From Klebsormidium nitens (lineage: Eukaryota > Plantae > Klebsormidiophyceae), in the NCBI GenBank assembly GCA_000708835.1, contig DF237003.1:108524-172523 (forward strand): 64,000 nucleotides of DNA, in the 5' to 3' direction. The notes beneath the pieces are model-generated. The model ran no database searches. It worked only from the letters and a program-made list of their open reading frames with translations, and had not been told where the DNA came from. The position numbers and the translations under genes were made by a program. This document shows positions 1-64,000 of this stretch, piece by piece (the first letter of the stretch is position 1; each line of letters starts with the position of its first letter).

Positions 1-321
1 AAGGTAGCCGGTACTCAGACTAGTACCTAGGTATTAGGTAGAAACCGGTAGGTAGGTACTAGGGAGCCTAGAGTAGGTACCTACTATGTACCGTACGGTA
101 GTTCTTCCCGTTAAATACTTTTCAATTTCCCGGTATCGAAATCGAAAACCGAGACTTGCGGCCAAACTTTGGCTGCCCGTGAGACTCTATCGCAGTCCCA
201 CGACGGTCCGGCGAAAATCCCCATGCGAAAATATTACTGTTTGGGATCTCCCGGGGGCGGCCCTGGGACGGACCCGGTACCGACCCTCGTGAATTGCGGC
301 ATTTCACGAGGATCAAATAAA

Positions 322-600
322 AGGCCTATCCTGGGCCTGGAGGTTGCCAGAGTTGCCCGCGACGTTGCGCGACTTTCCGCGATTCTACGCGACTTTACGC
401 GACTGCTCTGCGACTTCGTTCCGCGAACTTCGCGACCTTCACCGCGACTTTATAAACCTTTGAAGAACATGTTTTGAAGTAAGTTTTGTGTTGAGATGCT
501 TGCAATGCTCCGCGATGTTCCGCGACTTTCCGCGACTTTCTGCGACTTTCGTCCGCGATTTTCACCGCGACGCTGCGACCTCCGGGTCCAGGATAGGCCT
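322..600. mobile_element. MITE-like element, 279 bp, with ~26-bp TIRs, candidate 6-bp TSD (AATAAA) and internal CGCGACTTT minisatellite
   Basis: Left end AGGCCTATCCTGGGCCTGGAGGTTGC; reverse complement of right end AGGCCTATCCTGGACCCGGAGGTCGC (3 mismatches). AATAAA sits directly outside both ends (316-321, 601-606). The interior holds two blocks of ~9-10-bp CGCGAC(T)TT units. Confidence 0.75.
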
Positions 601-1423
601 AATAAAGCACCGTAGGTATCTCGTGTACAAGTGCGGCACGCGGCCGCGCAATTACGATCCGACTGCTGGCACCGTCGTCGTTATATGCTTGAATTGCACA
701 TGCAATTGTAGTTGCAGCAATGGACACAGTTATGAAGAATTATTACACACCGTCCGATCATGTGACCCTTCGCGACCCCACCATTATATGTTTGATGCAT
801 GGGCCCGCGGGCCATTGATCATGTTAAGTTCCTAGCTCATATGTGCAAGACATGGTTTTTCGACTGATTGCACGTGCATGATATCTCATTTGTTTTGCGT
901 CGATTGGATCATGCAGGACAGCCATCTATAACACAAATGATCTTTCATGTATAATGTGACTCTGAATGTAGATGAAATCCGAGCCCATCTGCGAAGCGTG
1001 GCCGGCCAACGGCTATACTAGCTAGACGCTATAGCTTGCCAGCGCAACTTAATGGTTGCAGCAAATCCCATGCGCAGCGCGGGCCAGCTAGCATGATGTG
1101 TAATGCGTGGCACCATGCATAGCCGCCGTGCGGCCGCCTAACTCAGTCGGCGCACTCTCGGTACATAGGCCGTCTGCCAGCTGGGTGTACCGGCGAGACA
1201 GGCCTTGGAAGCGGTTTTCCTCGGTGAATGTGCGGCCAGTCTCCTTTGGAGGAGGTATGCCATGCCTTCGTTCCCGCAGCCCTGAAACAACACTGTAGCG
1301 TAGACGTAGAAGCTTATTGAGCACGACGGTATACGTGCGATGATAGACGACCGGACCGGACTGCAAGAAGGTTTGGGCAGACCTTGCAGGCGGCGCCAGG
1401 AGTGCAAGTCATGAAAGCATTGC

Positions 1424-4400
1424 TTAACTTCCGTCGAAATTCATCACAAGCGTTGCCATGTTCCTGATTATGGAAGCGTAGTCGTTATCCTTCACCGGTG
1501 GCCCCTTTGGACGAGAGTCAAAGATGCTCTCCGGTTTTGCACTCCCTAGATACTTCTGCAACGCTGGAGCGCTTGGAGACCGAGCACTCGGGAACTCATC
1601 CCGCCCGCTTTTGCTCCGCCCTTTCGGCAGCTGTAAGGCGTTGAGCGACCTCACTTTGCCGCGTCTGGTGCCTCTCTCATCTGAGCCGCCCCAAGTACAT
1701 GCGACGGTTTCTTGACTAACTCTCGTCACATTCCTCGAGGCTTCCCCCGAGGGTGCCGTCTTGGGCCGCCTTAGCAAATTTGATGCCCCAGACGTGATCA
1801 GCGCACGTTGTCCCTCTTGAGAATCGTTAACGGTCTGCACCGTAAGTCCCTTGGCACAGAATGATTCCCGCGACCGCGATTCCAATGCTGGCGCTGTCCC
1901 AGGCCTCGCAGGCCTCGTGTCTCCGTCCATAGCTTCCAAGCTTCCGTTCTCATCCTCTGAATCTCCTTCACCCCCCTCCGCATCATCACCCATAAACGAC
2001 GAACCCAATGACTCCAGACCGAGCGCTTCTACATCTCGCATGTGCGCCCTCCCTAGTGCCTGCTGAGACGCCTTGTCTTCCACTGGAAACAAAGCCGCTG
2101 CTTCCGCCTCCGAGTCGCGACTGGTCGGCAGCCTTCTGTTGCTTCCGGTGTCCGCCGGAACGCTCCTGCGGACTGCTGCTACCGTTGCCGGACATCCGTT
2201 CAACGGTCTTGAATGTGGCGTCGTCGCAAGGCCCCTGTGATTCGCCCATCGTTCCACCAGAAGCCCCCGTTGGCCAACCGGGTTCTTCGACCACCGCCCG
2301 GGGTAATTCCCCGGACGCGGCCCCATGGGCGCGTGCGCGCGCGTTGACTTGCGGGGCCTTCCGGAGGCTTTGCTTGAACCCCGGCGCTTCTCGTCGGCCA
2401 ACCACCGCTGAATTCGGAGGCCCCGTGGGCTGGGGGGGATCGATTCCCAGTGCCTCTTTTCCGCGTCACTCTTTTGGGGCGACCTCGAGACGGGGCCTGT
2501 GCTTGGGGGAGTGCTTCGTGACAGCTCCGCCGCCCCGTTCTGCTTGCGAGAAGTTCCATTCCGGTGCTGCTTTCCGCCGGAAGAGTCTGTTCGCTGCTTC
2601 TTCGCAAAGTCTAGCAGGCTGGCGCGCAACGTCTGCGTCATCCCGTGGCCAGGGCCCCAGCAGGAGTCTGCCACGTGGACGGCCTGGCGGTAGGACACGT
2701 GGGCGTCTTCAAGCGCGTGCAGGAACTCCTGAAGAATGTTTTGAAGACGTGTCAGCACTTTGGAATTCAGGAAGCCGAGAAGACTTAGGGAGCATGCGAG
2801 CTTTTCAGATCGAGAACGTTTAGGAAAAGAAAAACGACGAAAGGGAACGTACACTTGGCAGCTGTCATTCACGAGTTGGCTTCCATTTTCGCATCGCTAG
2901 TTGGACATCTAAGACAACCTCCCCTCAAACTCTTTGCATACGTGATTTCCGCTCCCATGTGTTTCTGAGAAAGAAATGCCCGCTTTTGTACGGAAAATGC
3001 AAGAAGCCGTGGGACGAACAAGAGAGGCCACCGAAGAGAACACCTCTTACCGAGTCTATCGTGATCGAAACGTCGCGAGGGCGGACGTGCCTTGCACCCC
3101 GCTTACAAGGATTTTACATCTACGTGAATCTTGCGCACACGCAAAGATCGGTTTTCTTCTTCAAGCAAGCGTCCTAACCTGCTGCACAGCCAGGCTGTGA
3201 TACGCCACCGCCAGCACCCCCGCCCGCCCCTGCGAAGTGCGCCTCTCTCCGCTGACGTCATCGCGCACACGGCCGCTGACGTCAGCAGCTTCTGCCGCCG
3301 CTCCAACCGCGCCTTCCTCTTCTGACGGCCCTGCTGGGGCGTTCGAAGGGGTGTCGTATGCGGGGCTTTTTGAGCCGTCTGATGACGAATTTCCGTGTGA
3401 AGCGTCTTGGCCATTCGATGAGGGGTGTTGTGTAGTCACGGCCGGAGTGCTTCGTGCGTTCGTAACGAGCGCGGCGCAGTCGACCGTCAAGAGGCGGATA
3501 GCACGCTGTGCGTGCTCGAGCGCCTTCCTGAGAAGAGAAGACGCGAAGATCTGGTACTTATGTCGACATGCTCTGTCTCTTGTTTCCTCATACAAATCAT
3601 TGGCGAGAGCGGGAGGAGATGGGGCCGACACAAGAACAGAAGCAGACCAAGCGTTGTTGGGTTGCACGCTTTCAATCTGACACTTCGAAAAGAGCTTCTG
3701 AAAGCGCTCCGAACCGTCTCTTTCTGGCAGACCCCGTCAGACTTATCCATTTCCTCTCGAGGCAGCCCGTTGGGTTTCAAGTGCATCCGAGCCAGAACCT
3801 CAAGAAGAGACACACGTTGCAAAAAGTGCCATGACCAGGAACCAGAAACGGTCGACAGAAATATTTGGGTAAACGAATTAATGGAAGCAGTAAGGAAGAG
3901 CCGAAGTGAGCAAAGAACGGTCGATGACTCACTCATGGCGCCCCAATGAGCTGAGCACTGCACAGATGTTGAGGAGGGTTCCTGCCGGGTTGCCCATACT
4001 GCCCGGTACGCTTTCAATGGCCAGCGCTTTCTCCAGGTATTGAAGCGCCCGGTAGGGATCCCCGGTCTTCTGGTAGAAGCAGCCAAAGTTGCTGACGGTT
4101 ACCCCCAGTAGCTTGGCCTGGGAGGCCGCCCGCTCGGGGGGGGCTGCCTGCGAAAGGAAGAGAGGCTTCTCCGTAACGAAAAGAAAGACGAATCGCTCAA
4201 TTGTCCTAGATGCAGGGGTCCTGCAGGTATTGAGTTTCTTTGTAGTCTCGGCCTCGGAATTTGAAACTGGCTGATGTGCGACTTCTGTCTTATTTGCCTG
4301 CTTGCTAGAGGACCGATCTGGAGTCGTATAGTTGTCACTGCAGAAAGCACTAGAAACTAGTTTTTGCAGGTCTGGCAGTTGCCATGCTTACGCCCCTTAA

Positions 4401-5277
4401 GTTTACTTGGCCCCTAATGGCACTCAAAACTCAAATACGAGCCTTTCTGGTTGTAGTTTCACTAGAAGCAGTCACGAACTTCAATGCAAAAGTAACTCCA
4501 TTCTTACATACTGCAACCACAACTTCAACTAAGTTTCTCACAAAGTCTACTCTAGAGCTTCTTCCAATTGACGTGAACCTGCCACTTCAAGTGTCCAGCA
4601 ATCGCGTATGATTTACATCTTTGACAATCCAATATCTTGAGCGCCATTTCTCAGGTTGTCACAGCACCTGGAGAAAGGAAAGAGGAAAATGAAGGAGACG
4701 TGTAAGTTGCCGTCTCTCTGGCAGGTCAATGAGATACTAGAGTGCCCGAGCCCCACCTGCTGAGATAGCAGCTCCGCTTTCGTCAGCAGTGCATGCGCTG
4801 TCTGGAACTGGCCCTCCTCTGTGAGGCGCATCGCCACCCCGTTGTATTTGAGGGCCAGGGCTTCGAACGCCTTGGCCACCTGAAATAGACGTGAGCAAAC
4901 GGTGTCCTGAACTGAGCACGGACACCAGATATTGTTTGAGAAGGCACAAAACGGTGAGTTCGCATTGAGTGGGGTTTCTCGTGCGCAGAGTACATAGCTG
5001 GACTTCTTTGGTCCAGATGTAAGTGCTGGCTGCGAGCTTATGTATCAACGCGCGTGCAGCTACATGGTCCTTGTGGGAAAGAAGAGGACTAATCAAGGCA
5101 GCAGGTAAGTGGATATGCAACATTTTGATTATCTGCACATGTGTCACCCTCCTGAAACCTGTAAGTAGGCGCACTGGCCAATACGATGCTTGTGTCCCAT
5201 GCTGAGTGCGTCACGCAGCCCCCAAGCTCAAAAAACAGCCTCTGATTGTGCTCCTTAGTTACCTGGCTGCAGATCAT
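1424..5277 (-). CDS. Tetratricopeptide-repeat (TPR) protein with long low-complexity C-terminus, 5 exons, ~668 aa
   Basis: Exons 5263-5277, 4757-4879, 3933-4147, 3179-3527 and 1424-2728 join in frame with GT-AG sites. TPR-like helices: LALKYNGVAMRLTEEGQFQTAHALLTKAE, VTVSNFGCFYQKTGDPYRALQYLEKALAIE, TLLNICAVLSSLGRHEKALEHAQRAI, AVAYHSLAVQQEFLHALEDAHVSYRQAV. The tiny first exon/start is the least certain part. Confidence 0.8.
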
Positions 5278-6518
5278 CACATGGATAATGCACTAGCTAT
5301 TACGAGCAGTGACAGCGAGCTTGTGTCCAGACTGCATTCCCAATGATGTGGTGCACTCTCTGAGAGCTGCAAGGATTATGGCCCCTCAGCAACATAGTAC
5401 TTATGCTTGAAGGGTAGGTGCATTGGGTGGACGAAAGCAAGGGCGGAAGTCCAGGACCTAGACCATTGATAGCAGGTTCTTTCACTCCTCATTCTCTCTC
5501 ATAGGACTGAAGAATTCTAGCAGATGACTGTGAACAGGCAAGGCCGGCAGCTACGTACCAAAAGATGCTCTCTTCCAAGCTTGGCACATTTGCCAACGAC
5601 ATCCTGCTCCATTCGCGCCAGCAGTTGTAGCCCGCTCTCATCTGTACTCATTGTCTTTGATCCAGCGGGCCCAGCTTTTCCAGAGGCCGCCATTGCTCTT
5701 GATATCTGGATCTGAGGTCTTTGCTGTAGCTCGTTCTCTCGTTATGTTTCCATCGACAAGATGATCTGCTGCTGGTCTCTTTATCCAGGGATCAACACCA
5801 CTCTGCTGCATGGAATGTCTGCTTCTTCTGCGTTCAGACTGATCGGTCAATGCATGTGTTGAAATCCAGTTTCGGAATCGGCATCTATGGATCCTCCATC
5901 CCTCACAAGCTCCCATATGCTTCTTTGGTGTACGAGTATATGTGTAGACCTTCACAGAAATTGGGACGACAGCCTGCAGCACATTGACGCAATGGGGCGT
6001 CAAACAACAAATTGTCGCACTTCTGTATTGAATTGACCTCTGGTGACGTCCATATCTACGTCCATATCTATCAAGAAATGGACAAGAGACCCATCTAATA
6101 ATTTATATCGAAGTCTGGCATTGGAATGGCACCAGTACCAGCAGTCCCTTGCAGATTTTAGGGTTCTCAAGGAGAACTGTTAACGGACTTGACACTGCAT
6201 ATATGGATAATGATTGTACGAAGCTGGTGCTGAATCTTGAGCGTTAAGATTTTTACAAGCGCGGTGCCTCGCATAAGCGCCTAGCTTCTTGGCTATCATG
6301 GTACGTACCTCATAGTTGGACCAGACATCAGCTCGTACCCTTGCACCCCATACAGGCACCAGCCGTCCGATACGAGTAGAGGCTATGAGCATCTAGGGGC
6401 CGTCCATAGAGATGTACCCTTCGATTGTAAGATTCGGACCGGCTCAATGTCCTGCTTATACGGTACCTGGATACCGGCCAGCTTGACCAGGTTCCAGAAT
6501 CCCATTCCGATCGATGTA

Positions 6519-6666
6519 GTGAACAGTAACAGGCAGTGAACAGTAACGGAGACGGGTAGGGTTAGTTAGGGGGTTAGGGTGGGTACGGGTGCGGAGCGGG
6601 TGTTTCTTTAGGTTAGGGTTTTTAGTAACCCCAAAATGCTTACTGTTCACTGGGCTTGCTGTTCAC
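6519..6666. repeat. Hairpin family copy 1: G-rich telomere-like core in 28-29-bp inverted arms, TA on both sides
   Basis: Arms GTGAACAGTAACAGGCAGTGAACAGTAAC (6519-6547) and 6639-6666 (rc GTGAACAGCAAGCCCAGTGAACAGTAAG). Core 6551-6625 GACGGGTAGGGTTAGTTAGGGGGTTAGGGTGGGTACGGGTGCGGAGCGGGTG...AGGTTAGGGTTTTTAG. Confidence 0.8.
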
Positions 6667-7677
6667 TAAGCTAGAATCCCTAGGCGCTGAGTAATGAATA
6701 CGGTATTGTAGGCACGTAGGCAGTGGCTACCGGTACCAATTTCAACTGTGCCGTACGAACACCTCGGCCAGGGCCCAGGATATGCCAAAAAGTACCCGTT
6801 TCGCCAGGGAGGAGCCGATTGTGAACATCGATGGACTCGAGCGAAGGAAAATAACCGTCGATCTGCTCGGTTGGAAAGTACGGTCGTCAAAATGGAAAGT
6901 TGCAGTGTGATCTGGAGACCGGACTGGTGTACCTCTTCAAGGGCCACCATGGCATGCATACCGGTATGGTGCGGTACCGCATTTGCTCGGCCTGGCCGAC
7001 GAGGTCGATCGGTCATGCAATGCATTGCGCCATCCCCGGTTGCGGTTCCTCGGTCCTCAGTTGATACAAGAGCTTCGTTGTGCAAAGCAAAATACCGGTC
7101 GGTTGGTACGTGTACCGATCAAGACCCACGTGAGCAGGTACCTATCGTCAAGGCTCCGGTACGTACGGGTCCATGTACAGTTGGCGGCCGTAGTACAGAA
7201 CGTGGGTTTAGCTTGACTCGCATCATCAAAAAGACAAATTCTCTGGATAATCATACGGCCGATGCTCGAACACCGTCGTAGATACGGCGATGGTTCTCAT
7301 CGGACCGATCAGACTTGGAGAGGGGCCACAAAGAGACGGGTTATCACTGTCATGGTTATCGGCATCATTTTCTGCGCCAACAACCACGTGCGCGAGGTAG
7401 AAACCTCGCGCATCGAGATTGCAAGCAGGGAAGCTAGGCAGGCTTGCATTTGGCAAGACCACTGCACTCGTGTTGAGGGCAAGGGGTGGAGAGGAGAAAG
7501 GGAAGCCATGGCTTCCACTTCTCCTCAAAAACTTGGCCATCCTGGCCATTCCCCATTCTCTTCTTCCATTTCAGGACCTTCCCCAGCCCCCAAAAGTCTT
7601 CTTCCGTCCCCCCAAACCTCTTTCAAGAAGCTTTGGGCTGCTTTCAGCTGGTTTGTGTGGTTTCGAGGCTTCTCGCC

Positions 7678-10600
7678 ATGGTGGCCCATGTTGTGGATGA
7701 CCCAGGGGTCACAGCCAGGCTAGGGACCGAACTTCTTACCTCCAGGGCTAATGCCAACCATGCTGTGGCTCTGCTTGCAACTCTGGCTGCCTCAACTAAA
7801 GAGACAGTCCTCTGCGAGGCAGCCCGCTCGCTCCAGGTCTTCTTCCTATCATGCATTGGCGAGAAAGAAACTGCTACCCAAGAGGATGATGCTGATGGGC
7901 TCTTTGCAAGATGGCTGAAGCTTCGCTACAAGGCCTTCGTGAAGTCCCTGCGGGGGCTTCTGGAGAAGGATACCATACCACTGGCAGCTCAGGCAAGTTC
8001 TTTGACCAGGACTTTCCGTCTCCCCTCTCCAACCACCACATCAAGTAGTAGTCTGGATGCAGGAAGCAGACCATGTGGTGTTGGATTCCTCTTGTTCCAC
8101 CATGCACAGATCCCTACATGATGGGAATGGTTGATAATGCACTTTAGCGAGTGGTTGCAAGTTGCTGAAGATTTCAAGAAGTGCTCTAGCGGTTGGTAAT
8201 ATTGAAGGATGTCTCTGTGGGGGAGCGCAGCATAATGATTAGGACCCGGGTGGCTCATCGCTAGGTAATGTTCTGTTGGACACCGGGATAGGAGTGCAAG
8301 TGTTCTGCAGGTCTGTTGCTGCACTTCAAGCTCCCTGATTGCTGGTTTTATGGTCGAGAAAGAGGATGGATTTTGCACCTGATGCTGCATGGATTGCAGA
8401 AACGAATCAGAAAAAAGACTCTGATTCTTTTCGATGTTCGAGCGTAAGAGTTTGCGGAGTAGTCACAATTGGGGACAGGATGTTCAAGAATTGTTTGTTT
8501 AGAGCAGCTGTTGTGAGTGCCTGTTGCTCGCGGTCTCCACCAATTAATGCATGCAGAGAATATGTAGCACTAGCCTCATTCTTGCATTACCACAAGGGAG
8601 AGTGTGTTCCAAGACAACAATCCATTCTGTGCCATCTTGTACTTTCTACCCGAAGAAGCCTGTTACAAGCAGATACTATAATATAGGAGCAATGCAGACC
8701 CACGCTGCTAGTGGAGGAGGCACTTCCTGTCTGTTTCTTGCTTGAATCCCTTCTTCCACAACCTAAGTCTCTTGTTTGGGTTCATGTCGGCATTGCCTTC
8801 CACCTGTGAAGGCACTGCCTTCATACAAGGTTTTGATCAGAGCAGGGTCCATTTGTAACACCGCACTTCTTACCATTGCAGAAGGCTGCACTGGATGCCC
8901 TTTTGGAGCTTGCCAGGGCCGAGAAAGGACACGGCTTGAACAACGACCTCTTCATGGAAGTTGTGACATCTTTGGTGAGGGTGACAATCCGCTTCTCTCA
9001 ACCATGGAATAACCTGATTGCTTTCCAGGGTTTGTTGAGTGCCAATCCCCTTTCTTGCTTGCTGGCCTTGTTCAATTTCCAATGATTGAGCTTGAGTACA
9101 TAAAGCGTAGCTGCTTTTGGCCTTGCAAGTTTCGCCTTCCTTTGCTGACGTCTCTAAGTCCATTTGCAGATCTCCACTGCTGGCACTGCTGACATCCTCG
9201 CAGTCACCATCAAGAGCTATGCACAGTACGCTGACATCAGGTAAGAAAAGCAGCAATCTCCCTCGCTACATCCTTGATTGGTCAGCTCTCAGGCATGCAT
9301 TTCTTTGTCCAACTTGTGTGGCTAGCTTGTCCAAAGATGCATGCAGCCAGAGCATTTTGTTGCTTGCAGAAGCTCTGCATGACTCTGGTGAACAGGGTTT
9401 TTTGTAGGCTTGTTCCTTCATCTAGCGGCATCTCTGGTTAGCAACATGTTGTTTCTTCAAGAAGACAAAGTCTGTATGCATAGTGTAGAAGAAGTTTTCA
9501 TCTTCTCAATAGAGGTTGTTTTTGCTGCAGGTACTTCCTGTACAGCAACATCCAGAAGCTCGCGGATCGCCACCACACCCATATTGCTGGTCAGTCCCCA
9601 AGTGGAGCAACATCCTTCATGAATGCATTCTCTGGTGGACTGTCTTGTTAATGTGGTTTCTGCATGACGTGCAAGCAATGTCGGAGCTCTCTTGAGCATG
9701 GGTCTAAATGTAAGCGTCTATTTTGAGCAGCATTTGACCTCCCTTGGTTGCTTTTGCAGGGCCAAAAGGGAATGCGGCAGAAGAGGAAGCCAAGACGATC
9801 AGGTACGAAGATTCTTTGAATCACGTAATTTCAAGAACAATCTACGCTATTCTAGAACCGAAATTGATATCCATCTGCTTAACTTCTATGCAGTCGGTTG
9901 CAAATCCTGTGAGGAACTTTCCTGTGAGCTTGGCTGTAGGTGTCTGATCGTGTTTTTCATGGGTTTTCCCCTCAACATTATGCTGACAGACTGCCCCCTA
10001 CCTTTGCTGTCCAGCCTGCACCGCTTTGCCCGTCATGCGACCACCCTCCTCTTTGGCATCGCATCGGAGCTCAAGACTCTGGACAACGAGACAGCTATGC
10101 AGGCCTGGGCCCCAGCGGAAGGTAAGAGTCCAGCTTGTGTTGGACAAGTCAGAAATGCTTTGTTGATGCTGCAGAGGCCCTGGGATTTGCAGCTTCCAAT
10201 CACTTTGTTGGACTGGAAATGACCCTGGGTTCAAATGGATCCATCATTGTTTTCTTAAGAGGAACAGGGTACCTTCTGGAGGTCTCTTATCAGGCCTGAC
10301 TGCTATAAATAGTCCTTACAGAGGAAGGAGGTCATCGAGAAGTCAATTCGCGACGATTTTCAAGGGCCTGAGCAGCCGTCTTTTTGTTCTGTCTGTGTTC
10401 TTTGTGTCAGATGTCTCGCAGCATCCAACCTCTTTCAGGAGTTACAGGCTTGTGTTGTATACTTGATCAGTCTGCCTGCAATCCATGTCTAAACCTTACT
10501 GCTTGTCAATCCTTTCTTTCCGCCTGCCAAATGTTGCCTTGTCTCCTTCCTGCAGTTGGCCCCTCTGCCCCTGCTGCTCCCCGGTGGACTGACCCCAAGA

Positions 10601-13600
10601 AGCGCAAGCGCGTGGCGGCCGACTGTTGGCTCGCCATGCTCAAGCTGCCCCTGCCGGTCGATGCGTACAAGAAGGTACGGCTTTCCCCCCCAGTCTATCA
10701 CTATCTTAACGTGTGGGCCTACTTTCCTGAATTCCTTCGAGTTCTCAGATCCAGCTCTGCATTGCAGTTCTCAAGAGGAGAGTTGAAGGGTGAAGAAGGA
10801 AAAAGCGTTTTAGTTGGCGCAAGCTTCATGCGTGGAGGGGCTGCTTCTGGCCTCTTCTTCCAAAGCGCAACTTTCCTGCAGCCACACCCTTCAAATCAGC
10901 TTCTTCCAAAACACTTCAGACCTCCGAAGCGAGGGTTGAAACTCCAGGCACCTCAAGTGGTCTCCAAAAGCATGCTGACTGAATAACCTCCCTCGCTCGT
11001 ATGGGTTTGGAAGGCTTCAACCACTAGTATTCGATGTAAAATATTGGCTTGGAAGTGCAAATCTGTTAATACCCTTTGCAAGCCTATGACTTTTACAACC
11101 AATGTTGTAGATGTTCTTGTTCTCACCGCTTCATATGGTCTGATTCTGCAGGTCCTGGTGAAGCTGCGCGGCACCATCCTTCCGCTCATGCCCAACCCCG
11201 TCCTGCTGAGTGACTTCCTGACCGACTCCTACAACCTGGGCGGCGTGGTCAGCGTGATGTCACTCGACGGCCTGTACACGCTCATCACGCAGCACGGCCT
11301 GGAGTACCCCGACTTCTACAACAAGCTGTATGCGCTGCTCGAGCCGTCAATCTTTGTGGCAAAGTACCGCGCGCGCTTCTTTGAGGTGGGGCGGTTTTCT
11401 TTGGTATTTGTGATCGCGTTTGTATGTTTGCTCATTACGTTCGTATGCCACTATGTGGCCCAGACAGTACTACCGACAGCTTTTAAGTCCCGGATTGAAA
11501 TGTTTTCGGGATTGGTCTGTTCCAAGATGAAACCTCATCTGTGGCTGCTTCCGTGGTTGAGGGAGCGCTTAGGGTTGTATCTTGTGTTCTGCACAATCAG
11601 AACCTTTGAGAGATGCTTCCTTTGCACTGAGCCTGCCTTGGAAGATTTTGTTGCACCTGCTCATTTTTAAGGGCGCAAACCTTTAAAAAGTCTAGATCGA
11701 TTTTGGAGGCAACCAGGTTTTGAAACCTCTCCCCACCTCACCTGCAGCTAGTGGACTTGTGCCTGCGCTCCCCCCTCCTCCCAGCCTACCTCGCAGCTGC
11801 CTTTGCCAAGCGCATGTCCCGCCTCGCGCTCTCTGCCCCCCCCGCCGGGTGCGCCCTGGTCATTGCGTTCGTGCACAACCTACTCAGGAGGCACCCGTCA
11901 ATTAACGTCCTGGTGCACAGAGCTCCTGGAGGGGAGGAGCGTGAGGCAGACGGGGAAGATCCCTTCCTGCCAGAGGAAAAGGACACGGCCAAGTGCAACG
12001 CTCTGAGTGAGTCCCTCTGAATGTTGGTCCTTAGTTTCGAGCTGGATCTCTTAGGATTGAAAGTTTCTGGACTGCTCGGAAGGTTGAGAAGCGTAGGTGA
12101 GGGCTCCAATGCAGCGTCAATGCATGAATGTGTCAAAGGCAGCGTTGGCTGAGTTTGGGGTTCTACAGGAGTAAAGAATTTGTCGATCTAGCCATACGTA
12201 TCATAGTGGATGTAGTGCCGAGCAGGTTCTGCACAAGGATTTCAATCGATGCTCACTTTGGATACATCCTGCCTATTGTTGTGAAAATGCTGCGTTGCCA
12301 GTCTTTTCTGCTTTTGCCGAACCTGTCAGGTGCTGATGTCTGCCTTTATCGACCTGCTACTTTCTCCTTTACAGAGAGCTCGCTATGGGAGATAGAAACT
12401 TTGCGGCACCACTACTGCCCGTCCGTTTCTAGGTAAGACAGAACCCCATGCTAGACCACTCTAGCTTTTGAAACATTTTGAGATAGTGGCCGATTGTTCA
12501 TTGTAATGTGATGTTGCCAGGCTTTCTGCTTGAAATCCGACCAAGTTTACTGTTGGCAAAATCAGTTTACAGCAATTTTTTTCCTGCGAACCCTTGACCA
12601 AGCAAACTCTTTCAGCGACATTGATTCGTCCGCACGGGTGTGAGCAAGGGTTAGAGCCGTCCATCAAAACCCTCCAAAACTTTTGTGTTGAAAGTTGACA
12701 AAAATCTCCCTGAGCACGGTGTCCAGCTCTTGTCACACTCAAAGCTGTGGCTTCCTGTCCCGCAGGTTCGTAGCTTCCCTAGAGAAGGACCTGACGGTAC
12801 GGCAGAAAACAGCGGAAGTCAGCATCGCAGATTTCAGCAGTGGGTCGTACTCCACATTACTACAAGAGGAGGTGAGGACGCAAGATAACCATGAGGCTCC
12901 TTGCAGACACGTCTGACATATGGCACTTTCCATTGGTTTGAATTCTTCTGCTCCGTCGTTGTATCTATCATTCTGGAGCCTGACCCCTCTGTGACTGCTT
13001 TGGAAGGGCTCTGCAAGAGAACAATTATTTAGCCTGCATCAGATGACGTCTAATCTTCCTTGCTGGTTTGCAGGCCGGTCGGCGCCTCAAGAAGGTGTCC
13101 CTCGCTTTCTACTCCTCCACCCCAGACGCTCTGTTCGCCTCTTCAAGCCCCGACGCGGCAGGCGATGCTGACATCAGCGGAGAATTCAAGGGCTGGGCGT
13201 TCAAGAAGCAGCGGGGCGAGGGCAAGAACGCCGGCGACTTGGCGTTTGTGGGAGAGGAAAACGACTCCGACGACCCGGATGACGATGATGACGACGAGGA
13301 GGACGATGATGACGTAAGTGGGGGTTGGAGACGTGCGAGAGCTGTTACTTTTCGGTTGCAACTTGTTGCGTCTGGGAGAGAGCTCGTCATTTCACCCCGT
13401 CGAACAACGAGGGATATTGTTTGAGGGAAAAAAGAGTCTTCGTCCCTGAGGCTGATTGTACTTCGCTCAAACCTGCTGCAAAGATGTAGCGTGTTTGTAG
13501 ATATGCTTTTCCAAAGCCCGGCCGTCCACCCATTGCTCTTGGTATGTGCGGGCAAACCTTCCTAGTTCTACTCGTCAAGCACGCTGGAAATGGAGGGCGA

Positions 13601-15388
13601 CCGCCAGAATCTGTGCCAAGGACTTGGACTGCCGCCTAGAATTGGACAGAAGTTCAGGTTTGTTTTCCCTGTTTGCAGGAAGGCGAGGAGGGAGAGGAGG
13701 GCGAGGAAGGAGAAGAAGGTGAAGAAGGCGAGGAAGGGGAGGAGGGAGAGGACGACGATGAGGGCGGAGAGGGATACGAGGGTAAGCATACCAACTTGTG
13801 TGACGATGTCCAGCTTGGTTGTTTTATGTCTGATGTTCACGCCAATCGCTGTAGATAGAGACAGCTTCCAAGATTTGACCGGAGTACGGCAGAGATCGTT
13901 TTGCCGTTTTTTGAGAGCATCGGGTCGGGGTTCTCTGGTATGTTCCAAGCGGCTATAGGGTCCTCTTGTCTGATCTGGGAAAGGTGGGAGTGTCAACGAC
14001 TGGTGTTTTTGGTCCAGGATTCGGACTCATCAAATGAACCCTGTACGAATCTGCTAAGGAAGCTTCTTCATGCGCGCCAGGAGGGGGTCGGTAGATTAAC
14101 CTCAAGAAAAATATTAGTAAGCCAAGATAATATTAAGCTCCGACTAACATTGAAATTCCTAACCCAGAACGACACCCGCTCTGCACCCGGAGCCACCCCA
14201 ACCACCACCCTAACCCTACCCGTCCCAGTTGGTTACCTTACTAAAATCTCGGCTTACTTTTATTTTTCTTGAGTTTGATGGTCGGTAGCTCCCACCTGGC
14301 GGCGGACGTGTACCCTTCTACTTTCTACCGACAATCTAGCCGTCGTCTGAGGCGCATCTCTGACCGGGTGATCTGATATTTTGCAGAAGAGGGTGGAGAA
14401 GGGGGGGAGGAAGGCGAGGACGATGACGACGACGAGGAGGGGGAAGAAGGGGAGGAGGGAGACGAGGGCGAAGAAGGTGACGAGGAGGAAGGCGAAGGTA
14501 CGTTTTGATCTTGCTTCCTTGTGCTTTTTTGTCGCACAGCTTACACGCGCAATTGTTTGCATCCAGCTTACAGTCGCTAATGATTTGGCATCCAGCTTGC
14601 AGTTGCTATTTTTGTCTGACGACTAGGAAGCCCCCGTCGAGGCGCTCCAGTTCGATTCATGGGCATCTCCGTCTGCACCCCCGACAGACCCTGCCTGGAT
14701 TGTATTTTATGAAACAAAGGCGAAGTTGGCAGTCTTGGCATTGAGTGCAGTCCCTGCTTCCGTTTTGGAAGCACAGAGGCTTTGCACCTGCAAGACTCGA
14801 AGTGATCGGACGACTCAATCTGCAACTCTAAGTCTTGCACTCTTTCTTTGCGGAAACATTTCTGCACTTGTTGGGTGTGTGCCTTCGCATGACGCGTCTG
14901 TACTTTCACAGGTGAAGAAGGGGAAGAGGGTGTCGAGTACGAAGAGGAGGACGATGATGATGACGACGACGAGGAGGGCGGAGAGGAGGAAGAGGTGCGC
15001 TAATCCAGTTCGTTGCTATTGCTGCCGTTTGATGATACTTCAGGCGGGTTGCTCTGGGCCCTAGGTATGTTTTGGTTGGGATTCTGTCCGCTTCTTCGGA
15101 ATTGGTCACTCAAGAGATATCTGACTCGTCTTGAGTGTCTTGCTTGGTCAGTCAGGCGACTCCGACGAGCAATACTCCGTCCTAATATGTGAGTCTTTCA
15201 GCATTTATTCTCTTCTGAAGTCCAATGGAATTCCAGAGTTTTTTCAGCTGCCACTGATCAATGGTCTTCCTATTTTCCAGGGCGAAGAGGAGGAGGGTGA
15301 TGAGGAGGGCGACGAGGAAGGGGACGAGGACGATGAGGACGACGATGAAGAAGAAGACGAACCGGCGCCCAAAAAGTCAAAGCACTAA
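7678..15388 (+). CDS. NOC4: Nucleolar complex protein 4 homolog (CBF/Mak21 domain) with ~150-aa acidic C-terminal extension, 16 exons
   Basis: Exons 7678-7992, 8882-8974, 9170-9240, 9531-9589, 9760-9802, 10015-10121, 10556-10674, 11152-11385, 11748-12006, 12375-12432, 12766-12871, 13074-13313, 13679-13781, 14387-14497, 14912-14994, 15281-15388. NOC4-typical motifs: LSDFLTDSYNLGGVVSVMSLDGLYTLITQHGLEYPDFYNKLYALL, LPAYLAAAFAKRMSRLAL, SLWEIETLRHHYCPSVSRF. Intron 1 has a GC donor (CAG|GCAAGT). Confidence 0.9.
14095..14279. mobile_element. Hairpin family copy 2 in a NOC4 intron: ~43-bp imperfect TIRs, C-rich core, 9-bp direct repeat GGTCGGTAG
   Basis: Left arm ATTAACCTCAAGAAAAATATTAGTAAGCCAAGATAATATTAAG; rc of right arm ATCAAACTCAAGAAAAATAAAAGTAAGCCGAGATTTTAGTAAG. 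Core CCTAACCCAGAACGACACCCGCTCTGCACCC...CCCTAACCCTACCCGTCCC. GGTCGGTAG at 14086-14094 and 14280-14288. Confidence 0.8.
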
Positions 15389-16099
15389 CTGTGTAATGGA
15401 AATTGTGAACAAAGATCCTTCTTTGGAGTGAAATAGAGTGTCTGCTGAAATGGTGAAGGTCGGCCTTGGCTACCATTACAGCGTGCATGGATGCAACCAG
15501 CAAGGTTGCATCAATCTAGTTAGTGAAAGAATCTTGGGTAAACGAGTCAGTCCTAGACCTATGTTTGGATCACATTCTGTGCTCATACCAATCGAAAATG
15601 AGTGTGCTTACCTCTGCAAAGACTTCTGGATTCCCCCCTGGCAACCATGAAATTGCCACATGTGCCAGCTGGATCCGAACAGGACAGTTGCATCACCTTG
15701 TGGTGTTATATACACTACCACATACTCAGTCACATCATGCTCGTCCATGCCTAGATTACACTTATGCTATCTCACGGTGCGAGATTGGACCGTTCAAACT
15801 TTAAAAACGATGCTGCAAGAGATACGTTTGCATACATGCAAGCCCATGGCCTACGCGCGCTTGTCCATATATATATGAAAAAGATATATTTGGGAATTAA
15901 TGTACGATACTGCCTAGCTGTATATAACCCGGGCAATCCTTGACCATGGAGCTTGCACGCAAGCGGCCGCGCGCATCATGCGTGCAGCTGCATGCACATG
16001 CATGCATATGGCAAGGATCCTGATCGAGTCGGACCCGCGGGACGGCCGCGCCCATGTGATTACTGCAAAGCCACCATGTGATGGCGTGAAGTAGACGTA

Positions 16100-17005
16100 C
16101 CACGGGACCGCTACGGCGCGACTTGCGGACCTCGGTCCGACCGTAATTTAGTTACGGTTTACCTCGGTCGGACCGAAAGTCCGCAGGTCGCGAGACGGTA
16201 AATCGACGGTGTTCGGAGGCAAAATTTTGGATATTCGGAGGTCGGAGTACGATCGCACCGAGGAGAAACCTTGGAATTATTTTTGGAACCTAGGAAAAAA
16301 CTCTAAAAAAAGGTAATTTGGCCCTAAATGTGAGCCAAGGAGGCAGCTATATAACATGCAAATCCGAGAGGAGGCAGGGGTGTCCACTTGGTTGGAGGTA
16401 GTCCAAGGGGTATATATCGAGTTGCAACTTTCCAATTTTCCGCCCCTGTCCCCAAACTCCATCCCAAGAGGTATTGGAAGCCATGGCCATGGTGGCTCCG
16501 TCCTTGGTGTAATTAACGCCATTGCAGCAAGGAACTCGAAGGTCCTCCTTCCTCATGACTCGAGGCCCCGTGTTTTCATGGTCTACCTACTTTTCAATCT
16601 CGGTCGTGGGTCTTCTAACCTGCAACGGGGCCTCTCCAGCCTCAACGCGTGTTGAGGTACCTGAGCGACTCATTCAAATCGTCGATAATGCTCTCATAAT
16701 TGTCATCGGACGGTAGAGTAAAGGGCGGTACCACCCGGTCGGGACCGTCTGGTCGCGATCGAAAATTTGTCGTAGGGCAGGGCCACGTCATATTCCGTAC
16801 AGGAATTGGCCCAGTTCACAGTATCGCCGAGTCGTTGAAATTAGTTGAAATTTTGAGTTGAAATTTAAAACCTCGATCCGGCCGCGGAAACACCGATTTA
16901 TCGGAGGTATACGGAGGTCGATAAATAGGTAATTTGCAGGTAGGACCGACCGGGTATCGAGGTAGAACCTGGCAAATACCTAAAACCGCCGTAGCGGTCC
17001 CGTGG
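16100..17005. mobile_element. Non-autonomous TIR element, 906 bp, flanked by TA
   Basis: Perfect 19-bp TIRs CCACGGGACCGCTACGGCG / CGCCGTAGCGGTCCCGTGG, with TA at 16098-16099 and 17006-17007. A subterminal ~26-bp-stem hairpin lies at ~16118-16192. No recognisable transposase ORF. Confidence 0.75.
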
Positions 17006-17388
17006 TATCTAGTTGTTTCAATGTTGCATGACGACCGGCGGCGGCCCGCGAGAACTAGTATATGGCCTATTGCACCATGCATGCATGGGTAATGCCCCAG
17101 TCGGACCCGCAATGATTGGCGCTCAGCTAGCGTGGCCTAACTTATTGCTCATAATACTGACGGTCACCATAAAATCTTACTCTAATAGAGCAGAAGTTTC
17201 TGCTCAGAAGCTCAACTAGGACTTGGTAACTGTTCACTTGGAATTGTGCACAATTTCCAAACACTTTGGCAAAGTCGAAGAGCATAACGCAAGTGTTCTT
17301 TCACGAAAGTGTCATGAACCTGACTAATTGGATTCCAGGACCATTTGTAGTCATTGGTCCAGTTGTGCAGCGTATTCCACCAGAAGGT

Positions 17389-20300
17389 CTAAGGTACAAT
17401 AGTCGTGACTCTTTGGATTGCTGCTTTCATAGCCTCTCGATCTAACGTAGTTTCAACCATCACCTCTTGTACCTGCAAGGTATTGGATACAGAATATAAA
17501 TTGTCTCTCACATCTGGCAAGTGTGGGTTTTGCGGTTGATTATAAGACCAGGTTCAAGGAGATGAATGAAGAGCAAGGAAGTGGAACTAAACGAACCCAT
17601 ATAGCCCGGACGACTAATGTCGTGAGCCATTAGTAACATGCACCATAAAGAAGGCGTCGAAGCAAACAGGCAAACCAATCTGATCGCATGGGAATCTGAC
17701 GAGTGTAAAAGCATGTGCTTTCACAGAAATTCAGCGAAGACATCCCTCTAATGTAAGTTGAATAGTAAGTTGAGAAGGAAGTCAGGAAAGAACCAGCCGG
17801 CTAGCGGCGGAATGTCAGAAGTGTTCCGTCACCCGTAAGCAATCCGCCAGCCAAATCACCGTCACAAGCACCTCAACCGATCAGGGTCCACTGCGGTAGC
17901 TTCGAAAAAGGCCACTTGGGGCAGATTCGATCCTTGGTGCGGTCCAGCGCATTAATCACCGATAAGGATTCACAGCAGAAATCTGATTGTTTCCATTAGG
18001 GTAACTCGGAAGTTGGTCAAGGCCTTACTTGGGTGGGGGCGAGTGCGGAGCACGTGAACCCTAGGTTTAGGTTCTTACTCAAATTTGGCTGTTACCCTTC
18101 ATGGCGCTTTCCTTAAGCAGAGTGAAACTTATACAGCTTCTCCCGAGCAACCTGCCAGTTTTAGTGGGAAACCTAGTGTGACTTCGTCGGTCTGCAACCG
18201 AGTGAGATCAGTCCGGTAAAGTTTTACACTAGAACTAGCAAAGTGCTCAGGAGAAGCTGTTTTTATTATTATTATTATTATTTTGCAAAGTGACTGTACC
18301 TGGCGGCCCGCGCGCGCGAGCAGGGTGTACCCGTTCTCTGCGGGCGCGTTGCTGAGCCACAGCTCGAGGTCCTGCGATACGACGCGCTTCTCCACCGCCT
18401 GCCGCCCCAGCGCCACCGACAGCACCCTGCGGGAACGAGCCCATCGAAGGTTTGCGTTTTCTTTCTTGTTCTTTTTTCCCTTCTTTTCTTTTTCCTTTTC
18501 CTTTCTCCATCTCTCTTTCCTTTTTGAGATAATATATTCTGAGCTCTTCCTGCGACATCTAGCCAACGACCGACAATCTGGTGTGCTGCCCTACGATTGT
18601 GATGCTCGGCATTCTGGCTCAACACTGGCCAGGAAACGGTTCTTAGAATCCTTTTCTGGGCCCGATGGTCGACCAGCGTCAAGAAGAGGAACACGAGGAT
18701 TCTTCCACTGACAGTCTGATGCACGTTTTAAGTCGTTGAGAACCGGAGTATTGAAGGTCCGCATTGGAAAAGGCGCGGAAACGAGGAGAGGCTGCGTTGG
18801 AAAGGGCCCATCTGACTGCGTTGAGTTGGGTGGGCTAACGACCTGGGACCGAAAAAGTGATGGTAAGGCAGGGAAGAAGGCAAGATTATCTTTAAAGTGT
18901 GCAGACGGCAACTAGAGCGGGGGACACTTACCCATCTTCTTTTTGGAGCTCGTTGCAAATGTCCTCCAGTCCCGGCAGCGGCAGCACCGCCAGCTCATCG
19001 TCAGTCAAGTCGTCGTCATAGCCGGCCTGCAACGACGGGCAGAGGAAAACGTTCACTTCAAGCAACTAGAGATGAGAGAAAGAAGTCCTGCTGCCCCGTC
19101 GTAGAAGGTACGTGGGCTGTCTGAAGGCCAAAGAACCCGTCAGATCGAGACTTCAAGCGACTAGATGCAAAAAAGAAGTCATGCCGCTTTAGGGCAGAGA
19201 CTTCTTCGGGTTTTGTCGTTTTTGTCGTCTGCAGAAATCTCTACGCGGCTTGAACGAGTGCGAAAGAGAGATGGGGTTAAATCCACGAGCAACATCAATT
19301 ATGAGCAGCAGGCGCGTCGTCGGTTAAGCGACTGGACTGGAACCTGAGGCAACTCGACTCAGCAGCAAAGTCGTCGAACTCATCATCACAGCCATCCACT
19401 AATGCAGCAGAGGAAAAGTTGGACCGCAGAAAAAAATCGGGCAAGGCACTACAGGAGCAAGCAACTCATCAGCCAACACTCATTTGAAGGGGCGACGGGG
19501 TAAGACAATGACGTCAACGCGGGCAGGTGAGCCCGACACGGTTGCAGCCTACTGGAAACGAAAGGTTGGTCCCAATTTCAAAAGGCTTGATTGGGTCTTT
19601 CCAACGCAGTCTCGGTCGGCGCTACTGCTACGATGGTTGACCACGAGATATGCTAAAGATAGCACACCAATTATGGAGAACCCCGACGTCAGGACGGGAT
19701 CTCGCCCTTTGCAGCATGAGCAATTACCATTCTCCTGTACTACAGCGAGGACCCTTGCTCGTTTGCCTACTTCAGCAGCCGCAACTCCTGCTGTCAATTG
19801 AAGACCGTGCGGATTGGAAAACTCTGCCTTACTGGGCTATTAAACCAGAACCGTTTTTTCTTACAAACGGCATCCTAGGGGATCATCTATTATGAGAACC
19901 GAGCCCCCCTCACCGGCATGATGGTGTCGAGCGTCTCGAGCAGCGGGTCGTTCTCGAGCTGCTTGAGCGACAGCGCGAGGCGCATGCGCTCCATGTCGAC
20001 ATTGACGACCTTCACGCGCACTTCCTGTCCGACCGTCAGCAAGTCCTCGGGGTGATGTACCGGGTCCCATGACAGCTCGCTCGTGTGAACCAGCCCGCTG
20101 ATTGGATATGACCCTGGGGGGCAGTTTTAGAACTTTAGCATGCCTCGGAGATGCAAGTTCGAAACTTTGATCGGACATTGTTGAAGTGTGAAGATATGGA
20201 GTCCTCGGGGTAATGCACCGGGTCCCACGACAGCTCGCTCGTGTGCACCAGCCCGCTGATTGGATGAGAACCTGGGGGGCAGTTTCGGGTTAGCAATAAG

Positions 20301-23300
20301 CGGGAAACCAATCTCTGATATCAAGCGGATGGGACTTTTTAATCTCGGAAGTTAGCGGTTCAAACGCTCACGATGGTGCACCGGGTCCCACAACAGCTCG
20401 CTCGTGTGCACCAGCGCGCTGATTGGATATGACCCTGGGGGGCAGTCTCACCAGATTTAAGCATGACTCGGAAACGCAAGTTTGAAAACTTTGAGAAGTT
20501 ATAGTCGAGGTGTACAGATATGAAGTCCTCTGGGTGATGCACCGGGTCCCGCAAAAGCTCGCTGGTATGCACCAGCCCGCTGATCGGGTACGAGCCTGGG
20601 GGCAGTCTCAAAAAGTGGGAATAAAGATTATCCAAAAATTACTTTTGCAATTAAGTTTAGCACAATGAACGCTTGACGTTGCACACATATTCCAAAACAG
20701 CTGCCCGTGTGTACCAGCCCGCTAAGTGGGTATGACCCTGGGGGCACAGTTCAGCAAGACCATGAGACACGATCTTCGGCTCTGTATCTTTTATGAAAGG
20801 GGTGTCAGGACTTGGCAACTCAGAATCCTTAAGATGGTGCGCTAAGTTACGGGACATCTCGCTCGTGTGCCCACTCATCGTGTATGACCTTGCATGATTG
20901 AGGGCCGCAGCTTTTGGAATCTGCAATGACTACTATCATCCTGAAATTATGTTGGGCTTGGTTTCCGGGGTGGTGCAACTCCTGCGTTCTGTCAGAGCTT
21001 GCTCGAGATAAACCACCCGCTGATCGGGCACGATTCTGGAGTTTTCAATGTTTAGCATGATCGAAAGACGCAACTTCTGAATTGAATCCCGAAATCTCAG
21101 TGATTGGTTTCTAGCATCCTACACGCTTGCAATGGTGCACTGGAATGTGAGGCAGCTTGCTTATGTATCAGTCCGCTGAGCGGAGTTTGACCGAACTTTC
21201 AAACTTTCCTGTGTCGGGATTCCACGAGGTCGGTCCTAGCTTTCAAGAACTCGGGATGGATGCAAAAAGAACAAGTAGTCAAAGCCGTATTCGCAGCTGA
21301 GCGTGAGTACAACGAGCATGGCCTCACCGTCTGGGAATTTGATGTCTACGAACGCCCCAAAATCCGTTAGCGAGTCGACTCTCCCCTCTCGAACTTCGTC
21401 GACTGTGAGTTGCTGCGCGGCCTCGATCCAGGCTGCCAACTTCTCTGAAAGAACGAAACGCCCCGCCTTCCGATTGACTTCGATCACCTGCAACAAGAAC
21501 TCCAATTTCTTCCTCAAACCTCTTAGAAACCGCTCTGCCTGACGGCTGCAAGGGCGTGCAATGATTATGCAGCAGCATTCGTATTTCTCGAATGTCATTC
21601 AGTCCAGTCTCTATTCGAAAACAGAGAGTCAAGGTAGATTGGCAACATGCATTGTAGTACGCCCAATGCTTGCACAGCCTTTAAGCACGATACATTCGCT
21701 TTGGGGGACGGACCCCGATACATTTGGTCGCCTGTATTGACTTGAACACCAGTTCTTCAACATGGGTGCAGATTGAAGGCATGTACGCTCACTTTCGCCG
21801 TGATCGTTTTCCCCACGAGCGATGCCCCGACTTCCGATAGACTCTTCGTCCCGTCATTCGACCGTATTTGCGAGAAGGGGACGAACCCGAGCAGGCTCCC
21901 GAGCTTGATAAGCACCCCCCCGTTATTGGCCCCCTCGACTTTCGCGCTGACTAGTTCCCCGCTCTCAAAGAGTTGCTGCGCGCTTTTCCAGTCGGAGTCC
22001 TTGGCCCGCTGGTTCACTTGCTGCTGCGATGCCTTGGGAACTCTCTTGACCGCCACCTTTTCGGAGTCTTGAACTCCATCCCCCTGAAAACAACGAAAAG
22101 CGAAACAGGTTACATGACATCTCCGCCCGAGGTGCATTTGAAAGATCCATGAAACCCGGTTGAATAGCAGAAAAACAGCAAGTTTTAAACGCCTCCAGAA
22201 GTTTACTTGCTGCTAGGATTCCTTGGAACCCTCTTGACGGCCACCTTTCCAGACTCTTGGACTCCGCTCCTCTGGAAAGACACGCCGCGAAAAACAGTGA
22301 CATGATTTTGATGCCCCAATGTATAAGTACTTATGAAGCCCCGCTAGATCAGGCCGGAAAAAAACGTTTGGAACTTTCCGTGTTACAAGTCGACGAGCGC
22401 TTCTCTTGTTGGCAATCATCGACATTCCAGAGTCATTTTTGGAGCGTTCTCAACCAGCTTTCTACCTAGGTACTCAAGTCTTTGTGCCAGGTGCCCTCGA
22501 CAGCATTTGATGAAAGCAGCTTGTGTGTCATTCCCACAGAAAGTACAAAAAGCAGGGCGTATTTCCGGCCACTCCCAGAATATAAAGACGTCCCCTCGCC
22601 ACTATTTTACACCCCTTCGGCCAATTGCAATGTCTACCGCCGATCAAGATTGAGGGTGTCAGCATCTTGTGTCTAAGGTCCTTCTCCGCCTGGTTTCTAG
22701 GCTGCCATCAATATTTGTCACCACCCTCAAACGATTTCCAGAACCGAGACTCCCAACCACTGGCCCACATTATGTGTTCTTGGACTGGCGCCACGCCTTC
22801 GACCAAGGGCAGTCACAGTGCCGGTCATGAGTGGGCTTCTCAGGTTCAATCATCGTGGCCTAACGACATGAGAGGAGCCTAAGGTGGGAGGGAAGGAGAA
22901 CCCTTCCAAACAAGACAATGGAGCATAAACCCTTCGGCCACATATTCTCTGTGAGGCAGACATCCCCACCCACAAGCGTGACTAAGACTTCTACAGCTAA
23001 TGCAGCAAAAGAGTGGCACCTTCAAAAAGAAGGGCGCCACAATGCACACACGACGCTCACCTCTGACTCTGAAGCTTTCGCGGGGCTCTGCACTTCCGCC
23101 GCACATCGTGCCCCCTTGCTTTGACTAGATAACCTCCCAGGGCGCCGGAGGAGCAAACATCTCAGAAGCGCGCATTCTGTTTCTGCATATCTGTCTGACA
23201 AGGCACCAAGAGGATGCAATTTTTGGGTTTTCCGCTGGCACACACGACTGGAAGGGAGGTGCAAGCCTGCATTGAGGAGCTGCGACCTGCAAACAACACG

Positions 23301-23306
23301 CGCCAT
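17389..23306 (-). CDS. SRRP1: Plastid S1 RNA-binding domain protein (SRRP1/At3g23700-like), 7 exons
   Basis: Exons 23061-23306 (transit-peptide-like), 21793-22083, 21328-21487, 19914-20113, 18932-19026, 18300-18426, 17389-17472. S1 motifs VREGRVDSLTDFGAFVDI and SGLVHTSELSWDPV; C-terminal EKRVVSQDLELWLSNAP...LLARAGRQVQEV as I recall from the Arabidopsis protein. Confidence 0.85.
17993..18104. repeat. Hairpin family copy 4 (degenerate, truncated core) in the last SRRP1 intron
   Basis: Core GGGTGGGGGCGAGTGCGGAGCACGTG...TAGGTTTAGGTT resembles the copy-1 core. Arms CCATTAGGGTAACTCGGAAGTTGGTCAAG and rc CCATGAAGGGTAACAGCCAAATTTGAGTAAG. Confidence 0.6.
18133..18260. repeat. 128-bp inverted-repeat hairpin (40-bp arms, 32/40 matched), possible Tc1/mariner-type MITE
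   Basis: 18133-18172 pairs with 18221-18260. The ends read TA|CAGCTTCTCC...GGAGAAGCTG|TT, and an (ATT)n run follows. Confidence 0.65.
20114..21327 (-). repeat. SRRP1 intron 3 built from ~7 decayed tandem copies (~160-bp period) of the acceptor plus start of exon 4
   Basis: Plus-strand motif GACAGCTCGCTCGTGTGCACCAGCCCGCTGATTGGATATGACCCTGGGGGGCAG recurs near 20230, 20395, 20555, 20700, 20855, 21000 and 21160, with increasing decay. Confidence 0.9.
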
Positions 23307-24044
23307 GATCACGCTTCAACGGCTTCTCGAATGTGGCCAACCTGTTCTGATTCAGATGGCAGTGACTCAGTGAGATACGTACCACTGCCAAAACTCAATG
23401 GCATTGTGATCAGTCAATGTCACATGATCACGATTCAGGGTTTGGAAGCTAATACGATATCCCGTCTCTATCCATATCCGGGAGGCTACTCATTTACTAA
23501 TTTCGTAAGTCATTTCATGGAGACTCTTCTCGCCCATACTATATTATTATCGATTGAATTGCGGCTATTTTCTGCCGGCTTATAGGCTTACAAAACTTAT
23601 CAATTTTGTATTGCAAAAATTCAACCTGCATTTGTGTGCTCAAGCATGCAGCTAGGCAGGTTGCAAGGCAGAGCCAGGCAGAGCCATGCATGATCCATCG
23701 TCTTAAAGTACTAATATATTTCTGGATTCTCAGCACGTTGTTGCTTTGGAGCTCTTCAAAAGAGCTGAATGGTGCTAGCACGCCTCTTCCGCATCCAGCA
23801 CCTTCTGGACGTTCCACCACTTGCGAGGCGGTGTGCACAGAGGCTCCCCAGTCCCCTAGCATTCCACACTTCTGTCCCCACTTTTGCCCGTTCAGAAAAG
23901 GGCGTTTCAAGCAGTCATAGATTACGGGGTAGCGATAGAGGGTCCTTTGCATCCGGTGATGATTGCTGGGGCTTGAGCACTAGAGTGGAGAGACTCTTCT
24001 CGCAGCATTGCTTTCAGAAAAGGTGCACGCACAAAAAGACCGTA

Positions 24045-27000
24045 ATGGCTTCAGACCATCGAAGGTAAGCGCACAACCAATCCCTGCACCACCGCAATCA
24101 GACAGCCAAACTGTATATGCTGCAAGCTTTGCGGGAGTGAAGTGTCGTGAGAGTGTTTGATATCTTAAAGCAGCTCTTTTTCCCCCAACAACAGTCAACT
24201 CTGACATCTTAACGAGCTGACTACTTCATGAACGCTGACTCCTTGTAACTTGTAAGCTGATGCAGAGATGTAGCTGAGTATGCCAAATCCGCTCGCTCTG
24301 CCTGCAAAGGCTGCGGAAACAAAATAGAGAGGGACATCCTGCGAGTGGGGCGCGTCAGCAAAGGGGACGGCGGGTTTGATGTTACAAAGTGGTGAGCCTG
24401 TTCCCTTATTTCTTACCTCTTTCTTACTCCAGATTGACATTTGGGGTGGAATCTACATTTCTGGAGTAAGGGGATCCCCTTAAAAAGGCAGATGGACAGC
24501 CCCCACATCAGCCCATAGAGGTTGACACCTGCATGAGGATCAAGTGGATAAGATTGTTGGCTGTCTCTCTGCAGGTATCATGGCAAGTGCTTCTTCGACA
24601 GTGTGTCTCCTTTACCTGAACCAGAGAAGGTTGTGGGATTTGGCGCCCTTAAGTTGAGTGACGTTGATAGGCGATCTCAACTTTTCTCTAAGATGACTCG
24701 ATTCACTTACGCGTCTGCTCCCCCAAGTGATCAGAGGAATAAGAGGTATTGTGACCTTCGTGGCAATCTGAGATGACGCTCTGATTATTCTACGATCTTG
24801 GCTGCGAGCTCTGCCAGAGACACTCCCGACTTGTAAATGTGCCCCTTCCGAGTTCCTCTTCAAACACTCCACGCGCAAGGTCCCTTGCTGAGAAGGAGAC
24901 CTTGAATTCCACTTGTGTTCCTACACCTTCCTTCCATCGTTTCCCCTCTTCGTCGCTTCCTCATCTGCCTGGCAACTGTCTCCCTCTATGGCAATCTTCC
25001 TCTCCCGACTCTTTACAGGCCTCCGACCAAGCTCTCCTCCGAAACCTGGCCGTCACCCCCCCTGAGGAGCACATTGCGAAGAAGGCGCGAGTTGAGCGGC
25101 AAGTTCCCCTGCCGGCCGCTGTGGGTCCTGCTAGAGAAGGGGAAGCCTATCCGCCCTACGGAGAGGCCAAGTCCGGGGAAGGAAAGGCAAGGGGCCGGAC
25201 TCTCGTCAGAGCTTGTACCTCTTTTAGCAGGTGTTTGGGAGTTGATCGAATCTGACGCCTGGAGGCTCTTTTGCTGCCTGGTTTGGCAAGGACAGGCTTA
25301 TGGGTTCACAGCTCTTCATTTTTGGGGAACTGGTACCAATTTGGTACCGGTTTTCCAAAAGAAAAACTGGCTGATTGTGGTGGGGTTAGTTGTGGACCTA
25401 GGGTGGGGTTGGGCGGGCTAGTGGCTGACTCTCCTACATCTACCAAAAATCGCTTGGCTTATACTTTGTCCATAGCGTTTTGAATTTGGCAGGCTCACCA
25501 CTAGTGCACTGTCAGATTCAAGAGTCGTGAAGCCATATACGCTTGTCTCTCTGGTGTCCTCTTCGGGTCGAAGGTTGTTGCTGGGCTCATCGAGTCTCTC
25601 TCCAATTTCCTCAGGCAGAGGAGTACGATGAGGAGCAGTGGCGGGCCGCAGTCGAAAAGTTCTCCCACGACAAGCTGGCGTCTTCTTACAAAGTGAGGCG
25701 GCCACTCGACTCTGCCAAAGCAGATGTCGACCGCTTCAGTCTCTTCTTGTCTGGGGACTCTGCCTCGAACGAAGAATTTGTTGAGAATGAGCAGGAATCA
25801 TCGGGGTCTGCCCAGTGTGTCTCAAGAAGGGAGGCTGCTCGTGAGCGCACCAGCTTGGGTCGAGGAGGAGCAAGAATAGAGGGTGCTGCAATACGTGCTT
25901 CCTGCACGTTTGTTGTAAATCGGGAGCGCCATTGGTTGGTCCTCAATGACAGATTGCAAATTTTATCAATCTGCAGCCCGTTTTCCAGTCTCGATCAAAG
26001 CCTCAGATATTTGACGAAAGGAGGCCGATTTTCGTTTTCTCACAATTTCCTCTCATGGCCAGGGGTCCAGGCTGCCGGACAGGTGGAAAGCGTTCGAGAC
26101 CGTAATCATAGGGCAGGCAAGTTCTCCATTCTGCCGCAGATTTCTAAGAATTCGGCTTCCTTCAGCGCTCTTTATGCTTGTCATTACCTCCGCCATTGGC
26201 ATGCTCAGTCAGAACGGCAATCTGTACTCATTATCGCAATGCTATTCGGGTCTTCAGCTCAACTTGATTGTTCATTCGTAGTCTGGTGGAGATGGCCCAT
26301 TGCACCTGATGGCCGCCACAATCGCATGTCATGCTTGCACTCCGCTTGGTTGCCTGCAGCCGAGAAGCCCCGATCTCGCACTTACTGAAGCTCCCCTTCC
26401 AGTCGGTTATATAAGAACTCCACGTTTCTTGTCTGAGAATCTGCTCGTGACATTCCTTCAGCAGTAACCCGCTTCCCGGAGTTCTCTTTCTAGTATGGCG
26501 TGACATTCTTGCATGCAGAGACTCTTATCAATCTTTGTGGCCCTCTAGTGCTCTCAAGATTGTCATTGGTGACCCTTCTCGTCCGCCCGAAATACGATGA
26601 TTCTCGGTCCCCTTATAAGGGCCTCGTATCAGAGGAACCACTTATCCCTGACAACCCTAACCAGCAAACTTTACCCGCTCCGAACCCAGACCCTCAAAGG
26701 TATTCTTCCCGTCCCAGGCAGTGGGCGTTCGATTGTGTGGCTCCTTGGCCCTCAATATGTAAGTTCTTGAGATTTTGTCGAAAATTATTAAGATGCTTTT
26801 TGCTAGATTCGTACCAAGTAACCACTTATTCTTCGTCTCTCTTACCTTCTTCCGCAGTTGGGCGATCTGCGTACGTCCGAGAAGGTGGCTGCGTTCGACT
26901 TCGACGGCACTCTAGCCAACACGGCAGTGCGGCGGCACGGCGCGGACGCTTGGTCCCTCATGTTCCCCACGATACCCCAAAAACTGCAGCAGTTGCACGA

Positions 27001-28781
27001 CGACGGGTTTCGAATAGTGAGCGACGTCTTTAACCCTTTTCGATATTTCCTAGTCGAGTCGGACCGTCTTCTTAAGCGAGCTGCTCTTGTGCTCTCTTCG
27101 TAGCTTTCAGGCTTCTTTCGACATTGAGCCGCCATCAGGTAAAGATGAAACGAGGATGTGCTTGTATAGAAGATTTGAAGTCTGTTAGTTCTGGTTGTGT
27201 CGATCATATGCTGCCAGCAGAATCTTAATACGTTGTTGTTTGGCGTTTGGGCGGGATTCATCCACAGCTCATGTCGGAAGCTCTTTAAAGAACTTCGTTT
27301 TCTGTCTCGTCAAAAAAATTGGTGTACAGACAGCTACCATTGTAAGAGTACACTGCATGGTATGCTGTTGGTAAATTATGCGCTTTCATCTGGCAGGTTC
27401 TGTTTACAAACGAGTCAAATATCGATCGGTGGGTTAACAGCCGTCAAAAAGCGATTGACTCCAAGATCGGACGGCTGGAGGGGCTGCACAAGAAGTGCGG
27501 CGTGCCGATGCTGGTGAGACCCTCTCTCTCAGATGCATTCTGCAGAACCGCCCTGTATCGGACAGGTTCAAGGTTGCAAGTTCTGGACAGGCGCTCGGTT
27601 GGTATCTGTAGTTCAATACCCTACGAATTGCACGTTTTCAGAGAATTACTGTCAATGGATCCGACCACGACGATATGATGGGAAAAGCAGGGGTTGAAAA
27701 AGCACCCCATTGAGTCTGCTTAACTGCCCCTGGTTTTCTTTGTGGGTTTGCCCATGCGGGGCACCTCACTCAGCTTGGAGCCTTGTATACCGAAAGTGGA
27801 ACATAAATTCCTTCTAGTGTCCCTTTTATAAGGCACGGTGCTTTAACGGACGTACCGACAGGTATTCATCGCGTGCGGCAAGAGCGGCACCCGAGACGCC
27901 TGCCGGAAACCCTGCCGCGGGATGTGGGACGTCTTCCTACAGGGGTTCAGCGAAGGAACACCGGTCGACATGACCACGTGAGACCCGATTCTCGACACAA
28001 TTCAAGCTTAACGGGTTCCTTCTTGGCCTCAAAAATGTGAGCGGGCTCAATGGCAATCTCGTTCTGCAACAGTTCCAATTCAAAACTCATACTCACTTGA
28101 ATCTGAGAATCTCAAACTTTCTGGTACCGCGCTCGAGGAAAATTATTGACTGCTCGACGGTTGTCTACAGATCGCTTCGTCTGCTTCGTCGAGCTTTCAA
28201 GCGAGCGTTCAGCACTGCTTTTCATAATCAAGGGACCGCACAGCTCTTATGAGGGAAGCGTTACGAAGCCCCCGCCCCGCAATTGAAATCGTGCTTTTGT
28301 AGCGATCACGCGGCTTGAACTTCCTTCCCACCGTTCGCTCGGTGGCTTCTTGCCCTTCTACTTTTCAACCCCAAATTCTGCCTTTCTTCGCAGATCGTTT
28401 TACGTCGGCGATGCGGGAGGGAGGAAAGGCGACTTTAGTGCGGCGGACGCAGGGTTTGCACGAGTGAGCTTTGCAGCGTCTATATCGATTTCTTTCGTTT
28501 CTATATGATTGACATGGTGGTTGTCTACTTATCGCTGTTCCCGATTCTACTATATGCACACGTAGAGATGGTCAGATAAGCCGGAATGTTTGTCTTGTCA
28601 GCTTAAATCTGCAGAGGGTAATCCTTTGTGCTCGGTTCTTGTTGTGTTCGCGCCAGGAGCCTTGGTTTGAAGCCGCAGACTTGAAATGCTTCGTTGCCAT
28701 CATTTTCGTAACATGTCACAATCGATTGCTCTGCAGGCGGTTGGTCTAAAGTTCCTGTTCCCAGAGGAGTTCTTCCGATGA
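24045..28781 (+). CDS. ZDP: Zinc-finger DNA 3'-phosphatase / polynucleotide 3'-phosphatase (ZDP-like), 11 exons
   Basis: PARP-type zinc finger AEYAKSARSACKGCGNKIERDILRVG...WYHGKCF. HAD phosphatase motifs KVAAFDFDGTL, VLFTNESNIDRW, RKPCRGMW, SFYVGDAGGRKGDFS, GLKFLFPEEFF. Exons ~24045-24064, 24266-24391, 24575-24653, 25019-25186, 25615-25692, 26063-26116, 26858-27016, 27397-27513, 27862-27977, 28394-28463, 28737-28781. Confidence 0.9.
26600..26774. repeat. Hairpin family copy 5 (degenerate) in a ZDP intron
   Basis: Core 26655-26716 CCCTAACCAGCAAACTTTACCCGCTCCGAACCC...CCCGTCCCAG. Patchy inverted arms: ATTCTC/AATCTC, AGGGCC/AGGGCC, GAGGAACCAC/AAGGAGCCAC. Confidence 0.6.
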
Positions 28782-30085
28782 CGACACGCACTGTTTGCGT
28801 GCATCTCAGAAATGGAGATGGAAGTAGGGGTTGACCCGCGCCAGTAAAAAATATATTCACGCCAAGCGACCGTACTCGGCAGACAATTGCCCATGAGGGC
28901 TGTCGCCGCCAGCTTGGCGCAACCGAACTTTCGATGTAGATCAGTTTCTATGGAGGGTGCCACAGACTCATCGCTCATTGTCGTACGGGCTGCATTTGTG
29001 ATTGACTTTGCTCACGGTCACCGTCGTCTGATGCAAACGCCTAAATGCCATGGACGTACCGCCACCATCGCATGTCAGTGTCTCAGGCAGAACAAAAGTA
29101 CACCAGAAACACATCCCGGTATGACCATGATGGGCCAACCCCGCGATCGAGCTAGAGGGCCTGAGATGTGCGCTTGCTTCGACGATTTATTCATCATGTG
29201 CGCTGCACATGGCCCGCACTTACTAATGGTATCCATGTATGACTCGTTATGCGCGCCGCGTTATCAAAGTGCATGCGCGCGAGCTAGTTCATACGGCCCG
29301 GCCGCTCGTCACCGCGTGACTGCAGCGACTCAGCCGCCGACACTGCGCGTATAGATTTGGAGCTATTCTTCAGAGACTCAACGATTATTCCTTCGCCTTG
29401 AAAGTTGTAGTCGTTCGATCATGGTCATTAAAGCCGGCCGCGAGGAGCTACGGTATGTGAACCATGCTGTCACGGTAATTCAATGACTGATCTCAAGGAG
29501 GCATGGTGGATCGTCGATGGTAGATGGGTGTAACGCGCCCCTTTCATTAGGCTGTCAATGTACAGGCTCTGCAAAAGCTACCCGCGGGTAGAAAGCTCAA
29601 ATAAGTGCTTGGGCAGTACGGACACGCTACTTCGTCTGGGACGGTTGCTACGATTCAGCAATGTTCTCTCTCTGAGCCTGCCCTCTTCTGCTCTGCTTCT
29701 TTCATCTTTCACAAGGAACAGGGCGCCCTGATCGGACTTTCTTACTGAAGTCTGGCACGTCTAGCAGTCATACTCTACATTCTGTACTGGGAAATCCAAC
29801 TGAACCGTCTATCGTAGTGCCACTCTAGCTCGTGAACGTGGATATGCCGAACGCCAACTCGCACAGCCAAATCAACCATGAGATGCTAGGAATGACTAAG
29901 TGTCTATGGAGGAAAAAATCTTTAACTGTGTCCATCCTGCTCAGCTCAACGGGTCTCGGCCCCCAAACACCTCCCTTAACCCTGGTTAGTCATCCGGTTT
30001 CCGTGGAAAGCACCTACTCGCATACACTACCCGTGACTTGATGCAAGCACTCAATGGCTGATTCTGCAAAAAGAACACTGTGCTG

Positions 30086-33000
30086 TCAGGTGAGAACCGT
30101 GCCAGAGATGATCCTCCACCCCGCCCCTCGAATGAACCTCAGCTCGTACTTGGCCCGGTACTCCTCTTCGTAGCTGTCGATCGCCTGCTGGGATGCGTCG
30201 AACTCCGTTGCTCGCTCCTGCGAACATGAAGCGTCTGGTTTGTTGAATGTATCTCTCATCGCTTAGGCCTTCCAATTAATCACTTTCGCTGTGCGTGATT
30301 TTTAAGGGCGACAGACACACATGCTGATCAAGTGACACCCGCCCAGGTCGAAGAAGGATACTGTGAATCACTTTACGGTTTTGACACTGATTCAAGATAG
30401 CCTGGTCCGGTTACAGCCCACGTATATTGCGTACTCTTTGTGGACTACCGGACGATGTCGGACGGCAGAAAGGATAATCTCCGGACTCGGTGCATTTGGC
30501 AGTACTTTTCGCCGCTCTCCCTATTCCAATCCTGGCAACGTGATTGACGACAAGAGCTTCTACTCAAAACCTGAGGCAAACCAGATTTTATCTCCTGCCC
30601 AGGTCGAAAAGCAACGGAATCACGTCGAACTTCTGGTAACACCAAAAGTGCGGCATCGCTCGCCGTGTCTCAAGAAGGAAGGTCCTCGGAAGGGTTGTAA
30701 AGAAGCAGCTCACAATCAGATTTTACCATCTACCTGGAACTTGTTTCTTGTCTTGGCAACACAAAGATGGACAGAGATACTCAACGCCCGACTCAAACCA
30801 TAATCCCATGAGTTAGGTCAAAGCGCTAACCTGGAGCGTAACCCCAACCACGGCCTCCCTGCCCCGGTTGCTGACTTGCACACTCTCCACGTTGATTCCC
30901 CGCAGATCGTAATCCCACCGTTTCCCAGTTTTGCTGAAATCCCGCGCCCTTGCGGTCCATTCCGCGAGCATCGCGCCGTCTAACACATCCCTTAACCCGG
31001 AAATGTCTCCGCGGCGCCCGAGCGCTCCCGCTTTGGCCTTCTGCCACCGCCTTATGATGCCCTCCGCCAATACGCTATCCATCGGGGGCATCCGTATATC
31101 GACGTCCGGAGGGGTCATTGGCAAAGGTTTCGGAACGATCTGCTGTTGAGCGAGTTTAGGTAAGGGGGCGACGGTTTTGGCAGTAACGGGGGTTTGCAGA
31201 AGCTGGTTAGCGGCGGGTTTCCGTGAGGGTTTGAGAACGGCGGAGGCGATCGCGGCCACCAAAAGCGCGCCGCCCACCAAGATAACCACGTTGCTGCGGT
31301 TTTGGTATACCGGGTCAACCGGCTTGGGTTTGCTTGACACTGCCCCGTTATCCTCAACGCCCACGCCTGCCACGTCACCCCCTTCTGCCCCCCTCTCGAT
31401 CAAAAATCCGACCGTTGGTTCCGACTCCAAAGCTCCTGACGTTTCAGTGCCATCCATTTCGTCGCCAGTTTTGGCCGCCGTAAATTCGGCAAACCCATCG
31501 CTTCCCCTCGCCAAAAATCTCTCAAGGTCCAAATCCTTCAGCTTTCCGGTCGCTGGGATGCCCCTCGGCAGCTGCTCCGGGGGGGCCAAAAACGGCGGCC
31601 CTTGTGCCATACCGACCCCCCCGTTGCTGAAGTCTTCCCTTTCCTGGTCAATAGCTTCGGAACTCACCGAACCCCGACTCTGCTTCGCAACGTCGACTCC
31701 CAAGCTTTGATTATCCGATCTCATCCCCACTTCCCTCGTTTCGCTCCGCCCATCTAGTACGTTTGCCCCCCGCCACGTCTCCTCGACCGTATCGTTACCG
31801 CTCGCCGCTACCGTTACCGCGCTGGCCCTGTCTTTCAGCCCCGCCGCTAGCCCCTCCACACTCCGCCCGATCCACTTTATCGTTCGAATCGGTAAGCTCG
31901 CTATTCTCGCGGCAAGCCTCACCCCCCCTCGGATCGCTTTCCCAAACGCGAGCAGAATCGAACCCTGTTGCAGCTTCTCCAGATAGCCCTTCACGTGGGG
32001 GTCTTCGAAGTAGGGGATAATGGCGGAGTTGATTTGCGAGGCCTCTCGGTACGAAGTCAACAGGGCTTCCTTGAGCCAGCGCTCGAGAAGGGAGCAGAGA
32101 CCGGGGAGGAGGTCGGGGGACGATTCTGAGTGAGCGTAGACATAGTCGGCGATGTCGAGGCTACCTGACAAGGACAGATTGTGAGAAAGTGAAGATCAGA
32201 TTCCCAATCGTGTCTTTTCTATGAAAAGCCTCTCCGAGGCATCTCAAGTCCCCATACTGAGCCGTTGTGAGTGGAGGCTGCAAAAGTCGGTGGTCTCTTG
32301 AAGGTTTGACGGCGGTCGTAAGTCGGCAATGTCGAGGCTACCTGGCATGACAAGACAGTAGAATAAGATGAACAGCGGGTAACCCGTTCTCATAAAGGCC
32401 TCGCCGCCGCTTGCTAAAGCTTTGGTTGAAGCTATCTTCGGGGTAGCGTAGTTCGCGATGTCGAGGCTACCTGACACAACGAGAGGTGAGAGGAGCTCTT
32501 TACCATAGCCCTGGCATGACGAAAGATCAGAAGTCCGCTAGTGTTGCATTACCTCGTAAGGTTTCGCAAGCGAATGCTAATCCCACGGAATTTGCTTTCT
32601 TGACGAACACAAAGGGCACGTGGTTTTGGGCAGACTGCTGTATGGGTGGTCATGATTCTTGTGAATGACGTGGCCAACTCACGGAAAATAGCAACGGCCC
32701 TACACGTCTGAACTTTCATGGTAAAAAAGAAGCAAGCTTTCATTACATCAGGTGATCCAAATTGTTTAGACGACCAACGATGTTCCAAACAAAGAGTGCC
32801 CCTCGCACCCAACACACGAGCAATAGAAACAGGCCCACATATGCTTGAAACCCACTCACAAAATCAAACAGCTCTGACAAACCGACCTGCCCCAAACCAT
32901 TCAACATAACTCCGCACACATCAAACCAAACCAAGCTTGGTTAATCCGCTTGCTCCCAAACCGTTGAGCGTACCTCCAGAAATAAGAAGTCGAATAAGGA

Positions 33001-36000
33001 GTGCCCACCTGTCGGGGGGGTCGTGTTCAGCCCCAGGTGCGCCCTAGCGTCGTCCACGTGGCCGAGCAGGAGGCAGCACATGGCGCGCTCAAGTGCCACG
33101 TCAATTCGTTGAGCGTCCGCGGAGTCGGGGTCCTGCTGCAGCTCGCGCGCCAGTTTGGACAGAATCCCGTCCGCGTCCTGTCCGGAAATAGAGCGGAACA
33201 GATTCGTTAAAAACGGGAAGAACGGAAGAGACATGTGAGATGGAGCATTGCAAATAAATTCTAGTTGGAAATATAGTGGTCCTGCTGCAGCTCGCGCGCC
33301 AGTTAGACAGAACGGCGTCCGCATCCTGGCCGGAAACGGAACAACGGAAAAGACTTGCGAGAAACGGAAGAATGGAAGAGACCTGTGGGTTGAGCTTTTA
33401 AAACTGGATTCTGCAGTTCGGACAAATTTGCGTCCGCATCCTGGCTGTGGCGAAATCAAAGGGTATACAGTTCGAGAGTTTGGCGGATCTTTCGGGGACG
33501 AAGACAGATTGTGAAATCTTTCCTGAGGCCGATCCTTAGCGGAAAGAGCCGCCTTCTCTCCAACCTCTCCCGCGCTTCAAAAACACCTAGAAACAAGTAA
33601 CTCGATGACTTCTGAGATCCCTGGTACGTCAGATCTGACGTCTAGCCGCGTGCCATTTCGCGAGGCACCCACAGTCGGAGACATACTCGGCCTGACGTCA
33701 CAGTCCGCAAAGACGACAGTCAGATGAGCGTCTCGCCGGATGGATCGTGACCAGATGCTGACGTCAGCATGACGTCGGGGGCGCTTACCTCCACGAGCTC
33801 GGGCTTTCGCTCCATGAAGCCTTGCGCGATGTGTGCACGTGCGGCCGCTAGGAGCTCTGGGAAGGTGGGGGGGGGTCGGACGGCCGGTCCTTGTACAGAA
33901 CCACCTGAAAAAGGCGTCAAAAAAACCGGTCAAGGTAATTCCGTTAGAAAATTCTATTAGCCTTAATTCCTTGAGAAACCCATAAAGCCATAACCTCAAG
34001 AATGTTAATCAAGAACTTTTGGTAAAGAAATGGCGCGGGTGTGACCAGTGAAAGCAGAACACCACACGCTGAGTTTTCAGCTTACGGGGCTTCGATTCCA
34101 ACTACAGGCAGCAGGTTTACGAAGCCTGAAATTCATGCGGCGTGTGACCTTGATGGGCGAAGCGGACGGCAAGACCGTCCACCTTAAGACGAGGTCAGAT
34201 AGCACGAGGACCGGGTCACAACGAAACGCAGATTGTCTTCGGCCAGACCGGGAGGTTGAGTAAGGCTACTCAGGATTCCAGTCAGACAGACCTCGAACTC
34301 CAGTCGGCAGGTCCGTTCAGCGAAAGAAGTAGCCCAGAAACCACAGCCCACGCAGAACTATAGGTTAACACTTGAAAGTGCAAAGCCGTAAATGCGAAGT
34401 CGATTAAGCCCTCAAACGCCCGGGCTTGGCCCCATGTTTCTTGTGGCCGTCAGGTACTCTCACGCGCTTCGACGACAATCTATCTCGAAGCGAAAAGCTT
34501 CATCATTTCCAAAACTTGAATTCACGCTCGTGGATCAACATTATTCACCGGAAGATCCAAACTCAAACCGAGAGGCAGCCGCCATCTCGTACCTGCTCCG
34601 CGGCTGTCATCCGCGCGAACGCCGCCTCGGCGAAGTCCGCGCGCGACATGACGTCAGGGTGACGCCAGCGGCTCTCGGGCTCGGCCATCGCGGCGAGCAG
34701 CTCGCGCACCCCCGTGAGGCCCTCTTTCCGCGCGGGCGCGTGCGCGGGGTCTAGGGGTTTGTCCAGTAAGTCGAGGACGCAATAGGGGGCGAGGCTCGCG
34801 AGGGACGTGTCGATGCGCTCTTGGAGCTCAACGGCAAAGCCCTTGCCGCCTTCCTCCTGAAAGGGAAAGGAGTGGGGAGTGAAAAGGGGGTAAAACACGG
34901 GTTTGAGTTTTGTTGGTGGAGACGAAGTCAAATTGCTATGTGAGCATTCTGCAGCTCGACGGCGAAGCCCTTGCCGCCTTCCTTCTGAAAGGGAAAGGAG
35001 TGGGGAATGAAACGGGGGTAAAACACGGGTTTTATTCAAATTGGCGTACACGAAACTACCATGCGCATTGTGCATCTCGACGGCAAAGCCCTTGCCGCCT
35101 TCCTCCTGAAAAGGAAGAGGGTGGATCTTGGTAAGGGGGAGTTGAGGTTGTATTCTGGAAGCGTATACTTGCGAAGGTTTGACATGGAGCTTTAAACTTT
35201 AAGGGTTGCGGTTAAGGTTGGGTTGAGGCGTTCCCTAAGGGAGTGTTGGAAAGGGTTCCGTGCGGGGGACCATCTCGGAGGAGGTTTCGGGAGCTGAGGT
35301 GGGAAAGTTACAGGAGCTCTTTCTCGGGCACCTTAAAATCGCATCCAAGATGTTGCACGGCCAGTCTGCAGTTCATATCGTGCGAACATTACGGAAGTCG
35401 ACGATATACCATTCTTCCCCGCCTTTGTGACAACTATCGAACACTCCGTCGAAAAAAGACATCTTAGGTGCGAGGTTAACGGCCCGAGTTTGGGGCGGAC
35501 CCAGAAGGCTGAGACCAGTCTGGATGTTGAAAGCTGGTTTGAAGCGGACAGAATGAGGAGCGTATGAAGAATTGAGGGTATTCGGAGTGGAAAAAACACC
35601 AGGAGTTGCTTGAGAGTGGACGACCGTATTTTAGAGCGGAGGAAGGCGGGAATGAGGGGATCTTAAACAGTTCTGTGAATCCACGGGTTGACAAGATAGA
35701 AAAAGAACGGTGCCTCACATCATTGTCATCCGAACGAATCATCGTCAAGCACTGCACGATCTTTTCAGGAGCCAATGAATTTCGAGGGCGACTCGAAGCA
35801 TTACGGTGCATCGATTCCATGCACGAAAGCTATCGTTCTATGTCGTGGTCGAAGACACATTCGTTTCCTTCAAAGGCCGAATCAGAGGTAGGTGGAACAC
35901 TGAGATCCGCCAAAGCATTCAATCCGAACATTCTCGAGCCATCAAGTGCATAATCCTTCTGTATTCACCCGTCTGACGGTATTTTCGACCCAGCACTACG

Positions 36001-39000
36001 GATCCAGTCGACCACTTTGCATGCGTCTATCCTATCGTTTCAGGTGCTTGGACCCACCTTAGAGTGGTTCCAGCGCTCTTTCAAGCATCTCGCACACTCT
36101 GTCAATTGCGGGCAGATAAATCGACCTGTGTAATCTCATGTCGTTGGACCCACCTTGAGTAACTCTAGTGCTCGCTCAAGCATCTCACACGCTTTCTCCA
36201 AACACAGGCGGGCGTGTTGAGCTGATAGTTCGATGCCGTTGGAACCAACTTGAGTAGTTCCAGCGCTCGCTCAAGCATCTCGTACGCTCTGGCAAACGCG
36301 TTGTGTTGAAATAAACAACCGAAAACCATCGGACCCACCTTGAGTAACTCCAGCGCTCGCTCGAGCATCTCGCACGCTGTCGCGAACGGGGCCGGCGTCT
36401 CGTTCACGGCTTCGCGCGCAAGCTCCGTGAGCGAGAGGGCCATGGCCAGGATCACGTCCTGCTTGAACACGCGGTTCGGGGGGCGCTCCGCCAGGGCCGC
36501 CCGCCCCACCTCCAAAACCACCTCCTCCTCGCCTACCTCCTGGAATTTACGACATTGTTGTTCGGTTCGGTTCGGTTGATATTCTTCGATGTTCCCTCTC
36601 GTTCTCCCTCTCTTCTCGTCGATCTTTCCCCTTATTACCGTGTGTGTGAGTTTTGCACTCTCTATTATGGGGCTTCTGCCGTGCATCCTGACGTTGGACC
36701 TCCAGCACCATCTAGATGCTCCTTTGCGAGCAACAGAGGCGTGGGACAGAAATCGGTCTTCGACATCTGACGGCTTTGAAGGTTTTGAGGTAAGGAGGTT
36801 TTGGACATCTTAGGTGAGTGTCTCGATTGCATTGGGAACCAGGCTGTGTCTCCAGCATTCCTCTTCCGGTAGCCCTGTTCTGGATTCGCAACGGGGTTCC
36901 ATTTGGGTCACAGCGGGCCTGCCCAGAAACCCCCAGGAATTCAGACTGGCGCCAGGATCTGACCCCTTCTCATAGTTGCCTGCTTTCAACAAAAATAAAT
37001 GGAGGGAGAACATGGACTCCCGAACCAACATTCGAGACCCCTCCTAACCATTATCCTCTATGACCGACGGTCTGAGCTGAGCAAAACCACCAAACCTGAC
37101 CGTCGGTTGCAGGGGTCTTAGTTTACGTGGGTACCTAGGGAGTCCACCGGGAGTCCCAGTTCTCCTTTCATCCTTTCTAATAACAGAGGCAAATGGGAAT
37201 CCCCAGTTCCTTTACCTGCAGCAGTGCGAGCGCCCCTGGCAGCTGCGACCACGGCACTTCGACTAGGCCTACGTCGTTGTTTTGGACAGCGATGTTGTAG
37301 CTGCGCCGAGCGTCCGAATTGACCAGCAAGTTGCGCGCAATCTGCGGGCGAGACGAGACTATTACACTCTCTGAGGCTTCGAACGTGCTTTAAGTTTGCT
37401 CTGTGTTGTACTTGAAAAGTGGTGCCCTATTCCGAGGAGAGGGCTCCTGAGAAGGCATCCCTTGACTTCACGAACCATTGGGGTGAGGTGGATACCTGTT
37501 CAAACCGTGGCTCAAATGGAGAAACTTCTGCAACTGTTTGGATATGAAGTGTGTTTCTCCAATCAAGGCTCTGAGCAGACCGTCCAAAGGGCTGTGAAAC
37601 GATGACTGCGAAGCAGATTTACGAAAAAATAAATACCTCAAAAATAGGACAGCAGAGGTTGGAACTTTGGCGAGCATGAGGACTCGCTCCAGTGGATAGC
37701 CTAACTTTCAAGAAAATCTTTTATGCATGGCTTTTCGATTGCTGAACCCTCTTACCGAAGAGTCAAAGCCAGATACAGAAATATAGCCTTCACGGGACCT
37801 TGAGATCTGTAGAGCTCTATCAGCAAATATCCCAAAGAGTTGTTTTTAAACAGAACAGATGCACGCAGAATTCCTTGTGACTTTAACTCAAGAAGGAAGG
37901 CCGGAGAAGATCAAGCAATGAGGCTAAGGGCTACTTTCTACCACCACAATATAGAGTCAACCAGATTGCATTGCTGCGTTAAAAGGTAGCTGCGCTTTTG
38001 AAGCCCCACAACTTTGAATTTAGTAGACGATCGCATTTTGCGGCCACAAAATCCAACCGCCAACTCTGGCTCCAACCGCAGTGCTTCATATCAACTCAAA
38101 GCTTTATTACCTTACCTCCATATTTTTACCACCCATCTGAAGTGCATGAGAAGCAACTTGTAAAATGTGGTGTCAACGAGATTGTAAATTCTCAACCTGA
38201 ACCCATCAAAGCCACCGCCCAGCGGCTGCCCTTCCGCCAACCCAGCAGAAGCCTGCTTCGTTGCATTGACTTCTCAATTTTTCACCACCACCACTTTTTT
38301 CTATAATAGGCATTCAGCTTGCATGTAACGCCCGCTTCTGTTGCCGCTGAAATATATATAAAAAATTGAACGAGTGCACGGCCCACCATTGAGTCTCGCT
38401 TCAGTGCCAGCATCCAGATGGATATAACAAATGACTACCCACCAGTAGCACCAGAAACGCTCGTCTTGACCACCGCAGGGCTTAATCCGATAATGTTGTA
38501 TTGCTGAAGATTTAACAGCTTACGCAAAGAAGCAAAATTTTTCTGGGCGGACGGTAAAAAAGGGGCTAAGCGGTTGTTGTTGTTGGATGTTGTTAAACAT
38601 GAATCAACCGATCGCCGCTAAGTTTGATGGGCTCATGCAAAGAAGCAGACTTTCTCTGGGCTGACGGTAAAACAGGCGCCACGCGGTGGCTGTTGTTGGA
38701 TTTTATTAAACTCGAATCAACCAATCGCCGCTAAGATCAAAGGGCTCATGCAAAGAAGCAGACTTTCTCTGGGCTGCCGGTAAAACAGGGGCCACGCGGT
38801 GGTTGTTGTGGTTGAATTTTACATCAAACATGAATCAACCAATCGCCGCTAAGATTTAAGGGCTCATGCAAAGAAGCAGACTTTTTCTGGGCTGACCGTA
38901 GAACAGGGGCTAAGCGGTGGTTGTTGTTGAATTTTACATTAAACACGAATCAACTAATCACTACTCACCAGCAAAAGTTCCTCTCGCGCCGCCAGCGCCG

Positions 39001-39520
39001 ACTTGCTGTACGGAGCCCCATCCCCCGGCACCTCACGCACTCGAGCCTCATAAGCCCTCACAATCTTCTCGGGCAGCGATGACTTGTCGGCTTGGAGCGC
39101 CTGGTAGTAATTGATGGGCAGCTGGATGGTTTTGTCAGTGGCGGCCTGGGAGATGAAGGGTTTCAGAAGCGCGCGAGGCGGGACTGGGTTGCGCGGTGGG
39201 AACTTGGGTTTCTGCTCGTGCTTTTGAAATAGACGGTTCTTTTGTGCAAAGCCGGTGCGCAGTAATGCATGTTTTTGGAGGTGATGGCGGTCGAGCTTGG
39301 GACGCTTAGCATTGTTAATCGGCGCAGTGCGCAGATTTGCCACACCAGAGGGTGAGATTTTTGGGGCGTAACAGCAGTGGTGTTGATTCTGAGGGGAGAT
39401 TGAGCTATTCAAACGAAGCCCTCTTGTATTCGAGCCGTTTTCACTTACTCTGCTACCAGCAATTTTTAGGATGGAGCAATCATGAGTCCTAACCAATTGG
39501 CCGCCAGCATTGAGAGCCAT
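30086..39520 (-). CDS. ARC6: Plastid division protein ARC6 (Ftn2 family): J-like domain, transmembrane segment, DUF4101 C-terminus
   Basis: Exons 38969-39520, 37216-37341, 36339-36539, 34593-34856, one or two short exons at ~33.8-34.2 kb (boundaries unresolved), 33009-33177, 30831-32164, 30086-30217. Motifs LPINYYQAL, EVPWSQLPGALALLQ, FKQDVILAMAL, AFARMTAAEQ, ERAMCCLLLG, TM VVILVGGALLVAAIASAVL, AEGIIRRWQKAKAGALG, YRAKYEL...WRII. Confidence 0.9.
36040..36338 (-). repeat. Three decayed ~95-bp-period copies of the ARC6 exon-3 end plus donor
   Basis: GGACCCACCTTGAGTAACTCCAGCGCTCGCTCGAGCATCTCGCAC (real junction at 36331) recurs at ~36241, 36146 and 36050. Confidence 0.85.
38500..38960. repeat. 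Tandem repeat of four ~115-bp units in ARC6 intron 1
   Basis: Marker GAATCAAC at 38601, 38714, 38832 and 38947. Shared block GCTAAG...GGGCTCATGCAAAGAAGCAGACTTT.TCTGGGCTG. Confidence 0.9.
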
Positions 39521-40596
39521 TTTCGGTGCATTGATAGGAGATAATCTGCCGTGGTACAGTATTCAAGTTCTGCCGCCGTTTCACCCCCAAATCCTCATAT
39601 GTGTGGAAACAAAGTGTTTGCCGTCCTTGAAGAATGACAATCCTATACTAATATGCTGAGATCCTGCAGATTGACTCTAGGGGCAGCTGACGAAAGAAAA
39701 TGAGCTCAAAGAACAGCGCATTCAGCAAACTTCAAAGAACTTCTTGCACGAAGTTGAAGTTGTGTCTTGACGGGCCGGACTCGGACTTGAAGCCTCAGAA
39801 GGTGCATTCCCGCCAAAACCTCCAAACGAGAAGCGCATCATCATGTTGGTGCTTCGCGGCCGCTTTTGCGCGCGTGCACTTTATAGGTGCTCGCGCACTT
39901 ACAGCAACCGTACGGACCCTGCTGTACAGTCGATCGAAATCGACGGCCTTCAAGTCATCAAACATCAATGAGCACAGTCTGACAGATTTGGTGACGGTGG
40001 AGTCGCCGGAGCCCACGAGTTCCCAAGAGCCACTCAAGGGCAGCCATCGAGCCGTCCAAAGTGTTGCGTTGCCTGCAATCGACGGTGGCAGCAAGCTTTG
40101 CGGAAACCACGTGCTCCATGAGGTGAATGACGTCATATTGGGACGGCACTTCGATTCTGTTTCGGCCCCTGCGAAAGCTGTGAGTCACTTTTGAAGGCTG
40201 GAAATGGAGCGCAACTTGCAAGAGAGGGACACAAGCTCTCTTGTTGCGCAAGACGACATTCACGAGTCACAATGCCCTCACTTCCTAGCTTGGGCCCTTC
40301 AACTTCGAGAGATCTGCAGCGCTTTCAAACGCCGCCATTCTTTGCAGAATTTGCAGTTCATTAGCAGCAGACACCTTCAGCCTCAGAGGATTCCACATAC
40401 AAAAGGTGCAGTCAGCACTTCAAACAGACAAACAGAGCAACGGCATTCTTTGGTTCGGTATACAACAGACGAACAACAAGGACAGGGATCAGCTGACAAC
40501 AGCATCCCTTTGCAGATCCACCTTTAGCGCAGAAGATCCGAGCATAGTTCTCATTCTCAGAGCATCCCAGCTCCAGATTTGAGACAAGCATACGCA

Positions 40597-42146
40597 ATGG
40601 CGTGCCAGAAGCTCCTTGTGCTCTCCCTCGCTCTCTGCGTCCTCCCGTCTCTCGTTTCCGCTGGCGTATCCTTCAGGTCGCTCGGCAATGCTACCATCGC
40701 CGTGAGGGGGTCTAAGTACAACCCTCAGACAAACACCACGTCGCCACTTGTCAACCAGACGGTCAAGTATGACGAGTTCATCCAGGTCTCATGGAACGCG
40801 CTCCCCACTGCCGCCAGGCTGCTGCCCGAGTTCACATCGGTGCACGTGAAGCTGTGCTTTGGGCCCAAAAGTGCTCTCAACCGGGGGTGGAGGAAGTCGA
40901 TCGACGACATCAAGCTTGACCGGCTGTGCAAGCACAAGATCATTGATGAGGTAAGAGGACCACCTTGTATTGCTTCAAAGGTGGTTTCTCACTTGGAATG
41001 ACCTGGTAGTTGGTATGTTTTCGATTGCCCTGATGAGTCCAAGGCAAGGGTGTTTGCTAGGAATACATGAGATTCCAAGGCTAGCTGACTTTACTGCCCA
41101 TGAAAGACTGGCTTCTGCACTACATAGCATTAATCAGACTGTTGGGAGGCCCTAGATCCTGAGTGAGGATGGTTGATAGTTTCAATGTGAGCGCTGAACA
41201 GCGCGTTTTATATTCCTGTCAATCTCTGCTTGCGCAACATTCTAGCTGGCTTGTACGCCTCGTTTGACCTTTTGGATTAGAGTCTTTGTATGTCTTGTTC
41301 GTACTATTTCTACTAGCATTGCAGCAGAGCGCTGGCAGGATTTGCTAAGTTCACACTCTGTAATTCAGTCGAAGAATCGATCTGGTGGTTGCTGTAGGTT
41401 CTCTGTGCTTGGGTTGCTTTGTGCAAAATCTGAGTCTACTGGGTTTCGTTACTTCCAGGCTAAAGAGTAGAGAGGAAGATTGTCCCCCCATCTCTTGTTG
41501 CTGTCGAAGAGATTGTGTGATGGGACTGTCCTTTAAGGGTGCTTTTAAAAACTTTCTGCACGCCAGTGCAGGGGCTGCTTTGGACTGACCAAGAGGTGTT
41601 ACCTTGTCAAATTTCCACAGCAGAAATTCATATGCTGCCTGGGTGTCGTCACTTTTACTCCTATCTTTTGTAGTTGTGCAGTTTCCAGCCCGCTTCCATG
41701 TTACTGGGGCCGCTTTTTGAAGAACAGTGTTCCCCAGATCACCCTTAAAATTATCTTAAAAGCCCGAAGAAGCGTTGGAAGACTCCACTTGAATTTGCCC
41801 TGTCCTGCTTGGCATACGCGCAGCATCATGAAAGTGCAAGCTCTTACTAACCCCTAATTCTTGCTTCTTGCAGCCATGGAAGAACGGCACGACCACCGTC
41901 AACTATCAACTCGAGAAGAACCTGCCAGGAGCATTTTACCGCTTCCGCATCTACGCTTTGAACGCAGCGGGTGACCCGATTGCTTACGGTCAGACCAACA
42001 CAACTTCGCTGTTCCATTTCGAGGCGATCACCGGACGATCTGTGGGGCTTGACGTCGCGATTGGGGTGCTTTCGGCGGTCTCGGGGCTTGTGTTGATCGG
42101 GTATTTCCTCAAGGAGCAATCGTCCAAGAAGGCGACAAAGGGTTAA
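40597..42146 (+). CDS. NAR2: High-affinity nitrate transport accessory protein NAR2/NRT3, 2 exons, ~208 aa
   Basis: Exons 40597-40950 and 41874-42146. N-terminal signal peptide; VKLCFGPKSALNRGWRK...CKHKII; YRFRIYALNAAGDPIAYGQT; C-terminal TM ITGRSVGLDVAIGVLSAVSGLVLIGYFLKE. Confidence 0.9.
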
Positions 42147-43794
42147 TTTCTGAAACAAAGGGTTAATTTCTGAGCACAAAGTCGAAAAGAGTTGGGGAGT
42201 TGGGAATTCGTACGACCATATTGATTGTAGGTTGCATGAGGGTTGCAAGCGGTGTACCCGAAACTGTAAAATGATTAGTGTCGGTACTAGTTAAGGCAGC
42301 GCGTAGCCTGTAAGGTTGACACACTCTCCTGTGGAAGCGTCGCCGAGAGACATAGAGGAGTATAGCGGTACTTCTAAGTCGAGGTGGGGAATCCTTACCT
42401 GTCTGGCCCGTCCTGGATTTGAGCAAAGAACGATTTTATCTGAGACGGACGGCAAGATGGACCAAAGTAGTAATGTCAATTCTATTGAAAACAATTATTG
42501 ACAACAGGTCGACTCGAAGCTACGTCTTTTGCAAGCATTCCTTCAACCTGCCGCCAATAATTTTCGTCGTAGAACCTTTCTCTTTGTCAAGTTCCGCAGC
42601 ACCACCCCAATTCGCGCATTGTATGCTGATGGAACCTGCGCTATGCAGTCAACACAAACTGTAGTCTTCAATGGGATAAATCAAGACTGATCTGCGAGGT
42701 GCTTTCAATACAATGCTGGGCCATGTCTGATTATGTTGTATGCGTACACCTTTGACTTGGGATAAACGCGAGTCAGCTCTTCAATCACATCCATATACGA
42801 CTCGATCGCATGCTAATTTGTTGCATGTTCGACAGTACCATGCCCGCGGAATCATTGCTGTGCACGATATGCAAAATAAAATTACAGGTATGGCAGCCAC
42901 GGTAACATCCACAGCTACTCTACTTCATCAATGCGTTCAATGTGCTCATCCGCGCCATGACCGGTCATAAACCTGTCAATCATGATCATCTTACTTAAGT
43001 AACATAGTGGCTTCGACCGGACTGAGTGCGGTAAACCGGCCGCTGTCAATCGCAATGAAAATACCGATTGCTGGCAGACAGCAGTCTGCGTGGTGCTTGA
43101 GTCAATCAAACATGTGCACTTAACTAGTCACATACGCTGTGCGCACTTGTGATACTCATTGTGTGGAAGAACATATACACGGTCAGCTTAAATCGTCATA
43201 TATATTACAATTCGTTAGTCTACAATCACATCGTGACGAGTACAAGCATCCGGCCTGCTGGCACGCGGGCATGGGGCCATAGTGGCCACTTTGTACGCAG
43301 CGTATGTACGTGTAAACTCGATTATAATTACGGTCTGATTACATCGGCCGCCAGCTCGGATGATGCGATGTGCCCTGACATGCAATGACGAGTACTCGGA
43401 TGCGTCTGGAGTTGATTCGATACAACGTGATCCGATCAGATCATCATTGCATACATGCACAGTGTTACTAAAGCCTTTGGATTGCGATGTATTTAAACAA
43501 GTGGCCATATGTCCTCATACGGTTCAGAGAACGCTCCAACGTGTTATGACTCGTGTGTGCTAAAGCCAACAAAGGATGAAGAACGACGATCTCGTGTGCA
43601 CTGTCCATCATTCTCTTTTGACGCGCTTGCATGTTACCGGACGCGAGCCCAAGCCATCACAGTAATTTGAAAGCAAGTTAGGTTCACGGAGTTCCGCATC
43701 TTTTGAGGAGCACAGCGCCCGGTGTGTTTGACGATTTTGTTATTTGCATGCGGACCTTCGGTACAAGCTCGGAGCTGCACAAGCCAGGGCTGCG

Positions 43795-46700
43795 TCAAGA
43801 CTGTTTCTTCGTTGGGGAGGCCTTAGGTGGACCCAAAGCCTTCTTTCGCTGGACCAACATGTGTGTGTACATGAAGGGAAAGCCTGCAATGATGAAAAGG
43901 TGCATCAGCTGCACACCGGCTGGAAGTCATTAACCCGCCACCAGACTTTGGCGACACCATAATAAAGTTACCGTGAAGCCTTAGGTCGAAATAGGTTCGT
44001 CTTTAGAGGTTTATGGCTGGATAAAGTTGAAGCTTATGGCTGAACTGATGACAGAGGGAAGTTGAAAAGCAATTTGAAGCACACATGAAGCAGTCCGGCA
44101 TCTGCTTATGTATAATTCTCCTAATAAAAGGTAACCTTTCCCAACGGAAGAGTCGGTACCTTTTGTCCACGCTTGCAGATTAGGGATCCCGAGAGTGGCA
44201 GGCACGAAAAGGGGAACAACAAGCGACGGAAAGTGTCCTTTGAACAAGAACTGGCAGCGAAGAGAAAGGACAGAGAGTCTTATAGACCGAGAACCGTGAC
44301 ACATTCTCTCTCTGTTAGTGTCGGTGAGCGAAAACATAACGCGTGCAACAAAAGCTCAAAGCGAAAGAAGCGTCCACCGGTTGATTATCACCGAACGAGA
44401 TGCATTTGAACAGGTTCGGGCGCGCCTCACCGTAAAGATAGCTGAAGAGGACCCCGCATGCGACCGGGTAGAAGTCGAAGGCGAAATTCAACCGGTTCGG
44501 CATCGGATAGCTGAACTTTTTGGACGCCTGTAGACGGAAGTGACGGGATTAGACGGCGCGAGGGGAGGCAAGAGTGCCAGTTAGCGGAAGAATCCTCGAG
44601 AACTTCAAGAAGTAATGCATCTCGACCGACATATTCCCAGTAAAAGCAGGAAAGAATGTTAAGCAAGGCTCCCTTTTCCTTCGGGTTAACAGGGTCTCCA
44701 AACGAGTACGAAAAGCGCCTCGACCTACGCTTTGCATCATTTGGACAAAGAGAGTTGATCTCCGATAGCACGCTCATCTTCAAGGTTAAAATGACACGAT
44801 CAACGTAATTAAACAGGACTCAACAGCCTTTAAAGCAGCGCCCACATTGCCTCCTTTGCAACTATGAGAGAAAACGTCAACCTCATCTCGAATAGTACAC
44901 CAGCTTGCACTTTGACCCCAACAAGTCGTATTGCTTCGCACCCGGAAATTACATATTCTTGCAAATCCTGACGATGCTGCGTTGTTGAAAAGATCAAATC
45001 GGCTTAAGATTCAACAGTGAAATCAAAGGGATCAGGAGAAAGAACCAAATGCCAACTGAAGGGGTTTAAAGAAGACTCGAAGCTTGAAGAAGAGGACGAA
45101 TCGTAGAACCCCTGTGAAAGACCATAAAACTTCCAGAAGCAGAAGGTAAGGAGAAAATAGGGAACGAAGACACAGCGTGCATATGGCCGGAAGGGAGCTA
45201 AGCCTCACCGCAACGAACGGCAGCGCCAAAACTGTGAGCACCACCTCGCTACCCGCTCCCACCGGGTATAAAACGATAAACAGGGTGTACCTGAAAAGTA
45301 AGGGGCCAGCTTTGAGTTTCCCAATAATATGAGGGCATTACAAAGGAGGGATCCCGACGTGAGGGCTTTACGACTCTCGCTTACAGAGTGATGGGCGAAA
45401 GGTCTGTTGGCTGCACGGAGCAGGAGCGTTCGCAAGCACAAAGAGTGCCTCTAGGGGGGTAAGAAAGAGGTTCAGAACATTCTTCCAGAAGAATCAGAAG
45501 GTAGAATCTTGGGACGCATGCACGAACCTCGAATCAATGGACGTGCTACAGATGACCTTTTAAAAATTGATATTTCAGGGACCTTCCTATTCATGAAGCT
45601 GTTGGCAAAAGGAGGGGTTCGAATGAATAAGCTGGCCGGGAACGGCGAACAGGGAACGGGTGATGTAACGGGTGGACCGAACACGGCTCTCGGCTGATCC
45701 TCATTAGCTCCCTAAGCTTTGACCCTTCGGAAAACGCGGTCGAGGCTGCTATTCTGAATCCACCTGGGCTCTTGGTATGAGAGGGGATCTCTGAGGATCT
45801 GGGGCAACTTTGTGCTCCGCTCATAGGTTATTAAAGATCTGTTAGAAGAAGTTGCCTCCAACCAGGAGCTTCACGAACCTCGAAGGGCAGCCCTTTGTCA
45901 GCCCATCGAGAAACCTTGAGAGTTACATAAGTTTCAGACGAGTCCTCGCGCCCGAGGCTAGCTCAGCGTTTCCAGTATTCCAACTCCCGTCCAGTCCTAT
46001 GCTCTCTTTCAATACTAACAGAGCCCTCGAACCAAAATTGGTTTCTGCGAACAGAACAACTAGAGAAGCAACGGTGGCTTTTGCGGACAAAAGCAACTAG
46101 AGAAGCGGGCTGCTCACCGGAGCCACAAGACAATGTACGGAGCCTCCCCGAGAGCCTCCTTGAGCGCGTAGAAGACATACCGGATGATCTGCACAGGTGC
46201 AAGTCGAAGGTCATTCCGTGCCCTTGCCAAAATCACGAAACTTCGACGCTACTGCATTAAACGTTGTGATCTTGCAATTACCCTTGGGATTATTGCGCGT
46301 GCCACCTTTACGAACCGAACGCGTTCTTTGGGTGACAAAGGCTGGACTTCCGACGGCGCACAATTTTACAAAGAACCCTGACTTTCACCATCTACGCAGC
46401 GCAGCAAGCGAATGCACAAAAAACTCAGAAGCCAAAGGTTGCGGAGGAAGTTCAACCAGCAAGCTGGCCGAAAGGCCTATGTTCAGAGGGAGTGTGAGCT
46501 TCAAAATTACGGCGACGCTTTTTGTACTCTGGGCCGGTTAACGGAGAAAATTTGCGTCAAGAGAGCGTCCCTAGACTTGAAGTCTCGCGACTGTCCAGCT
46601 TTAAATTTAGCGGTAAATGGATAAAAAGTTCGACAATCACGCAGCCCGGATGTGTCAAGAAGAAGCTCACCTCGCTCAACGCCCAAGCTATGCACAGGCT

Positions 46701-49044
46701 GGATCCGAAAACGGACGTCCGTACCTGCAATCAAGCGTCTCGGGCTGTCAGACTTGCCTTCTGTCTGGCGTGTCTTCAGACACGATTTTCTTTCGAATCG
46801 ACCTCGGTCAAGCGGTCAAACTCTTTGCGTTCACCTATGCCGAAGAAGAGAGCGAGAGCAACCACGGGAGTCGCTTCCTTAGTAATTCAGCGCCGTTTTG
46901 TGAATCAGCTTTTAAGCCTCCTCTCTGAGAGCGAGAGCAACCACGGGAGTCGCTTCCGTTAGTAATTCAGCGCCGTTTTGTGTATCAGCTTAAAAAGCCT
47001 CCTCTCTGTCAAGCCTTGTGAGTGGGGTTCCAAGTCAATCATAGACACGGGAACTGAAGCAAGCACAGGACGCATCCCGTTTGAAACTTATGGTACCCAG
47101 AACAAGAAACGCTTCCCTCCCAAATTCGCAAGAGATGGATGGCGAGAGATGCTTTCAAACTATGTTTAGGTCCGATTAGGAAACCTCAAACTCACGCCAG
47201 GTCTGCCAGGTTTCGAAGTCCATTCCAGTCCTCACCTCCGGGAAGCTGTATACGATGGCCCACAATACGAAGACTCGCGAGAAAACCTGGACAATGTTTG
47301 AAAAGAGAGGCGAGCGCACAATACCTGCAAAGAGAGAATATGCGTGTGTCACGGTAAAGCTGAGGTCGGCTCCCATCTGTAACCTGTGGTCATTCTGCTT
47401 CGACCACTGCATCGTGATAGATACAGAGTTGCCAAGAAGGTCTCCATCTCTCTGACAATGCCACCAGCTTTTCTTTCTGGTACTAACATACAGTGATTGA
47501 AGCTATTCTACCCGGTAGGTTGATCCTAGGAGGAACAGCATGGGAGTGGACTTGGGCCCATCCTGCCACTGGTAATATACTCTGCTGATGAGGGTGCTCA
47601 ACACTTGGGATCTTTATACTCAGCGGAATCTGTTTTCTCGTAAACATCTGGTCCCGCAGGTGACCCGATGAGAGGTTTCGTAGGCAGGACGCCAGAGGCA
47701 TTGACCGGCTCTTGGAGTGGTAAACGCAAGCGTGATAATGATGCAACTTCTTCAACGAGCTTCACTTTCCATTGTACCACGCTTTCGTTGAGATATCACT
47801 TCAAGAGCATATCTCAAAATACAGCAACTAGGGCAGGTCCAAAGATGATTCTTGAGCTGGTGAAGCATAACGTTACACTGCGGTGCTCATACCAAAGAGC
47901 TGGGGTTAAACAAGGCTAAGGACAAAGCTAACTAGATCCAACCCCGCTACTGTAGTCTCATGAGGACTTTGAAGTACCATAAAATTTCACATTGTAAATT
48001 GTCTGTAAGACACGATCACAGCTCAAAGAAGAAAGGAGCATATGAACGGCGCCCAGCCAGCAAACTCACCGAAGAGGCTGTGGAAGATCTGCATCCAAAG
48101 ACAAACAAGTCTTCATGGTCGACTTCACTGTATCTCTTTCCAAGCGCCGTACAAGATGCAACCAGACACTCGAACGTCTCATGGGTTTGTCTGTACAGTC
48201 ATAACTCCGCAAGGTGCATCAACAAAGACAATCAAGCCTAAGGATCGTGACCGCTCATGTTTTTCTTTCTTCTCCTCTACTTTCGCACCTGGCACTTTCA
48301 CTCTTAGCACATAAGCATGAGGTTGACAAGGTTGCTTCCATGCTATCTTACAGACCCTGCAATCACAAGCCTTCATCACTCCATAAACAGCGATACAGTA
48401 CTTTTCCGTAGGAAGGTTTTTGTACCTTGCTTTCTGGGAGAATCTATTTGCAAAAGACAGCTCACCTCAAGAATGGCAAGCGTCTGGAAGACTTGCAGGG
48501 CCGGGATGCACGCCTCAATGCACGTTTCGGGGCCTGAGGTCCGCAGCGCCTCAATCGCCTTTACAAGAACAAGAGTCCTGCATAAAAATGCAAGCGCTTC
48601 TCAGCCGCCTGTCTTTTTCGGTGCTTTGCTTCTACCATACAGTTTCTGATTGTTGGATGTGCTTTCTGACCCAAAATTGCCTTTGATGAACATGATGGTT
48701 GCTCGATGTACTGTTTTGATATGAGCTGACGCTCTTAAGGACGTTCCAACCTTGCTTTATACGATCAGCCACGCATCGCCCCAACAGCTGTTGAATTTCA
48801 TTTACAATGCGAACGCAAATTGAGAAGACTTCTAGACCGTTGGACACCATGGCCCCATCTAAATGAATCAAAGGTTTGAACCCGGCCGAATTTTGATCCA
48901 TGGCTTGAGAACGCTGATACATCTGGTGCACCTTCTACCGCATTGACCAATTTTCTAGCGCAGAAAGTTCCACCAAGTCACTTACCACCCTCCAGCCAAG
49001 ATCATGTTGTACAGAATAAGATAGATTGATTTGACATTCCCCAT
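43795..49044 (-). CDS. PAS2: Very-long-chain 3-hydroxyacyl-CoA dehydratase (PASTICCINO2/PHS1/PTPLA), 9 exons, 223 aa
   Basis: Exons 48986-49044, 48466-48577, 48070-48088 (19-nt micro-exon), 47236-47324, 46671-46724, 46118-46188, 45209-45290, 44431-44527 and 43795-43883, all phase-consistent. Motifs YLILYN, QTLAILEIFHSLFGIVRSP, QVFSRVF, WALSEIIRY, WLRYTLFIVLYPVG.GSE, YTHMLVQRKKAL. Confidence 0.93.
46848..47008. repeat. Recent ~80-bp tandem duplication in a PAS2 intron
   Basis: GAGAGCGAGAGCAACCACGGGAGTCGCTTCC...CCTCCTCTCTG at 46848 and 46927, with only a few differences. Confidence 0.9.
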
Positions 49045-49759
49045 TGCGAGCGACCTAGCGCCCAAGAAGGGGTCGGCGCTTCACAACCAATGAACGCGGG
49101 TCGGGTCCAGCGCAAATTGCTGCCCAATCTCAGCTAACTTAGGTGATCGACGTTTGCTTTTCAAATTTCAGAGACCACCACCACCACCTTGACTACTCAA
49201 CAAGATGCCTGCACCCTGCACAAGCTCTGGACAGTCTCCTTTGAGCTTCTCCAAAGGGCGATCAGAGCCTGTGGCCGGCCAAGGTTGATTAAAATTTAAA
49301 GGTATATATATTCCGGGCACAGCTTCCTTGGGGGCGGGGCAACCCAGTACGGTATAAGCGAATCGTCTGGACTCTGGCGCAACAGACTTTCCCCGGTGAC
49401 GACACCGGGGGATTTCCTGGAACGAGGGGGAGTGGTCAATGACAACAGCAGCCAAATCGCAATATAATAGAGGAGTTGTTGCTCGTCTTATGGGCCTTTG
49501 ATTCAATATGTCGTCGGACTCCATATAAGAATCAGATCAAACCTTTGAATATTTCAACAAGCACACAAAGTTCTTCAACTTCAATCTTCAGAATCAAGGC
49601 CCAGGCCCAGGGCCAGGGCACAAACGTACAGGCAGCAGGGGCAGCTGCAAAAGGAAAGCAGAGATAGCTGCAGTCAGATCATGCAGTTCTTTGAAGCTTG
49701 CCCCCATCAGACTGAGCTATGAAACTCTAGTACTCTCCACAAGTGTGAGCACCCCGAAG

Positions 49760-52700
49760 ATGGCGCCCAATTGGCACGTGGTTCCTTCGCAAGCATGGGT
49801 GCTGTTGGTCGTAATTTGCTGCCTTGGAACCGCCCATGTCACCGGCAGTATAATTGGAAATGCCAGTCTGTCAAGCAGTCTGCAGCTGGGTCTGCAATAC
49901 AAAGGCGTGGAATTGCATCATGCTAGGGCGCAAGACGTGGAGAGGAGGGGGCTGCTTGGAGAGGCAGACATGAAGATCTACGGCTCTGTTATAAAACGGG
50001 GGTGAGTCTTCTGAGCAGTCCGTACTTTGTGTTGGAGATTGAGGGCAGTCAAAAAAGGTATGTGATGCTCTTTATGCAATTGTATTGAACCAAGCTGCAG
50101 GAGAGTGTTATCTTTGCATTTCAGAATCCTCTAAAATGTGAGCTGGATCGCTGACTTCTATCACAGCTAAATTGCAACCAGGCAGAATCGGTCGCATAAC
50201 CCCTCCCCCGGCTGAAGTTTGGAAATGCACCTTACTAACCCGTTAGAAGTATGCCTTCCCCCTCAGCATCTGAGGTTGATGTTCAGCTGGTCACCAAAAT
50301 TCATGGGTTTTCTTTTAAAAGCAGTCATTTTAGGGTTTCGTCGCCTGACTCAAGGGTCAGGTCTTCAAGCACTTTCTTGCTTCTGCTTGCGATTGGTGCA
50401 GACCTGTGTTATTGCTGACTTGAAACAAGTTGAAGTTGGCGCCATCTTTAAAAGCTGTGTCTCCTCGACTGTAGCCCAAGTGCCTCCAAAGTTAGCTAGT
50501 CTTAGGTTTTCGGTTAGCTGCTGTTGCACCAATGGAGGTTTCAAGGAGTCAGCACAGCTCCTGTGTCAACTGATCAATTGCTGCGGCTTCCTTGAAGACA
50601 AACCCTGAAAGTACGAGTTACACATTTGAGGGAGGCTTTCGCTTGGGTCTTGCCTAGGTCATCTTGCTACTCACTCTAAGTCATCCCGGCCATCCTGTCC
50701 GATCTGCTTTTCTCATGCTTTCCTCACAGGTATTATTACGTGCCAGTCCGACTCGGCACCCCCCCCCAAGACTTTGCATTGATTGTTGACACTGGGAGCA
50801 CCGTCACGTATGTCCCATGCTCTACGTGCACACATTGCGGACAGCATGCGGTAGGTGTCCTCATCCCTTCTCAATGTCGTCACCCTGTTCAAGGACGCAT
50901 CTTAAAGTGGTCGTACAGGTTTGGCGGACGGCACCGCTTCGTCGGCCGATCACCACCTTGGACGGCTCTGGCGATTCAGATTCTAAAAAATCTGAGCTGC
51001 TGAGCTGCAAGCGCGCTTGCTATGCCTACTAGAGTTTGTTTGTTGCAAGCCGCCAGTCAGCAGTTTGAGGGCTGAGGGTCTGTGAGTTGCAGAGCTTCGG
51101 TCTGGGGTACGGAATCCGACAATCAGTCTCAACTACCGTATTTATATAAACTACGATACAAATATATTCTGATTATTCAAGAACGTAGTTAGTTTCCTTA
51201 CTTTTCAAGGTCACACCTGGCGGTCTGAGCTTCTCATTCTAATATCCTCTCCTTTGTCCTCTTTTCTTCTTTTCTAGAAGTTGTCTTCTCTGGCCCAGCA
51301 TCGGGACCGCCAGTCGATTCTACGGAACTTTTGTTGGATCGAAAAGGACACCTAGAAGCCTTGGTTTTTGTTACAGGATCCGCGCTTCACACCCTCCTCC
51401 TCAAGCACGTACCAGCCCCTAGTATGCAGCGATCCGGAATGCGAGTCTCGACAGTGCGATGCTGCGCAGCAGTGCAGGTAGGCTGAAGGCTGAAGGTAGC
51501 CAGCTGCCTTTATGACTGTTGTCTGCTTGTTTGGCCCGAGTCACTGAGATCTGAGACAGTTGCTCCCCAAAGAGAAGTCGCTTAAGAACGTCGTCTCGAC
51601 ATTCTTCCGACCAGGTTTGCTATACTCCGCAGCGAGCATGGCTGATGATTTTGAATATTGATCGATCTGAGCGTGCAAAGGGTACCGTATGGGCAGGAAG
51701 TGTACATCCAAACAATTGGCAGAGTGGGGGCAAGGAGAATTGGTACCCGAAAGAAGCTGAGGCGGGAGGCTGTGGGAAATTGCTTATGTCACTGGGCTTT
51801 GGTATTCGAGGCTCGGGGCCGTGAGTCCGATCGGAGGCTGTCCGGCTGTCGAGATCGCGCAGAATCCAGTGATTAAACCGTCGATCTGATTTATGTACCG
51901 AGTGTTGTCACCAATGTCCAACAGGCCCCCGCCTCAGCTGCTTTCCTGTCCCGCTCCTCCTTGTTCCCACTCTGGCAGGTTGATCTGCACCTCGTATGGT
52001 CCCCTCCCGATTTTGTGGGGGATTCTTGTGTAGTAGGGTAGTAGTTGGCGATAAGGATTTCAGAGACGGAATTCTGCATGGGTTGTTCAAGTCCTGTATC
52101 CTCTTTCTTAACAACCAGAACACAGTTCTTTCCTGCGCTCGTTCGTCCGTTCGGGCAAGAGGTTTGACGGCTCATGACCATGACGTCACATCACGTCACA
52201 GAGCTTTTCACTCTTCTAAACAGAGATGATCCGGTTCTGTCAAACCATTCTGATATCAGCACTCTTGATGAGCTTCCCGAATACCGTAGTCCAAGGTAAT
52301 GATCCAAATAAATAAATAAATAATTATATGCATTCGGAAAGTCAGAAATTCGGATTTTGCGTTCGGAAAGTGGAAATTCGGAAAGGTTAACTAATTCTAG
52401 AATGGTCCTCGGAAGCCCTAAAACGGCCAAAATCAGCCTCCAAATCCCCTTCTTACTGGGAACATAGGGCATTCGGATTGTTGTCGTAATCTGCATATAT
52501 ATTTCCGCTTTCCTGGTCGGATTGTTNNNNNNNNNNNNNNNNNNNNTAGAAGCTCTTCGTTTCTGTCACAGGTACCAACGTCACTATGCCGAGATGAGCA
52601 GCACCAGCGGCCTCGTTGCCACTGACGTCATCGACTTTTTCGCTCACCACACACTCGGCGAGCCCCGCATCATGTTCGGGTGCGAGTTGATCGAAACGGG

Positions 52701-55700
52701 GGACTTGTATACGCAACAGGCTGACGGGATCACGGGGCTTGGTGGGTTGTGCTGGTTTGGTGTCCCTTCTCGTTTCGTTTATCCTTCGTCTCGTCCTTCT
52801 TGTCGGTCTTGCTTCTGTCTATGTTATCTCCGAAGTGAAGTATTTGTGTCAGCAAGCGTCAAGACTTTCTCGATAGTTGGCAGGAGCTTACTTAAAGGAC
52901 CACCATTAGCTTCGAAGAGTTTCGGACCTGCTTTTGTCGACTTTTGTTGGGATGTCTGGGGTACTTTCCGCATCAAACAACGACGTCCCTTCCCCAAGTC
53001 GCAGATGCTTATGCCGCCTCTCGACATCACTTCTCGTAACTATCAGAGGATGCATGACATCACCTCCTCCGCCATGTTCGAAACCGTGACGTCAACTCTG
53101 TTGGCGCCCTGTTAAACGACCCTATTTTGTGATTGCTTCTCTCAGGGCGGGGTCACTTCTCGATCGTGACCCAAATGGCTAACCAGGGCGCGATGGAGGA
53201 CGTGTTTTCGCTCTGCTACGGGGGGATGGAAAAGGGCAACGGAATGATGGTATTGGGTGCTGACCAACCCCCCCCAGATATGAAGTTCACGCCCTTCGAC
53301 CCGGCCCGAGAGTGAGAACACGCCTTCATCCTCTAGTTTGTTTTTCCGAGTGAGGGGCACAATGTAAAATGGTTATTCAGCAAAGGCGACCCGTGTGCCT
53401 GTCGGAACTCCGGTGCTGTCACTTTGGAGGCAGTTTGTCTTTCTATGTTATCGTAATCGTCAGATGCACGGCAGGATTCAGATCCAACGGCTTACGCAAT
53501 GGACACCCTGGTTTCTCAAAGCCTTGGATGATGTGAAACAAGGTCCAGGGTCGTTCCGCTGACGAATTGACTGTCCTTGTCTTTGCTCCTTGAAGAAAAG
53601 CGAAGACTAGGACCTGGCTCCTTAGAGCATCGAACTGCCTCTCATGGGCGTCCCGAATAAATTCAACCATTCTTTGTTGGTCGTCGTCCGCTATCTCGCA
53701 GTCACTTTCCACCCATGCGGTTTTCGGAATCTTTACAGACTGCTGGAACTCATCTAATCAAAGAGAGACAGCTCGTCCGAACCCACCTCAAACGAACGCT
53801 CCTAACCCAGCTATTTGGCCGTCCGCACCCCCCTTGCAACCATACGTTTTTTAAAAATCGGTTGCAGATTCCTCCTTATGGAATTGTATCTCGCCAAAAG
53901 ACCACTCGACAGCTTGTTTGAATCCACCTGAACGCACCTTTCCTGACCCACCTCTCCCAAACGTGCATAACCCACCTGTAACGGACGTCCTTCACCCACC
54001 TCTTGTGAGGTTTTCAACCCACCTACAAAAGACGTTTTTAACCCACTTCTCATGGACGTCCCTAACCCACCTACAACGGACGTTCCTAACCCAGTTGATC
54101 GGACGTCCGCACTCCGCTTGCAGGCGCAGCCCGTACTACAGCCTGGTCATTGCGGGCATGAGCGTCGGGGGGAGAGCCCTCTCGCTCGCGAGCACCGCGT
54201 TCCAGAACGGTTACGGGGCGGTCCTTGATAGCGGGACCACGTTTACGTACCTCCCGCCGCCCGTGTGGGCAGTGTTTCAATCGCAGGTGAGGGGCCGCGG
54301 TTGCTTTGTGGTACGTGAGTAAGGTTTTGAATCCGAAACTCTTCGGAGTCCCTTGAGCAGTATCCGAAAAGCAGGTTAGGGGCCTCTATTTTTGCGCGAA
54401 ACTCGAGAAAGGTTTCGTATTGGAAGTCTCCGAAACCTTTCTGTTGAGAAACCGCGCTGTCAAAGCGCATTCCGAAGTCGGATGTTTGGAACTCGTCCGG
54501 GTCCGCTTCGAGCATCAGAGTTGGTGAGCGTCATTGCGCGCAGAAAGGCCTGGCTGATTTTGGTCGTTCCAAGACGTTCTGACTGGGTTAGCGAGTGTCG
54601 AGGTTATTCGATACCAGCCCTTGCTTTGTTGTGTATGACAAACCAGGTTCTGAGGTACTTCTTCGTGTGTTCAGCACAAAGCGGGTTTTCTTTGCGCGAT
54701 GCTGTTGGACAAACTGACCAGTCGAGGTGTTGTGTAAGACTCAGAGGCACAAAATCTTTCCTTTTCTCCTCGCCTCAGTCACTTGCGAGTTCCCCTCTTT
54801 CAGATTCCCATCTTTCTTCTACTGATCCAACCAGCCCAGGTCTGCTTTCGGGCAGAATTCCACCGCTAAGAGGAATCTGCACGTTTTTCCTTCTCCAGAC
54901 TTCCTCTTCCAATCCGCGTCCTCTTTCCATTTCCCAGTTCTTGGCGGGGATCAAGCTCCCGCGAATTGCCGGCCCCGATCCTAAGCACACATCTTCTCAG
55001 ACTCTCTCGATTCCGTGTCGAAACATTCATTGCCAACTCTTCCTTTTTCCGTTTCCCAGTTCTTGGCGGGAATCAAGCTCCCCCGCATTCCCGGCCCCGA
55101 TGCCACGTACCCCGACGTGGGATTCAACTCGTCCGCGCGACAGCTTTTATCAGGAGTTACTCCCGTAAATGCCCTTTCCCAAATATCCGCTTTCAAAGTT
55201 TTCTTTTTCCATCTTCCAGTTCCTGGCCGGAATCAAGCTCCCCCGCATTGCCGGCCCCGATCCCAAGTACCCGGACATCTGCTTCTCAGGCGCAGGGGAC
55301 GATCTCACGCAGCTCGCCGCGCACTTCCCGACGGTCTCCTTCGAAATGGGGGGATGGCAGGGGGCCCCCTGGAGCCTGGAGCTAGCCCCCGAAAACTTTT
55401 TGTTCAAGCACGCCGAGCCGGGCGCCTACTGCCTCGGGTTGTTTGAGAACCAGGACCAGGGGTCGCTGATTGGAGGTGAGACTTTATTCCAACTTTCTTT
55501 CTTTTGCAGGTTATAATGTACCACTCAATAATCGTTTCGTTTGCAATCTAAGTTGCCTTTGGAAAGGATGCTTCCTAGTCTCAATTCAGAAGGGTTCTGT
55601 GATTAGTCTGGCCAGCCGATGCCAAAGAAAGGGCATCAGAACAAGATTGGTTGATCGTTTCTGTAGCGGTGTTTGTTTGCTCGGATACGGACCTGATGGT

Positions 55701-58700
55701 CATGATCGATCTCTCCCTTCTGCGAGCTGGTTGGTCTGGGATTGATAATCACATATGCGGTGGGTCCAATTATTGAAGACGGGAATGATGTAGTGGACAA
55801 TGTGTATCGTGCATCTGACCGGGGAGCACCAATCTGCAGCCAGCGTCTTGTGAAGACTAGATGCAAAAGGCTTTGTTCTGCTGAGGTATGGGAGCGGGCA
55901 CAGATCTCTCATCAGATCCCAGCTTATAGTGTTGCACTGCCATCCTTACCTTGTGGTCACTCAGGATCTGTGGAGCTAAGTTGATTGTGTCGAACGATCT
56001 CATTGTTACAAAGGTTCTGCTTATGCTTCCACAAAGGTCCTTCTTTTATCGTATGTTCACAGTACCAACTGTCGAAACGTTCGATTAACCGAGTCTTCTT
56101 TCTTCACCAGGAGTCGCCGTGCTCATAGTTGGACTCATTGAATGCTTGTGAATCTGCCCTGCTTTTCTTGCCGTCCAAGTGACGCCTTGTCGCCTTCCTT
56201 TGCTAGGCATCACCGTTCGCAACATGCTGGTTCGCTACGACCGCGTTAACAACCGCTTCGGCTTCGTCCGCCGGGACTGCGCCGATCTCCTCGACGCCCC
56301 CAAACAAACCGCCTCCCCAGAATCGACCCAGGCTCCGGTTCCGGTTCCGTCAAGCGGACAGACGGAAACGGAACCAGAGACGGCCGGAACGCATGCCCCT
56401 GCAACCCTTCCGCCGTCCCCCCCAGAAAAGACCCAAAGCGCTTCGCCCACGCAAGGGGCGGGAATGGGCTCTCCACCACCACCTGTGGAAGGTACGAGGG
56501 AATTTGTTGAACGACTTTCCAGCAAATACTGAATTCCAACCTGTCATGCTTCTCTTGAACTGTAGTCCATTTACGGCACGAACTTTTCTATGTGTTGGAT
56601 GAGTTCCTAACTACGCACAGACCAACCTTTCCTTAGACCTGTGATGGAAAAGGGAAGGCTAGCCGTGTCGAGTGACTCTTTCATGCTTTGCTGCCAGTGA
56701 AAGATTTCGGTAGCCTGAGAAGCGCAGTAGCACGAGGTCTTGAGTACGTCATTGCAATGGCAGTGAGACCTAAAAAAGTTATCTCTCTTTGCTCTGTGCA
56801 GCGTGTGCCACGTGTCGAGTTGGGGAGATCCGCGTGAGCATGGAGCTTATGATCGACATGGAAACGTGGAACCGCCTGACGCCCATCTTTGTGGATGATC
56901 TTTCACAACAGCTGCAAGTTGCATCGACCCAGGTAGGCCCCTTATCCGTTTAAACCTGGTGCATGGTAGTTAAGTGTTTGCATCTCGTATTTATCGGGTT
57001 AGTCTGGTCCACGTGGGGATACGGGTGCGGTTCACGTGGTCACAGATGCAGTGGACACAGATGCAGAGCGCGTAAACCCCTTAGGTTAGCCCTTTCCTTA
57101 GATTAGCCCTTTCAGCGTCTGTTACATACTGTTTACTGTGGCCTTGCAAGTCACAAAATCAAAGTATCATATATGAAGCCTTCCAGGAGGCGTATCCTTC
57201 TTTTGATTGCTTCTACTGGTCGCCTTGGGAAACCAGAGCGAGTCCTCGGGGTCTGAGTTGGAACTGTAGAGCATGAGCAATCCGAGTAGGCAATGAAGAT
57301 GATAAGATAGTTTTGTCCCTCCAAAAGCTCGAAACGTTTGATCACTGTAAGTCAGTATGTCGGGGTCTCTTACACAATGTGATCGCCGCAGGTTGCTGTT
57401 CGAGCAGTAGGACCCGTCAAAAACCCCCTTCAGCCATCCTTCTTTGAAAAAGTTGCTCAAATGGCCATGCGGATAAATTCAACCCAAGGGTATTAACCCA
57501 ACCGACAGCTTCTTCGAGATGCGGACTGTAATTACTGCTTAAGCACTTGCAGATGGCTCACGTTAATCAAGGACAACATATGAATTCCAAGTAAGCCCCT
57601 GAATGAGATTCCCGCCCTTTCTCCTCACAGTTTTAAGTAGTGGGAGCCCGGCGACTCCCCTCTTCCCGTGGAGGGGTGTCAGTAGACCTGGTGATCCATT
57701 CCGGGCCCGAGAGAATATCGAACAAAACCCCGTTAAGTACTTGCCAATGGCCCCTAAAATAAGACCCCTCTTTTCGGCCCTCTTTTCGCAGTTGGAAGTA
57801 GTGGGCGCCCGGCGGCTTCCCACCCCCCCGGGGGGGGTGTCAGTAGATTTAGTAATTCACCCCGGGCCCGGGTTGGCCGCGTTTGAATCCGGGGGGGAGC
57901 AGCGGATTGTGGGCGGGCTAGAAAGGAACGAGGTGGTCCTTCCCGAGGTCTTCGGGGAGTACAGCGTAACCAGCATACACCGGCTGCCGGCAGGGGCCGC
58001 CGCGGCGCCAATGTAAGAGCTTTTGCGACTTTTGGCCAGTCGGGGCTTCGCTTGTGAATCCAAGTCTGCGCGTTGAAATGCACTTTGCGACTATTGCTCA
58101 CATTGAATTCGTTGCAATATAGCTGAGCGTAAGGATTCATGCGTTGAGTGCTCAAGCGGGGCTTCCTAGGCAATTGCCGGATGCCGGCCGTGGCGGTGGC
58201 GGTGCCGACGTAAGCGGTCCATGCAATGTTTGCTCAGTCGGGGGTTCTCAAGCCTGCGGTTGTTTGGCAGTTTGCGGTTGCTGCTCTTATGTGCAATCGT
58301 TGCTTTATTGCTGCAATCAATGCGTTAAGGGTTTATTCGTTGTGTGCCTAGCTGGGCCTTCTTGATGAATGCAATCGTGCTGACTGCCTGGGTGTGCGCT
58401 TGCTGCACCAATGTGAGAACCTGTGCTTTACCGCTGAACGTAAGGGGTTATGCGGATTTTTAGCAACCGGGGCTTCTTTCTTCTTTTCAATCTGCTCAGG
58501 GATTGAGGTTTGCGGTCGGTCCCTTGAGTGTGAGGTTCTTGCAGGGCTGCTGCGAAGATTGTGACGATCGGTCGGTGTTTGCCGCCGGTCGGCCTTTTCT
58601 CGCTTCGTTTGGCGGAGAATTGGATGTTCTTATGGACGCTGCTGATGAAACCCTGTCGGAACGTTTTATCTGCAGCTGCTCCGAGATTTCACTTTCTGCT

Positions 58701-59105
58701 GTGCAGCCTTCGTCATAAGGCCCATCGCTTTTTTGAATCTCGACAACGTAGTTCTGAATCGTATCAGACGCACGTATTTGCATCTTCGTCTCTTAAGTTC
58801 GCTGGGAATGTCACTTCATAACAAACTCTTGCAGTCGCAGATCTCCTCTATTTGGGATTCCGTGCTTTTGTTTCAGGGCCGCCACACAAACTGCGGCGAG
58901 GGCTGTTGGCAAAGTTGTCGGAACCCTAGCGGGGGTAGCGGTTCTGCTGGCGGGTCTAGGTTACTTGGGTTACAGGAGTTGGACAAAGAGGAACGCTTCG
59001 AAGTATGTAACCATGGAGCAAATAGAAGAAAACGAAGCGGAGAGGGAAGTGTTGAGACCGCCCGAGGGTGAGGATATTGAGTTAGCCGAGTCACAGAGGA
59101 CATAG
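49760..59105 (+). CDS. A1-family (pepsin-like) aspartic protease with signal peptide, Pro/Thr-rich linker and C-terminal transmembrane anchor, ~11 exons
   Basis: Catalytic motifs LIVDTGSTVTYVPC (~50780) and AVLDSGTTFTYLP (~54225). Also FGCELIETGDLYTQQADGI.GLGRG, FSLCYGG, YCLGLF, GGITVRNMLVRYDR. The last exon (~58878-59105) gives TM VVGTLAGVAVLLAGLGYLGY. A 20-N gap lies in an intron. Confidence 0.9.
52527..52546. other. Assembly gap (20 N)
   Basis: Run of n characters, preceded by TTCGGA-rich sequence and followed ~20 bp later by a splice acceptor. Confidence 1.
53915..54115 (+). repeat. 24-bp intronic minisatellite (~8 units, consensus near CTAACCCACCTACAACGGACGTYC) ending at the acceptor
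   Basis: ACCCAC-type marker at 53946, 53970, 53994, 54017, 54041, 54065 and 54089. A partial earlier block lies at 53775-53840. Acceptor CAG at 54121-54123. Confidence 0.85.
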
Positions 59106-60223
59106 TACATGCCATTTAATCATTTTCAAAGAAATGCAACATGCTCTCCCGCTTTAGCAGCCACGCCGGTTTGAGTAACTTGTCATTTTTGAACAGCGTG
59201 CACGGGTTGAGCGCGAAACCCGAGGGGTTAGCAAATGAATGATCCACTTGATTACTTGCGGTCGGTCACGCGTACGTCCCATGTTAGAATGAGCGCCGGG
59301 AATCATGCAAGCTTGGAGCCTGTACATGTCTGTACGCAATCTATGTGGCATGCTTCAATCAAGACTTTAGATCAGTGCATGTATGGAGTGATCATTGAAG
59401 CTGGTCACGGCGCTGGCACATGATGCAGTGACGTACTGCCTTTCGATCAAAATTGGCAATCGAAAAATTGAATCAGCGCGGCCTATATGGATCTGCATCG
59501 CGATCTGGATCTGGACCGCCCAGCTGGATCGGATCTGTAGCTAGATCGGTGAGCACATGTCGGCACAACCCCGGGCCTGTAGTCTGTCAGGTATAGTACG
59601 CGGCTGCACCTGTAAAGTATGGAATATCTATATCCAATTGCAACGCAATAGGACATGGCGTGTCCAATCTGCCTAGTATACTGAGTGCATGCAAGTTCAA
59701 ATGGCATGCAAGATATACAAGACTCAAAGAAATCGCGACGGTGGACAGTCATATCGTGAGGCCTGCAACGTCTGTTTCAGTTCGCGACTCTGACTTCCTG
59801 GAAATTGCGCGTTGCAGCTCTATCTGATGCAGCCACTGTCTGGCATCTCTATGTACAAGCACGCGAACCACCCACGTCTCTTATAGGAACATTGACGTCC
59901 ACAAGGAGAAATCTCGTTATGTACTGGCCTCAGCCGATGCGGGCCATGATCTCCCGCAAGTCGAACTTAACTCGAACCTGATCAGAGTTGCGTTTGTCCT
60001 ACAAGTTGATCCTTGATCGACCACTTGCAATATGTACCCGCAGAAGTCACTCGGACCGTCCAGTGCAATATGTACAGATCATGTGACAGTCGACCTACTG
60101 TAAGACAAGCCTGAAACTCATCCCGAACACCGATACAGCAACCAGCTACTATTTACAAGAAGAACTATATTTGACAACCACCATGCAGTGCTACATGAAG
60201 CCCAAAAGCTGGGGCCAACAAAG

Positions 60224-63200
60224 TCACGACGTTGTGCTACTCTGCTCCGCTCCACAACGTTGAGCTATTGCCGCTGCCATCTCTGCCTGAGGCGACACGT
60301 GGTGCTTCAGGAAACCTGCTTGTACGCCCCCGCTCTCGGCACCCTGCAACCGCGACATTGCATCGATCAAGCCTTTCCTATTACCAGCGTACTTTTCACC
60401 CACCGATTGGGATATTTGAAAATGCGTGTAGGCACACATAGGCGGGGACTGATGTTACGCCGAACCTCGCAAATAAATTACAATGCCCTTTTGGAGGTAT
60501 AGAGACCCGGTTGATCAACTTCATGTCGATATCACTTGTTTCACCAGTCCGCTCCAACTGGGAGATAACCGCTCGTCCAACGTAGAAGAAACACGCTTTT
60601 TGCAATGTATGTTTCTTCTGGCTTGCTTGCGAATTACACAGTCGTCTTTGAATCGAGAAGCGCATGACATCAGCAGAGGACCAAACTTGATTGTGAATCA
60701 AAATCGCCGCTTCTAGGAGCAGAAACACACTTCAAACTGCAGTGATTGAGAAGCGAAGCTACGCCTCTAGGGCAGAGCGGGCAGCGGACTGGCAAAGAGT
60801 AGAGCGTTCAGATTTGTCGAAAATTCGGATGGAAGAAATAGAGATACACGACAGCGACGGATCCAACAGCACCACAAATTGGGCCAAGCGCCGCGGTTTC
60901 TTACTTTTTTGCTCCGGGGCCCCGTCTTCGGTCGGCCTCGTCGCACGCCTGCAACAAAGGAAGGCAGATCTGAGTTCCATTTACCCTCTATATGCCAAGT
61001 CTAATCTGCTTCAAAGATTGCTGGGCCTCACGAAAGGATCATCTTCAACGAGGAGCCACGATCACTGACAAGGAGCTGTGAACAACACGATACGACCGCG
61101 AGGCAGACGTTTGGGCAACACAGAGGAGGGACGATTGAGAGCACCGCGCGATGCAGTGAGAAGCAGTAACGTTTACCTCATCGTACGACCGGTAATAGTT
61201 CCCCTTGCCGTCCATGAACGGGTAGTTATGATACTTGGTGCGTGAACCTGCATTGGGAAGATGAAGAAGAAGTAAGATGGATTCGAAGTGGCTCTAAGAT
61301 CCGAAGACTTACAATCAACTGCGCGTGAATCTCGGAGAGGATTGCGGGGAAGAGGACATATAAGGTGGTTTGCTGCAAATCAGCTCAGACGTCTTGGTAT
61401 AGAACCTACAGCTAATTATTAGGAGCGACTTACCTGGTGGACAATACTTGAAGCCGTAACCTTCCATGTCCTTGCGCCAACATTCCCGCTCCGTCTCGGT
61501 CAATTCTGGAGAAGAGACACATGACGGTAAGCACTCGTGAAGAGCAATTCGATGCACTCAGAAAGGACAGACTTCTTTCGGCTCCAGCAACGCAACTGAA
61601 GCCGTTCTGACGATGAACAAGCATCGAAGACATAGATACGACCAGCTCATATAAGCACCGTCTCAAAGCAGGACAGAGTAGCTCATGCGCGGTCAAAGTG
61701 CTTTCTTCTATGTGGCTCCTGCTTCACAGCCTTTCAACCACAAAGCGACAAGACCGCAACTCTACGTGACTTCTGCTAATAAGTGCAGACTACAAGCAGT
61801 CCTATTGAGAAAAGGGCACTCCATCATTGAGATCCACATTTGCATGTTTCGAGTAATTTACGTTCACTGATCCCTGTCCCCGCGTCAAGCCCTCAGATGC
61901 GCCAGAAAGGGGCGATGGCAACTGAACGAAGCAAGTGCAATTGCGTGCAAAGTGCTTGACATTAGCGAGTGTGGGGACGAAAATCGCCGTATAGAAAAGG
62001 AGTTCAATAACAGATCCTAAAAGGCCATTGCCCGGGGGACGGCTGGGACTGGCTTGGTGATTAGGATGGGTGCTGGTACGAAGCGATTCGTTATATCTGC
62101 TGAGCTTCTAGTCAGATCTGTTGTACCGGGTACTTCCTTTCAAGTAATAGATCCTCAAAAGCAGTAAAACTCACGGGATGCCTTTGTGACCAACATGTCG
62201 CTGCTGCGTATGCTTCCGATTGTGCGGACGGATTTGTCGCCAGAGTCGTCGCCAGTGTCCGATCCCTTCGGTTTCGTCGATTCCTTCGGTTTCGTCGGAT
62301 CCAGGCGGGGAGGAGTGCCGGCCCCACTCTCGAGCTGCCGGATGATGTCGTCAAGGTCCTGACGATCGGAAGGCCCTCGGAGGCTTAGAATTACGAGTGA
62401 ACCCTGAGGGTCGACCTCCAAACCGACAGATTCTGTCTACATTTCCCCAATTTGTTTTTCATACTAACATACGTTGTCGAACATTTTTTCTCCCTTATCT
62501 TTTTCTGATTGATTACATCGCAATGATGGAGGGCTTGCGGGACAAATTACAGAACGACCGCTCGTAGAGTGCACTCAAGCCGCCCTTCGATTTCAAATCC
62601 AGATACCTCTGCAATACGGAAGCTCTAACGTTGAGCAATGTGCAAATGACTTTTTCGGAAAGGCATGTTGCGGAAAGTGGACAACCGTCGGAGCACAACC
62701 GGCGACGTCAGATGTCCTCACCTCAAGCAAGTCCCACTCGTCCTCAGTCTCCGTCTCTGACGTCTCCCCTTCGTCCGCGCTGACGTCAGCAGCTGACGAA
62801 CCGGGCGCTGCCACTGCCGTCTCCCCTTCATCCGCGCTGACGTCGGCAGCTGACGTTTCAGGCCCTCCCAGTGACGTCTCCCCTTCGTCCGCGCTGACGT
62901 CGGCAGCTGACGTTTCGGACCCTCCCACTGACGTCTCCCCATCGTCCGCGCTGACGTCAGCAGCTGCTGTTTCGGGCCATGCCACCGCAGCCAGGTTGTT
63001 CCCCACCCCTTCTTCCAGGGGCGCACCGATTGCGCACCCCTCTCCCTCCTCCCTAGTTGCTCCCGTCTCAGAAGGGCCGTCTCCCTCTACGTCGCCAGCC
63101 GAGCTGCTAACGCTTTGCAGACTTTTGCGTCCAGCCTCGTTGTGTTTGGAAGAGCCGCCCTGCGCACCGCCTGCCGACACGCGTCTCCCGGAAAGGTTTG

Positions 63201-63595
63201 CGCCAGGCGGTGCGTATTGCTGGGGCGCAGTGTTACTGCCACCCGCTTGGTCCCCGGCTGAAGGCGAACCGTCCGTCAAGTATTCTTGACCGTCGGATCC
63301 ACCCCCTGCGCTGTCTCCGCCTGCGGACGAGTTGTCCGGCAGCAAGGGGTCCGGTGCTGACTCGGAATTGAGGAGCTCGCGAAGGGCATCCACGACTCCC
63401 AGCACCCGTAGGCAGAGCGGCCAGCCGATGGCTTGATCGGCTTCGCCCCGCTGAAGTAGAAGAGTCAACATCTCGTCGACGGCTTTCTCAAGAAAACTCA
63501 AGCGAGCGGCTTCTTCGTCTGGGTCCGCCCGTCGATCGAGCAGGATCCTGCCGAAGTCCCGGCTGTACCAGAGTGGCCCGTTGCCGAGACTGACC
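60224..63595 (-). CDS. Uncharacterised multi-exon protein, 5' part probably upstream or outside the window, with a 19-aa acidic repeat and an RGRP (AT-hook-like) motif
   Basis: Large exon ~62721-63595 (VSLGNGPLWYSRDFGRILL...DEWDLLE) with clear acceptor and donor. Further exon candidates at ~62520-62620, ~62170-62420, ~61436-61507 (ELTETERECWRKDMEGYGFKYCPP) and ~60900-60945 (GVRRGRPKTGPRSKK). The last exon and stop are uncertain. Confidence 0.6.
62761..62975 (-). repeat. Coding tandem repeat, 57-bp unit (19 aa, ~AADVSADEGETSxGGPETS), about 4 copies
   Basis: CGTCTCCCCTTCGTCCGCGCTGACGTC.GCAGCTG recurs every 57 bp. Confidence 0.9.
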
Positions 63596-63719
63596 TGCAG
63601 GGGAACCATCTTTAGCCCAGGGAGATGGGGTTGCTGCCAGGAAGGTCAATCAACGTCATGGTAACCCGACTTTCCAGCTTAGCTAGCTTTGCCTGAGCAA
63701 GGTTGCCACATAGCAGGCG

Positions 63720-63985
63720 ACCTGATGCCAGCCAGAAGAGCGGAAGGGAAGGTGCCACGCAATACCGGTAACTCTCGTGTGACCTAACGGGCGTATGACC
63801 TAAGATACGAGCTCACCGGGCACCTCAAACTAAAAACCTAACCCAGATAATCACCCGCTCCGCACCCCAACCCACCCTAACCACCATACCAACCCCACCC
63901 GTCCCCCGGGTGCCTTTCTTAAATCACACGGCTCTTAGCTCACACGACAGATATCGGAGTTGGCACGCATCGTGTGGCATCAGGT
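63720..63985. repeat. Hairpin family copy 3: C-rich core in long degenerate inverted arms
   Basis: Core 63830-63903 is ~80% identical by eye to the rc of 6551-6625. Inner arms 63775-63805 and 63917-63947 match at 24/31. Outer matches GTGCCA/TGGCAC and ACCTGATGCCA/TGGCATCAGGT. Confidence 0.8.
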
Positions 63986-64000
63986 AAATCAGAGAAAAAG

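Follow-up and report, generated by a model that had tools for sequence, protein, structure and literature searches.

A sequence conserved in its middle and variable at its ends raises the question of what kind of element it represents. The window studied here is a 64,000-nucleotide stretch of Klebsormidium nitens scaffold DF237003.1. It is intron-rich green-algal DNA, and its Pfam-checked open reading frames contain exons of ARC6, NOC4/CBF, NAR2, an aspartic protease, PTPLA and S1. The ARC6 exon agrees at 99% with ARC6 of K. nitens, and over 23.7 kb the sequence is 100% identical to the DF237003.1 locus of assembly GCA_000708835.1. A sequence-only reading of the window had marked five loci that share a core of about 75 bp between inverted arms peculiar to each copy, and had proposed either an undescribed non-autonomous element or a structured RNA or single-stranded DNA module. 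Having examined the core, the arms and the insertion sites, we conclude with a probability of about three in four that the loci belong to a non-autonomous, foldback-type MITE group of the Mutator (MULE) superfamily, 145-200 bp long, in which the docking sites have diverged and the core has stayed conserved.

The common core, some 75-80 bp long, was borne out, with 72-78% pairwise identity among the copies c1, c2 and c5 listed below. Its similarity is more than low-complexity noise: the local alignment scores of these three cores are 86-99, as against a mean of 25-29 and a maximum of 41-45 for dinucleotide shuffles (z 14-15). The other strand of c1, c2 and c5 carries eight GGG tracts, where up to seven had been counted before, and G4Hunter maxima of 1.7-2.1 on the core predict G-quadruplex potential. 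Invariant columns make up 19 of 26 G-tract positions and 25 of 49 other positions (p 0.09). The central 16-mer hardly varies in its loop letters either, so that a sequence-specific site would be at least as likely as a G-quadruplex for the function of the core. The supposed telomere-like character of the core proved superficial. No TTTAGGG or TTTTAGGG unit is present in six cores, and the telomerase of K. nitens synthesises TTTTAGGG (PMC3622300); the core is thus not telomeric DNA of this alga.

All five loci named earlier were detected by the core, and two decayed ones that had been missed (c6 and c7) bring the real total to seven. The density of core loci is 7 per 72.6 kb of K. nitens and 1 per 61 kb of SRR23617307, another Klebsormidium isolate; this last locus, on contig L010, is referred to as the L010 copy. 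Across all Klebsormidium DNA fetched, the central 16-mer (up to 2 mismatches) was found exclusively inside these elements. No further copy of the element occurred in 46.6 kb of one SRR23617307 contig, and the core was absent from 71 kb of more distant relatives (JGI and ENA metagenomes). A strict pattern scan gave no match in the metagenomes, and a looser pattern gave seven, all of which were chance or plain telomere runs; pattern scans of the viral and bacterial genome collections gave none. A literature search found no paper describing this element family. The copies, with their target site duplications (TSDs), are as follows.

6504-6671, minus strand: c1, complete, 168 bp, intergenic, between the TPR gene and the NOC4/CBF gene
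6546-6624, minus strand: C-rich core of c1, from the profile of the core
6504-6547 and 6639-6671: arms of c1, the former full and the latter shortened
6495-6503: left TSD of c1, 9 bp, one mismatch to 6672-6680
6672-6680: right TSD of c1
14095-14279, plus strand: c2, complete, 185 bp, inside a NOC4/CBF intron
14095-14137 and 14237-14279: arms of c2, with the core at 14150-14229
14086-14094: left TSD of c2, perfect, 9 bp
14280-14288: right TSD of c2
17979-18117, minus strand: c3, decayed or deleted relative, partial core at 18026-18077, ends uncertain
26596-26780, plus strand: c4, decayed, inside a PNKP-like gene, core at 26649-26722, ends approximate
about 56985-57123, minus strand: c7, decayed relative without a TSD, core interrupted by a local duplication
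62034-62111, minus strand: c6, decayed core, missed by the sequence-only reading, arms not recognisable
63762-63960, plus strand: c5, complete, 199 bp, arms at 63762-63804 and 63918-63960, core at 63830-63908
63753-63761: left TSD of c5, 9 bp, one mismatch
63961-63969: right TSD of c5
L010 13668-13811 (SRR23617307): the L010 copy, in an intron whose K. nitens orthologue is empty
54070-54144, plus strand: empty orthologous site of the L010 insertion, at an intron 3' end of the aspartic protease gene

The intact elements are thus short (144-199 bp) and non-coding. The ends first given for c2 (14095-14279) were right, whereas c1 really spans 6504-6671 and c5 63762-63960; the outer hairpin at 63720-63983 around c5 is target DNA. 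The study set comprises the four TSD-bounded copies (c1, c2, c5 and the L010 copy), one per arm type. In both c1 (6639-6671) and the L010 copy (13798-13811), the arm that lies on the 5' side when the C-rich strand is read has become shorter or has nearly disappeared, with the TSD intact. The flanks of c6 (61999-62025 and 62140-62162) form an imperfect direct repeat of about 22 bp, longer than a TSD. Several candidate relations were rejected. The idea that c5 and c6 are the two ends of one 1.9-kb element fell because c5 has its own TSD, and the C-rich array at 53777-54122 is not a family member but a set of duplicated intron 3' ends. An orientation bias in introns (c2, c4 and the L010 copy have the C-rich strand on the sense strand) was dropped, since c5 is opposite with respect to the adjoining minus-strand open frame and the numbers are small. 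A kinship of the c2 and c4 arms through a common CTCAAG word scored 22, within background.

The inverted arms stood up to comparison with random sites in part of the set. The arm scores of c1, c2 and c5 beat 99% of random window sites, whereas 50% of random sites score as well as the arms of c3 and 72% as well as those of c4, and c6 is likewise at background. Neither c3, which retains just the inner TAAC sites and a short stem, nor c4 has a TSD; in c7, one arm-like stretch keeps the element spacing, with a unit match of 11/12. That the arms differ between copies was confirmed (30-58% identity between copies, 67-76% within a copy), and the inside-out conservation, in which the core is kept and the arms vary, holds for the intact copies.

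Despite their differing letters, the arms share one anatomy. In c2 and c5 they measure 43 bp and extend right up to the TSDs, and c1 has one full and one shortened arm. Position 1 is an A in all six intact arms, and TAA(C/G) stands at positions 24-27 and 40-43 or 41-44 in the same six. Read inward, an intact arm begins with some 11 terminal bases. A 16/17-bp unit specific to the element comes next, twice in the same orientation; it comprises 12 variable bases and a closing TAA(C/G). The pattern TAA(C/G)-N12/13-TAA(C/G), ascribed at first to both arms of c1 to c4, is complete in c2 and c5, present at three of its four sites in c1 and absent from c3 and c4; among the window copies, TAA is intact at 11 of 12 sites.

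The spacer bases do change together, as had been noticed: of the 26 positions that are paired in both c2 and c5, 16 hold different pairs. The comparison of units, however, gives this covariation another meaning. Outer and inner units of the same arm match at 8.0 of 12 bases, pairing partners at 9.2 and the other unit of the opposite arm at 7.8, as against 3.24 of 12 between elements (permutation p 3e-4). Because units of the same arm are alike yet cannot pair with each other, the covariation reflects four repeated protein sites and not an RNA stem; mismatches between arms show no G-U enrichment on either strand. Comparison of the two arms within each copy shows 27 differences over 118 positions, and comparison of the TSDs shows 2 over 36 (Fisher p 0.026). 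Since the arms are more different than the TSDs, they were already imperfect at insertion, so that frequent arm-to-arm conversion, part of the earlier proposal, is weakly disfavoured as well as not needed.

Evidence for insertion came from the borders. Duplications of 9 bp lie exactly at the arm ends of c1, c2, c5 and the L010 copy, matching at 8/9, 9/9, 8/9 and 9/9 positions, respectively. The spacing of c2 (TAA(C/G) at 24-27 and 40-43) predicted an end at 6504 for c1 and ends at 63762 and 63960 for c5, and the TSDs were then found there. The chance of such a TSD at one specified end pair is 2.2e-4, a figure that applies to predicted positions alone, since 51% of random sites yield a 9-mer with one mismatch when the search is unconstrained. 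The intact arm of the L010 copy keeps the element spacing. Moreover, once the L010 copy and one of its two duplications are taken out, the sequence that is left lines up gap-free with the K. nitens orthologue near 54070-54144, and also with a neighbouring duplicated intron-end unit; the K. nitens site at 54070-54144 is a true empty site. Conversely, SRR23617307 is without c1, c5 and c6 at the syntenic places. For c1, the element is absent there and the alignment breaks at the TSD, the flanks being too diverged for the exact empty site to be read. Collectively, the elements are mobile insertions with a 9-bp target duplication, fixed end geometry and four element-specific units.

The target sites have features of their own. 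Small hairpins of older origin surround both c2 (14075-14301) and c5 (63720-63983). Pre-insertion sites fold better than shuffles in three of four cases (p 0.033, 0.003 and 0.053; c1, 0.66; combined 0.0016), in a test with n=4 that was chosen after the hairpins had been seen. The elements may prefer hairpins as targets or may have become nested in small elements of other kinds.

The suggestion of a non-autonomous element with four short protein-binding sites is therefore upheld, with the sites still putative, and it is sharpened by the 9-bp TSDs, the empty site, the spacing and the four similar units. TSDs of 8-10 bp mark MULEs, and judged by TSD length and end anatomy only, membership of this superfamily is likely. 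A short non-coding body, TIRs and TSDs, the ordinary features of a MITE, are all present, as are TIRs made of subterminal tandem repeats, a feature of type 2 foldback elements, in the form of two 16/17-bp units per arm. MULE TIRs are typically longer than 100 bp, though not universally, and the arms here measure 43 bp. A TIR sequence common to the members, another ordinary MITE feature, does not extend across copies, although sub-families may have one; one copy per arm type was seen. Two TSD-bounded copies with one shortened or missing arm also count against the MULE reading. The window open reading frames tested, in a large-frame scan that covered the window outside 13900-19700, gave no transposase Pfam match. 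The elements are not of an undescribed kind, then, but work like a Mutator foldback MITE; they do not form a novel class of element, RNA or telomeric structure. The MULE and MITE families described so far have common ends and a varying interior, the reverse of the pattern here, and this too speaks against the MULE reading. Inside-out conservation and four-site ends that appear to be rewritable would set this group apart from them.

If the MULE reading is right, an autonomous MULE elsewhere in the genome would supply a DDE transposase in trans. The transposase would bind the four units, two per end and about 1.5 helical turns apart, pair the ends, cut at the first base and insert the element with a 9-bp stagger. 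The copies would represent different lineages, whose partner transposases, all of one clade, would read different 8-12-bp sequences before the common TAA anchor. When the specificity of a partner transposase shifted, all four units would change together, and the spacing and TAA anchor would stay common. As less supported additions, the G-rich core may aid movement or persistence, either as a site for a host or element protein or as a bendable or G-quadruplex spacer; alternatively, recombination and the replacement of ends may have moved one successful core from lineage to lineage.

Several other explanations were weighed against this reading. Mobilisation of the same anatomy by another DDE superfamily (Merlin, hAT/P-like, KDZ or an unclassified algal DDE) is unlikely, although it deserves more weight than the rivals that follow. 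The c1 duplication is readable as 8-10 bp, and the ends begin A(T/C), unlike the G-rich ends that are common in MULEs. On the other side, the duplications of c2 and the L010 copy measure exactly 9 bp, and subterminal 16-bp units fit foldback MULEs. The duplications reported for other superfamilies also count against it: the hAT TSD is predominantly 8 bp (PMC5499845), Zisupton makes one of 8 bp, and fungal Kyakuja one of 7 bp without TIRs (PMC12730594). Another explanation, which we consider improbable, holds that copies drift singly and that their arms are kept symmetric after insertion by conversion between arms or units or by template switching. It would account for the unit sequence that each intact copy has of its own, and re-symmetrisation of TIRs is documented for maize Mu (PMC10401008). 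However, arms differing by 23% beside TSDs differing by 6% (p 0.026) argue against recent homogenisation, and drift would not keep the cut-site distance and the TAA anchors, which are conserved across copies and strains.

A selected stem presenting a G-quadruplex or i-motif loop, the other half of the original proposal, is more improbable still. The intact copies fold with z-scores down to -9.5, differences between c2 and c5 are compensatory, the G4Hunter maxima reach 1.7-2.1 and G-tract columns are slightly more conserved than others (19/26 vs 25/49, p 0.09). Nevertheless, pairing cannot explain direct repeats within the same arm, and neither strand shows an excess of G-U among the mismatches. 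Nor does a G-quadruplex call for loop letters as constant as those in the central 16-mer. There is no Rfam match, and the TSDs and empty site speak of DNA insertion; the module idea is not supported. Least credible of all is a SINE-like retroposed element, a HUH/Helitron-type element or a telomerase-derived scar. One-sided shortening in c1 and the L010 copy resembles truncation, and TTAGGG-like words occur; against this stand the fixed 9-bp duplication and two-sided inverted ends, the lack of a poly-A or simple-repeat tail and of a tRNA or Rfam head, and a core without the K. nitens telomere unit. A SINE would have a tRNA, 5S or 7SL head, a 3' tail and TSDs of variable length, whereas TSD length is constant here. 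Helitron/HUH insertion leaves no such fixed duplication, which the 9-bp TSD and empty site contradict, and this whole reading is already largely refuted by these two observations. A sigma-70 scan gave nothing relevant.

Among the closest known systems is Muta1, a MULE of Aedes aegypti: a 10-bp motif at its end precedes 12-bp subterminal repeats separated by linkers of 3-4 bp, and its TSDs measure 8-9 bp (PMC5499845). Its repeats promote transposase binding, cleavage and excision, and one repeat per end suffices (PMC5499845). Each of the Aedes MULE families carries its own 9-15-bp repeats, and TIRs are shorter than 60 bp in 2 of 14 families (PMC5225508). The K. nitens elements thus resemble Muta1 and its type 2 foldback derivatives in the TSD of 8-9 bp, the short terminal motif and the tandem subterminal units with a 15-16-bp period; in Muta1, too, units are family-specific and derivatives with few units still move (PMC5225508, PMC5499845). 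They differ in having two units per end and 43-bp arms where Muta1 has nine units, and in sharing the core and TAA anchor but not the units, whereas Muta1 derivatives share their ends and vary inside.

Maize Mu/MuDR, with its cycling between heteromorphs and homomorphs, offers a second likeness in its 9-bp TSD class and diverging TIR lineages; Mu elements exchange TIRs, regenerate symmetric ends and keep the interior (PMC10401008). Maize TIR clades, however, are 65-83% alike and best conserved at the binding site (PMC10401008), whereas the binding-like units of K. nitens differ, with a match of about 27%, and conservation falls on a non-coding core of 75 bp. By analogy, a Mu-like TIR swap with re-symmetrisation may be one route by which a core outlasts its ends, and selection on the core may be another. 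In being short, non-coding and dispersed in introns and between genes, with inverted ends and a TSD, the elements are like Tourist, Stowaway and Mutator-type DTM MITEs, from which the inside-out conservation across copies and a TSD of 9 bp, not TA or TTA/TAA, separate them. Like the IR/DR Tc1 elements such as Sleeping Beauty, they have four transposase sites (putative here), a directly repeated pair in each of the inverted ends; Sleeping Beauty has a TA duplication and a site spacing of about 200 bp, as against the 9-bp TSD and 16-bp spacing found here.

The window holds other inserted and duplicated sequences. A small TIR element at 322-600 has 26-bp arms, 10-bp internal repeats and a perfect 6-bp AT-rich duplication, and a 910-bp element at 16098-17007 has a perfect 21-bp inverted repeat and is readable as TA-flanked (a Tc1/mariner-like MITE). 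Three more unrelated inverted-repeat elements (18133-18260, 18788-19613 and 51717-51977) have no clear TSD. Introns made of tandemly duplicated exon/intron junctions lie at 20004-21042, 32144-33445, 34822-36388, 38482-38959, 53777-54122, 54899-55285 and 57620-57870, and duplicated junctions occur also at L002 2141-4171 and L010 9440-13674; junction duplications have arisen independently in the same genes of other Klebsormidium isolates. ARC6 (30813-39520, minus strand) is publicly annotated as two genes, an Arm_PDR part and an IMS part, and is probably one gene split by such introns. A 338-residue open frame at 62593-63609 (minus strand) contains four 19-residue repeats and has no Pfam match; the sole relative found is the syntenic frame in SRR23617307.

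A bolder extension of the MULE reading, tentative at best, is that the core is a portable, selected module, either a host-factor site or a G-quadruplex, and has outlived one shift in transposase specificity after another. The lineages would rewrite their four units in step with the DNA-binding domain of their transposase, with TAA and the spacing fixed. Were this so, the copies would represent a natural series of matched pairs of transposase and site, and would be the first MITE group to owe its identity to a conserved function of the interior and not to its ends; such a group may also prefer hairpin-forming targets. With four 16-bp units, a fixed anchor and fixed spacing, the elements offer a compact and countable system for the co-evolution of transposases and end sequences. 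If the core proves to be required, the interior of a MITE can be under stronger selection than its ends. For K. nitens itself, a model charophyte alga, insertions of the family bring a near-invariant 16-mer, together with a potential G-quadruplex, to introns and promoters.
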